Part shown: piece by piece, positions 1 to 64,000 of the stretch
Layout of the letters: each line of letters opens with the position of its first letter
Position numbering within the stretch: position 1 is the first letter of the stretch
Source: Trichoplax sp. H2
Taxonomy: Eukaryota
Direction of reading: 5' to 3'
DNA: 64,000 nucleotides
Assembly (NCBI GenBank): GCA_003344405.1
Contig: NOWV01000113.1
Coordinates: 1-64,000 of the forward strand
Notes under the pieces: generated by a model
Database searches by the model: none
Told to the model about the DNA's origin: nothing
The model's input: only the letters and a program-made list of their open reading frames with translations
Translations under genes and position numbers: made by a program

Positions 1-39
1 CTTTTATGAGACTGCTATTGCCATGTCATGATTTCTTAC

Positions 40-3000
40 CGCAGTTACATTCATATAGGCTGCATAGGTTGCATCTGAAAGTTGCCTTCGCTTCTGTATA
101 TTGAATATTTGGCCTAGAACTGAAATTGGGCGCGGTCTGTTAGGTACTACATCCCATTTCTCGTACAAAAATGAGGCCAATTGATTTAGATAAGCCAACG
201 TATAATTTTTGGCAAATTTTCGGCTCAACTGGAGTAAAAAGATATTTATGGAAATCAATGGAATTGTACATGAATAAATGTGCTGTACAGAAGGCACCGA
301 ATGATACTCGTCGCTAAAGAACAGAATACTAATAACTTTAGCATACCCTTTCTTGAATTGAGTTAATATGAATAGATTGGCAAGCACATCGATCGACATT
401 TTCCCAATTTGAAAATATCCCATCGCTATCTTTCTTACATGTCCTTGTTAAATTGCCTACCACTGGATGAGGTGAAAAGGTGGTCTTACATTTGGATAAT
501 TTAGCGACTCCACCGCTTGGTGTACTTGGCCAGATAACGCTGTCTTCTTGAATTGATTTACATGGCGAAGCTTCTATTAACGGTTTGAAAAGCATTACAG
601 AAGTAAGAAACAAGTCGAAATATTTATATCTACACAAATATTGGCATAGTGAATCGGCTTTTGGTAAGTAAACGTATAAATTTCTACTAGCTAGTATGAA
701 TTTTAAATTGACAAAAGCAGTGATAGAGCTTATGAATTTACCAGGAAGCAATTAAATGTGCAAACAGACTTTCTTATAGTTCGGATAAAGGCGTTAATTA
801 TTCTTCTAATACTAAAAAGATTTGTTATACAAACTTACCGTAGCCGGGTGGGCAGCTGTTGGTATTACTACTTCCATCTTGACAACAAACAGCTTTTCTA
901 CCTCCGAGTTTACTAGTAGCATCATTAACCATCATGGCTACAGTCGCCGCATCCTGAAGAATAACAATTAGTTACGGTACAGTTTAATTTAGTTTGCACC
1001 TTAGCGGAGTCTATTCCAGTAAATCTGGGGAAAATTTCGAGTAAAGAATTTATTAATCGATATTCTTACCGAAGAATTACAGGTATTCGTTACTGGAATC
1101 ACATTTCCTATCTCAATGATGCACTAGTTGAAAAGTAAAAGTAAATTGGTAAGTGAATTAAAGAAGTCACCCTATTTCAGTAAAACTGTAGCGATTTAAA
1201 TATGAATAAGTTGATAAGTATGATAGAGCATTTGATATGAGTCAATTTGATAAATGTAAACCGCTATTACCTAAAATTAACTTAATATATTATGGGTATA
1301 ACCATCACTTATTTTACTAAAATTAATAATTTATTTCAATAAAGAAAGGCTTGGTTTGTTTTCATTGGTTAACATTATTTGATTAGTATCCTAATGATGG
1401 AGACAAAGAGTGTTTTAAATTTGATAGCATAGCTATCAACTATGCTTAAATATCGCAATTGATATCCTGCAGATATAATTTAAGCATAGTTATAACTCCT
1501 CTTTGAGAAGGCTATCCTTGGTTACTTCTGTAATTAGTAGAACTTGATACAGGTTAGCGGTTAAGTAACGGATTAAAATCTAAGATAGTAACAGCTCAGA
1601 ATTTCTGTAATCGTATGGAATTCCAAATCTCTAAAGTGTAGTTTCTTCAAGTCAGTTATGTGTAATCTTACTTTTCGTACTTATCTTTAATTTTACCAGT
1701 GTTTATATCTAGTTTTATTTTAAGTATGATTATGTTGCGTCTGTAATAGAACTTAATCTAAGTCTGTTCAGTATATTAATGCGACTGATACTCTTAGAAT
1801 ACATGTAGAAATATAAGTAGTCGGCAAGTGGTTTAGACTACTTTAATCTATCGATCGTAAAGGCATATACCTTGGTAATTTATGATTCTGGTTTTGTATC
1901 GAAATCAAATTAATATTAATTTAGACATACTACTGATACTGAAAAGGAAAGTCAAAATAAATTTTTCTTTGCCAGTTATCATGATCTGGCGCCTTAATAT
2001 TATTTTGAATATCAATTATATGCTTACGCTAGCTATATTATCGGATGACTTTTGATTGACTGCCCCGCTTGCAGCTAGGCTTTGTAGTCCATATTTCAAT
2101 GCTTGAATAGCATCATCGTAAGACAATTTTGGACCATTTATTTTTGGTTTTAAAAGACCGAAAAGCCTGACTTTGGAGTTTAATGTTCTTAAATGGTTGA
2201 GTAGGTCAGCAATTTGAGTGGCATTAGTCGCTCCACTTCTTAATTTCTAGTGCAAATTTAGTAATCAAACTAGAGTTAACATATCGTATATCAATATATA
2301 AATCTTATTTTATAATAAATCGCATTTTATTTATTTTCGCTGTAATACCAAATAACTTAGGATATAGAGGAAATATTTAGGCGCTTTAAAAACTCGAGGC
2401 ATTAATATGGCTTACCTCCAAATCAGTTTTGACTGCGGTAATCGGTATAGACTGGCATTTGCACAAATCAAGTTCGCTGTGGACGAAAACGCAGCCTGGT
2501 TTGCATCGAATTGATACAGATCCGGTGTATTCTAATAGATCAAGAATGATAAGGATAAGATATTATACTTCAATAACAGTGTGTATGTATGCACCGTGAA
2601 CATAGCTAAGTAATATTAATATCGATTTACTTTATGTATACATTTAATTGCGTATATAGTCTACTATCTGTCACTGTGCTAATACATACCAGCTGAATTT
2701 GAAGAAAAATTTTGCAGAGATCTACAAGATTTCGTAAGGGTTTTGGGGGTAGTTAATGGCCTAATAGCTACATATCTAAAGCTTACTCCAGCTATTACTT
2801 CTTGGCAAATGGTTGGTGCTGTTTGAAGAGAAATCATAGCATTGTAACTATCCAAACAATTTTTAATCTATAGATTATATCTATAAGAACTTATGTATTA
2901 TAGTGTAGACTAGATTGTATACTAATTTGCAATATGAACAGAAATGAAATAGTAATTAGTTGTTTTATTTCTGGGATAAGAAAAGCGAAGTATAATATAA

Positions 3001-6000
3001 AAAGCGTAAAGTGGTTTACACATCCTATTACATAGAGTGGTATATTTTTTATAAAATGGTTGCTCTTAGGGATCAGCAGGTAATTTAATACTTTTAAATG
3101 ACTAAAGTTGATTATATCAGCACTAGGTTAGCAAGATAATTTAGAAACAGATCTAAATGAATCGTGAGTAACTCTTCATATTACATTATTCAATGTAATG
3201 CAAGTGCACGTACAGTATTTACCGTGCAGTTATAGATCAACTTTAAAGCTACTTAATTCTACTTATATTATCATATTATTGATTTGACATCAGTAATATC
3301 TCTACAGTGTAGTGGTGCAACAAAGGTATGCTCAATTCTCCACATCTAATATCGGTATTGAATAGATTATGACATCACAAAGTGGGCAATTCACTATGGC
3401 AAGATTATAATATTATTAATAAATTATTGTCGGTATATTTGTAAACGTTAAAAATAATTACTGGTGGATTTAATGTATCTTATTAAATTTTTTAGTAAGG
3501 GATAGTATCTTTATAATTTCTGCGGTATAGAACATAACATGCTTGCTACGGTGTTACCTTACCCATAGGCTAGTTTAATAGTGCAGCAATAGCTAATATG
3601 GAAAATATTCATATTTGTAATGCTACGCTAGGTAAGATAAGTGATGCCTTAACATGGATATTATTTGTGGCAGTTTATTACATATTTGATATTGATTATT
3701 ATTATGTATAGATAGTAGTAAGATGATTCAGGTTCTAACTAATGATTGTTGAACTAAACAATATGCATGCTTAGATTAAGACTAAGTATCAGTAAGAGAT
3801 TAAAAATATTTACTGATAGAAAAGCTATGTGAGGGATATCTTAGTTCGAGATGTCTGTTTAGATAAGGTATAATAATAATAATGTTGTTGTTTACAAATT
3901 AGACGGTTCCTACATAAACGGGTATATTTAAGTTGAATTGTGTAGTGAAAAGTTGTAGATGCATCTATGCTAACGAAAGTTCTATCTTTACTGTACTTTG
4001 CTGTTTGTGTTTAAGGTTTAGTAAAAGGTAGTTACTTATAGACTATTACTGTACGTTTCCTTGTCGTAGAATTTAAATTGTGACTATGCTGCATACCTAA
4101 GCATGTGTGTACTTATTCGCTTAAGTCTAAAGTGTATTTCTACAACAGCCCTATGAATAGATAGTTGCGTTGAATATTCAGGATAAATAAGATGATGTTA
4201 ATTATTATTGGTCAATTTAATAAAGTTATTAAATAACTGCTGATCGATTTAAGGACATCTTATTATAAATAGTTATGATATTCGTAACTTCCTAAACAAG
4301 TAGATAATTAAGATTCTAGGATTTGATATAGAACAGTGATTGTTATGTTAATGAACTATGCACAACATTATTATTAAACGTACTTCATGTTTACTGCAAT
4401 TATGAATGATGGCTAAACAATTCGTGATGACGTGATATAGTCGCGATATTTATTGATATGGGCTATTGTTGAATATAATATATCAATTAAGCCTACTCTA
4501 TTCAGCTATTATATCCGAAAGAACTGTTTAGGTCAACATCATAATATGTTATTATCATACTTTATCGACAAGACGATTATAACTAATCTACGCGTATTTC
4601 ATCCTGATGCACAGGATAAATACGTAGAGGTTAGGCTAATTTTTAAAAAGAATACTGATAATACTAGAACTATTCATTGATCGTAAAATTTCCCATGGAT
4701 TGTGTATGTTAATTAATTCAATTGAATACAGCGACGAATAATGGAATTAGTGATATTGATCTTAGGTAAACGAATATTATTATCTTTGTAGTGTCCCTCC
4801 TATCTAAAAAATTCATCATTAGCGGACTCTACTAGGAGATATTATATCATGATCCATAAATTACCGAAGTAAGCCAAGTCATTATCCTATCCTTTGCACT
4901 AAGAATGAATTTACAATCTAAACTATCAGCTCACAAAGTTATGACCGTTGACTTTCATTTAATCAAGTATTAGTCGAACATTTAGTAGATTAGAACATGT
5001 TTAGACTTCAAGAGTTGAGAATTTCTTTCTCCGTACTTTGATCAAAGCAGCTGATATTAATTTAGGCTTTGTGTAACGGATGGGTAAAGAAACGATGCTG
5101 CTTATTTTAAATAATTCACAACCACCTAAGATTTTTGCATTCCAGTAAGGTTTCATAATTAGAATATAACGTCATAGTCAATTCGTATTATAGCCACCCA
5201 ACATCAAATCGACTGTAATCGATGGTGTAGCTTTCATTATTAATCAGAATGAAAATTAAATCTTTATGTTTGCAAGAAAAATATAATCAAAGAGCGCAGA
5301 TTAACTTTCCTTCTTAGATTAATGTGGGTTAATTAGGTTAACCAAGGCTGAAATTTCTTTGCTACCAATAACAAATTTCAACACTATATCTAGATTAATC
5401 CTCATTAAACATTTAAATTGACTGTAAAATATTGAAAAATAGAATAATCGTACATCATCATACAGTAGTAATGCCTGTAACTATTATCGATGTGGAACGA
5501 GATTAAATTGAATTTCTTTAGCATGAATATCTTCTACTTCTTCATTTAAATCCTTCATGGCTACCATCACAATCGGCATGTATAGATAGAACGTGAACAA
5601 TGTCGATTTCTATTAACTAATTAGATAAAGTAGCTTGTTTATGGTATCAAAGCGGTTATAATTTCATAAATTATAAAATTGAATAGTTCTCTTGTAGTTA
5701 ATTCAATAGGAACAAGAACGAGAATATTTTTAGGTCTGTCGGTTCTTTGTCGCTAATATTTAATTTTATTAATAGCCTTAACGTAAAATATCCACAACAT
5801 TTTACGTCTGGGGTACCAGTAATAAATAAAAAGAAAATCAAGATCAAAGTAGGAGTTTCGTCATGATATTCAGTTTCCTGACGTGAATACTTTATTCTCA
5901 CACGTCATTGCCTGAGGGTAAAAGCTGTTGTGACGATAGCCTGAGCATACTTTAGTAGGTAACAATCTTGTAAGATTAACTTTAAAGTTCATAAAGCTAT

Positions 6001-7160
6001 TTTTGTTACTAGAGCATAAATGAAATGTAATTATAAAACAAAATTAATTGTCATCTGAATAAATTAAGATTTATTACACGATTAATCAGTCATTCATGAT
6101 CGCAATTAATAAGCAGAGTCCTTCGATATAGTTTCTAAACTCTTATAATTTATAACGCCAATCTTTGCTATGATTGAAGTTATTGATTAAGAAATCTGAT
6201 CTCTTTTTGATGACGAGATAAATTTATGGATCGTAATTATTATCACAATTTAGCATTTATATTATGAAATTTATCTATATTTTAAATAGTTTATATGAAG
6301 CTGAAATATTTTATTAATATGCTTAATTAATCTGTCGTTGTTACTAGTCTATTTACACCTCATCTATCGCAGTCTGTAATTTTAAAGTTAGTTAACCAGA
6401 AACAGCCTCATTTACTATTATTATTAGGCGCTACGGTAAGCGCTATTGATCATTTAGCCTATTCTCTCGTAATTGATAGAAGGCAAATATAATTTTTTAT
6501 CATATGCAACCTATAGGGAATATTGCTCTTGCACACATGATAAAAATCTGGAGTCTAGTGAGATCATAAACATTATTATTAATGAATGTTAGTGTATAAA
6601 GTCATTATGTTTTATATTCTTGATAAACGATACAGAAGAATAACTGTTAAGGTTGAGCTACATAATTTCGAGAAACTATCATTCTAAGGCTGATATCGAT
6701 TATGAATCTTTGCCAAACCTAAAGCTATATTAACTATAGATAGTGAAATACTTATGCAAAATGATAAATGTTGTCAGCACATCTGCGTCCAGTTAAAGTA
6801 TCTATCTGTTAATCAACTCTGAAAGGGTTGATAAAAGTTATAATTTATACTTTGGGGATTCTTTATTGTAGATATAAAGACGGCGATCGTTTGATTAGCG
6901 ACCGTTAGCGAAGGTAAAAAATGTAACTCGTACTGTTAGCAAATGAAACTCCGTTTCTCATCGAGATGATTTATTAATGTTATTTAGAAGTTCACGTAAG
7001 CTTGATATTAATTACAGAAGTTGATCTATGATTCTATAGACAATATGTCGACTCATAAATAGTAGGATTATACTCGATTTAATTCGAACTTACCAGCCGT
7101 AGACACGGATAAAAAGAAAAGGAAAACCAAGATCGTCAACTTGTATGATTTGAACGTCAT
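40..7160 (-). CDS. Secreted or cell-surface protein with two HormR (HRM)-like Cys domains, each followed by a helical segment; adhesion/secretin-family GPCR-like ectodomain (partial, continues past the left edge)
   Basis: Phase-compatible GT-AG exons on the minus strand: 7160-7094 (signal peptide MTFKSYKLTILVFLFFLSVSTA), 2818-2690, 2531-2416, 2246-2028, 1123-1070, 953-839, 573-347, 228-40. Exon 573-347 reads CKSIQEDSVIWPSTPSGGVAKLSKC...GNLTRTCKKDSDGIFSNWENVDRCAC, matching the HRM C-WP-C-G-RxC-W-D-C pattern. No GPS or 7TM is visible in the window, and the link to the first exon across a 4.3 kb intron is less certain. Confidence 0.7.
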
Positions 7161-9587
7161 TTTAATTTTGATGCTTCTTGAATACCTTCCAGAATGAACG
7201 AATTAAACGAAATTATGATATTCCAATGATGCTTGAAAATAGGATATTATTTGTTGTAGTTTCGTTGTCGTTACTTAATATAAGGTAACGATAACCAGGA
7301 AGAAATGACTATCGCATAAGATCCGTATAAGACTTGAATAATTTTCAAGAATAATTTTTATTGGCTTGCTGTATTAAAATTAAAGGCCTTGATGTATAGA
7401 ACAATTTTTAACTTGTTCTTAATCCTGGAAAATTAGCACAGAATGATTAAAATTTCTATGAGTATTTAATAAAATCGCCGATATCTAGATGAGTTGTAAG
7501 TTCGCAAGTTTATTTTAATCTTCTCGAGCCTGATACCGATGGTGTTAGTCGATTACGGTACGCAATAATCAAAAAAGTGAGAGCTACCCCACCCCGTACA
7601 TCAACCTCAAGGTATCTATAGAATCTATTTAAAGCACAAAGTCCAAGTGATTATAATATAGAAATGCGTTCGCGACCTTGACAAGGTGAAAGCATGAAAT
7701 CATTCTGTCAATAGATTGAGGTAATGATCAATCACGTGAGCTATGCCTCTTTCGAGAACCATGATTAATTAATAGCTAAATTTGGATTAATTGAACCACT
7801 GAATATTAAATAGATTAGAATTGGTTAATTGGCGTCAATATTATCTATTCAGGCTACACCTTGGATTGACATTATCTTACATACATCGTGTTATTTAAAT
7901 TTAACATTTAACAATGGCGTAACTCAAATTTAAGGAAGTTCTAAAGTGTCGAATTATTCGACGTCACTAATAGGAATGTTAATGTAATTCAATTCAATCC
8001 TATCTCGAAGAGTTGATTGACCTCTAGTTATTTGGCTCGCTAGGAAAAGATAATATTAAGTTAGCGCAAGCAAAGGCTACCATAGGTAATAATTAATTGC
8101 AATAATAATTATTTTTGATATTAATCTAGGTTCTTTTATTATTTATTAGTGTTAATGGTCCAAGATGTTGTCATGGTCACATTCCTGTATTTAGACTGAC
8201 TTATAATATCTGTTGCAACTGTATCGAAAGTAGCGATTTATTATCAATAAATATTTTTTGTCTCACGACGCTAATTTCACTAGAGATTGTAATAAACATA
8301 TAAAATTATAGAATACGATGTGTGCTTACCTTATGTAAAGATTAGACTGGCTGCAAATCTACTAGCAGTATATTTAGGGTTATTTGGAAGATACATGCTT
8401 ATACGTAGATATAGTTAAGATTCTGCGCTAAATTAACAATCTTATTTCTAGTTAAACTACGTCTACCTCTGTTAGTGACATACTTGAGCTTATAGACAAA
8501 CAATATCGGTTTACAACGCCAAAATTTTAACAGCAATTTACTAACTTAATAAAGCGAAAAGAAACTTGTATGTGAACTTCTGGCAATGAATAGAATTGAT
8601 TGCACTTTTTTCAGTAGCAAATTTAGACACGCATTATTAGTATTACTTCTAAAGATCTTACAAAGGTTAAAGACGTTATCGAATTATAGTAGAATTTCTA
8701 TACAAAGTAGTAGAAATTAATATTACATTAGTTGCCTTTTGTCGATGGTATATGGAATTTAGACATGTTAAGGAGTATTTACTAGTACAGTAATATAGCC
8801 AAAGCTGTCGAAGATACAGATGCTGGATATAACGAACTTGGGCGCAGCATAAACTAGTTATACTTTATCAATAGCTTATTAGCAAGATATACAGAGGTAA
8901 CTAATATTCCCTCGGTTAAGGCCATGATTAAGATTGAACGATATCGATCATAGAAATAAAAGACTGATGAGCTGTACGATAAACAGCAGTATAAGCCGAA
9001 TGATTCTAATTTATCTAGGGCTTATTTACTACTTATCTATAGTAATGGGTTAGCATACTGATGTTGTCTGGCATATTATATTCCGTAAAGACTTCCCTAA
9101 AGATTTTAGCCAAACCAATAAACGGAAGCATAGGGCTTTATTCAATTATAAACGAGAATAAAGAATGTAATGATTTATTTTCTGTCTCTATTATTATTCT
9201 CCAGACGAAACATATATTTTAATGGCTTACTATAATAGGATCACAACGTTATTGTATACTATATAATAGAGATCAACTATATCGTGCCCTATTCTTGAGT
9301 CATCTCGATTCTATTATTCATTCCTGTATATTATTGAAATTGCTTTAAAATCCTAAACACCGTATCTTCTATTACACAAATTTCTGGCACGCGATTAAGT
9401 GCGTTTGTATATTTGCTAATAATTTCGTTGCAGTGAGCAAGAATTGTCGACTTAACCAAGATTAGACAAAGTCTTACCGTCAACAAGTGGACTATCGGGT
9501 GTCAGAACTAGATGATCTAAAACTATACTGTAGTAAACAGACACATGAAGAAGTAACGTTATACGTGATAGGCAATCTACTTGAAAG

Positions 9588-12500
9588 ATGGATCCATCGG
9601 TTTTTTATAATACATCAATGTTTTTAATTTTAATTTTTCTATCTAACCCTATTCAAAGCGAGATCTTTACTGCAACGAATGATATCGAAAAGCTAATCGA
9701 TTCCGAAATAAACCTATATAATGAGGTCGATAGTTATATTAAGAAACAACAAGATAGTTTAGCACAAATGAGAAATTTGTTAGATAACGTCAAGTCAAAA
9801 ATGGAGAAAGTCGGTTTAAAAGGTTACGAACAAGGAAAACATCCGTTAGCTATATATTTTCTGGTAAAGCGATTTTTAACTAATTGGAAAGCAGTAGGCA
9901 ACAGGATACAAAAAGAGGCTACATTTAAAGGTTATAACATAGATATAGCCTAGTACCTGTCGATAATACATCTAGAAGAACTTTAGTTTAATTAATCTAA
10001 CTACGGACTACGAAAGTTATCTTCGAAATAATTCGCAAAATCTTTTAAATTAATGCACGTATGAAGTAGAGGCTGATTTAATATCTAGCATCTATTCTAT
10101 AGTAACCATTTATTTGTTATCTTGAGTTACCTTTGTAAACAACGCAGCTATTTTCATTTCCGTAGAAAAGTAGACTTCTTTACCATAATTAAGCTGCTTA
10201 ATGCAATGCAATATTGTATACGAGATAAGTCATTCAATCTAGATTACAGTAAATAATGTTCGCGTCGTAAAGATTACTGAATCTAGTAGTAACGATCCGT
10301 AACGAGACATAATCATAGAGAAATAAGTTCTGTCGCAGTCGTAGAAGTAGCATAAATTCAGATTGTCTAAATTTCGTTTTTTAGACTTGTCCGCATTAGA
10401 AAATCTTGTAACTTTTAGTACGCTAACGTATTCGATAAATTATAAACTGAGATATAATTAAATTACACTTAAACTAATATTCGAGCAATAGAAGTATTTA
10501 TTCGCAAGAGATCTAGATTCGGCTTAGTCTGATCAGAAAAGTCCGTTACATTCTTATATGTTAGAAAACATCATCTCTATTACTGCTTCCTCTTTTTATA
10601 CTTAATTGATGTGATATGCAACAGCTAACTTAATTTGTATCACTTTGGGTCTTCCTTACCGATTATATTTCTTAGACAAATTTTTGGAAACATTTGCTCA
10701 CTACAATAGTACGTTTCCAAACCTTAAAGATCTAGAAGGATCAGCTAATGGACTCTCACGATTACAAGAAGTCTATCAACTAAACAGAAATGATCTACTC
10801 GACGGAAAAATAAATGGAGGCTCTCATCTTGGTATAAAATTCAATTGGTTTGACTGCTTTACTATTGGTTTAGCTTCTTACAAGGGGAGATACTTCCAGC
10901 AAAGCTATGAGTGGATGAAGATTGTGTATAATAGTAAAGACCCTACAATATCGAGTAATCAGCGCATTAGAGCCCTAAATTATTTGGCTTCCTCTGCTTA
11001 CCGAGTACGTTTATAAATAAAACACTTGCTTGACTAAGATAATTAATTAAAATATGTCGATAAATTAGTGTTCCTATTGTGATAATGGGAAATGAATCAA
11101 GGAACGGCACTAGATTTATTAGATATGCTATATATTTGAATATTTGGACAAGAAGATTTTGCACATGTTGAGTAAAGTACTAAAGCAGTTAAGAGTAGGT
11201 TAAGGAAAGCAAAAGTGGTAATAAGATTAAGCTGATTGTAATTTTAAATTATAATTGTTTAATTTAGTAAAATATATAGATATCAGTAAGCTTCAATAAT
11301 AATGGGTAAATTAGTAGAAATTAGTTTTGCTTTTCGTTCATCTCATACGATGAATACTTCGTAACAAATTATTTCGAGAAGTGTTTTACTCGTGCATTTA
11401 GATCATGATAGCAGAGAACCAGTTACTAATACTTCATGCGAAAGAAGCAGCCAATGTCATTTCGTTTAGAATATTTTGTTGATAGATAAATTGATAACGG
11501 AAAAGCCAGACGATATGATATTAAAATCTGCATATTCTCTGTAATTCTAGATTAACAAGATTCAAGAAGCCATCAATTTAACGCAGACATTGTTAAAACT
11601 TAGTAAGTTGCACATTCAGCTGAAACTTCTTGAAATTGTTGATTACTTCTAGTAAGCAGATTAATCCTGAAATCTGACAGATATTATTAACATTAAATTT
11701 GTGCCATAGATTAGATTCAACTTATTCTTTATATTTAGATCCAGAGCATAAGACAGCAAAGAAATATCTGAATATCTATGAGAAACGTTTGAATACATCT
11801 ACAAAGGAGAAGTCGACAGAAGATTTAGACGATGACAATGATGACGAAAAGGATTTCAAGCAGATCTTCAATTCTTATAAAGAATTATGTCGAGGCAATG
11901 TTAATCAAAAGGTACACAATTTCTCATTTTCGTATAAATTGAACGCTGTAATAGTTTCTAAAATACATTTATATACCTTATTTATTACGGAAGTATTTCA
12001 AAAGTGCAATCATATTAAGTCGATGTTATATTATAAAATTAAAACATATTGATAGCAATACTAAACTTTAATAGTTTTTGCTAATATAGTAACGATTTTG
12101 TAATAGAAATAGATTTCTTTTCAGTTATTGTATGGAATAATTTGTGGGAAGTGGTATCTAGCGATACAATATAGTTCTCTACAACATGGTTATCAAATTT
12201 ACTTGTATATAATTAATTAATCTTGTCTATAGCTGCGTATATTGACATATTTATTTATCATTGAAGATATACGAGTACCGTACTGCTTAATAGAATATTT
12301 ATAAACGAAGATTAAAATTTTAATTTCATTTAACGGCGCTAATTAACTCGAATTGTTGGATTTAGACTGGTGCCGATGTTAAATTGAATAATCAACTGAA
12401 TTGCTATCAAGATTATCGAAATCCTCGATTACTGTTTTCTCCTTTAAATGTAGAAGTCTTGAGTCTACAGCCGTATATCGTAATTTATCATAATTTGTTG

Positions 12501-15500
12501 ACTAATTCAGAAGTGGTATTGTTAAAAACTCTAGCTAGCCCACTGGTAAGCACTATCATTAATAGTAAGAAATGCTCATACTATGGTACAAATACTGCAA
12601 TTTTGTACTTGAAATAAATCAACTGCTATTGTACTATCTCGATAATTATAGCAGTTCTAGATCGTAATTAAATCTCAAGTTATTGTAAAATTACTTAAAC
12701 TGAATAGTAATATTTCAACTTATCTATTTACACTGTGCTCGTGTAATATATCTCTAAAAGAAGTAAACAGGATAGACTGTGTTTTACTATCATATAATTA
12801 CTCAACTCAAGGCGAACATTTTTTATGATCTACTTCATAGTTAAAACGGGCTGTTGTAGTTGGTAAACCTGATAAAGAATATGGTGAAGAAACAACTTAT
12901 CGAATAAGCAAAACGTAAATACTGTTCGTAAAAGATCTGTTATATTCTAGCCTAACTATGATTAAAATTCCAGTATGACGATATAAATCTCTTAAATGTG
13001 CAATCATTCCTGGACAAATCAATTTTTTTTAATAACTATTATGTTTCCTTATTAGGGCTTGGCTAGATAAGGAAGACCATCCTGCAGTCAAGAGAATAAC
13101 TACATTAATAGGGGATATCATTGGCCTTACTTCTGAAACAGCTGAGCCACTACAAGTATTGATTGATACTGATATGTTGATATTAGAATTACAGCTTTGT
13201 GATGAGACATTTACTTTAATTTGGCATTACCTGTAATTAAAAATGTAATAATCTCGATATTAATGTGGCTATAGATCGCAAACTACGGTATCGGAGGACA
13301 CTATGAACCGCACTTAGATTTCATAGAATCTGAAGTAGGTACACTATTTATCTCTATAGTACGGAATAAATTAGTTGCTTAACTACAGATATAACAATAT
13401 AAATCAAAAGTTAAATTCGAACAGCTTCTATTTTAAAATACGGTACGTACAGCTGTTCGAAAATGAAATTAGTTAAATGTGGGCTATATTGATAACTTTC
13501 CTTTTTTAGTTCGATTTTAGATGTTTGTCTGTCACATCAAATACACTATTCCATATTACTAGTTATACTATTAATGATGGATATGTCTACTTTTCGTATT
13601 ACTTACCATTTTATGCCATTAATGAGCATAATACGGCCGAAGCTCGAAATTAGTCAATATTCATAATCGTTTTTGAATTTGCAAATCGAAACATTTTGTA
13701 TTAGTAATTAAAGTATAAACATTGTTAAGTAAATGTCTCTTTTAAATTTAAAGTATATTTACTTATTTACAAACTTTAAAATTACTATTACGAAAGGTTT
13801 AGTATATTTTTAGTATATTGGAATATGCCGGTCAGCTATCACTATTATATTATAGACTGCCTGTTCATTTCGAACGGGTATCTCAGCTAGTGTGATATAA
13901 TTTAATTAGGTCGTACTTACATAGAGGCACATCGCAGTATAAGGCATTTATAGGTGTAGAAATGTCATGTGGAACTAGTATAGTTAGATTGCTATTGCCA
14001 TGCATGATAGGAATTCTCACTAATTACAGTAACGTGTATTTAATGTGACAAACCTTTATATACTCAATAACCTAAGCTTGAGCGGTTGATTTATACAAAA
14101 AATAGATTAAGGGCCGTCCCTACATTTGGTAATATCGATTGCTATTGCAAAGTGTAATTGTAATAACTAATAATTGCTTGACTATCTAAGAATAGCAAAT
14201 GGCCCTATATGAAATAATGTACAGTAATAGTAAAAATGCCCAACGCTTCGATATGTTAAACGTTAGTTAAGAATAATCGTATTATTAGCTGTTAATTATA
14301 CGATTCTGTAATTAGAATACTGCAAACAAAGGACCTTTAAATTTTATCTAGACTTACACTATTACTTTATGAGAATTGGATAGAATAGGTAGATAGTTTA
14401 TTACTGTAGATAAATCGCATTTAAAATATGTTATCGGCGAACTTTAAGCTATACGATTCGCTCTAGTTTTGATTAATGCATGCCTAAAAATCGAAGTTTA
14501 TCGGTGCTTATAGTCATAGAAATTTGCCTTAGACACACCATAATACCATAATACTAACTTGACCTCTGACTTGTCATTAACAGACATTATTACATTCTAT
14601 GGATAATAGTGTTTAATCATCTACTATCTTGCATACAATTACATTTATGAACTGATGCAAAATATTTTGTGTTTATAACTTTAAAATATTAAAATAATTG
14701 GATTCATGATATTGACAATGAAATCATTAGTAGAATTACTTCGCACTAAACTAAATTTATAGCTGCATTATACCCTTCAAATCATTCTAACTTTTTACGA
14801 TTTCGCAATAATTATCGCCTACAGCCTTAGCAATACAGATGATATGCTATATAATATTTAAATCGCACTACTAACTAAGACTACTGCCTAGTGCAGATTC
14901 GAATTTATCAAATTCAGATTTAATGCTATACTCTTGTATTATCACTAAAATGAATTATGAACTCTTTTACTCGCATTGATTATTAACTAGACATTAATAC
15001 ATTTATGTTATTTATTTCTTGATAGTTCGAAATCATTTAATGTATGTTATTGAATCGATTTGATTATAATAGGATAAAGAAGCCCTATCAGAATACACTA
15101 GTAGAATCGGGAATCGAATTGCTACTGTACTTATTTATGTAAGTTATATGTGGTGATTTATGTCGGTGTATCCAGAAATATTATCAAAGTATTAGTCTTG
15201 CAGTTTTTTATTAATTTGAATATTTATTTACATATGTAGCTAAGCAATGTAGAAGCAGGTGGAGCAACTGTTTTTCCAAAGGCTGGTGTAAGAGTTGAAC
15301 CTCGTCAAGTAATCTGCAAATTATGATATAAATAACTAGATTGATTTATATTTTCGATATTAGATTTGCAACGCTGTATCGCTTATAGCAGTTCTTAGAT
15401 AATATCAGAAATATTAAAGATGTTATAGATTAATACAATAATCACAATATAGGGTAGCGCTGCCTTCTGGTATAACATGCATCGCAACGGTGAAGGCAAT

Positions 15501-15850
15501 AAATTATCTGTTCATGCAGCCTGTCCGGTGTTAATCGGATCTAAATGGGGTTAGTTAAAATAATAATCTTTATTTAAAAATTCGGATGTTATTTTTATTG
15601 CTTATGACTTATATCAGTAGCATGTTATTTTAGCTTCTATGCTTTTACCAATTTGACAATTCTGTATATATGTAGAATCGATAGAGGTATAGAAGGATGA
15701 CAGATGATTGTTGATGTGACATTTACTTTAATATCACGGAAAATAATTGATATCATTATTTTAATACATGAATTCATAGCTGCTAATTTGTGGTTTCGTG
15801 AAGTTGGACAAGAACTAAGACATACGTGTACGTTAAATCCGGACGAATAA
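9588..15850 (+). CDS. P4HA: Prolyl 4-hydroxylase alpha subunit, array copy 1 (about 537 aa, 12 coding exons)
   Basis: Exons 9588-9930, 10676-11004, 11551-11602, 11739-11911, 12366-12545, 12841-12914, 13056-13155, 13275-13334, 15073-15138, 15240-15308, 15453-15549, 15780-15850. Motifs: signal peptide then EIFTA, GSANGLSRLQEVY, YKELCRG, IANYGIGGHYEPHLD, GNRIATVLIYLSNVEAGGATVFP, HAACPVLIGSKW. Confidence 0.95.
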
Positions 15851-17550
15851 CGAAAGACCAAAAAATTGATGAAATTAATCGCGGTTACTTAGTAGCCTAA
15901 GATCATATGTTGTAATATCTTTTCTATATATTTTGATTATGTGTTTGCTACAATAATTGTAATACAGCATGTAATATAGTATGTACTGTACTATTATCAC
16001 AAACCTGTATTGCTTAGATAATATAGCTTGGTTAATTTCAGTACTGCGTATCCACTAGCGTTCGATGTTATGTATACGAATATTGGTAGTAGTCAACTAT
16101 AACCTTAACATGGCTTAACGCATAGGTTACAGCCATTTCTAACGCAAGCAGAATTATTTCTATTTTCTACCTACAAACAATACAATATATGAGCTGATCT
16201 GTAATCCGAATGATAAAATATTTATATCAATACAATAAATTTATACTTCATGGCGACGTTTAATTAAACACTACGTCACTCTGTTAGTTATATATAGGTA
16301 ATGGCCGGATTACGGGCTTTGGCCGTAACATGTATAAGCACATAGATATACTTTGCAGATTTTACAATGACCAAAATTTCAAAATCAAATTAGTATGTGA
16401 TTAGAGCAAAAAAAAACTAGTTTTAAAGAATACAACTGCTTGCACTTTCGTCATTAGCTAAATTTATACAAATATTAGTAATATTGCGGCCAAAGTTATC
16501 AAAAAAATTGAGCATTTTGTTAAAGTGTAATCGAAATTTCTATATAAAGTAACAGAAATTAATATTGCTAGTGCTATATTGGATTTATTTAATGCCGAGA
16601 CACATGCCACGTGTATTAATAATAATCTAGCTAAAGTTTTCGAAGAGATGTAAAAGTTTTTCTACTGTTATATAATGAAACTTGAGTGTTGAATAAACAA
16701 GTTATCCTTTAATCAATAGCTTGTTTAGGGAGATATGCAGAGTTAATCAAGTAATCAGGTATTATATAAAATCTTAACCAAACAACAATACATTGACGAC
16801 ATTTGGTCATTTCATTTGTTAGAGAACTCATAGAATTAAGATTACGTTGTCTCATTCATTAAAATTTAGCCTCTGCTTCGATTTTTGACCAAAACTTTGT
16901 AACTTGCACTCTATGATTGCCAGTAAGTATCATTTTTCAACAGCAAAAGTTTAGCTAAAATAATGCCCTAAAGTTGAAATGCCTGTTTAGACTTTCTAAT
17001 TAATTTTAAAATATACCTTTCGAATAAGAATATGTACATACATACTAATCTAATTTGTTTAATTATGATGCTATTTTAATAAAAGATATATAAGATGGTT
17101 TTTCGAGCTTTCAAGTATGTAAATCGGTTCCTGAAAAGCTGTTGAAAGTGGGAGGCTGTCAGCCATCTGCTGCCATGCATAAATTATAATAGATATTATA
17201 ATATTAATTATTACAAATTTGCATCGTGGAAATTCTTCTATTATTGTTAACAATGGCGTAAATAAACATTTTATGATCTACGTAAGATGTACTAGCTCGA
17301 GTATTGAATACTTAACTATAAATTAGCTACGGCGATTTACTAAGAAATCGTCGAATTTAGCCATTATGATGGAACATTAGTTTTGACGGTTATTCTTTAA
17401 TTTATTTTGTTACCATCAATCTCAAAGATTTAAAAGTGAATAGTTATAATCCTTCAAAGAGGACTTCGTCTACTGCTTAAGCTATTTTTTATATTGAACA
17501 CCGTGGAAAGTGATTTATATCAGTTTTATTTCTGCTATAGAAGAAAAAAA

Positions 17551-20500
17551 ATGCCTAGATTGACATCAAATTCGACCTTGATACTTTTTATTGTAACTTT
17601 TCTGTTTTCTCCTTTTATTCAAAGTGAAGTCTTTACGGCAACCGATGACATTGAAAAATTAATCTATTCAGAATATAAACTATATCATGAATTAGATAAT
17701 TATATTAAGTTACAGCAAAATCGATTAGTCACATTGAGGAAACTGTTAGATGAAATTAAGTCTCAAATGCATGGAGTTCATTTAAAAGGTTATGAACAGG
17801 GTAAGCATCCACTGGCCGTTTTTTTATTGGTAAGACGATTTCTACGGAATTGGAAAGAATTAGAAGCAACCGCAGAAGAAGAACAGATTTTCAACGGTCA
17901 GTAAATTTATCTAGTTTAAGTCTATCAATATAATATTAAATCAGGCTTAGACTACCCTAATCTAAAGATCGAGTCTTTCGCAAAAACTAAAATATTATAG
18001 TAAAAAGCTTAGATTTTAGATCCTTTCTTGTAAGTTTATACTATACTGTTTGTTTGACGTCTGATTGTGATAGCTTCGAAGTTCTTTCTGCACGAGTTTT
18101 AAAAATTTTACTATCCTTAAATGCGGAATTAGCTATGAAAAGAATTGATCTATGTATGGAACCGTCTTTTATAATTCTTATTTAACAATCAAAATTATTT
18201 CATACTATTTAAATTATTTTACTAAATTTTAAAAGTGAATTAAATGTTTATCTTTCCTTATTTTAATATAGATAAACTGCTAGATACGTTTGCTTATTAT
18301 AAACGGACATTTCCTAATCTTCAAGATCTGGAAGGATCTGCGGAAGCCATCTTGCGATTACAGGATGTGTACAATTTAAAGGAAATTGATTTAGCTAGTG
18401 GCATCATTGATGGAGGCCCCCGTCTTGGAGTTCAGCTAAGTTGGTTGGACTGCTTTACTATTGGTAAAAAAGCTTATGAGAATGAAGATTTCGAGCGAAG
18501 TTATAAATGGATGAAAATTGTTCAGCGTAGTCAAAATCCTTCGATATCGTCTGATCAGTGGGTAAAGATTCTTGACTACCTAGCTTTCTCAGCTTACAAG
18601 GTATGGACAATATAGTAGTTATTTCACTATTACTTTTATTATGTATTATTGAAATGATAATTTATGAGAATAGAGCTCATAAAGGCAGGAATAATACGCA
18701 AAATGAAGTTAGTGCAGTTCATTTCATTTTCAATGTGATACTTTACGATATTAGCATTAACCAAAAATTAAAAAAGATGGTAAAGCTAGTTGTGAGATTG
18801 AAAGGTATTGCTTGATGTAGAGACTGATCATTCAGACTAAGCTAAGCCTTGCATGCGAAATACTGTACTTATGTTATTATAACATGACAGTGACTTTTTA
18901 TCGATGCTGCTGAAATGATGCACCGGATTTTTAAAGTATTCTAGTAGTTGATGTCACTGTTAGCTTTTCAAGCAAAAATAATTTTATAATCAGTAGTTTA
19001 CCGTTTAGTAAAGAAGTCTGATGTCTTATTAATATAGAAAACTGTGATTAGAATACGAGTATTTTCTGTTTAAAACAGTTATTTATATGCTCTTATCGTC
19101 TCTTAACGTAGATTTTGTAGCTTTCATCAATCATAAAGCAAGAATAGGCTATAGGAGAATTATTAGTGATACTAGGTTTATAAAAATTTTATAATTTCTC
19201 TCCTAGTTAGGAAATGTTAAAGAAGCCATGAATTTAACTCAGGCGCTATTAAAACTAGGTATTATAGACTAAGAAAATGTTTTTGTTTCTGCTCTTGATT
19301 AAAGGGAATAATCTACATTATCAGCTATAGGAAGAAATCCTCAGTAATTATGATAGAAGAATGGATTCAATTTTTAATTATTAAATTAAGAATTGTAACC
19401 ATACTCTAGCTTTCTGTCTCTGAAAAGTTTTTAATTATATAAATTTCTCTTTCTTGACAGTATTTAGTTTATACCTATTTGCACGGTACATGTAAATATA
19501 AGTTCAGTAAGATGACAAACGCAACATATCATTTACTTATAGTTTAATAAATGCTACTAGTAGAAGATATATACTCACGATAAATGGCACACACTTCTCC
19601 ATTGAGACATGGTACTGTGCATCGTTTTGTTAACTTTGCAAAGTCATAACTCTTAAATAATTAAAATCTTTAATATCTTTAAATTAAATTAACTGAAGAA
19701 ATTTGTTTGCAAATCCTACTAGATCCGAAGCATGAAAGAGCAAAGCAAAATATTTATTACTACGAAAAAGTTTTGACTAAAAATAGCGATGGTAAGGAAG
19801 GCGAAGACTCGCTCTCTCAAGATGAAAATGACTGGTCTCATGAATTTGATTTTTACAAGAAGCTATGTCGAGGTGGCCCAAAAGCAAAGGTACAGAATCT
19901 ATCCATTTATAGAATTTGGGTAGATATCTTCATGTCTGTAGTTATCTCTTTTAATATAAGAAGTGGGTCAGCATGACGACCTAGGAGCTAGTGGAGCTAT
20001 GAAAATCTTTATTGTTATTGATGTAAATAAGTTTAAATTTGAAATTTAACAAGAAGGTTGGACTTCAATCTTTCATACCTCAATGAAGCTCCAATATCCA
20101 ATCAAAATAAAGTCATGATTGATAGTCCACCGTATTAATAGTGGATAGTCATAGGGCTTGGCTTGTTCGTCGATATGACGTATACGAGTAGAATACGCAT
20201 AATAATTGAAGCTTTCTAATAAGTAAATTAAAACTAAGCTATCTATAATTAGAGCTATAATATTATGTATTGAAAGTGAATATCAAAGACGTAAGAATTT
20301 TGTTTATCGAGCTAATCAACGCAATTTTATCGATTAAGGCTGGTGATAATAAAATGGTTAGCAATCATCTCACCTGTTACCAGCTTCGTCAACATGCCCG
20401 ATTGCTCTTTTCTCCAATTAATGTTGAAGTTATCAGTTTACAACCGTATATCTTAATCTATCATAATTTATTGAATGATCTAGAAGTTGAAGCATTAAAA

Positions 20501-22591
20501 ACCTTAGCTGCTCCTATGGTAGGTTATACTATTAGTATCGTAACCAATTATAATTGTAATTGATTTTGTTTGGGGTATGAATATCTTATATTAAATCTTG
20601 ATTTGGACCCGCTTACAAAATGAATTGATTGTTTACTTACTAACCATCTTGATATTTGTGGCATATCAGCATTAGATATTTGCTTTGAAAAAAAGTGACT
20701 ACTGTTAATCTGTTCTATAGTTACAACGAGCTACTGTACATAACAAGGATACCGGTAAATTGGAGTATGCAACTTATCGAATAAGTAAAAGGTAAAATAT
20801 TATCCAGGCTATATACTCAATGTATTATAATCTCGTATAATTTTAAGGTAATGTTAACGCCTTGGAAGTAAGATAATTTGCTAATGGATTTCGCTTGGCT
20901 TTTGACGTATTTGTCGCTAGTGCTTGGTTAAATGATGACGATCATCCTTTGGTTCGGAGAATATCTACATTAATAGAAGATGTCACCGGACTCACCATGG
21001 AATCGGCAGAAGCATTACAGGTTTTGATTAGCGATCTTTTGATGTGGAAAAGTGTAGTTAGTGATATGTCATTGATTAACTACTAACCTTACCAGCACTA
21101 AAAATCATTTTTTGCCAATATTGCTACAGATTGCAAATTACGGAATTGGTGGTCATTATGAGCCGCATTTTGATCATGCTGACGTAAGAGTTTAAAAACT
21201 TCTGAACACAGTTCAAATTAATTCCTAATGCTTTAGATACATAAAGATATTATCTATAATTAATTCAAAGCCAAAGGCAGAATCTTATGAATTTTGACTT
21301 TTAAATCATTCTGATCTTTTGTAGTCTATAAATACAACACCCGGTATTTGAAGCATGTCATATAAATCTAATCAGTAATATAAGATATAAGTAGATCTGT
21401 AATTCTACTTCTACGATCGAATTATGCTCTAAAAGTTGATCTAACGGACTGCATATTAACCACTTGATAATATTGAAATCTTGATCAAATTGGTAGTAGA
21501 TTTAGAAATAAAATAATTGTATGAGTAACTACAATAATAATTATAATTGGATTATCGAATTTCTTATAACTGTTTTTGCTTCGCTATTTTTGTATAAAAG
21601 CCACCGGCTTTTGCTTTGTAAGCACGAAAGTGATAATGAAATACACAATGATTTATTATTACCACCCTTTCCACCTCTATACTGCCATCAGGGATATTAT
21701 TATATTACATTTGATAAGTTCATCCCAATTAAGATCCTTATTGATAATGTTTTAATTGAAGATATATCAATAATTCATTAGATATTAACGTTAGCATTGT
21801 ATTCTGACTATGATTTTTAATTAATGTCATTACATAAAATGGATTCAACTACAGAGCGGCACAGATGTATTTAAAACATGGAAAGGTGGCAATCGAATAG
21901 CTACTATGCTGATTTATGTAAGCTATTTGTATACCAATAATACATCATAATAGACAAACAATTACTCTTGTAATATTATTTTTAATCGGTTTATATAATT
22001 TGTATTATTGTAAGTACCTATACAGGTGCGTGGTTTTGCAGATATCGAGTTTAGATTTTGAAGAGGCGATTTATCAATAATTTTAAATATTTCATACATA
22101 TTTAGTTGAGCAGTGTTGAATTAGGTGGAGCTACCGTCTTTTCATCAGCTGGCGTAAGAATAGAACCTCGTCAAGTAATAATATTATAATAATAATAAAT
22201 AATCATTGCTAGTATCTATTTATATTTGTTGAAGTTAGTTAGTTTTTAACAATTACTCACAATCATCGCTCAATAGTCTCTAAATTGCTAAAGCCTAACC
22301 AATCAAGCATTGGTATAATAATTATAGGGTAGCGCCGCTTTCTGGTATAATTTGCATCGTAATGGCAATGGCAATAACTTAACCCGACATGCAGCATGCC
22401 CAGTACTTATTGGATCTAAATGGAGTTAGTTGACAATAATCATGTATAGCTGGCCTAGATTTAGAGTAATATCTAATTAAAATGAAAAGATTTTCATTAA
22501 TTCTGCTGCTTTATCTGTAGTTGCTAATAAATGGATACATCAAGTTGGACAAGAGTTACGACATCAGTGCACATTAAATTCGAATGACTAA
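17551..22591 (+). CDS. P4HA: Prolyl 4-hydroxylase alpha subunit, array copy 2 (about 532 aa, 12 coding exons; most canonical copy)
   Basis: Exons 17551-17896, 18272-18600, 19207-19258, 19723-19889, 20339-20518, 20721-20791, 20921-21020, 21130-21183, 21855-21917, 22106-22174, 22328-22424, 22521-22591. Motifs: ILDYLAFSAYK, DPKHERAKQNIYYYE, LQRATVHNKDTGKLEYATYRISKSAWL, GGHYEPHFD, GGNRIATMLIY, TRHAACPVLIGSKWIANKWIH. Confidence 0.96.
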
Positions 22592-24160
22592 TGATGGATA
22601 ATAGCTGATTTAGTACAGTAACATACGATGGATGGATTTCCGCCAACACAATTGCTTTTGTCTGTAGAAACTAGCAAATGGAAATGTCACATCGAACGAG
22701 AATTATGCAACAAGCCCATATTAAATCTTTAACAATGATGAATTATGATGAGTAATGGCTAATTTAATTTATATAAGAATGATTTTTAAAAAAAATTTAT
22801 AATCATTGCATTAGATAGTAGGAAAGACAATGTAATATTAAATTAATTATTATTTTCAATATGGTATGTCCTGATTTTTAAGACCAGAGTAGACGAAAAA
22901 TATGTGAATGGATTTATTGAATTAGTACAACTGATGATAGTAAACTAAAAATCAGTACTGGACTATATGGTGTTAGAATACTAAATTCTATTTATCAATA
23001 GTCAAGAAAATGGTGCAACATGTGATGATACCACTTATTTATAGAAACAACCGATGAAATCCGGTTTAAGAATTAGACAAATAAATGCATTGTATAATTT
23101 TATGCTGTTTCACACCTGTAAATTACGACGAGATAATGTATTATTTACAGATGATCTTATGCAATTTTTGTAATGGAGGGTAACTTGATAATAATTGATA
23201 ATTTCAAATCCTTTAGAAAAATGATACTATTGCTTCTGTAATAACACTGCTAAGGTCTTCAATTTTCGATAGGAGACCTATTTTTACCAAATCGATATAC
23301 GTAAACGTATTAACTTGAATTGAATAAGATATACAATTGTTGATAGTATTTTACACTACTCCTGGTAGAGGATTTTGAAAGTTACCCTTAGAAGAAAGAT
23401 TTATTGATTATTACGGATTTGATGAAAGGGACTTTAAATAGTTAAACGAAAATTTGATATTGTTGATAGTCTTAGACATAAATAATTTTTAACTTTCGCA
23501 AAGTTTAGGATTCAAGCTTTCTTTGAATTTTGTGCTTAAGATACTATCTCTAGGCATAATATATTAATTCTGAGTTAATAAATAACACATTAACTACATT
23601 TCTTCAATTCACTGGAGCTGCTTCTTAACACTTATCTGGTAATATTGTAGAATAAGGTTAGCTATCACTAAGATGATTCTCCATTGAATTCTTTTAACTG
23701 AATTTCTTATTTCTACTGGAGTTAATCAGTATCTAATAGATGAATTAATATTTTAAACTTATCTATTACTGAGTATAGTTTTCTAGGAAGCAGTTATTCC
23801 GGTATAAACTATATTTATAAATTTTAATCTGTTCTGATAGGACCCCTAAAGTTAGCTAACTACTTTTAAGAATTTTACTATAATGAGGGCTCTTAAGATG
23901 GCTGATGCCTCATTGATATATTGCATGGTCGGCAATGGTCTCTTTACTCAATTTAGATCATAGCCACAGTTGTTATATTCTATAATGCAGCTATTATCTT
24001 CGAATGTAGCAGACTGTTAATAAGGCTTATTGGGTTAATTGTGATCCAAAGAACGTGCAATATCGGAATGCAATGGCATGTTCTACTGCAAGTACCTATA
24101 CCCTGATCGAAGAAGTATAAGAGCGAAAGTAGCCATTATTTTATGATAACAAGTTGATTT

Positions 24161-24166
24161 TTTATT
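24161..24166 (-). promoter_or_regulatory. Candidate polyadenylation signal (AATAAA) of the orphan gene
   Basis: TTTATT on the plus strand about 440 bp beyond the stop codon. Confidence 0.3.
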
Positions 24167-24607
24167 GAACTGGACTGCAAAGAAGACAAACAAAATAGAA
24201 CGCAATTGTATCGCTAATACATGATAAGAAATCTTAGCCTACGTTATTGCTTCTATTCAGTACCAGAATACAGTGATAATTGATTAAAATTTTGAAATAA
24301 AATGGCTTATTCAGGAGATTAATTTCAGCTGATAGAGCTAGCAGAGAAAGAAAACGCAAGTGCAACTACTAAAATGTAGTCTAGCGAGACGATGTTGGAT
24401 ATGTAGGTACTCAATAATTAGCACAACCAGATTTGGTAATCATTAAAGTTGTGAGTGAAAGGACAGCGAGACAAAACTTTGACATACGCGTAAGCATGAA
24501 ATAAGCAACAGTTATTAAATAGTATCCATTTCAGTTAGTGTGTGCAAAGGATTTTAAAATTACGATAGTTTATAGGTGCAAAATAATTTGGCCAGCTGCG
24601 TCAGCAA

Positions 24608-25972
24608 TTAAACAGTTATTCCTGGAACTACATATCGCACCACTAAATAGTCCCAGCCAAATATAACAATTTCGGCCAGTGCAACTTCTTCAGCCAATAC
24701 CTTGAGACTATAGGACTTTTTAGCTGCTACTGCGTTATTGATTGCAAGCAAGTACAAGTAATGGCGTAGTTTGCGCCTAAAGACGTACAGTTGAGATTCA
24801 AGTTTTCTAATTTCTGCTAGTCGGCGTGGATAGCCCCTTATTCTCTGTATTCTGTACCGTTCATCGTAAACTAAAGCAAAATTAATTCTTCGGAGAATAT
24901 CAATCATAACGCCAGCCTCAACTTCTTTTTGATGGAGTCTTGCCATTTTACCTAAGATGAGGGCCTGTTCAATACCATTGAACAGCTCGGTAGCTTCTAA
25001 ATTTCGTTCTTCGTAGAATGCTTTCGCTCTTTCGTAAGCATTCTCATCTTCCAAACCTTCACGAGTCAGAAAATTGATTAAAGACAATTCAATTAATCTT
25101 TGTACTGCTAAACGACTCCTAAATTGTGCTACTGCTTCCTGATGCACAATTCTAGCATCAACAGCTTGATTTCTACGCATGATGAAATGTAGTCGTCGAA
25201 GCAAAAATTGTAGTCTGCGTTGATGGGCCAATTTTATCCCTATAAAGCGACGTAGCATAAATATAAGTCGCCTAATCCTTGGAACTAGCTGTGCGTCAAG
25301 TCTATACAAGCGGAGTTGATAGGCTCGATCAGCGGCTGCTGCCATTTTTGCCAATTGCGTTCTAAAGTATAAATGAGCAAATGTTGCTTCTTCTGCGAAT
25401 GTGGTGAGTACATTCGAAAAGAGTTTAACTTCCTCTATAATTTCATTTATAATGGCAACGACGTAGATTAAGCCAGCTTCTTCCATACGATCTTTGAACT
25501 GGATTAAGGCAGAATTAAATAAGGTTTCAATGGCCAATTTTTCTTGAAAACTTTCGGAAACGTCTTGTAGCATTGTGAGAAAGAGTCCCACTAGAAAACC
25601 CTTGGGAAAGTAAAACTTAACCATGACTCCATCTACACCTCTTGCCGATACCGTGACCAAATCGGCAGTTACTCCATCAACCTCTGCACTCACTTCATCA
25701 ATTTGGCTAGGTTTTGCAGCGCCATTGATTCCATTCAGTGTCGCACAAATGGTAAGGATTGCTAACAATATATGCACTTGATTCTAAAAGAAATAATTGA
25801 ACAAGATGGATTATCAAGCGCATTTAAGACTTCTCGGGATAATTTTAATAGATATTTTTTATTCATTCTATTCTAAAAATGAATTAGTTAGCTACGATCT
25901 AGTAGAAGTATGCTACTCTACTATGATTGAGTTCTTTAAAGTATGTTAAAATTTTTGATTCCTTACCGCCAT
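24608..25972 (-). CDS. Uncharacterised secreted alpha-helical protein (about 393 aa) with alternating acidic and Arg-rich blocks
   Basis: Micro-exon ATG GCG at 25972-25967 is followed by a GTAAGG donor. The acceptor CTTTTAG precedes a single open exon 25783-24608. The N-terminus MANQVHILLAILTICATLNGING is signal-peptide-like. This is by far the longest ORF in the window. No family recognised. Confidence 0.85.
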
Positions 25973-26062
25973 CGCTTAGTAATTTGGAATCATTAAAAAA
26001 AAGAAGCAGTCGGGAAGGACCCCCAAATCGCGATATGATCCAATATTAACGTTTTTTCATTC

Positions 26063-26069
26063 ATATATA
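26063..26069 (-). promoter_or_regulatory. Candidate TATA box of the orphan secreted-protein gene
   Basis: Minus strand reads GGCC-TATATAT-GAATG about 90 bp upstream of the ATG at 25972, a spacing compatible with a short 5' UTR. The AT-rich background limits significance. Confidence 0.4.
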
Positions 26070-27108
26070 GGCCACTTGCGAATTATTCCGTACAAATGAA
26101 TTATAGCCCAACCACGATTAAGAAATGATTGGATGTTTCTGATGACTGCATTTTAGGGTAATGCAATTTATCAGAATTTTAATCGTTGATTGGTTCAATA
26201 TAAATTAATTTCAATCGCTATTGTCGGGCTCCTAAATTGGCTGTAGTCATCCATCAAGGTTAGCATAAGGAATCTGATAATGAAATAATAAATATAACAT
26301 AATACTTTTGTATGTTCAGTTTTGTAGCCGGTATGAGATTTAGCTGCAATTTTACTTTACCCTATAAAATTCAAGGAATTTACCTCATTTATTGCAACAT
26401 AATGGAAGTGGGAGAAACATCTGGAATTTCATAGAGTTGACAGTTTTCAATATTGATGAAAGTGGATACCTAATATGATGATGTAAAGAATACAACTACA
26501 GACTAGATTATTTAAAATCACAGGAGATCGTAATATATAACATTGATGATAGAATTTATTTGTTAGTATTTAAGGTTATTGTGGTCTAATACAAATTTCA
26601 TTTGCAATCTTCAAATTTTTTAATATGATCCTTTTCTTTATCAGGCCATCGATCATGTAAATTTTATTTCATCCATGTGGGATCCCTATCTCTTTACACA
26701 GTATGTAAAGCCTTTTACGGCTATCAATCAATTGATAATTGCGCTAATTAATCACATTACAGCCGCCTTTGGATATGATGCAAGCATTCTATTACGCAAC
26801 TATAGTTGGCGTCGTTAACAGTAAGAAACGTGCAAACATCTGTTAACTAGATATATGTCGAAAATAGATTACTTACAAGACATAGCTAGGTATGCGAGAT
26901 TGATTAATATGTGCAAATTGTTTATGGAAGCAGGATCGGTCATCGCGACAATGTGTTATCTTAGACGCTATCATTGTGTTGGTAAATGTCATTTTTGACC
27001 TTACCAATTTTCAACCGGTGATCAAGTTCTAAATAATTTCCTATCTTCAGCATAGGATTTAATGCAGAATTGCTTCAATCAATTTTAAAACCGTTCTATG
27101 GCAAGCAT

Positions 27109-27516
27109 GCTGTTCTACTGTAAATATACAACAGAGGATTGTACTATAGTCGCTTCCTATTTTCGTACTTTTTTAATTATATGACTTTACGTGCTATTTT
27201 TAGAGTCCTATTTGCCTTCCTGCAGAGTTGAAACCTGGAAAGATTTAGATCTCGGCTGCGCACAAATGCCTGTTGTAGATCTACTTAAAAGGACCGTGTA
27301 ACTTGATATAGAGTAAAAGTCAGTAAAAACAGACATTAACATACTATTCTTCTGTAAATATATAGTAGAGGATTGTACCACAATCGCTTCCATTTTAAAG
27401 TTCTATCTTCCTTCGCGCAGTATTGAAACTTGAAAAGGTCAGATCTCGGCTGCTCACAATAGACTGTGTAACTTGATACAGAATAATTGTCAGCAAAGTC
27501 AGACATTTTAATATGC
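27109..27516. repeat. Diverged tandem duplication (two units of about 170-235 bp)
   Basis: Shared blocks CTGTAAATATA..AGAGGATTGTAC..TCGCTTCC, TTGAAAC.TG.AAAG, AGATCTCGGCTGC.CACAA, GTGTAACTTGATA.AGA and AGACATT occur in the same order at about 27109-27342 and 27343-27516. Confidence 0.8.
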
Positions 27517-28535
27517 AATTTGCAATGATGTCAGTAAAAATCACATAACTTGTGCAGGAAATGATAACTTCAGAGCATGTTTCGATATTAAAGTAATTAA
27601 TATTGATGCAATCAGTCCATTACTAAGTGCACGTCTCAAGGTGTCATTGACAGCTATGTCTCCCATCTATTATTGCTCTGCACAGCACGACTTCAATGAA
27701 TGCTAGAATCTTCTCTAGTATGACTTGATAAAAGGCAAATATTCTCATTTATGTACGAGATTAGCTCCGGGCGTTTGTTAGGGCTAATTTAATATCATAG
27801 AAGCTGCTGTTCGCATTCTGCGATCTATATAGAGCACTTTCCGCAGCGCAATTAATCCCAAAATATCAGGTTATTTCAATATTTTTTATATTACGATGAG
27901 GTTTAGTAAGGATTGTAGAACTAGAATCTATATCATGGCTGTATGATTACAATATATCGAGAATTTGATCTTGGAAATTTCAGACAAGAACTACTAAAAT
28001 TTTTGTAGCAGGTTCGTGCAGGGACTTCTAAAAAGACCCTTGCTTCCTGTCCACAGTACAATCACCGCACTGGCGTCCATGATGGGTTTTGTTATGTATG
28101 TAAGAATACAGTGACTTGTTGTACTGCACCTAACGTGTTAGCATAAGATAAGGTAATGAATTACTAAGATAAGGGTATAATACGCCATTACAGCTATACT
28201 ATTTAAATGCAGTAAATCCTAAATAAAAGAGACTTTTTTCAGTAAGCTTACTAGTAGGAGTGTATCAAAGTTCCTCGTGTTAACGTTAACGACTAAGAGT
28301 GGAAACACAACGGGTTTGACTACACTCCGACTGACAGCCAGCTGGACTGCTATAGACAATCACTCAATGATCGACTTGTCCGTGTACAGTATTAGTACAG
28401 TACTGTATATTAGGTCATGGTCTGTCTGGATATCTGTACATCCGTTGCAAAACCGTATGACGCGCAAAAGTGAACAGTAGTGTGTGGTCACTGCGCAAGT
28501 GCAGCGCCGCCGCCTAAGTGCTCACAGCAAGCAAG

Positions 28536-28679
28536 ATGGCGACTATTGGGATAGGGCCGCTTGCAACTGGTGCTCACGTCCTGTATTCCTGCTCCTGCAA
28601 GGAATTGGGAGAATTGGAAAGAATGTATTTTTGTAGACATTGCTTGAAGTTAAGATGTATCGATTGTGTATCTAACGAG
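28536..28679 (+). other. DCTN4: Duplicate copy of DCTN4 coding exon 1 (probably alternative haplotype or assembly artefact)
   Basis: Same sequence as 29173-29316, encoding [48 protein letters not shown] followed by a GT donor. Confidence 0.85.
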
Positions 28680-28714
28680 GTAAAGTAGCGATTACAAAGA
28701 AATGAAATCCAATT

Positions 28715-28734
28715 NNNNNNNNNNNNNNNNNNNN
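28715..28734. other. Assembly gap (20 N)
   Basis: Run of 20 n characters. Confidence 1.
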
Positions 28735-29172
28735 AAAATATCAGGTTATTTCAATATTTTTTATATTACGATGAGGTTTAGTAAGGATTGTAGAACTAGA
28801 ATCTATATCATGGCTGTATGATTACAATATATCGAGAATTTGATCTTGGAAATTTCAGACAAGAACTACTAAAATTTTTGTAGCAGGTTCGTGCAGGGAC
28901 TTCTAAAAAGACCCTTGCTTCCTGTCCACAGTACAATCACCGCACTGGCGTCCATGATGGGTTTGACTACACTCCGACTGACAGCCAGCTGGACTGCTAT
29001 AGACAATCACTCAATGATCGACTTGTCCGCGTATTAGTACAGTATATGAGGTTATGGTCTGTCTGGATATCTGTACATCCGTTGCAAAACCGTATGACGC
29101 GCAAAAGTGAACAGGAGTGTGTGGTCACTGCGCAAGTGCAACGCCGCCGCTTAAGTGCTCACAGCAAGCAAG

Positions 29173-32100
29173 ATGGCGACTATTGGGATAGGGCCGCTTG
29201 CAACTGGTGCTCACGTCCTGTATTCCTGCTCCTGCAAGGAATTGGGAGAATTGGAAAGAATGTATTTTTGTAGACATTGCTTGAAGTTAAGATGTATCGA
29301 TTGTGTATCTAACGAGGTAAAGTAGCGATTACAAAGAAATGAAATCCAATTGAATAGTGTCTACAGCTTTAAGTTAGTCAGTCGTCTAGTTCGCTGCCGA
29401 ATGATGGAAAATAATTCGAAACAATTATGGTCGTTTTTCATTTCCGGTCATCGATTTTTCATCGTTGATTTTGGTTATATTGTTCAATTCTATGCAATGA
29501 TAACAATCTTATATATCCAGTCGCAGATCTTTCATGATTGATTTTAGAAGCACACTTATACAGTTCAATACAATGCAATTATAGTAATCTACGGTAATAG
29601 TGCTTAGCGTACTCGTATATCAAGTCATAGATTTTTATCGTTGATTTTAGATATACTATTACACTTGTACTGTTCAGTTCTATGCAATGATAGCACAATT
29701 TTATATTAAATCTTGATAACAAGTCATGGATTTTCATCATTGATATTAGAAGTACGGTTTAATTCCATGTAACGATAGCCGTCGTATGTATTCACTTATC
29801 CATCTTTCATCGTTGATTTTAGACATACGCGTACACTTAAACAGCTCAATTCTATGCAATAATGGCCGTCTTTTTTATTCAGTCATAGATCTTTTATCGT
29901 TAATTTTAAATGCACAGTCTAATACTACGCAATGATAGCCATCTTATGTATCCAGTCGAACATCTTTCATCGTTGATTTTAGATTTACACCTGTCCTGTA
30001 TAGTTCAATTTTATATAATGGTAGTGTGGTGAATGGGTTTTATAACCCCTTAGGTTCGCAATCCAAGAAATATGAGTTATTAAAATTGAGCAAATCTCTA
30101 ACTTGACAAAATTATTATTATTATACCTCAAATTACTACAATACTGCTGTGATGAGCTGATACCACCACAAATAGCCATCTTACATATTCAGCCATAGAT
30201 CTTTCATCGTGATTGTAGATGTAAAGCATAATTCTATGCATTGATTTTATGTCCAGTCTTACAGTACATCTTTCATCGTTGATTTTAGATGTACACCTCA
30301 AAAATTGTTGATTAACTTTATGCAAAATTTGCTACAACTTTTTTAAGTGTTACAATACTTTGATGATTTGACAGGTGGCATTGTACGTCTAACAACTTTG
30401 GTTTTGATTTGCCTGTATCTGTAAATAGGTTGAATCGTTTTTTTGTCCAACTTGCTTAGAAAGTATGCCATCGGCTGAGGCTAGACAAAAAAGAAATAGG
30501 TAAGTGATAGGATTGTTGTCCCTCTTGCCTGATATGATAACTATATTTGAACTAGACATTTGACCAGTGGAATTGATCTCACATTAAAATTATTAAAGTC
30601 ACCCCTGTACGTATAAGCAGGGACGATTAAGTAAAAATTCGTGAAGGAAACTTTTCTTCTCGTCCAACATGGTTCATTATTACTACTTTAAGGATAATGT
30701 AGAATGCAATGAATTACTGTAAAAAGTTTTTCGTTGTACTACACATATACGAACACTGTATCTATTGTATTAACGAGTCGTGCAGTAATTGATGTACTAA
30801 GGCATTTATGAATGTCTATATTGTAGATGCAGCAATTGTTTGGAATGTCCCTTATGCACCAACACTTTATCGGTCATTGCTACAGCCACTGATGAGCCAG
30901 CAACTTTGGATAATGATAAAGAACCTGAAACTGAGCAAAAGAATGATACTGACTGTAAGATATTCACAATTACAGTATTCCGGCCAATTCTATGACGTCT
31001 CAGTACATGCTACATTTTCATGATATTTTAACTACTTGATAATTATTCTACTCTTTTTAGTGAGTAAAATTTGATAATAGCTTATTATTATTCCAAAATA
31101 TGCGTAGCTAAGGAAAACCATCCCGACAAAGAAGACTCTGAAGATAAATTATATTACTTGAGTTGCGGATTTTGTCGTTGGACATCAAGAGATATTGGCT
31201 TACCGGATCAACAACAGAGTAGTGGGAAATGGCCCGAAGTAGAATTTCAAAATGCCAATAAGGTAAATTCGTTTAGTTTGATTTATTTGTAATCGTTCTC
31301 TAAGAGCATGTAAATGCATATCAAATACCAGCTCTTAATTGACTGAAACGCGAATATATCTTCATCGGATGATTTTGACTAGGTTAACGAGCTGATAGAG
31401 TATTATCGCGGGGTTGAACAATTAGAAAGGGCTGAAAAAGATATAAAGATTCATAAAAGACGGAGGAGTACGTACATGTCAATTGGAACGGTAAGTTATC
31501 TGAATCTCAATAACAATGCTAGTTTTGCTTGATTGAGCGGCTAATGTTGTTTGCTGTATTCAATAGTGTCTAACAATTACTTTCCTAACTTGCCTCCAGG
31601 GTAAAATTTCTAGTTTTCAAAGGCGAAGCATGCATTCGCGAACTTCGAATGCATCTGCCATTTCGCTCGGGTCGTAAGTTGATAGCGAAGACTACGTGTA
31701 CATTATAGAGTTTCTTAACGTTATGGATGGAAATAACTGTTATCAATGAGAGGAAATAATGTCATCTTATTCAACGTAGTTTCCAAATAGCCACTGGTCA
31801 AAAACCTAAGGATGCTGGCGTCAGTCAGTCAACCGAAGATCCGAAACGCACCTCAGAAGACATTCTGGAAGTTGGAAGTGAACAAAGTAATGGAATTAAT
31901 TTAAACTGTAGATTAAACCGGTTATATTACTCATTATTAGACAACTTTATCCACTATTATATGTCGATGATAAAATTTGCATATTTATATTGTATTTAGT
32001 TACAGGCCTAATGCAGAGACTCTGTTTTCCTAGTTGTCAGCCGAGCAAAGTAAAGTATGTTTATAATTTTTCGTCATGGTGATTGCAGCATATGTATTGC

Positions 32101-33371
32101 TTTGGTGATAATATTAACATTAGTGCGATTTCAGTACTTGTGCAGCATAAGTAATCGAATCACTTCTTTGTATGTGTAGAGATTTAATGCCTATTCGTAA
32201 GCATTTGCTAGCGAAAAAGTCCCAACGTTGTAAGGTTGGTTTGAATAGCCAAGCTACACTTTTGTGTAACTATTTTTAAATTCTTTAATGATTGTTGATA
32301 ATAAGATTGTTGCAATTCCCATTGTCTGCAAATACAGGAATGCGAACATAATTTATGCAAGCCAGAATTTAATCCATCTTCAATCAAGTTCAAGATACAA
32401 CTGGTAGCTTGGTCAGTCTAAAGCATTCTAAACATAAACTTTAATTATTAACGTTATACTGAATTTACAGATTTTAATTGGTATGTACTTTATCAATAGG
32501 CAATATACTCCACGCGTCATTATCACCCAGGTTCCAGACCTCTTGTTTAATCAGGTATGAACTCTTCTCCAGTGTATGTAATGCGATCCGGGTAGCAATA
32601 TCGGTAGTCGTTTTTTCACGGAACCACTATCCGTTTACGATTCAAAATATTGATACAGGAGAATAAAGTCACTTTAACAATCATCAATCCTTTGGATGCG
32701 AGCGTAAAGTTCATCTTATCGCCACTGACCTTAAATGAAGATAAGCCAGTTCCGTTTCCTCAAACTGCTGAGGTAGGATTATAATGGCCAAGTTGTATTT
32801 TAATTGCTCGCTTTATTTTAGTATTTAAATTTCTTAAAAATGAATCGTTTCTTTAGATAATTCCACCGGAAAAAGAGTTAATACTTTCAGCGAAAGATGA
32901 TTCAGCAGAATTTGACTATAGCGAAACTGCAGCATCTACTTTTAATGACGATCCTAGGTAAATTTATGTGCTAATGCGAAAATTTCCCGCTTAATAGTGT
33001 AATGTTATTGTTATCAATTTTGTCGTTGATGTAAAATTTGTATTTGTCGTGCACAAATAAAAGGATTGTGCTGGCAAGAAGAGCTAACAGACTTAGTATT
33101 TATTGTCGAATAATACCGAAGAAAGCTTTCGGCCACGTTAAGGTATTTAATTATATTTGTGAAAAGATTTACTTACTACTTTGCTTTAGTATTTCATGCA
33201 AGTAGCAAATTATTGACATTTTATATAATTTATTATGCGCCTTTATAGTGCTCAGTGGTGCTAAAATATGACGGAAAAAGCATAAAGAAAGGTGATGCTG
33301 AGGCCTCGTGGATTGAACATCATGTACATTTAAATTTAGGAATAGTTTCTACAAAGCATAAGCAGACTTGA
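29173..33371 (+). CDS. DCTN4: Dynactin subunit 4 (p62), about 480 aa, 15 exons
   Basis: Exons 29173-29316, 30429-30499, 30827-30954, 31108-31262, 31383-31490, 31600-31673, 31780-31886, 32000-32054, 32180-32234, 32338-32411, 32500-32554, 32659-32772, 32857-32957, 33064-33142, 33249-33371. p62 motifs: [122 protein letters not shown]. Confidence 0.96.
29445..30300. repeat. Degenerate minisatellite (about 70-100 bp unit, about 9 copies) in DCTN4 intron 1
   Basis: Core ATCTTTCATCGTTGATTTTAGA recurs at about 29457, 29530, 29633, 29731, 29805, 29892, 29965, 30202 and 30271, usually followed by TTCAATTCTATGCAATGATAGC-like sequence; interrupted at about 30010-30170. Confidence 0.85.
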
Positions 33372-33458
33372 TGGAATGACATATCATAGAGTCTACAGTT
33401 GAGTCGCAGCCTTTTTGTTTTAAGACAGATGTAATATAGATTGTTAGCCTGTTATATC

Positions 33459-33464
33459 AATAAA
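33459..33464 (+). promoter_or_regulatory. Candidate polyadenylation signal of DCTN4
   Basis: AATAAA about 90 bp after the stop codon, followed by T-rich sequence. Confidence 0.45.
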
Positions 33465-34683
33465 TAATATTTTTAAAGTTTTTCGCAATTTGTCCCTGGA
33501 AATGTATTTGTATCATATGTTAATTTAAAATTTTTGTTAGAGTTAGGCTTCCCGTTGTCTAATTTTACACTCACTAAGTTATCAATGGTGTATTTTCTCG
33601 GCAATGATAATTTTAATCTATTTTTACTTTCGTGCTTAGCTAGAGATCTACTGAATGTTACTATAGTAACTCTTAAATTATAGCAAAAGAAAAGAACTTA
33701 TTTTTCGCTGAAGATAATATTGTATTGATGGCGTCTTTTGAATACTGTTGATTGTCGTACTTCAATGGGAATATGAAGTGTTGTAAATAATATCGTAACG
33801 ACTGTTAAAAATAAAGCAACCGCAATTACAAACTATCGATTATTGTGTATTTACATTTGTACAATTGTTTTGATACTGCAGTAAGAGAAAGGTTAATGCA
33901 AATGGTTTCTTAGCTGTTTATCACACTTAATGATACATTTACGAACAAATTTTAATACTGAGTGACTGTTGATAATATTTAAGAGTTACATGTAGATCAT
34001 TATTCAACGTCATCAAACGAAACACTTACTTTGACATGAGGGTTGAGGTAAATATGGCAATTTTGATATTTTATTTACGTCTAGACCTAACTATCATAAC
34101 AATTCACAATGTCTAAATTAAGAGCATCATAACCAGATTATCATTACAAATATCAATTACTCTAGTAACCAAATTTATTATTTATCGTTTCTTTTTAGTG
34201 GGTGTAAGCGTACAATAGACTTATACGTAATACTTCCTCAATTAACTTAATCGAAACTAGCTACAAGATTTCGTCTAGAATTCATTCTTCATGATCGCCT
34301 GTAGTGGAGCAGGCAATAATTTTATTCGTTAAAGCGTACTATTGGCCTGCAATTTTGTATTTACTAAGAAGGAAAGATAATTATTTAAGGCTCACATAAA
34401 GTTACTGTTAGTCTTTCTATTACTCTCTAATGAAAGATTACACTAGGTTCAATTTAAAAAGGATACCGGTGTATGATTGATCACGTATTTGTTATTAGAA
34501 AGCTTAGCAATAATTTTTTATTATCGATCATTCTACTTATTCGTATTTCATGCGTATAGAAAAATCTTTTCATCTAATATCGCTAAAATATTGTTTATTA
34601 CTATTCTAATACTCAACCATTATAATTCAGCGCATAAAAATGAGAATTAAGTCACATACTGTTATATCTAGTAGAAAAAGAAA

Positions 34684-37600
34684 ATGAACATTGGCAAGAT
34701 CGCTATGATTTGGCTTAGTTACTTGCTGTTCAACTTACATTTATCTCTCGATTTATTCCATTCAGGTAAGGTTTTATCAATTTATTCATTCACGTAAAAG
34801 TATAACATCGACTACAGTAAAGAATTAAGATTATAAATGACTGTAAATATTTAAACTATTTTGGAAGACCTCACCAGTTGCCAAGTAATTTCAAATACCT
34901 AGTCAATGTCTACTTGACACCAATTTGAGAGTAAATACTCAACGGCATGCTTAACTGCCGCAGTATATAAGATCAATGGCAGAGTATAATATCTGCTAGC
35001 ATCGCTTACTGATTTGATTGTAACACATTGCATTTATTATTAAAAATTTTGACAGTGTGTCGAGCATCGACACCGATAGGCAATATTTTAAACTTATAGT
35101 TTTACTAATGGGGATCAGATACGATTATTTGCTTAATTAATTTTTTCATACTTCTCCATTTTCAGTTTATGTAATCGTCCTATTTTAAATCCAATATCGT
35201 AGTAAATATTTAAAATGTCAAGAATAAAATCGTCAAAAATATTATGTTTGTAGTCATTATATATTTTTAAACAAGATTCAATTCGATGATCTATTTTTAC
35301 TATATAAAAGCATACCTCGATATCCCAAGTGACACTGGTCCGATCATAATTAAGCATAATTCAATTTGATGTGAAGAAGAATTTATTTTAACTAAAATCG
35401 ATCACAATTTGAATTAATTATAATTAAGGTACTGGTGCGAATCTATCCTTCGCAATTAGCGATGTTGAGAAATTGATAAAACTAGAAACGACCCTTTCTC
35501 GAAATCTACATCGCTACGTTATGTTAGAAAGAGATAAAATTCAAGGATTAGAGCACCTTTTGAATATAATTGCGAATGATATAGATGATCACGAAAGGAG
35601 TAATAAAGATGGCGAGCTACCATTGGCTAAGTTTCTGCTTATTAAGCGATTTGTACAGCATTGGCAGAAAGTTTATAAGATATCAATGGCTAAGAGCAAT
35701 CAATGTAAGCAATTTAAAATAGAGAATTTACACAGATTCCATTAGATTCCTACGTATAAGCTATTTATAACACGATGCAGTAAATAAATATTTAGACCGT
35801 ACAGTGTGAACTAGTGTACAGCGAATGGGTACTTGATTTTCTGTAGTGTATTAAGTTTTTATAGGGTATTTATTAAGTATTACTTTCAAATATAAACTAA
35901 AATAATTAATAATAAAGTACGAATAATGTCATATTTTAGCTTTTGTACCGGGTTATGATGTCATTAGTAGGACTAATTACTATATTTTTTTCCGTATTTA
36001 TGCATACATGCTTAGTTATGTTGAAATTATTGGCCGCAGCGAAAAGATTATTTCCCTCAATAGATGATTTAAATTATACAATAAAATCAATATTGCGACT
36101 ACAAGAGGTATACCATCTATCAGAAAGGGACTTATATCACGGAATTATTCAAGGTAGTAATCCTTTAGGATTCAAATTAAATTGGCATGACTGTATTAAG
36201 ATGGCAAATGGTGCAAAAGATAAAAAAAATTACTATCGAGCTTACAATTGGGCTATTGAAGCTGCTAAATATTGGAATAAAACAGGTTTAATTAAGCAAC
36301 ATGAACAAGTTAAGAGGAGAATTTTACAGCCTTTAGCTATCTCTGCCTTTCAGGTAATACTAGCTACTCTATAATTCTCAAGAAATGGCTACAAATTTTT
36401 AAAAGAAGTAACGACTTAACAACATAATTACATATATCTTAAAATGAAAAAAATACCACAGTATCCAATTAAGAAGCAAAAATGACGCGATATTTAAAAT
36501 GGAAATACAAATTTTTATAATTTTAATGTTAAAAAATTTTTTATTTTTTTAATAAATTTCGATTCGATTCAAGATTGGTAAGATCCAAGATGCACTGCAT
36601 TATGTCCAAGAATTACTAAAATTAGGTACTGCTTTAGATTAAATTTGATATATCTTTACTTACTGGATATATAAACTTGCAAAATTTTCGAAATATGGTA
36701 CAGTATTATATTACTTATCGGAGAGAAATATATTTATTTATTTTAGAAATAGTTCAAAAATGGCTTCATAGGTATTTAGAAGGGATAACGTAGCATTAAT
36801 TTATATTATGTAGTTAGCATTTGATAAATTTAGTCTAAATGTAATGCTAGTCGCTTATTCGTATAAAATAATAAACGAAGATTTTGAAATTAGGAGATTA
36901 AGACGATGAAACAGATCATCCTTAATTCGTTTAAAGACTCTTTTGAGTCGAAAGTATTAAATTAATTCCATATTTTATTAATTTTAAAAATCAATCCAAT
37001 CTATATATTGATTTGTAACTGATAGACTATCAGCATTCTTCGAGATGTCACAAATATTTAGCTGGTACAATGTATTATAGGATTTTTGATAATCACATCG
37101 TTACTGATAGTATGTGCATTTATGCTTTTGTATCCGGTATCAAAGTATTAGATAATATTAGCAAATTATCACATATTATGAGCCACTCTAAATCCTATAA
37201 CTAGATCCGAATGATAAATTCGCAAACGAAGGTTATCAGAAGTGCAAGAAAGCTATTTCTCAGAGTAATGGAACCGAAGCTAATAAAATGGAAAACCATG
37301 TTAAACGTAACCTTCAAACTAAATTGGATTACTTACCAACCTATACTAAACTGTGTCGTAGTCATAAGGTACAGATACTATACACTACGCATCGGTATGT
37401 CTTCTTTATAATTACATAATTATAGAACGTGGATCTAGTAGTAGTAATCGTAAACACCCCATATTTTTATTAGAAATGTAGTGCGTATACATGATGCAAA
37501 AGTGATTTAAGTATTTGTTTTATTGCATGCCCTAGAATTAGGTTTGTAGGTCATTCCTGATAATAAAATTATCTCGTAATCTTATATTATACCTATTAAA

Positions 37601-40487
37601 AAAAAATTTATTTCTCTAATATTTTAGAATTATCAAACAAGCCTAAATAACGGTTTAAAATGCTATTACTTTAATCAGTCTCCTCTATTACACTTTAATC
37701 CTGTCGCTGTTGAGGAGATTAGTTATAGCCCAGTCATTCGACTCTACCATGACATCATTAGTCATCAAGAAGCCGAAATATTAAAGAACATATCGTCGAA
37801 AAAGGTAAAAGTTAATACCTGAATAGCTTTGAAATGATTCAGGTAATTAATAAATACAGTATGAACATGTAGTGATGCACCTATATTTGATTATATGGAT
37901 AGCTACGTTTGGTACAATTAGGCTACTTTGAATAGATATTATCGTGAAACTAATAATAGATGATTGCTAACTACTATATTAGAAATTGTTGATGACTAAT
38001 ATTAGCCAGTTGACTAATTATGGCATAAGATTTATGTAGCTAGAAACATTGTAGTTGTTAAGATGCCCTCCAGAGAAAGGGGATAGATCTTAATAGAAGA
38101 GTAGTGACATCTTAAGTAGAATGATTTAGATAGTAAAAAATAATGATGTACTATTTGAAAAATCTATTTTGTTTGATGACTCATGTCTGATTGCAGATTA
38201 ATCGAGTTGTCATAAATGGATTTAACGAAATAAATATAAGAATTGCAGAGATGAGCTGACGAGAGAGAAAGAGATTTCACTTCACTTTGAGCTCGAAATA
38301 CTTTAGATTTTAGACTAGATTGTTGTAACAATGAATTATTGCTCTACTATTCCTAAAACCTGTATTAGAAGCCTTTTAGAAAATACTATTTGACTAAGAT
38401 AGTTGTTGTGAGACACATTTATTACAGAACACTGTATTTACTCTATAAACACTTGTAGTTAACTGTGGCGAGGACATTTGTACAGATCATGCCAAATAAT
38501 TCTGAAGCTGAGGGAGAATATAGATTTGCCAAACAGTAAGACAAGATATTATTTGTATTTAACCAATAAGCTCAATCGACAATTCTATCATATACACCCA
38601 TTGGCATAGCATAGTTGTAATCATACGAAATTAATGACACACTATCTATTCAGTAATGCTAAACATATAAGTAAGTAAGTAAATATCGGCAAGTAGTCAG
38701 TTTAACTTATTAGCATTACTCCTATGTCACATTATGTTGTACTGTGTTTGTTGCTGGAACTTAAAACGGACAGAAGTGGACCATATTTTTTCGTATTACC
38801 TTTGAAATGTGCATAAAAATTTAAGATGTAATCAGCTAAGCCACTTCGGAAGAATATCCGAGAGATAAAACAAGTAACTAATGAATATGTTGCACAACCT
38901 ATCGCTGTCTTCTTACGTTCAAAAATAGTTTATTCTTGTAATAAAATTATTTCTAGCGGATCCTTCTTAGATTGCTAAAGCTCTGCTAGCATATTACAAA
39001 TCATATTTGCATAGCATTAGCAAAATAAGAAATTTATGGATTATGACATTCGCTATTTATTTAGTGCTTGGTTAGGTGATATAGATAATCAAGTTGTTCG
39101 ACGACTGTCTGCTTTATCAGAGGAGTTAACAGGCTTAGATTTATCTTATGCGGAGAAATTGCAGGTTTTTAATTTTATATTTAAGTTAATAACAAATATT
39201 GTTTTTGTTTACATTGTAAACGGACTTTTGTTACTATACGATAACTCTACAATTATTTCGAATTTTAGTATCATTTTTAAATACAGAATAGCTTTCTTAT
39301 TTCTATTCAGGTGGCTAACTATGGTGTTGGAGGGCATTATTCCCCTCATTATGATTCAGCATCAATCGATGTAAATATTTATGATTTATTTCATTTATAG
39401 TTGCAAAATTATTATTTTTCTTACTCTTAGTACCCAGCAAATATAAACGTTAGTATATAAGATACGAATATAGATTTGCATCGTTATTTATTCATGAAAA
39501 ATGTAATCTAATGATCTATATATAAGGTATTTTTATGACTTATTACTCGAATTTGGCATTTCAGGATGATACAGGCAAGCCAAGATTAGCAACAATAATG
39601 TTTTATGTAAGTTTCCACCTTATTTTATATACAGCGCGCAAGATCAATTTATCGAAATGTAGCGAAATGTATCTAATGTAACTTGCAAGGCTTCCACTCA
39701 GTTTCAAGACAAATGGAATATAAATAATACCATGTATTTAAATACTTTTTTGTGTATCTATTCGAATACTTCGTGTTACATTATTTTCAGAGTATTCTAA
39801 CACTTGTATTATAATAAAGCTGTTTTAATATGTAACAGCTCAGTGACGTGGACATTGGAGGAGCTACCGTTTTTCCAGACATTGGCAAAGCCATTTTCCC
39901 TCGCAAGGTAGGTGTAAATAACTCTTTTGACGCGTTTATAACATTTTATCTAAGTTATAAACGTTGACTTAATTTTGGAAATTACGATTTGTAAAATAAA
40001 TCAGGTACAGCACGTATTCGTGAAATTTTAGTTCTAAATTATCACTAAAAGATATTACTGAATGACTTGCTTAATAATTGAAAAAGCGCCTTATCAGTGT
40101 ACTGTTTTTAAAGATCGACATCTATGGAATAACATTATAAATATTGTATATGTCTCGATAGTTTTTTTAAATATGTAAATATCAAGGGAAGTGCATTGTA
40201 CTGGATAAATTTAAAGCGCAATGGATCAATCCACACAGTGACTCTGCACGCAGGATGCCCGGTTGTCATTGGATCGAAGTGGAGTAAGATATGTTTATGT
40301 TAAAACTGATTTTCATATTACTATTTTTAGTACCCTTCCTTGAATACTAAAATTAAAAAAATGTAATGTACTGTAGTTGGTGTTATAAGGGATTTTGGTG
40401 AAATTCTATTTTTCAGTAGCCAACAAATGGATTAAAGCAGCTGGTCAAGAATTTCGTTATCCTTGTAGCCTCAATCCTTACGATTGA
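34684..40487 (+). CDS. P4HA: Prolyl 4-hydroxylase alpha subunit-like, array copy 3 (about 534 aa, 13 coding exons)
   Basis: Exons 34684-34765, 35429-35704, 36016-36353, 36574-36625, 37205-37368, 37628-37804, 38459-38535, 39065-39164, 39311-39370, 39565-39606, 39839-39907, 40187-40283, 40417-40487. Motifs: SILRLQEVY, YTKLCR, VANYGVGGHYSPHYD, RLATIMFYLSDVDIGGATVFP, TLHAGCPVVIGSKWIANKW. Confidence 0.93.
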
Positions 40488-42390
40488 GATTTATTAGTAA
40501 AATAGCAATATTTTAAAATCCTGGTAATTGAAACTACTTTTTACCCAAATAGACCAGTGAAATCAAAGCAACTATGAGATCTTTATTAAAAATATTAGCT
40601 TATCTTATAGCAACTTCATTATAGAGTTTCAATATTATGCAAAGACTACTGGGCTATCTCGATACGATATTAAGAAATTTGCTGTAAAACAATATTTATT
40701 AAACCAATTCATTAGTTGCTTTATAATTAAAACAATAAATTTTAGTTCTAAATGCAAAGGAAGTGAGTCAAAAATTATGCACAATATGCAGAATTAGTTA
40801 AATGAGGCTGAGAGAAATGATGTTTATAATTAATTGAAGATATAGCAGCAATTTACCATTCCGCTTAGGACCTATATTATTCCATAAACTTGCTATAGCA
40901 AATGTTTATAATAGGAAGAATTTCAAGCTGGAATTTTGGCAATCCAAAGTTGATTCGATACTGTTTTAGGATAAAGACCTTAGAGAAAGAGATATATTAT
41001 ACGGTTATAAGTACATTTTATACTACCATTGGCTATATGATTTTTCGGTTATTATTTCCCGAGCACGTGTATAGCTATCTCTATCTAATAGTTCATTAGT
41101 CATGTTCTCTATTGCACGTGTTTCTTTCAGTACTAATGTTAAACGTTCTTGGAGATGTTAATTGACATACGTTATTATCATACTTAGAGAAAACTATGAA
41201 AGACATAAGTAATTAATTAAAGGAGAAAAATGACGAGGTATGATTATAGACTACTGCACTCTATTGTAGCTGGAAAAAAATAAAGAATATACTTATTAGT
41301 TGATAGATGCCAACTTGTACCTGATTTCCAATGGTTCAGTCTAGATATATGAGCAAGTATTATAAATAAATGAGTTTTGCTAGTGTAAGAGCATGGCATG
41401 TTAACAATTGACTAATAGTTTCTTTCATTCATGTATGGTCTAATGCAAATGTCCATATTTCATAATTTAGAGATTACAGCAGCTTGACTAGTATGATATT
41501 GAAGTCTATTATAAACGTTCGTTAGAACTAAGTAATATTTGTTTTTAAGATCTTACTCACGCTCTCAATAGAGTCTATTTGCACTATTTTTTAATGTAGA
41601 AGTAATTTATTGATAGTTTCTATAGAGAAATAAAATATAAAATGTATCTATACTGTAATAGTCAGCCAAAGGGAAATAGCGTTAGAATTTTAAAATACTT
41701 CGTATAAATTCACGGTGATTCGAATTTAATATCATCAAGTCGTTTCTATTTCAATTAAAAAACATTAGTAACATATAAATCTTAAAAATGATGAAAATTC
41801 AACTTTTTAATCGAGGAGATCTATTCAGACTAAATTTGTAAGTAAACTTAAGCAATATTCCATTTTAAATCATAACAAAAAATTCCCAAAGCTCGTTTCA
41901 ATTCCAAGATATTGTTAAATTTGGTAATTAATATCTATTATAACCGCAGAATAAACAGAAGAACAGAATATTAAGTAAACAAAATAAGAGGGAGAATAGA
42001 TTAACTTTCCGACAGTTTGCATGACTAATTTATTGTCGATTTTTACAAATTGAGACCTAAATTAGTAAGTTTAATTTATGCTTTCCCTGTAATGTTATCA
42101 AACTTGTTTGATAATCAGCAATATGCTAACTAGAAATAGCCTAAAGAATTATTGATATACAGATGGATAACATTTTTTATCAATAAATTATTAATTAAGT
42201 CCTAAGACAAATGATACTTCATTTTATTGAGAATATTGATAAGTAATCTCATGATAGACAAGAACAATGATAATTCCAAAGAGCATTGTTAGTATGTGAT
42301 CTACCAAGTAATTAAGATACTACTTCAGGCGAGTAGAGCGCAATAAAATACGTATTGAATCTATTCTAGTTACAATATCACAGATACTAG

Positions 42391-45300
42391 ATGGTTATGG
42401 CTAAATTACTTGACTTAGTGGTTATTGGCGTACTTTTTCTTATGTCCGGTACAATATGGACAGGTAAGCATGTACTTTATTAAAGAATTCGATATTAATA
42501 AAGTCTAAGAATACTAACTGTAAAGGTATGCTGCTAGTACTTTTTAAATCGAATTTCCGTCATTTATTATGGTTTATCGATGTTTTAGTTGATTTCTAGC
42601 AAATTCTGTTCTCGTATTTTATCGTTATGCTTTCTTAATAGAGAACTATGTTGTTTGAGTTAATTTAACAACCTCTGACGACCCCGATTAGTAATAGTAG
42701 CCATAATATTTACTTTAATAGTCAAATGATCATTGTAGTCTTGATCTGATATTGGCTGAATTGGTGAACATTTTTAACAGATTCGTAATATTTTGATAAT
42801 TTATCTTTATTAACTAGCAATTCCTTCTCAGATCTTGATTTATTTCCTTTTTATTCTACGCGAACTAACGAAATTAACTAATATCAGTACATCCTTTGTT
42901 CTTGTTTTATGAATGAAATGGCAGTCTTTGATGAGCATCATCAAGCTTTCTTAGCAGAATATCAGAATGTTTTGACGCTCTAATCTTAATTTAAAGTTTC
43001 TATTAAATACTACTTTTGTTTCAAGTTAAGTCTAAGAAATAAAAATGAGCTATTAAGATAGCGTATAGTATACAATATTTTCGTAAACTAATCAGATAGA
43101 CAGAAAATACCAATTAAGCCGTATTGTAGATGTGTCTTGCTGTTAAAAGTATAATTTTAATTACTATACTTCTATAGCATCTTATACATATCACTGTCTT
43201 GCTTGTATGGCAGATATAGTCGAAATTCCATTTAAGAATTTCGAAAGATTAAATCAAATCGAGGCTATCTTAGTCTTTTAATTATGAGGTTTAATTGAAG
43301 AAATTTATTACCGGTGTTGCACAGATTGATTATGGTACAATCATGATTAGAACCGTTAATTTTGATACGACCGCAATTTAAGCTTTAAAAGCAATAATAA
43401 TTGCTCCTTAGCATTAACAGACAAATCATAATCTAAATTCATCAAATAGAGTCGTAGTTGAATGCTAGTCTCGCTCTGTCATTGGAATAATATATCATAA
43501 GGATTGATTAAGCTATTCTATATTGTTTACCGGCAGTATTTTATCTGAGATTAGCTATGATATCAACTATTTCTCAAATGCGATATAAGAGTTGAATGAT
43601 TTAAACAGTATCTTTTAAAATTATGATAGCCAAGCATTGTTAGTTGCCGATTACAATGAACAGCTTGCAGTTTCTTAATAAGCAAGGAGTAAATTGTTCT
43701 GATCCTATTTAACTTATGGACAATTTTCGTAATCGATGTTGCTACTCCAGCGATACTTTTATGTTCAATTCTTACATCTATGTCAGCACTGGTAATCTAT
43801 CTGAATTCTCAATCCTTTAAATAGCAGACCATCACATCATTATATGAATGTCGTTTACATTACTACAATTCTTAAACCTTTCAGTCAAGAATTACATCTG
43901 AATTGCTATTTTAACTTTCATAGAAAGTGTATCTCATAGTCGTTCTGGCAGTTCCGAGAATTTTGCAGCATTCTCTATACAAGACATAGAAGTGTTTATC
44001 GGGCTAGAAAAAAAGGTTTCTAGTCAATTGCACCAATACTTGATTAAGAAGGAAGAAAATTTACAGAAAATGGAAGCTATCTTAGCATCCGTTCGCTATC
44101 AACAAGAGCATCAGATCGTAAAATATGAAGATCAACCACGCTATCCTATCGCTGCTTACACTTTGCTTAAACGATTTATTCACGATTGGTCTAGTATTAC
44201 AAAATTAATGACTCATCAACTTGGTCAAGGTATGTCTATTATTGAAGTAGCCCCTTATTTTATTTTTGGTGGTATTTCTAAGATGTACGGTAGTAATCTT
44301 AATTAAAATATTTTTAACACAATGATACTATACGCATATGATTAATATTTTGCTAAGCAGCTTTAATATTTTGGATTACATCTTCTTTTGTTATCCTTAG
44401 TAAAATAGCTAAGCTATATTTTATCTAATCAAGAAATTTCTACGTTAGAATATTTTAAAATTAAAATCTTGAATAAGTGTAAATATATATTTCTATCTAA
44501 CGGTTTACCATTCTGGTATTCCTAACATACGGTTAAGCGGCATATTCTTAAGTTAGGCATTTATTAGTACAATTATATTATGGATTGGAAACTTTTTGAG
44601 TATATTTAGTGCATTTGACTATTTATAGGTTGAGTATTCCTAGTACTTAAGAAGTGCGTTTTTTCAATCAATAAGTATTTTTTCTATACTACGGCAGTAA
44701 CAGGTTAAAGTCTTACGATTCTGCTTTCACTGATTTTTAATATCAAATATTAAAGATTTTATTAGGAATTTAAGAAGAAGAGAAACGATTTTACCCACAG
44801 TAGTAGATTGGAATTATACCATTAAATCGATCTTACGCCTTCAAACTACGTATAATTTAACAGCGAAGGATTTAGCTGACGGTAAAATACAGGGAACAAA
44901 AGATTTAGGAATCCAATTAAATTGGTTCGATTGTACCATGATTGCTAATGCTGCTAATGAAGAGCGAGGCTTTGGCAATGCTTATGATTGGGCTAAGCTG
45001 GCACTGAAACTATCAGAGAATGCAACTGATATGACAAATGATGTTAGGAAAGAAATAATAAGATCTTTATCGACTAATGCTTTTCAGGTTAGATGTAGAG
45101 TAAAATTTCTTTTAATAGCTTTCAACAATATGTCTTGATCAATTGAATATACTCATATTATCAAAATTTAATCAACAAAAAATTGCAATTCCGATGGACT
45201 TACATCTATAAATGAGCATAGTTCTAGCTAGATTATAATTATAATCAGATATATGTGTATGGTTGAACTCCAGAAAGATATCAAATTAGAGCAAAATAAA

Positions 45301-48300
45301 ACATAAAGTTACGGGTATCTTGTTATAATACTATAGTAATAAAACATCAATTTCTGCATTGAGCCAGTAACAACGATGTTTTATGCTATGTTTCATAATT
45401 ATTTGTTTTCTAGTATAGTTTTTTATTTAAAATAGGAAGGCAGAGTTAATTCAAATTGTAACAGAGTTATCGTATGATTACTTATCATTATAACACATAG
45501 ATTGGTAGGACCAAGGAAGCGATAGGTTATATCCAGGAACTCTTAAAATTGGGTAATATAATCAATCTATTAAGACGAATAGAAGGATTAAAAATCAAGA
45601 TTCTTTTACTGCTCCATTTTATAATGTTAATGACTCGATTTGTTGCTTAACACTAAAATGGATATATATGGGTATTGATTCTCAGATCCTAATGATACCT
45701 CTGCAAAAGATGGTTACGAAAAACTAAAAAGTGCTTTAGCAGAAGAAGCTACCAATGTTCTAAAGAATGGACCTAATCACTTCCAAGATTATGTAAAGAG
45801 ATTAGGAAGAGCTGATTCTACGCGACGTCTTGCAGAAAACACCGAATTCGGCAACCTATGTCGTGGAAATGTTAAAGAGGTTAACTATATACTTTGTTCA
45901 ATTCTGTATCATTTTCCATTCTAAACCTCTATCTTCATCGAAGCATTTCTAGATGCTTTTAAGTTTCATTTATCTACTACATGCAAACATTAACCTAAAC
46001 GTAACTTGCGGTAAAAACAATTGTTTAAGTGTCTATAACTATTCTACATCATTCTATAACGTTAGTAAACAAATTATAAGATAGTCATCGATAGTTAGCT
46101 TACTGATATTAACTTTTATTCAGGTTTATGAACTAGATATAAATAAACTCTCGCTATGCAGCTAAATTTCTTATCTTTTAAAAATAGGAATTTCAAGTCA
46201 GGCTGGCTAATAAGACTTTAAAATGCTACTATTCCAATCAATCGCCTCTTTTGTATCTAGCTCCAATTCCAGTTGAAGAAATTTCTCTTGATCCCTTCAT
46301 CGTTATTTATTATGACATTATTAACGACCATCAAATAGAAACGATAAAAAAAATCTCTCGTAAAAAGGTATGATAGAAGAACCGTGGTAAATTCGACACC
46401 CAAATCTACGATTAAAATTAAAAGATGAAAATTTCGTATATTATGTAATTAATTGAGGCAAAGTTACCGATATAATATGTGCTTAGATGAAAGCAGCTGG
46501 TTTGCATAAAGATGATCCTAATGATCGCATTAAAGTTAACGCAACCGTCCGTTTCGCAAAACAGTAGGTATTTTTATCAATTAATACTGATGTGCTGCAT
46601 AGAATTATATGATGTAATTGTTACAATTCTCCTTTGTAACTAGAAAACAGGTCTTAAACACTACTTTCAGGGACATATCGTAGTTGAACTAACTCTCAAC
46701 TATACAAATAAGCTACTAATAAGTAATAGGTTTAAATACTTTACTTTATTTACGTTAATCTTAGCCGTAAAATGTACTAAAGAAAAACGTAAGAATATTC
46801 TTAGCAATAGCAGTCAAGTGATCCTGCAAGTGACTAAATGGAACTGAGTAGCTAAGCTAGTGCTCAGCTTTTTATAGTCTCGGCATACGCCGATGGCGCA
46901 CTTGTGAATATTCTTGACATAGCGACTTCCACTGTATAATATACACATATTCTAGTATAGGAGTTCAGTTAAAAGAAGTTAACAATTAACATTAAATTAA
47001 TTAATAGGCCAATTAGAGCCTTAAGGCTCCGCAAAGTAATTGCACCTTACACTTAAGGTGTTATTAATTTATGTTTACCGACACGTCAACAGAATTGGAC
47101 TTTCTGATACTTTGGCAATAACAAGTACTTATTAATAAACATTAATATCTAATAAGCTACTGGAGCTAACAAAAATTTAAATGAGATATTTTAATTAACA
47201 TAGCAATTAATTTGGGAGCATGGCTCCGTAACAGCAATATATAATCCAAAGCTAATTTATTGCGCCTGTCCAATCGTCAAATAATTATCATTACGTTTAT
47301 ATATATGTAAACCAAATCTTCTATTTTTGATTTCATACGTATTTGAGAAATTGCTCTAATAATATATTTTGGATTATTGTCGGACATTTGTGAGTTATTA
47401 GTAATCATCATAGCATGCAAAAAAATCGGTGGATCTAAATAGAATTAAAACTAATAGCACATGTTAAAAAATAGGAGTGCAACACATGCGTTTTACTATT
47501 AAAGGCTATTTCAATTTTAGCGTAATTCCATTATATGATTAATCAATATTATTGACTTCGAAATTAATGCTTGGCATGTATTAAACTTAGTGCTTGGTTA
47601 GATGAAAACATCAGTGAAGTTACTAAAAGCCTATCCCGAATGGCTCAAGCCGTCACTGGCTTGAACATTAAATACTCAGAACACTTACAAGTAAAAAAAT
47701 CATTTTAAATACGGATTAACTTGAAAAGTTTTCAATTTTGCGTTATAATTCTACTCTATTCTACTCTATAAAATCGAACTTAGGTAGCTAATTACGGCAT
47801 AGGTGGCCATTATTTTCCTCATTATGATTATACGGCATTAAAGGTAACTTAATTGGTTTTAATTTATCATATTTTTCTTATCAGTTAATAACCATGAATT
47901 AATTTGATATGTAACTTATAGTTTGGAACTTTGAAACCAAGATTAGCAACATTAATGTATTACGTAAGCTGCTTATCGATATTCGATCTGTATTATAGCC
48001 TCCATTCTTGTTTACGTGATGAAACTTAGTATAGCATAAAGGAGCTTTACTGCAGGCTCGGTTCAGTTCTTCTACATAGGTTTACTACACTAAAAGTAAC
48101 TTAAATCTAGCTAGAATCTTTGATGCTGTAAAGACGAAAATTAAATAGCCATGCCTATTTGGCATTAACTGATAGCTATTTAATCTTGTAATTTATCTGT
48201 TGTAATGCCAATGGAAGAAATGATATTATCATTGTAATAGTTAAGCGATGTAGAAATTGGTGGCGCTACTGTGTTTCCTTTCCTTGGAATTACCGTTCAG

Positions 48301-48748
48301 CCACGTAAGGTATGATAAAAAATGGCCTAAGTTGAAACATTTCAAAGTAGTAATTTATAACTATAGGAATGTCCTGATAATATAAAGCTAAAATACAGTA
48401 GTAGTAAACTGAAGTAGTATAAATATCTGCACATTCACTAAGGATCAGCTCACTGGTCTAGTAGTATTGCTTATATTATCAATATGCCTAAAATATTTTG
48501 CTTAATTTCTAAAGGGAAGTGCAATTTACTGGATTAATCTGTATCGTAATGCGACAACACATCATTATCATACTTTCCATGGTGGATGTCCGGTTTTGAT
48601 TGGATCTAAATGGAGTAAGTGAAAATTGCATTTTTTATTGATACTAATGTTTCTAATGGAAGGATCGAATTTTGTAGTTGCTAATAGGTGGATTAATGCT
48701 AATGGCCAAGAATTGCGATATCCTTGTAGCCTTAATTCGCACGAATAG
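42391..48748 (+). CDS. P4HA: Prolyl 4-hydroxylase alpha subunit-like, array copy 4 (about 551 aa, 13 coding exons)
   Basis: Exons 42391-42463, 43924-44229, 44756-45087, 45501-45552, 45686-45879, 46188-46367, 46487-46563, 47591-47690, 47784-47843, 47922-47963, 48241-48309, 48515-48614, 48678-48748. Motifs: SILRLQTTY, NLCRG, VANYGIGGHYFPHYD, RLATLMYYLSDVEIGGATVFP, TFHGGCPVLIGSKW. Confidence 0.93.
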
Positions 48749-51700
48749 ATTAGGGTTTAAGCAGTGTATTTTACTTATTAATTGTAGCAAAAATTATCGT
48801 TCTATCATCAAAGTCTTGGTATATAATTTAGTATTAATGATAATTTTAATTAATATCATATTTATGTTAGAGAGTGAAATAAACTTAGAAAACATTAATA
48901 AATGAAGAGCGTATTCCAATCTGAATTTACAGTATATTCAATTCCAATGTAATCATAACCGTAATAACATACAGTTCGATTCGGGCATAATAAAGTAAAT
49001 ATTATATTTAGAGCTCATTTTATTGCGATTAAGTGATTTGTCCGCAGTTTATGCTAGCATTACAATGACTCTCGCTAGGTTAATTTACTTGATAAGTTGA
49101 TAGTATAAACTGTATTTAAGAAAGAATTTGAAATTAGTTATAGTCGATGCAATATTTCGCTACAACTGATACTCAATTAAACAACACCAATGCACTGATC
49201 ATCGGAAAGTTATAAAATTGCACAATCAATACTTCTGTCTTATATACTCGTATGTATTTTACTTCCTAAAGGATACAATGGTTTTACCGATTAAAGTATA
49301 TAATGAGGCCCAACTTGTATTTGTATTATTAAATTGTAAATAAATTAACTACCGTAATACATAGAATTCAAATGCTGCGATTAGAAGCTATTATTCGGTA
49401 AAGATAAACTACCTTGGTAAAATAGATCGAGTAAGACGAGATGGAACCATCCTTAATGATTCTAAACCAAAATAAAATTAATCTCATCGGCTCAATTAGT
49501 AGAGTCTTTGTTAATTACTGATTAATTTATATATGTTTTGTTATACATTTTTCTACTCGCATTTGACTTATTAAGCTATAAATAAGTTACTAATTACACA
49601 TATATACTTGCATTGTAACTAATGTATTATATAAAATTTTGAAGCGTTGTGGTCAGAAGCTATTATTCGATTTTAACTAGTATTGGCTAAGGCTTAGGAG
49701 CGTGATACCGTAGGTTAATTCTAATATCTGCTTACATTGGGGTAAATATAATCATTTCTACCCAACATAATACTTGCTGTACTACTATGATTAACATGGT
49801 AATAATTTCTTCGCATCGATTAAAATAGGATTATTGACGAAATCTCTCGCTCTATTTCTATCTTCCTTTTTGAAAACTTTATTACAATGATTTTGATAAT
49901 GAATTCTTTACAATAGTAAAAACATTTCATTGCATTTGAAAAGGCACCGCTTAGTTAATGAAAGCCCATTTATATATTAACTAGGCGTGGTTTTACTGCC
50001 CTTCCTTCAAACTATAATCATCATATAACGATGGTCAGAATTACCAACAAAGAGTGAATAAAAGTACACCTGCTTCCACTTGCAGCTATTTATAAATTTA
50101 TCTTTGACTAAACAAAATTTTTAGGGAAACCCTGTTTAATATTGTAATACACCTTACTACCAAGATAAAACCGGATATCCTTTACTTATTTACTAGATTA
50201 CTTACGTTTTGCACTTCAAAAATTCTAAACTTTATGAATTAACTCTTAGTTATAAATTGGCAGCTAATAAAGGTCGATTATCCATGATATATTTAATCTA
50301 AAATTAAGTTCAAATACAAAATCTCAAGTAAGTATTTCCGCCGTTTACATAAATAGATAGAGTAAACATAGCAGGGAATATTGACTGCCCTACAAATCAG
50401 AAACTGATACAAGAATAATTATTAGATGTATTTTCTATCATAATCAATACAGAATGGGATAAAAAATAAATACTGATCTCTGTCATTCTACGTATATGTC
50501 CAATTCCTGGCACTCTGTCTTAAATGAGTACACCACCGTAGCATACGTTTATCAATTGTAAATGCTTTAGATACCGATTAAGCTCAGAAGTAGCATTACA
50601 TTTATTTAGTAACTTCTTCGTTAAAGCAGAAAGCAGATGTAATAGAATCTCGAAATAAACCTCTACTATCTGTAAATCTAATCTGATAGGTTCGTAGTCT
50701 AATCTATTCTTGATACCCAGGTAAAGTGCATCATATCTACCTATTAAATATTGGTTCCATCTAAATGTTCTATTATGAGTAGTGGATATTATAAAAACAC
50801 TAAAGCTGAAAGAAAAATATGTAGAATCTTCTATGAAATTACTATTGTCTTTAAATTTGATTCTATCGTCGTCTTTCTTTATTCAACTATTGCTATCTCC
50901 ATATCCTATACAAATATAATCTACCCATTAAATATTAATTGTTTGCTAATTCATTGGAAATTCTAATTGATACTTTATTCTGTTTTAGGATTTTGAACTT
51001 GCTGTTAATCAGTATTGTCTAAACTGATGAATGTAACTGTCACAAACCAGCTTCATGACAAGGATAGCGTAAAATAAATCTCTAAATCTCTAAAAATCTG
51101 CGGATTCAGTATTCCTACTCACAAGAATTTAGACGCCTTTAATTCTACGTTAAACTCAACTAGACAATTGAGAACTACTTTATTCAACTATTTGACGGGC
51201 TTATATACCCTTCTACAGCAGCTAACATTCATGAGTCATCGCATAAAAATACTTAGGTGAGAACATCTACTAACTAATTTTCCACAGTCGGACTACAACA
51301 TGTCCTTTCACAGAATCATTTCAGTGCACATTACAGCACAGCATTAAATTTACTGTAACACATTTATAATTAGAGTAATTCCTATTGTAAGTAACTAGTT
51401 GTAATATATTATCACTATATTATATTCACCAAATTTAGATAGCTATTTCTTCACGGTAGTTCGTACCGTGACAGTAACTCATCAATCTCAACACTTCTGC
51501 CAATTTATAGCTGTAAAAGACATAAAGAAACAGCACCTTAGTACTTGTTACCGATTTATATAATTTTCTATCTTGCAGAATCCTTACTGAAGCAGCTCAA
51601 TTGGGATAAAATCGATGTGCTAAGAACCGAAACCATCTAATAGTATATAATACGTTGTTCATTCCTGGTAGTCTTTTGATTTTTGTTAATTTTTCATTCG

Positions 51701-51806
51701 TACATAATTACCAATAAGCAAGAAAAGATCTAAAAATTAACTTTAACTCTTTTAATTCCTATCGTTTACTGGCTAAAGCGCTATATATGAAATTAGAAAC
51801 ACTAAG

Positions 51807-54800
51807 ATGCCCTTGAAAGCCTGTCCAAAGAATTTATTTACTGTTTGTCTTTTAATGACGAGTTTGGCGACTTTTATAAGTTCGTATTTTAGCTGGCTCA
51901 TACTGTTAGTTCTTTGCAGGATATGGTAGGATAGATAGGTTTATTCTAGGTTATACTTAGATTTTAGTCAGTAACATAGATGATATTTAATTTTTATAGT
52001 ATAGATGTAAAAATTCGGTTTACTTGATGCAGTGATGTTTAATAACCTTACAAAAATTCTTGACCTTAGCAATACTGATTTTCTTAGTTTATGCTGATGC
52101 TATTGCATTGCCATGACATTTAGATATCATGCACCCAGTGAATGCTGATTTGGTGTTTGCTGTTAGCACAATCCAAGATATCATTTTGCTTGAAAAAGTG
52201 TTGTATGAGAATTTGCGTAGTTATATCCGATTGGAAAAGAAAAGAATTGCTGAGATTGAAGATCTACTAGGTACTTATGATAATGATAACTTGCAAAATT
52301 ATCTTATGGATAAGCAAGATCCGTATCGAAATCCAATCAGCTATTTTCTCCTCATAAAACGATGGTATACTGTTAGCAATCGACTTAATCTTGCAAGAAT
52401 AGCTCAACAATCAAAAACAAGTATGTACCGTTACATATTAATATGTAGAATATCTAATTTATAAAACTTTTGTCCCCATTCTTTAATACCATGGATAATT
52501 CGTATTAGTGCATATTTTTACTTTAGGTAACCTATAATAATTTAGACTCAAAAATGTATTCGTTCTTGCCATCTTGTGCCCTTAAATTTAAAAATAATTT
52601 CGTAATACTGAATTGAATTCACTTCTAGATTATGATGCAACGTAACTTAGATTACCAACTTTGTTTATCCTTGTTAAGTCTCGTCATATTACTTTCATGG
52701 ATGAGAAGATCATAGACATAGTGTGGGACTGATTAATGTAACCAATGATAAATTTATAAATCATTACTTCTTGTCATTTAAATACTATAAATGATATACC
52801 TAAAGCTTTTTTGAGTTAATTAATGGCTTTATAATTTATAACTCATCTAGTTACTATTATCCTGAAGATATCCTATAGATGATCTAAATAAGTACTTTAT
52901 TATGCATTAATACACTTTAGGTTATCATAAGTAAGACGATTTAAGAGTTAAGATATGACATTAGGTTTACAAGCCATCAGTATATGTCATTTGTAAGCCA
53001 CAAAGAATATAATTGTATGTATAAAACGGTACTAGTTTGAATAGTTTCTGAAATATTTTCAACATTGCTATAGAATTTCTAGAGCTAATAAATCAATACA
53101 AAGACATTTTTCCTACGGATCAAGATAGAAACGATACCGTTAAATCAATTTTAAGGTTGCAAGCCATCTATAACATTAGTGAATCACAGTTTATAACTGG
53201 TAATATTGGAGGAAGGAACGGATTAGGTGCAACTTTAGACGTCCATGATTGCATCATTATAATACAATATGCAATTCATGGTAAAAGTTATTATCAAGCA
53301 TTCAATTGGGCTAAAGCAGCTCTTAACCAACTTGATATGCAAATGAAAATTGATCAAGTCCAGTATATAGAGCTTAAGAAAAAACTGATAGAATATCTAT
53401 CCATTACGGCTTATAAAGTTAGAACCGATAGTGAAAGCGAAGAAATACGAACTGCTAATTTTTATTAATTTCTAAAATTGATTTAATTTTAATTTTTACG
53501 AGTCCAAGTACTTTCTGTTGTACAGGCTGGAAAAATTGAAGAAGCGGTTAAATGGAGCAAAAAAGGATTGCATTTAGGTAATTTTGAAGCAGTCGCGGTC
53601 TTTGTTACCACCACAGCTGTATATGAGCCATTTAGATAATGAATTTAACAGATTCGGTTAAAAAGATCGAAAAAATTGATTATTATCATTACTTAGATCC
53701 CAAGAATATCTCCAAACAGCAAAGAGATCTTGTATATCAGCAAGCGTTACTGAATAAGACCAAAACTAATAACATACCAATAAATTGGCAAAAAAGCGAT
53801 CCTTCTAGTTCCAATACAGCCTCTAAATCCAATAAATCACCTAATCATGCCATGCTATGTAGCGGAATTAAATCTGAAGGAACCCAGGTGAGGTTATTAA
53901 AGCTTAAGCTCTAGTTATATTTATAGTTTGATTTAATTTTTTGTAAATAAATGTACATCTATTACCTTATTTCCAATTCCTAAAATTTTAGTCTTGTATA
54001 AATAAAAGATGTGAACTGAGCGTATACATCAGAATATTAACTATCTTATGACACTGGTTACAGAAAAATGATTCAGTTAAACGAGAAAAATTAAGATGTT
54101 ATTACTACAACCAATCACCTTTATTTTATCTTGCACCTGTGGCAACCGAAGAAATTAGTCTTGATCCCTTTATAGTTATTTATTATCATGTTATAAATGA
54201 TCTTGACATAGAAATATTGAAAGAAATTGCAGCTACTCAGGTTTGACGCTAATTCTTCTAAATAAGATATCGGAAATTCGATTCTCTGGAATAAAAACAA
54301 GATAGCAGACTAATAGCCTAATTATGTTTTCATTTTCTCCAATGTTAAAATCTATCAGTTAGATGTAGCAAGAATTCAACGCCAGGGCTTTCAAGGAGAT
54401 TCCGAAATTGATAGTAGCAAGAGATTGGCCAAATTGTGAGTGATAAATGGCTTATTCAGTTTGTATTATTTTAATCTAGAATTGAGACATCTTGTTAGAA
54501 TTATGGTATTCCAAAGTGGTCTACATTTATAACTTATCAAGCTATTGTGTTCAATAATCATCGTCTTTTAATATATTGTACCGTTTATTGTAATAGCCTA
54601 AATTTCAAATGCTTAGCAGTTATAACATAATCTGCTCGATTACTATCTAGTATAAGTCTTAAAGTATATATATCTTAGGTTCTCTTAAGATATATTTATT
54701 CAAATGCACATAGAATTATTTGTAATGTAGGCTACTACTTATCTATACTGTAATTGTTTGCAAATATGCTTGTTTGCAGTAATGAATATTTTTAAATTGT

Positions 54801-56662
54801 ACCTGTCTCACGGTTGATCTAATGGCTTCCCATTAGCGTCGTTAGCTATATCTATATGTGATTGCAGCATTCGATATTTTTAATATTAGCCTAGTGAATA
54901 ATTTTTAATACGAAAGATGGGGATCGATCGAGCTGCGTTTGAGTAATCATCTTCGATTATTTTCAATTACAGTAAATGATATGTTTGATAAAATATATTA
55001 TCAAAATGATTATCCATTGGACAATTTATGTTATTATTCTCTTAATGGTCACTTTAAAGTATGTTTTGCACTACTCCTGACACGCATAAGTATTTTTTGT
55101 TGTAGTACATGGCTAGAAGACGCTTATGATCCAGTAGTAGAAAAAATATCCAGGCTAACACAGGAACTAACCCATTTGGATGTAAATTACTCAGAAGATT
55201 TACAGGTCGCAAATTATGGCATTGGTGGACATTATGTACCACATTATGATTCGACCATAATTGCAGTTAAGTTATTCTTTTTATAAGTTCAAATTTGTAG
55301 CCTTTAAATTAAGAATAAATGATAACGCTGTGAATTTTTTATAGTAATCAAATTTAGCACTAGGTTGAATCATTTTGTTATAAACGATCACAGTCTGTAT
55401 TATAAAATATATTTGCATATCGAATTTTAGCCAGAAGATCCACTTCAAAGATTAGCTACGATGATGTTTTATGTAAGCTGAGATGATAATATACTAGTAT
55501 TGTCTGTTTATGGGTTTATAATTATGGATTATTGCACCCTACGGATGACTTTATCGAACATCTAATGTCCATTGCCTACTTGACAGCTCAGTAACGTCGA
55601 GATTGGTGGCGCTACTATATTTCCACGACTTGGGGTAGCAGTACGGCCTCAAAAAGTAAGATATAAGTGTAGTATACTATACGAGTATGTACATACAAAT
55701 TAACGTGCTAAACTTATTATGTCACCAATAAAGCATAAAAAATAATAACTATTTTAATCGAAACGATCGAATTATCGCAGAAATAGATTATAGTTTCTGC
55801 AATATCTACAAATACTCATTTTATTATGGCTAAACATTCAGGATCCAATATGAATTGAATAATTTCGTCTATGAATGCATATTCAGTCAGTTGAAATAGA
55901 ATTAATTGTAATTATAAATGTACCGATACTAATTAACAGTATATTTATCTATCTCTTTTATCTCTAAAATTAAAAGTAGAGTAGCTGGTGATTGTATATT
56001 ACAGACGTAAAGAGTAGAGTAGTCGTTGTAGTGCAACTCGTATAAGAGACGAAATATTATCCTAAGTGTTAACAGAGTACGGTAGATTTTAAAATTCCTA
56101 ATGCAGTATTTTAGAAATTGTTTGACTCATATTGAATATTCGTGATTCAGAATTATCTCACGTCTAGCATTTTATAAGCTATACATAAGGGTTGCGCATA
56201 TCATTTATATAAGAACAGTTAGCTAAACCCATTCATAAAATTGTATGGCACTATGCCGAAGAATGCAAGCGTATTTACTCATCAGTCTGTCTCCAAATCA
56301 TGAGAGAATATTAGTATTATGGAAGATGAAAAGATTATAGCATTAAAATAAACTAAAAAAAGTTCTTACAGGAACTAAGAGTCATTGAATTAACTCAATA
56401 TTGCCTAGGGGAGCGCATTATTCTGGATAAATTTGAAACGTAATGGGTTGACCAATCGGCAAACTCTTCATGCAGCTTGTCCGGTAGTTATAGGATCGAA
56501 ATGGAGTGAGTGTTATCACTTATTATATTGCAAATTTACTTTCGAGGTGCAGCATAAGCTTATAATGATTTTTAATATTTGATTGTAATAGTCGCGAATA
56601 AATGGATTATTACGAGCGGTCAAGAATTTCGCTATCCATGCAGTCTTCATTCCGACGAATAA
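51807..56662 (+). CDS. P4HA: Prolyl 4-hydroxylase alpha subunit-like, array copy 5 (about 549 aa, 12 coding exons)
   Basis: Exons 51807-51879 (signal peptide; weak GTTCGT donor, least certain), 52124-52420, 53074-53417, 53526-53577, 53697-53887, 54064-54240, 54359-54435, 55106-55265 (fused exon), 55431-55472, 55587-55655, 56409-56505, 56592-56662. Motifs: SILRLQAIY, LQVANYGIGGHYVPHYD, RLATMMFYLSNVEIGGATIFP, TLHAACPVVIGSKW. Confidence 0.92.
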
Positions 56663-58529
56663 TATGAATAAACTGTCAATGAAAGTCAATGGTTCTTATG
56701 GATCTAATTTGTATGAAATAAAAATTTTACCAAAGCTCAACATATCGATCAGCGTTTAATTTATTTCGAATTTTTTGTCCATTATAGCATAAACTTTGAT
56801 ATTGACTTACCGAGATTGTGTGCTATAGTGGAAATAATCATTTCAATACTATTCTGCCTTTCATTGCATTAGTCACACTATTTATGACAATAGCATATTG
56901 ATAGCCTAAGATGGCTAAATTTGAAAGTTTTGTCTATATTACCCACGATTCAGATGATAAGACTAAAACTAATTGCTTAAAATTGCCATGAAAACCACGG
57001 AAAGCCTTAAGTTACCTCTTACATAATTGATAAAAGCTTGTAGTACTATCTCTAGCTAATGCTAGAAGGGATGATGTGATAATAATTGATCTTCAATGAT
57101 TATTTATTCTAGCTCTCGTGTTAATTATAATTAATGAATACGAATTATTAATCGTTATCTATGTCTAATATGTTATTATTTTTAAGGATGACCATGCTTT
57201 TAACTACAGTATTTTATAGATTATTCTTTAACCGTTATCGCAATAGATATTTCGTGACATTTAAACGTCACAGGTTTACTTGCATTGGTTAAATTTTTAA
57301 TTTTCATAGTAGATCACGATATGTTTAGGCATTTTGATTAGAAATTTATAAAGTGTTCCTAATACTTAAAGGGTAAATCGTCACAGATCGAATCCGTAAG
57401 AAATTACTTCATAAGTCTTTTAGTTGTTTCTTCAAAATCAGCAATTATGCCGTTGTGGAAATAAATTTATTCATGATCAATATACGAGTGTCTATATACG
57501 ACATTATTTGATAAATCTATTACTGCAATATTTAGAAACGTAGCCAACATTTAGCACGTTACTAATATTTAAAAATTTATTACAAGGCCCAGGATATTTG
57601 CAGTAAGTAAAATTCCTATTATTGCCAGCTAACATCAAGAGTCAATATTGACACTTATTTATTTTAAGAAATTGATTAAAGTGCACCTGTTTTCATCCAT
57701 ATAAGTGATGAAAAGAATAATAATCTCTGACTTGTACTTATAGATACTCAGACAAATTTATTATACCTACTATATTTAACTCATCTCGTCTACCTCAACT
57801 TACATTTACTGGTTAACCAAGTTAATTTGCCTTCGTATTGTATCGTTTAAATCAAGAATGTTAGTTATTATTCTTAAGACTCATGAATAATTAAATTTCT
57901 AATATTAATCTGGGAATTCTCAGACTGAAAGAAATAGTTCGAAAGTCGACAATTGATCTCTCGTGTAGTTTATCTAGTCACCGTATAAATTAGGCCCTTA
58001 TCTATTAAATTCTTTATTTTAATACATCAAGGGTGTTATATCTAGTAACTCAGTCATTAAATAAGCAGAATCTAGGTAAGTTTATGGTCTTGAATAACTA
58101 GTTTGAGATTAATTGAGGCTAATGACGAGCAATACTCATTGCCGTCTGGATATATCAGCTATTTCCTTAAAAGAATTTTGGTTTCGGCAAATGAAATATG
58201 AAATAGTCCTTGATAATTCGTATTTAATTGTCTGATACCCTGTTTAAAGCAATTGCTACGTAAAATAATAGTCTACTCCTGCACGTGTTTTTAAAATTAT
58301 TACTACAATGAATAGGGCGATTCTATTTCTATCTTACTCAGAGTGCCTGAGAGTTTGTACTAATGTAGGCTACATTGAATCTTTCAAGCAACATTTTGTA
58401 TTGTATAATTTAAGTATTAGTAACTATTGATCATTGCATATATCGCTCATCGATGCTTGTACAAATATCGATATTAGGGCTTGATTTTAACTTTCTGATC
58501 CATTTATTAAGTAATAGAAACTTACAGTG

Positions 58530-61500
58530 ATGCTCAAATTTGCCTTACTGCTAATATTTTTTCTTCTCGGTAAGTCATCATCATGTACGATGGTTAATTG
58601 GTAATATGCAGTAATTCTTTAATTTTAAAGGAACAGTATCCAAATTTCGCAGAAGCAATTATGGAATTCTACTTCTAAAAAACCATAAGATACAGTAGAT
58701 GTCATGATTAATTACACTACGAGAGTAATCAAATTGTAAGATTAACAGATGATTTAGTAAAAATTAATTTAAGCAGCTATCAAATTGAAATAATTTTTAA
58801 CCAAGTTACAGTTTTAACCTCAGCAGCTCAAGCACAGAATTGTACAACATGATACGATTTCGTATACTGCAATCAAATATTCATTTCGAAATTTATATGG
58901 AATTAAAACTATATCTTTTGAATAATAAAGTAAATTACTTGGATATCTTATGCCTTTTAGAACACTACGGTGCGAATTTATTTGCATATGTTTATTCCTT
59001 GCTTACAGTAACAGAAAATATTAAAAATATAAGACGTTTAATCCTTCATTATTACCCGTATGCAATTTTAGAACAGTGCAATATTATTTCAGGTTCTAGT
59101 TATAATTTGGAGCGAATTGTGATTGTAGGAATATCTATCCGTAGACTGATTGATACTTTACAAATTTTGCATATTTTACAGCTTACAATACGATTCTTTT
59201 AACACTTCTTCTATTAACTAGCAAATATCCAATTTCATGGTATCTGGGGTGATAATGTACGCTCCATTGATGATATGGATAAACTACTAAAAATGGAAAA
59301 AACGCTGTATAGTTCCTTAAAGAGCTACGTTCAAATGGAGAAACAACGATTGAATAAAATTTCCGACCTTTACCAAGAAATTACTGACGGTGTTAATGGA
59401 ACTAATTTACCTCACCATGATCATGCAAAGCATCCACTGGCTATATATCTATTAATTAAACGCTTTCTTATTACGTGGAAAAACATTGAGATAGTTATGA
59501 ATGAAGACTTGGGGAAAGGCTAGTATACGGAGTGTTTCTATCGGTGATCGAGTACATTTTTTGAAAACTTATAAGCCGGTTATAACATATCTTTCTCTAT
59601 TTTCGTATCTTAGAACTCTCTAGCACCTACAAAAATCTTCAGGATTATTTTCCTGAAGAGAAGGATTTAAATGAAACTGCAAATGCAATACTAAGGCTGC
59701 AGGAAGTTTACGACCTAACCGAAGAGAATTTAGCAAATGGAAAGATTGCAGGAATAAAAAATGCTATTAACAGTTTAAACTGGAAAGATTGCCTGTTAAT
59801 TAGTCAAGTTGCTGAATCGAATGGACTCTTTAATCGATCATGTCGTTGGGCTCAGCAAGCATTATATCAATTACCACTACAAGAATATAATGACACAAAC
59901 TTTCCAGTACATGACCTTAAAACTGTTTTAAAGCGTATAATTACAATCTTCTATACGGTAAGGCAAAATTCTTGATTACAAATATTGTTACATCATTGTC
60001 ACTTTCCTGCTCTACATCGTCTACTTATAAAATAACTTGACCAAATGTAACTTTTCATCTAAAGAAACGCTGAAATTTATGACCTATAGTAGTGAAACTT
60101 GCATCAATCTTAAAGAAAGCACTGAAATTCCACAGGCTGCTTAGTAAAAATGTTTTATTTTTCACAAGGTTTACATCAGTATTTTCATATGTCATACCCT
60201 GATACTCGTATAGATATTCGAGCAGTTCTAGAAAGCTCTACAAGGTTGCTTAATAACACTATTTTAGTTATCGATCATTCTTAGATGTCCCTACGATCTA
60301 TTTCAAAGTAATGTCAAGAAAATTAGCTGATGATTCGGTACTGCTTTACGATATATAGACCACAGCTAGAAATCGATCAGTTCATGATGCTCTAGGCCAT
60401 GGACTGATTGCGTCAGAGTATCACGATGATATTTAATATTTTTACCAGACACTTGCTATTTTGCTCTCATTGTTAAATGTGATAAAAAAATCATCAGAGA
60501 ATTACGTTTCATGACATCCGTTATTCTTTATTAGACTGGTCAAACCAGAGAAGCTAGAATGTATATCCAGAAATTACTTCGTCTTGGTGAGTAATACATG
60601 ACCGACATCTACATACTGGATATCTAAATCTGGACAGTAAATAAAAGAACCTATGACTGACTCAAACAATTTTTATATAAAAACTATTCGTATGGATCAA
60701 GATCTCGTTTATCTGACAGTTTATATCAAAAAAAGTAAAAAATTCTTTCAATTTCAATAGACAGAAAATTGCTGAGTAGTAGATGTCGTTAAATTTAGGT
60801 CAAAATAAAATATTTATTTATGGTAAAGGAAGTTACTTATATGGGTTATAAAACTATAATCCTATTATGAGAACCTATGTCAAATTTTAAAAACCATTTC
60901 AGTCGGTAAAGGAAATTATTTACTTACAAGTCTCTATTACCTGCAGTATATCAAGAGAATTAAAATTGTTTGTCTATAATATAGTATATCGAAAGAGTTC
61001 ATGTTGATACAGTACATATCAAATATCACTACATATTCGAAACTATAAACCGTGATTTGATTCAAATCACGACTAAGATTGAAGCAGCTAGGAATTGCTT
61101 ACTCAATTTTTAAATCTTCAGTGCCTTTGAAGTATTTCAACGCTTGTGAAGTAGATAATAAAGATTAGAATTTTAGAAAATTGTTTTATGTACGGTACTT
61201 TTATACGACTCTACTAGCTGCTATATTAACAGTAAATTAAGAAGCGTATTATTTTATTCCATTTCTGCCATATGGACAATTATTATCGAATGTCAGATCC
61301 TAAAGACGAATTTATCGTAAAGAATATCCAGATTTCCATGTTATCAAGAAAGAAAAAGGGATCTAAAACGCGGACTGTCCTTAAGACGTTGAAGGTCATG
61401 GATAATGCTTCTCTTGTTAATCAACAAGCTACTGCACGTTATCAAAGAATTCGAGAGCTATGTATAGGCAATGAGGTATGGAAAGTTGTAAAGAATAAAT

Positions 61501-63737
61501 TATATTTTTTATTCTACGTATGCTTCTCGCTTTGATCTAAAATGTGGGGCAAAATGTTATCATTTTATTATGGTGTCATTTTACTATGCAATTCTTAATA
61601 TTTTATGTATATCTCATCATGTTTTAGAATCTGCCAGCTAAATCGAGTGGTCATCATCTGAAATGTTATTACTTTTATCCGTCATCGAAGACAAGATTTA
61701 TGCCGTATGCTATAGAAGAAATGAGCCGTGATCCTCTAATTATTCTGTACCATAATCTAACTAGTAATGCTGAAATGGAGTCTCTAAAGGCACTAGCAGC
61801 GAAACAGGTAATTAATTAAATTTATAATACTGTAAGTCATACATAGTTGTACAGAAATAGTTATTATGATCATAAGCTTTGGGCTACGCATAGTTATTTT
61901 CACATGATAATTATTTATTCTGCGATGAGTTTGAGATAGAACACTTAGGTTATGATTGGAGATATATTGTGTGATATATACATATATATAAGCCAATAGC
62001 AGGATATCCTGTAGCCTAATTCATTTAGCTATATATATATCTAATTGATTAAGATCATTCTTTGTGAATTCTATATCGTGACTGGATATCCGTATTTTTA
62101 ATACGATAGCTCCAACCAGCTGGTGTATATCACACAACTTCAGCGGATAACCGGAATCTAGAAGGCTATACAAGAATTGCTAAAATGTAAGTTTAGGGTA
62201 AATTTCCTACATTCGTACTTTAGAAGACGACATATTTATTGTAAGACTGGAACTTTTCCTATATCTTGTCGTTTTTCATACATGTACGGTAATTTCATAA
62301 AATTTCATGCTTATTATATCTATCTGTCGATTTTGTTATGGCCAGAAATATTACGAGAATAAGTTAGATAGGCCATGTATAAATTTCTGTGGTATTTATA
62401 GGTAGTGACTAAATTAGATAAAGTGTAATTCATTTACTGAAATATATATACTCTGATGAAAAATTTATACTATCATGACAAGGGCTTTTATTTTGGACGA
62501 AGAAAGTGCTGTCGCATCTGCAATTACTCAACGTTTGCAAGATGTAACAGGACTAAATATGAACTTTTCCGAACCATTGCAAGTAAGAGAATATAATGCT
62601 GAAATTGTAATAGATTTTAAATGTTTCTAATATCAAGAATGAAATCAAAATAAATTAGGTTATTAATTATGGAATAGCTGGCCAATATACACCTCACTAT
62701 GATACCTTTCCAGCTAAGGTATACATGTTTCACCCTTATAATAAAACTACAATAATTTCATAATCATGGCCTTTTATCTTCAAGATATGAATGTAAAACC
62801 TGTTAATATGAGTACGACTTAAAATTCTGAGTATATTTATGAGTTTACTGCTTATCAAAGATTCTTAGAAGAGTAGAAAAAAGGTGTAACATGCGGATAA
62901 TCATCTAAAAATAGATAACATTTAGGAGTAACCTGAATAGTATTCGCCATTCATTTATGACTGCTTACGCATTCGAGGTCGATAAATAGTATCTATATAT
63001 ATTTTTAAGAATTTTTACACTTTGAAGGCTATTTAGCGATAGGCTATCTGTTGGATTTTTTGCCTTTGTTACAGTAGTAGTAAATCGATCTTCTTGTTAT
63101 CATTTCTCAGTCTGGCGATAGATCGCACCCTAGCCATGATCGATTAGCAACGGCGATCCTTTATGTAAGTTCATCACCCAAAGAAACAAATGCATGCTCT
63201 TACAATGTTTCATTAGCATATTGATACGGATAAAATGTTCAAATGCAATGATATTTAACTGTTTTGTATTAAATTGTCTTTAGCTAAGCGACGTGGAACG
63301 TGGCGGAGCCACTGTATTTACTAATATTAACGTTAGAGTACTGCCACGCAAGGTTAAAATAAACTCTAAAGTTACAAAAATTATATGCAAATTTTAAAGA
63401 TTAGAATGATTGTCATAAAATCTGTTTATAAATATTTAGCTAATTCGGTAGCGGATGGATATAAATTGATAAGATTTGTTATCCTTCTTTAAACTTCAAA
63501 TGTTACTCTAACAGTCGGTTCTTCGTATATTAGAATAATCTCTCATTTAGAGTGATACATTCCGACTAATCCTTGGCTTGTAATTTTAATTCTTTATGCA
63601 GTATATCTATATTAATTTATTAATGATCATGTTACTTTAGGGTAATGTCATCATATGGTATAATTATTTGCCAGATGGAAATTTACATCCTGGAACTCTT
63701 CATGCTGGTTGCCCTGTATTAGTCGGGTCGAAATGGA
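58530..63737 (+). CDS. P4HA: Prolyl 4-hydroxylase alpha subunit-like, array copy 6 (partial; last exon expected beyond the window)
   Basis: Exons 58530-58569, 59222-59518 (GC donor), 59614-59957, 60535-60586, 61297-61475, 61628-61807, 62110-62186, 62483-62582, 62659-62718, 63111-63164, 63284-63352, 63641-63737. Motifs: HPLAIYLLIKRF, AILRLQEVY, VINYGIAGQYTPHYD, RLATAILYLSDVERGGATVF, TLHAGCPVLVGSKW. Confidence 0.92.
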
Positions 63738-64000
63738 GTGAGTTATGAATAAATAAGCTGTTCTGTTATCAGTAATGTAGATTTTCTGTTTGATATCCTA
63801 CTCGATCTTGTTTACTGTAATATAGTATTCATTACAGCTTAGTAAGTCGACCATGCTATATTAAATACGAAGTGTCTACGATTATTTAGCAAGAGTCTGA
63901 CTCTTAGCTACAAACCTGAGCCTGGAAAATGATTACGTTTCTAATATGATACTTTCACTAAATTAGTATTTACGAGTATAATTTTTGCGTTTGACAAATG

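Follow-up and report, generated by a model that had tools for sequence, protein, structure and literature searches.

In this study, we characterised a gene on the minus strand of a 64,000-nucleotide stretch of the Trichoplax sp. H2 genome (the window) and found it to be a genuine spliced and transcribed Trichoplax gene, the counterpart of TRIADDRAFT_59901. Judged by sequence comparison, its product belongs to a tiny family that is confined to this lineage and fits no known family. In alignment with its relative (P0003), its charge blocks and all five of its Pro residues are retained, and its D, E and R residues are retained better than other residue classes. We tentatively propose that the protein forms a charge-neutralised helical bundle whose extracellular targets may be anionic membranes or lipids.

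Gene structure, transcripts and neighbourhood

The coding part of the gene (25972-24608, minus strand) comprises two coding exons and one intron. Its main body is a stop-to-stop open reading frame of 391 aa (24608..25783, minus strand). Of the 22 ORFs in the window that reach 100 aa it is the longest, and the second-longest encodes 154 aa. Splicing adds the residues MA from exon 1 to these 391 aa, and the resulting 393-aa precursor equals the database protein P0005 letter for letter. P0005 is in turn identical at 389 of 393 positions (99%) to T. adhaerens XP_002115955 (TRIADDRAFT_59901), which is annotated as uncharacterized in its NCBI protein record. The original prediction gave the ORF as 389 aa, 4 fewer than the real length, and its block numbering is off by about 4.

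Within contig coverage, exon 1 (25967..26039, minus strand) consists of a 5' leader and the codons ATG GCG (25972-25967). Contig pieces covering 25967-26039, 25967-26024 and 25967-25993 are joined to 25783 in the runs X7, X5 and X4, respectively, and P0005 and P0002 both start with MA, matching the ATG GCG exon. The leader carries an upstream mini-ORF, ATG ATT CCA AAT TAC TAA (25976..25993, minus strand), that ends 3 nt before the main ATG. A TATA-like TATATAT on the same strand (26063..26069) lies upstream of position 26039, where the contigs reach furthest 5', at a distance of 24-30 nt and may represent the promoter, with the restriction that contigs cannot mark the start of transcription. 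The intron (25784..25966, minus strand) is 183 nt long, has a GC content of 0.26 and follows the GT..AG rule, with the donor gtaagg from 25966 onward and the acceptor ...ttttag just before 25783. The junction 25783/25967, which skips these 183 nt and reads CT..AC on the plus strand, that is, GT..AG on the minus strand, was present in assembled contigs of X4, X5 and X7, three of the four public runs, from three studies, with X7 recorded as RNA. The fourth run, X1, had no contig at the locus despite an index share of 0.88, possibly a filter effect. Both the sequence and the contig junctions thus confirmed the original model of a two-codon exon followed by an exon of 1176 nt. The coding part of exon 2 (24608..25783, minus strand) holds residues 3-393 and the stop codon TAA (24610-24608) and is continuous in X5 and X7 contigs. 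As far as contigs were traced, the 3' untranslated region extends over 24300..24607 (minus strand), where X4 and X7 contigs run from the coding sequence past 24300, and an AATAAA at 24166-24161 (minus strand) could be its poly(A) signal.

The gene had been placed inside an array of P4HA genes, a description that holds loosely. P4Ha_N was matched by seven of the ten large plus-strand ORFs tested (at 10.6k, 17.4k, 35.9k, 43.9k, 44.7k, 53.0k and 59.6k), but the right-hand neighbour on the plus strand (~28.5-33k) is dynactin-p62-like by a weak match. Descent from the P4HA genes was not supported: hhalign of the alignment A1 against six P4HA N-part ORFs of the window gave a probability of 0.14%, and Pfam gave no match to P4Ha_N either. 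With tblastn, the gene found only itself in the window (other matches, E ≥ 0.86), with no second copy there.

Lineage, sequence features and conservation

The absence of a recognisable family, suspected from the sequence at the outset, was borne out by every search, and a clear match to a characterised family was found in none of them. A HMMER phmmer scan of 1.84 billion representative proteins returned only the protein itself (P0002) and one relative, P0003, with 36-37% identity to P0005. No Pfam family was matched at E ≤ 10 by P0001 or by any of the four members of A1, the sole NCBIfam match (E ~1) concerned an unrelated family, and the ESM Atlas gave no usable match for P0001 and P0003 (recognition scores 1316 and 1233). 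Searches of PDB sequences yielded nothing below E = 0.19; ribosomal protein L24 (E = 0.19-0.7), a transmembrane prolyl 4-hydroxylase (27 residues of the basic block, E = 0.79) and a xylanase (E = 1.6) were taken as chance matches. A bacterial, viral or metagenomic origin found no support in scans of prokaryote, metagenome and viral contigs, as tblastn confirmed none of the pattern matches (0 of 112, 0 of 185 and 0 of 596). The GC content of the coding sequence (0.40; GC3 0.325) lies modestly above that of the P4HA ORFs (GC3 0.25-0.31), and since the excess comes mostly from first-codon positions it gives no sign of foreign origin. Among searchable main texts, we found no paper on TRIADDRAFT_59901, XP_002115955, B3S6R7 or EDV21807, and a literature search for the Trichoplax secretome returned nothing specific to TRIADDRAFT_59901.

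The chain has secretion-type features, namely a signal-peptide-like N-terminus, no further transmembrane segment, and neither Cys nor NxS/T N-glycosylation sequons in its mature part. The putative signal peptide, already expected in the original prediction, has its residues 3-23 encoded in exon 2 (25721..25783, minus strand; hydrophobic core ILLAILTICATL) and was assigned from hydropathy and conservation: the top Kyte-Doolittle 19-residue window (1.77) covers residues 7-25, G23 is invariant, and P0003 carries A-H-G at positions -3..-1. By these rules, cleavage after G23 is likely. At about 370 aa, the mature chain is unusually hydrophobic (GRAVY +0.09, about +0.1) and Cys-free as first described, the only Cys (C15) falling within the signal peptide. 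The five Pro residues lie at 27, 62, 170, 321 and 389. Arg outnumbers Lys (38 vs 16) in a genome of ~30% GC, and dibasic positions number 11.

Several segments can be distinguished along the mature chain, all encoded on the minus strand. The hydrophobic stretch FYFPKGFLVGLFLTML, noted earlier, occupies residues 59-74 (25568..25615), with Y60, P62, F70 and L74 invariant, and is too short and too interrupted for a transmembrane score. Residues 76-135 (25385..25564) are predicted to form acidic helices, which have 38% identity to P0003 and conserve the EE pairs 103/104 and 133/134 as well as E116 and E120. The first Arg-rich block (residues 143-231; 25097..25363) contains RR pairs at 173, 180, 191, 198 and 205, that is, with spacings of 7, 11, 7 and 7, and its conserved core (154-200) includes the motifs IVPxIR, RRFI and HQRRL. 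The second acidic block (residues 234-275; 24965..25090) is poorly conserved in sequence and conserved in charge. It is followed by the best-conserved block (residues 278-311; 24857..24958), which reads ILxKMAxLHxKEVEAGxxxDILRxINFALVxDER, and by the remainder of the second basic block (residues 312-358; 24716..24856), with the conserved P321 and RRKLRH (338-343). The tail (residues 359-393; 24611..24715) is acidic, then hydrophobic and aromatic, and contains the invariant W379-D380-Y381; its best 19-residue Kyte-Doolittle value (1.51) is below transmembrane grade, and charged residues lie inside it. A Kyte-Doolittle scan of the whole chain found no transmembrane-grade segment besides the signal peptide.

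The alternation of acidic and basic blocks reported initially proved to be non-random and conserved in P0003. Net charge summed from 20-aa bins is -10 (21-140), +16 (141-240), -5 (241-280), +11 (281-360) and -2 (361-393), and the variance of charge in 30-aa windows was equalled by only 22 of 5000 shuffles for P0005 and 26 of 5000 for P0003. By a cruder maximal-segment statistic, the positive cluster of P0005 was unusual (64 of 5000 shuffles); the negative cluster of P0005 (456 of 5000) and both clusters of P0003 (1800 and 2818 of 5000) were not. D, E and R are identical in P0003 at 43 of 81 positions, whereas the remaining residues are identical at 86 of 276 (Fisher p = 0.0006), and the five Pro are all identical. 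At 96 charged positions the sign is kept in 56 and flipped in 3, and block charges of the two proteins correlate over 27 alignment blocks (r = 0.65). Identity varies by region, with 76% (278-311), 55% (154-200), 47% (312-345), 11% (136-153) and 7% (201-240), and H, K, E, D, R and N are abundant where conservation is high.

Predicted helical structure and candidate functions

AlphaFold2 was run with the single sequence and with a 4-row alignment, giving a pLDDT of 46.4 and 45.1, respectively; a pLDDT ≥ 70 was reached by only 17 of 391 residues in the first model and by 5 of 393 in the second. According to DSSP, both models are essentially all-helical, with helices from ~61 to 355 (in one of them, H61-103 and H106-149). 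When the low-confidence model was compared with the PDB by Foldseek, 0 of at least 500 matches reached E ≤ 0.001, and the top rows, BAR domains and ciliary coiled coils, are generic long-helix proteins that we treated as meaningless. At such low confidence, the helices of the antiparallel bundle first suggested are predicted, while its fold, packing and acid-base pairing are only putative. A homodimer prediction scored 0.00, with the alignment unused and the chain fold uncertain, and speaks neither for nor against self-association. An internal duplication of the acid-plus-base unit is a hint at most: aligned locally, the halves scored z = 0.18 in P0005 and 2.86 in P0003 relative to full shuffles and -0.07 and 2.06 relative to block shuffles, cross-species half comparisons gave 2.59 and 1.91 (full) and 0.83 and 1.75 (block), and hhalign of the halves gave a probability of 0.8%.

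In the reading that we tentatively prefer, the conserved EE helices would pack against the conserved RR and hydrophobic helices to form a charge-neutralised bundle, and this bundle would be soluble in the secretory pathway. After release, the Arg-rich hydrophobic helices could attach to an anionic surface, for which prey or microbial membranes or lipids are the most plausible choice, and the protein would thus serve as a membrane- or lipid-active effector in external digestion or defence. Conserved His residues lie beside the basic clusters (H189, H286 and H343), and as pure speculation the switch could depend on the difference in pH between granule and seawater. The idea of narrow-faced lytic helices lost ground in our analysis. 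The basic helices lack the narrow cationic face of a lytic amphipathic helix, their K/R arc spanning 240-260 degrees, and local hydrophobic moments rise no higher than 0.58-0.64, with a mean hydrophobicity of about -0.5, which we take not to be 'surface-seeking' on Eisenberg's plot. That the helices do not look like classic amphipathic lytic ones, and that no Pfam pore-forming family was matched at E ≤ 10, argues against our preferred reading. So does the polar block 278-311, whose 76% identity suggests an active site or a specific binding site more than it suggests a generic membrane-active surface.

Bacterial alpha-pore-forming toxins of the ClyA, Hbl, Nhe and Xax type have ~300-400 aa, consist almost wholly of long helices and carry, mid-chain, a hydrophobic element that is short and beta-prone. 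Our protein resembles them in size class, in consisting nearly entirely of long predicted helices and in a putative element of this kind. However, it shares no sequence or profile similarity with them, and its hydrophobic elements lie at the N- and C-terminal ends, not mid-chain.

Parallels also come from placozoans themselves, which lyse prey externally with secreted granule contents, as described in a 2025 study (PMC12013895). There, the identity of the lytic components is presented as an open question, and Ta 63996, a placozoan-only, signal-peptide-bearing, helical and basic protein of lipophil cells, is proposed as a lytic agent (Mayorova et al. 2025, PMC12013895). By that description, Ta 63996 and our protein share a signal peptide, the lack of a transmembrane domain, extended helices and paired basic residues, as well as the lack of a known domain and of orthologs outside placozoans. 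The counterpart of Ta 63996 in another placozoan genus is reportedly 34% identical, similar to the 36-37% of P0003. Nevertheless, the two are different genes: Ta 63996 is a Lys-rich protein of 346 aa with KK pairs, whereas ours has 393 aa, is Arg-rich and has RR pairs and marked acidic blocks. Any homology between them would be below the sensitivity of phmmer, for the whole-library search found no third protein. Arminin-like precursors of Hydra and Trichoplax, with 150-250 aa, an acidic N-part, a basic C-part and a C-terminal Gly (PMC12013895), offer another comparison. Like them, as they are described there, our protein has a signal peptide followed by an acidic and then a basic, aliphatic-rich region, and is self-neutralised; unlike them, it carries the acid/base unit twice in 393 aa and ends in ...PGITV, with no C-terminal Gly, and its basic parts are 60-90 aa long and are its best-conserved parts. 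Together, Ta 63996 and the arminin-like precursors indicate that the secretion of cationic products in self-neutralised form is well established in this animal. The authors report no other highly expressed secretory protein without a transmembrane domain in lipophil metacells (PMC12013895), which argues against TRIADDRAFT_59901 being a major component of the lipophil granule.

Several alternatives were weighed against this membrane- or lipid-active effector. First, the protein might be a novel all-alpha enzyme or a specific binder of, for example, an anionic polymer (polysaccharide of algal or bacterial origin, mucus or nucleic acid), in which conserved Arg, His and Glu form the site. The strongly uneven conservation, the polar character of the conserved blocks with charged residues conserved above average, and a hydrophobic content suited to a globular core are all consistent with it. 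We nonetheless regard it as improbable: no enzyme or binding family was matched in Pfam, NCBIfam or PDB sequences, the AlphaFold2 fold is of low confidence, and two divergent sequences resolve site-like conservation only weakly.

Second, exchangeable apolipoproteins (ApoA-I, ApoE and insect apolipophorin III) are secreted, Cys-free helical proteins with Arg-rich receptor- or heparin-binding helices, and our secreted-type, Cys-free and sequon-free helical chain with Arg-rich stretches and positive GRAVY is similar to them. It might thus be an apolipoprotein-like lipid binder or carrier, or a coat protein of lipid-rich inclusions or granules in placozoan cells, and lipid is present in placozoan lipophil granules according to PMC12013895. 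This idea, also part of the original prediction, was weakened, and it is now rather unlikely. The protein differs from apolipoproteins in being far more hydrophobic, in lacking any apolipoprotein match in Pfam (E ≤ 10) and in lacking 11- and 22-residue repeats: the self-similarity z of P0005 was 0.24 at offset 11 and -1.13 at offset 22, that of P0003 was 1.64 and 1.51, respectively, each protein has a best offset of its own (17 and 21), and no significant internal repeat was found.

Third, opposite charge blocks could drive intermolecular packing in a structural, self-assembling secretory product such as granule matrix, mucus, adhesive or extracellular matrix. The chain is a polyampholyte whose charges are arranged in conserved blocks and whose predicted helices are long, 8 of the 14 strain differences in its coding sequence are non-synonymous, and even its relative P0003 is divergent. 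Lineage-specific proteins of structural or secreted type typically show both amino-acid-changing variation and low identity between relatives. The highly conserved, specific polar motifs would, however, be unusual in a bulk material, and neither low-complexity nor tandem repeats were found; we give this alternative a low probability.

It is very unlikely that the protein is a polyprotein precursor and that cleavage at dibasic sites divides it, either into acidic propieces and cationic peptides (arminin-like, twice) or so as to release the RR-flanked LIFML, LQFLL and LHFIM. The 11 dibasic positions, five of them regularly spaced in 173-206, and the twofold acid-then-basic order would suit such processing, and arminin-like acidic/basic precursors exist in Trichoplax, as stated in PMC12013895. 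Yet only two of the five RR pairs of 173-206 stay pairs in P0003 (RR180/181 and RR191/192), and their 7-11-7-7 spacing suits helix periodicity better than peptide repeats. Furthermore, the chain lacks an amidation signal, be it a C-terminal Gly or G-dibasic, the length exceeds the arminin-like range given there, and conservation peaks inside long blocks, not in short repeated units. Finally, the positive GRAVY of the mature chain and the hydrophobic stretches 59-74 and 369-388 might point to an unreleased resident of the ER, secretory pathway or membrane surface, for example one peripherally embedded via hydrophobic helices, but this is highly improbable given that no segment beyond the signal peptide is of transmembrane grade, the stretches hold K, D and R, and the ending ...VVPGITV is not of retention type.

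Implications for placozoan secretion

A lineage-restricted, secreted-type helical protein that is both strongly cationic and strongly anionic is a concrete candidate for feeding or defence in placozoans. TRIADDRAFT_59901 and P0003 might even be founding members of a family, specific to placozoans, of alpha-helical proteins that permeabilise membranes and that are stored as bundles with intramolecularly neutralised charges and switched on at release by pH or anionic lipids so as to lyse prey or microbes, although we consider this doubtful. If true, Ta 63996 would be joined by a further lytic effector, independent of it, whose fold and pore mechanism would be unrelated to those of known pore-forming families; if the protein is merely structural or a storage product, it would be an ordinary taxon-restricted gene. 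Whatever its function, this fast-diverging orphan conserves its charges and prolines more than its hydrophobic residues, which makes it a clean and useful example both for structure prediction and for understanding how new secreted proteins arise.

Gene structure, transcription and surroundings

The orphan gene lies on the minus strand of an AT-rich eukaryotic window (GC about 0.29-0.39 in 2-kb bins), where its long exon (25783-24608) provides a frame of 391 aa from stop to stop, the longest of 22 that reach 100 aa or more; the runner-up has 154 aa. Upstream of this exon the minus strand reads ...aagcgATGGCGgtaagg, with the A of the ATG at 25972, and the acceptor ttttag directly precedes 25783. 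Joining the two-codon exon (25972-25967) to the long exon yields 393 aa, identical letter for letter to the database protein P0005, and 389 of the 393 residues are shared with TRIADDRAFT_59901 of Trichoplax adhaerens (XP_002115955 / B3S6R7, 'uncharacterized protein'), the four differences being V215L, E261V, R284K and R323Q. The window accordingly belongs to a Trichoplax genome that is nearly the same as that of the reference strain. The length of 389 aa given in the original prediction was 4 residues short of the two joined exons, and the remaining description was accurate. The gene is already annotated, as hypothetical.

The anticipated 25967/25783 splice junction was recovered in assembled contigs of three public sequencing runs, X4, X5 and X7, the last of which is on record as RNA-Seq; they connect 25783 to 25967 and skip 183 bases with GT..AG on the gene strand. 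All or part of the gene stretch was contained in 15 of 24 public runs from five studies, 9 containing at least half of its words and 3 being on record as RNA. Four runs from four studies were aligned as contigs, among which X1 yielded no aligned contig, which may be a filter effect. The 5' limit of the contigs (26039) is 24-30 nt downstream of TATATAT (26063-26069), and their 3' side extends beyond 24300, with AATAAA at 24166-24161, although such contigs prove neither transcript ends nor expression levels. The transcribed leader carries an upstream ORF of five codons (ATG ATT CCA AAT TAC TAA; 25976-25993, minus strand) that stops 3 nt short of the main ATG, which is flanked by a purine at -3 and G at +4. 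About 140-365 nt past the stop codon, in the presumed 3' UTR, a separate 225-nt X5 contig (24243-24467) had words at a mean depth of 4760.8, whereas the CDS contig, with which it shares an overlap of 30 nt, stood at 172.8; a library biased toward 3' ends or a repeated element could explain this. Within the CDS, the contigs differed from the window at 14 positions (8 amino-acid-changing, 6 silent), 3 of which were supported by low-depth X4 contigs, and this ratio, from small counts, suggests only moderate purifying selection.

The surroundings include a prolyl 4-hydroxylase alpha tandem array on the opposite, plus strand (9585-21100 and 35400-60000). P4Ha_N was matched by 7 of the 10 large ORFs tested (10615, 17440, 35940, 43902, 44734, 53052 and 59586), some with weak TPR_P4H, which suggests at least five copies in the window, all on the plus strand. 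Descent of the orphan gene from these neighbors, whose N-domains are also helical, found no support (hhalign probability 0.14% against six window copies; no tblastn signal). Two adjoining ORFs of 64 and 57 aa with raised GC (0.33-0.39), at 26624-26998 on the plus strand between the orphan and a dynactin-p62-like gene, had no Pfam match and are candidate exons at most. The latter gene has a weak Pfam match at 31068-31289 that scores 20 bits, the cut-off being 25.3. An N run at about 28.70-28.73 kb is located between near-identical direct repeats (27860-29335, plus strand), namely 28399-28698 and 29036-29335 (98%), 27860-28089 and 28735-28964 (100%), and 28312-28386 and 28959-29033 (99%), which looks like a duplicated assembly spanning a scaffold gap, located at the 5' end of the dynactin-p62-like gene. 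At the left edge, a sub-threshold HRM (hormone receptor domain) match of ORF 338-751 on the minus strand (24.2 bits, cut-off 26.2, E = 4.4e-5) suggests a putative N-terminal exon of a secretin-type receptor.

Relatives and conservation of the charge pattern

As in the original prediction, no family was recognized. Pfam gave no family at E <= 10 for the orphan query (P0001) or for any of the four members of the family alignment (A1), and NCBIfam, PDB sequences (phmmer and profile) and the ESM Atlas returned nothing further; the protein is in no described family. The T. adhaerens protein was the sole match in a word-indexed search of 5.8 billion proteins, and phmmer against 1.84 billion representatives (E <= 0.001) found two, this protein and P0003 (385 aa, E = 3.4e-55, 37% identity), which is known only from a Logan assembly and has a near-identical twin, P0004. 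The simplest guess is that P0003 comes from a more distant placozoan; alternatively, it may be a paralog. Searches with P0003 and with the family profile added nothing further. In scans by pattern followed by tblastn, none of 112 pattern matches from prokaryote genomes, 596 from metagenomes or 185 from viral contigs was confirmed. Foreign origin found no support, given the lack of matches, the spliceosomal intron and a GC raised mildly, chiefly at first codon positions.

Residues 1-23 resemble a signal peptide, with core ILLAILTICATL and the highest Kyte-Doolittle window; G23 is invariant and P0003 has a small residue at -3, so that a rule-based cleavage site is putatively placed here. Cys and NxS/T sequons are absent from the mature chain, which has a GRAVY of +0.09 and no further transmembrane-grade segment. 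Arg outnumbers Lys by 38 to 16 in a genome with a GC of about 30%, and there are five Pro (27, 62, 170, 321, 389). Net charge alternates from -10 (21-140) to +16 (141-240), -5 (241-280), +11 (281-360) and -2 (361-393). The charge variance of 30-residue windows was equalled in just 22 of 5000 shuffles; by a cruder maximal-segment statistic the positive cluster was unusual (64/5000) and the negative cluster was not. The expected helical character was also predicted by AlphaFold2, both runs of which gave helices over roughly residues 61-355, interrupted by a few breaks. Mean pLDDT was 46.4 (single sequence) and 45.1 (4-row alignment), and helix packing therefore cannot be read from these models.

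Identity to P0003 was 36% across 357 aligned mature positions and very uneven, from 76% at 278-311 (ILxKMAxLHxKEVEAGxxxDILRxINFALVxDER), 55% at 154-200 (DRxYQL, IVPxIR, RRFI, HQRRL) and 47% at 312-345 (RRKLRH) to 11% at 136-153 and 7% at 201-240. The acidic stretch just past the signal peptide is unconserved, P0003 being Pro/Thr/Ser/Lys-rich there. All five Pro are identical, as are 43 of 81 D/E/R positions against 86 of 276 remaining residues (Fisher p = 0.0006). Charge sign was kept at 56 of 96 charged positions and reversed at 3, block charges correlated (r = 0.65, 27 blocks), and P0003 showed a similar excess of block variance (26/5000 shuffles). Given this retention of Pro, D/E/R and block charges, charge architecture and helix breaks are under selection, which is unusual for charges on the surface of ordinary globular proteins.

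Possible function and placozoan context

Our best mechanistic guess, a tentative one, is a charge-neutralized helical bundle acting on anionic membranes or lipids after release. Conserved EE-bearing helices would neutralize conserved RR-bearing hydrophobic helices inside a compact bundle, and upon release the basic hydrophobic helices would contact anionic membranes or lipids belonging to prey or microbes. Pairs of RR at 173, 180, 191, 198 and 205 are in step with helix periodicity. Narrow-faced lytic amphipathic helices were not supported, since K/R spans 240-260 degrees across entire basic helices and local hydrophobic moments peak at just 0.58-0.64. Evidence for an internal acid-plus-base duplication varied with protein pair and control (z -0.07 to 2.86; hhalign 0.8%).

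Several alternatives were considered. First, the protein might be an all-alpha enzyme of a new type or might bind polyanions, a reading that the site-like 76% block (278-311) favors and that seems unlikely overall. Second, we hold an apolipoprotein-like lipid binder to be equally doubtful; no profile matched and the 11/22-residue periodicity was absent. Third, a self-assembling structural product is no likelier than these two. A precursor processed at dibasic sites appears improbable, and a resident, non-released protein most improbable.

Identifiers of the orphan gene were absent from searchable main texts. In one study, algae and cyanobacteria are lysed by what the granules of lipophil cells contain, the lytic components being described as unidentified (Mayorova et al., 2025, PMC12013895). 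The top lipophil marker there, Ta 63996, is a placozoan-only, helical, Lys-rich protein of 346 aa bearing a signal peptide and lacking a TM domain, 34% identical to its counterpart in another genus and proposed to permeabilize prey (PMC12013895). It is a different gene from 59901, the T. adhaerens counterpart. The authors report that lipophil metacells highly express no further secretory protein lacking a TM domain, which speaks against 59901 as a major lipophil product (PMC12013895). Lower epithelial cells express arminin-like precursors that are acidic in the N-part and basic in the C-part (PMC12013895). Our analysis demonstrated a real, expressed, lineage-restricted gene with a secreted-type, Cys-free, helical product bearing conserved alternating charge blocks. 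This product is akin in kind to the self-neutralized cationic secretory proteins known from placozoans, yet distinct in its own two-unit architecture.
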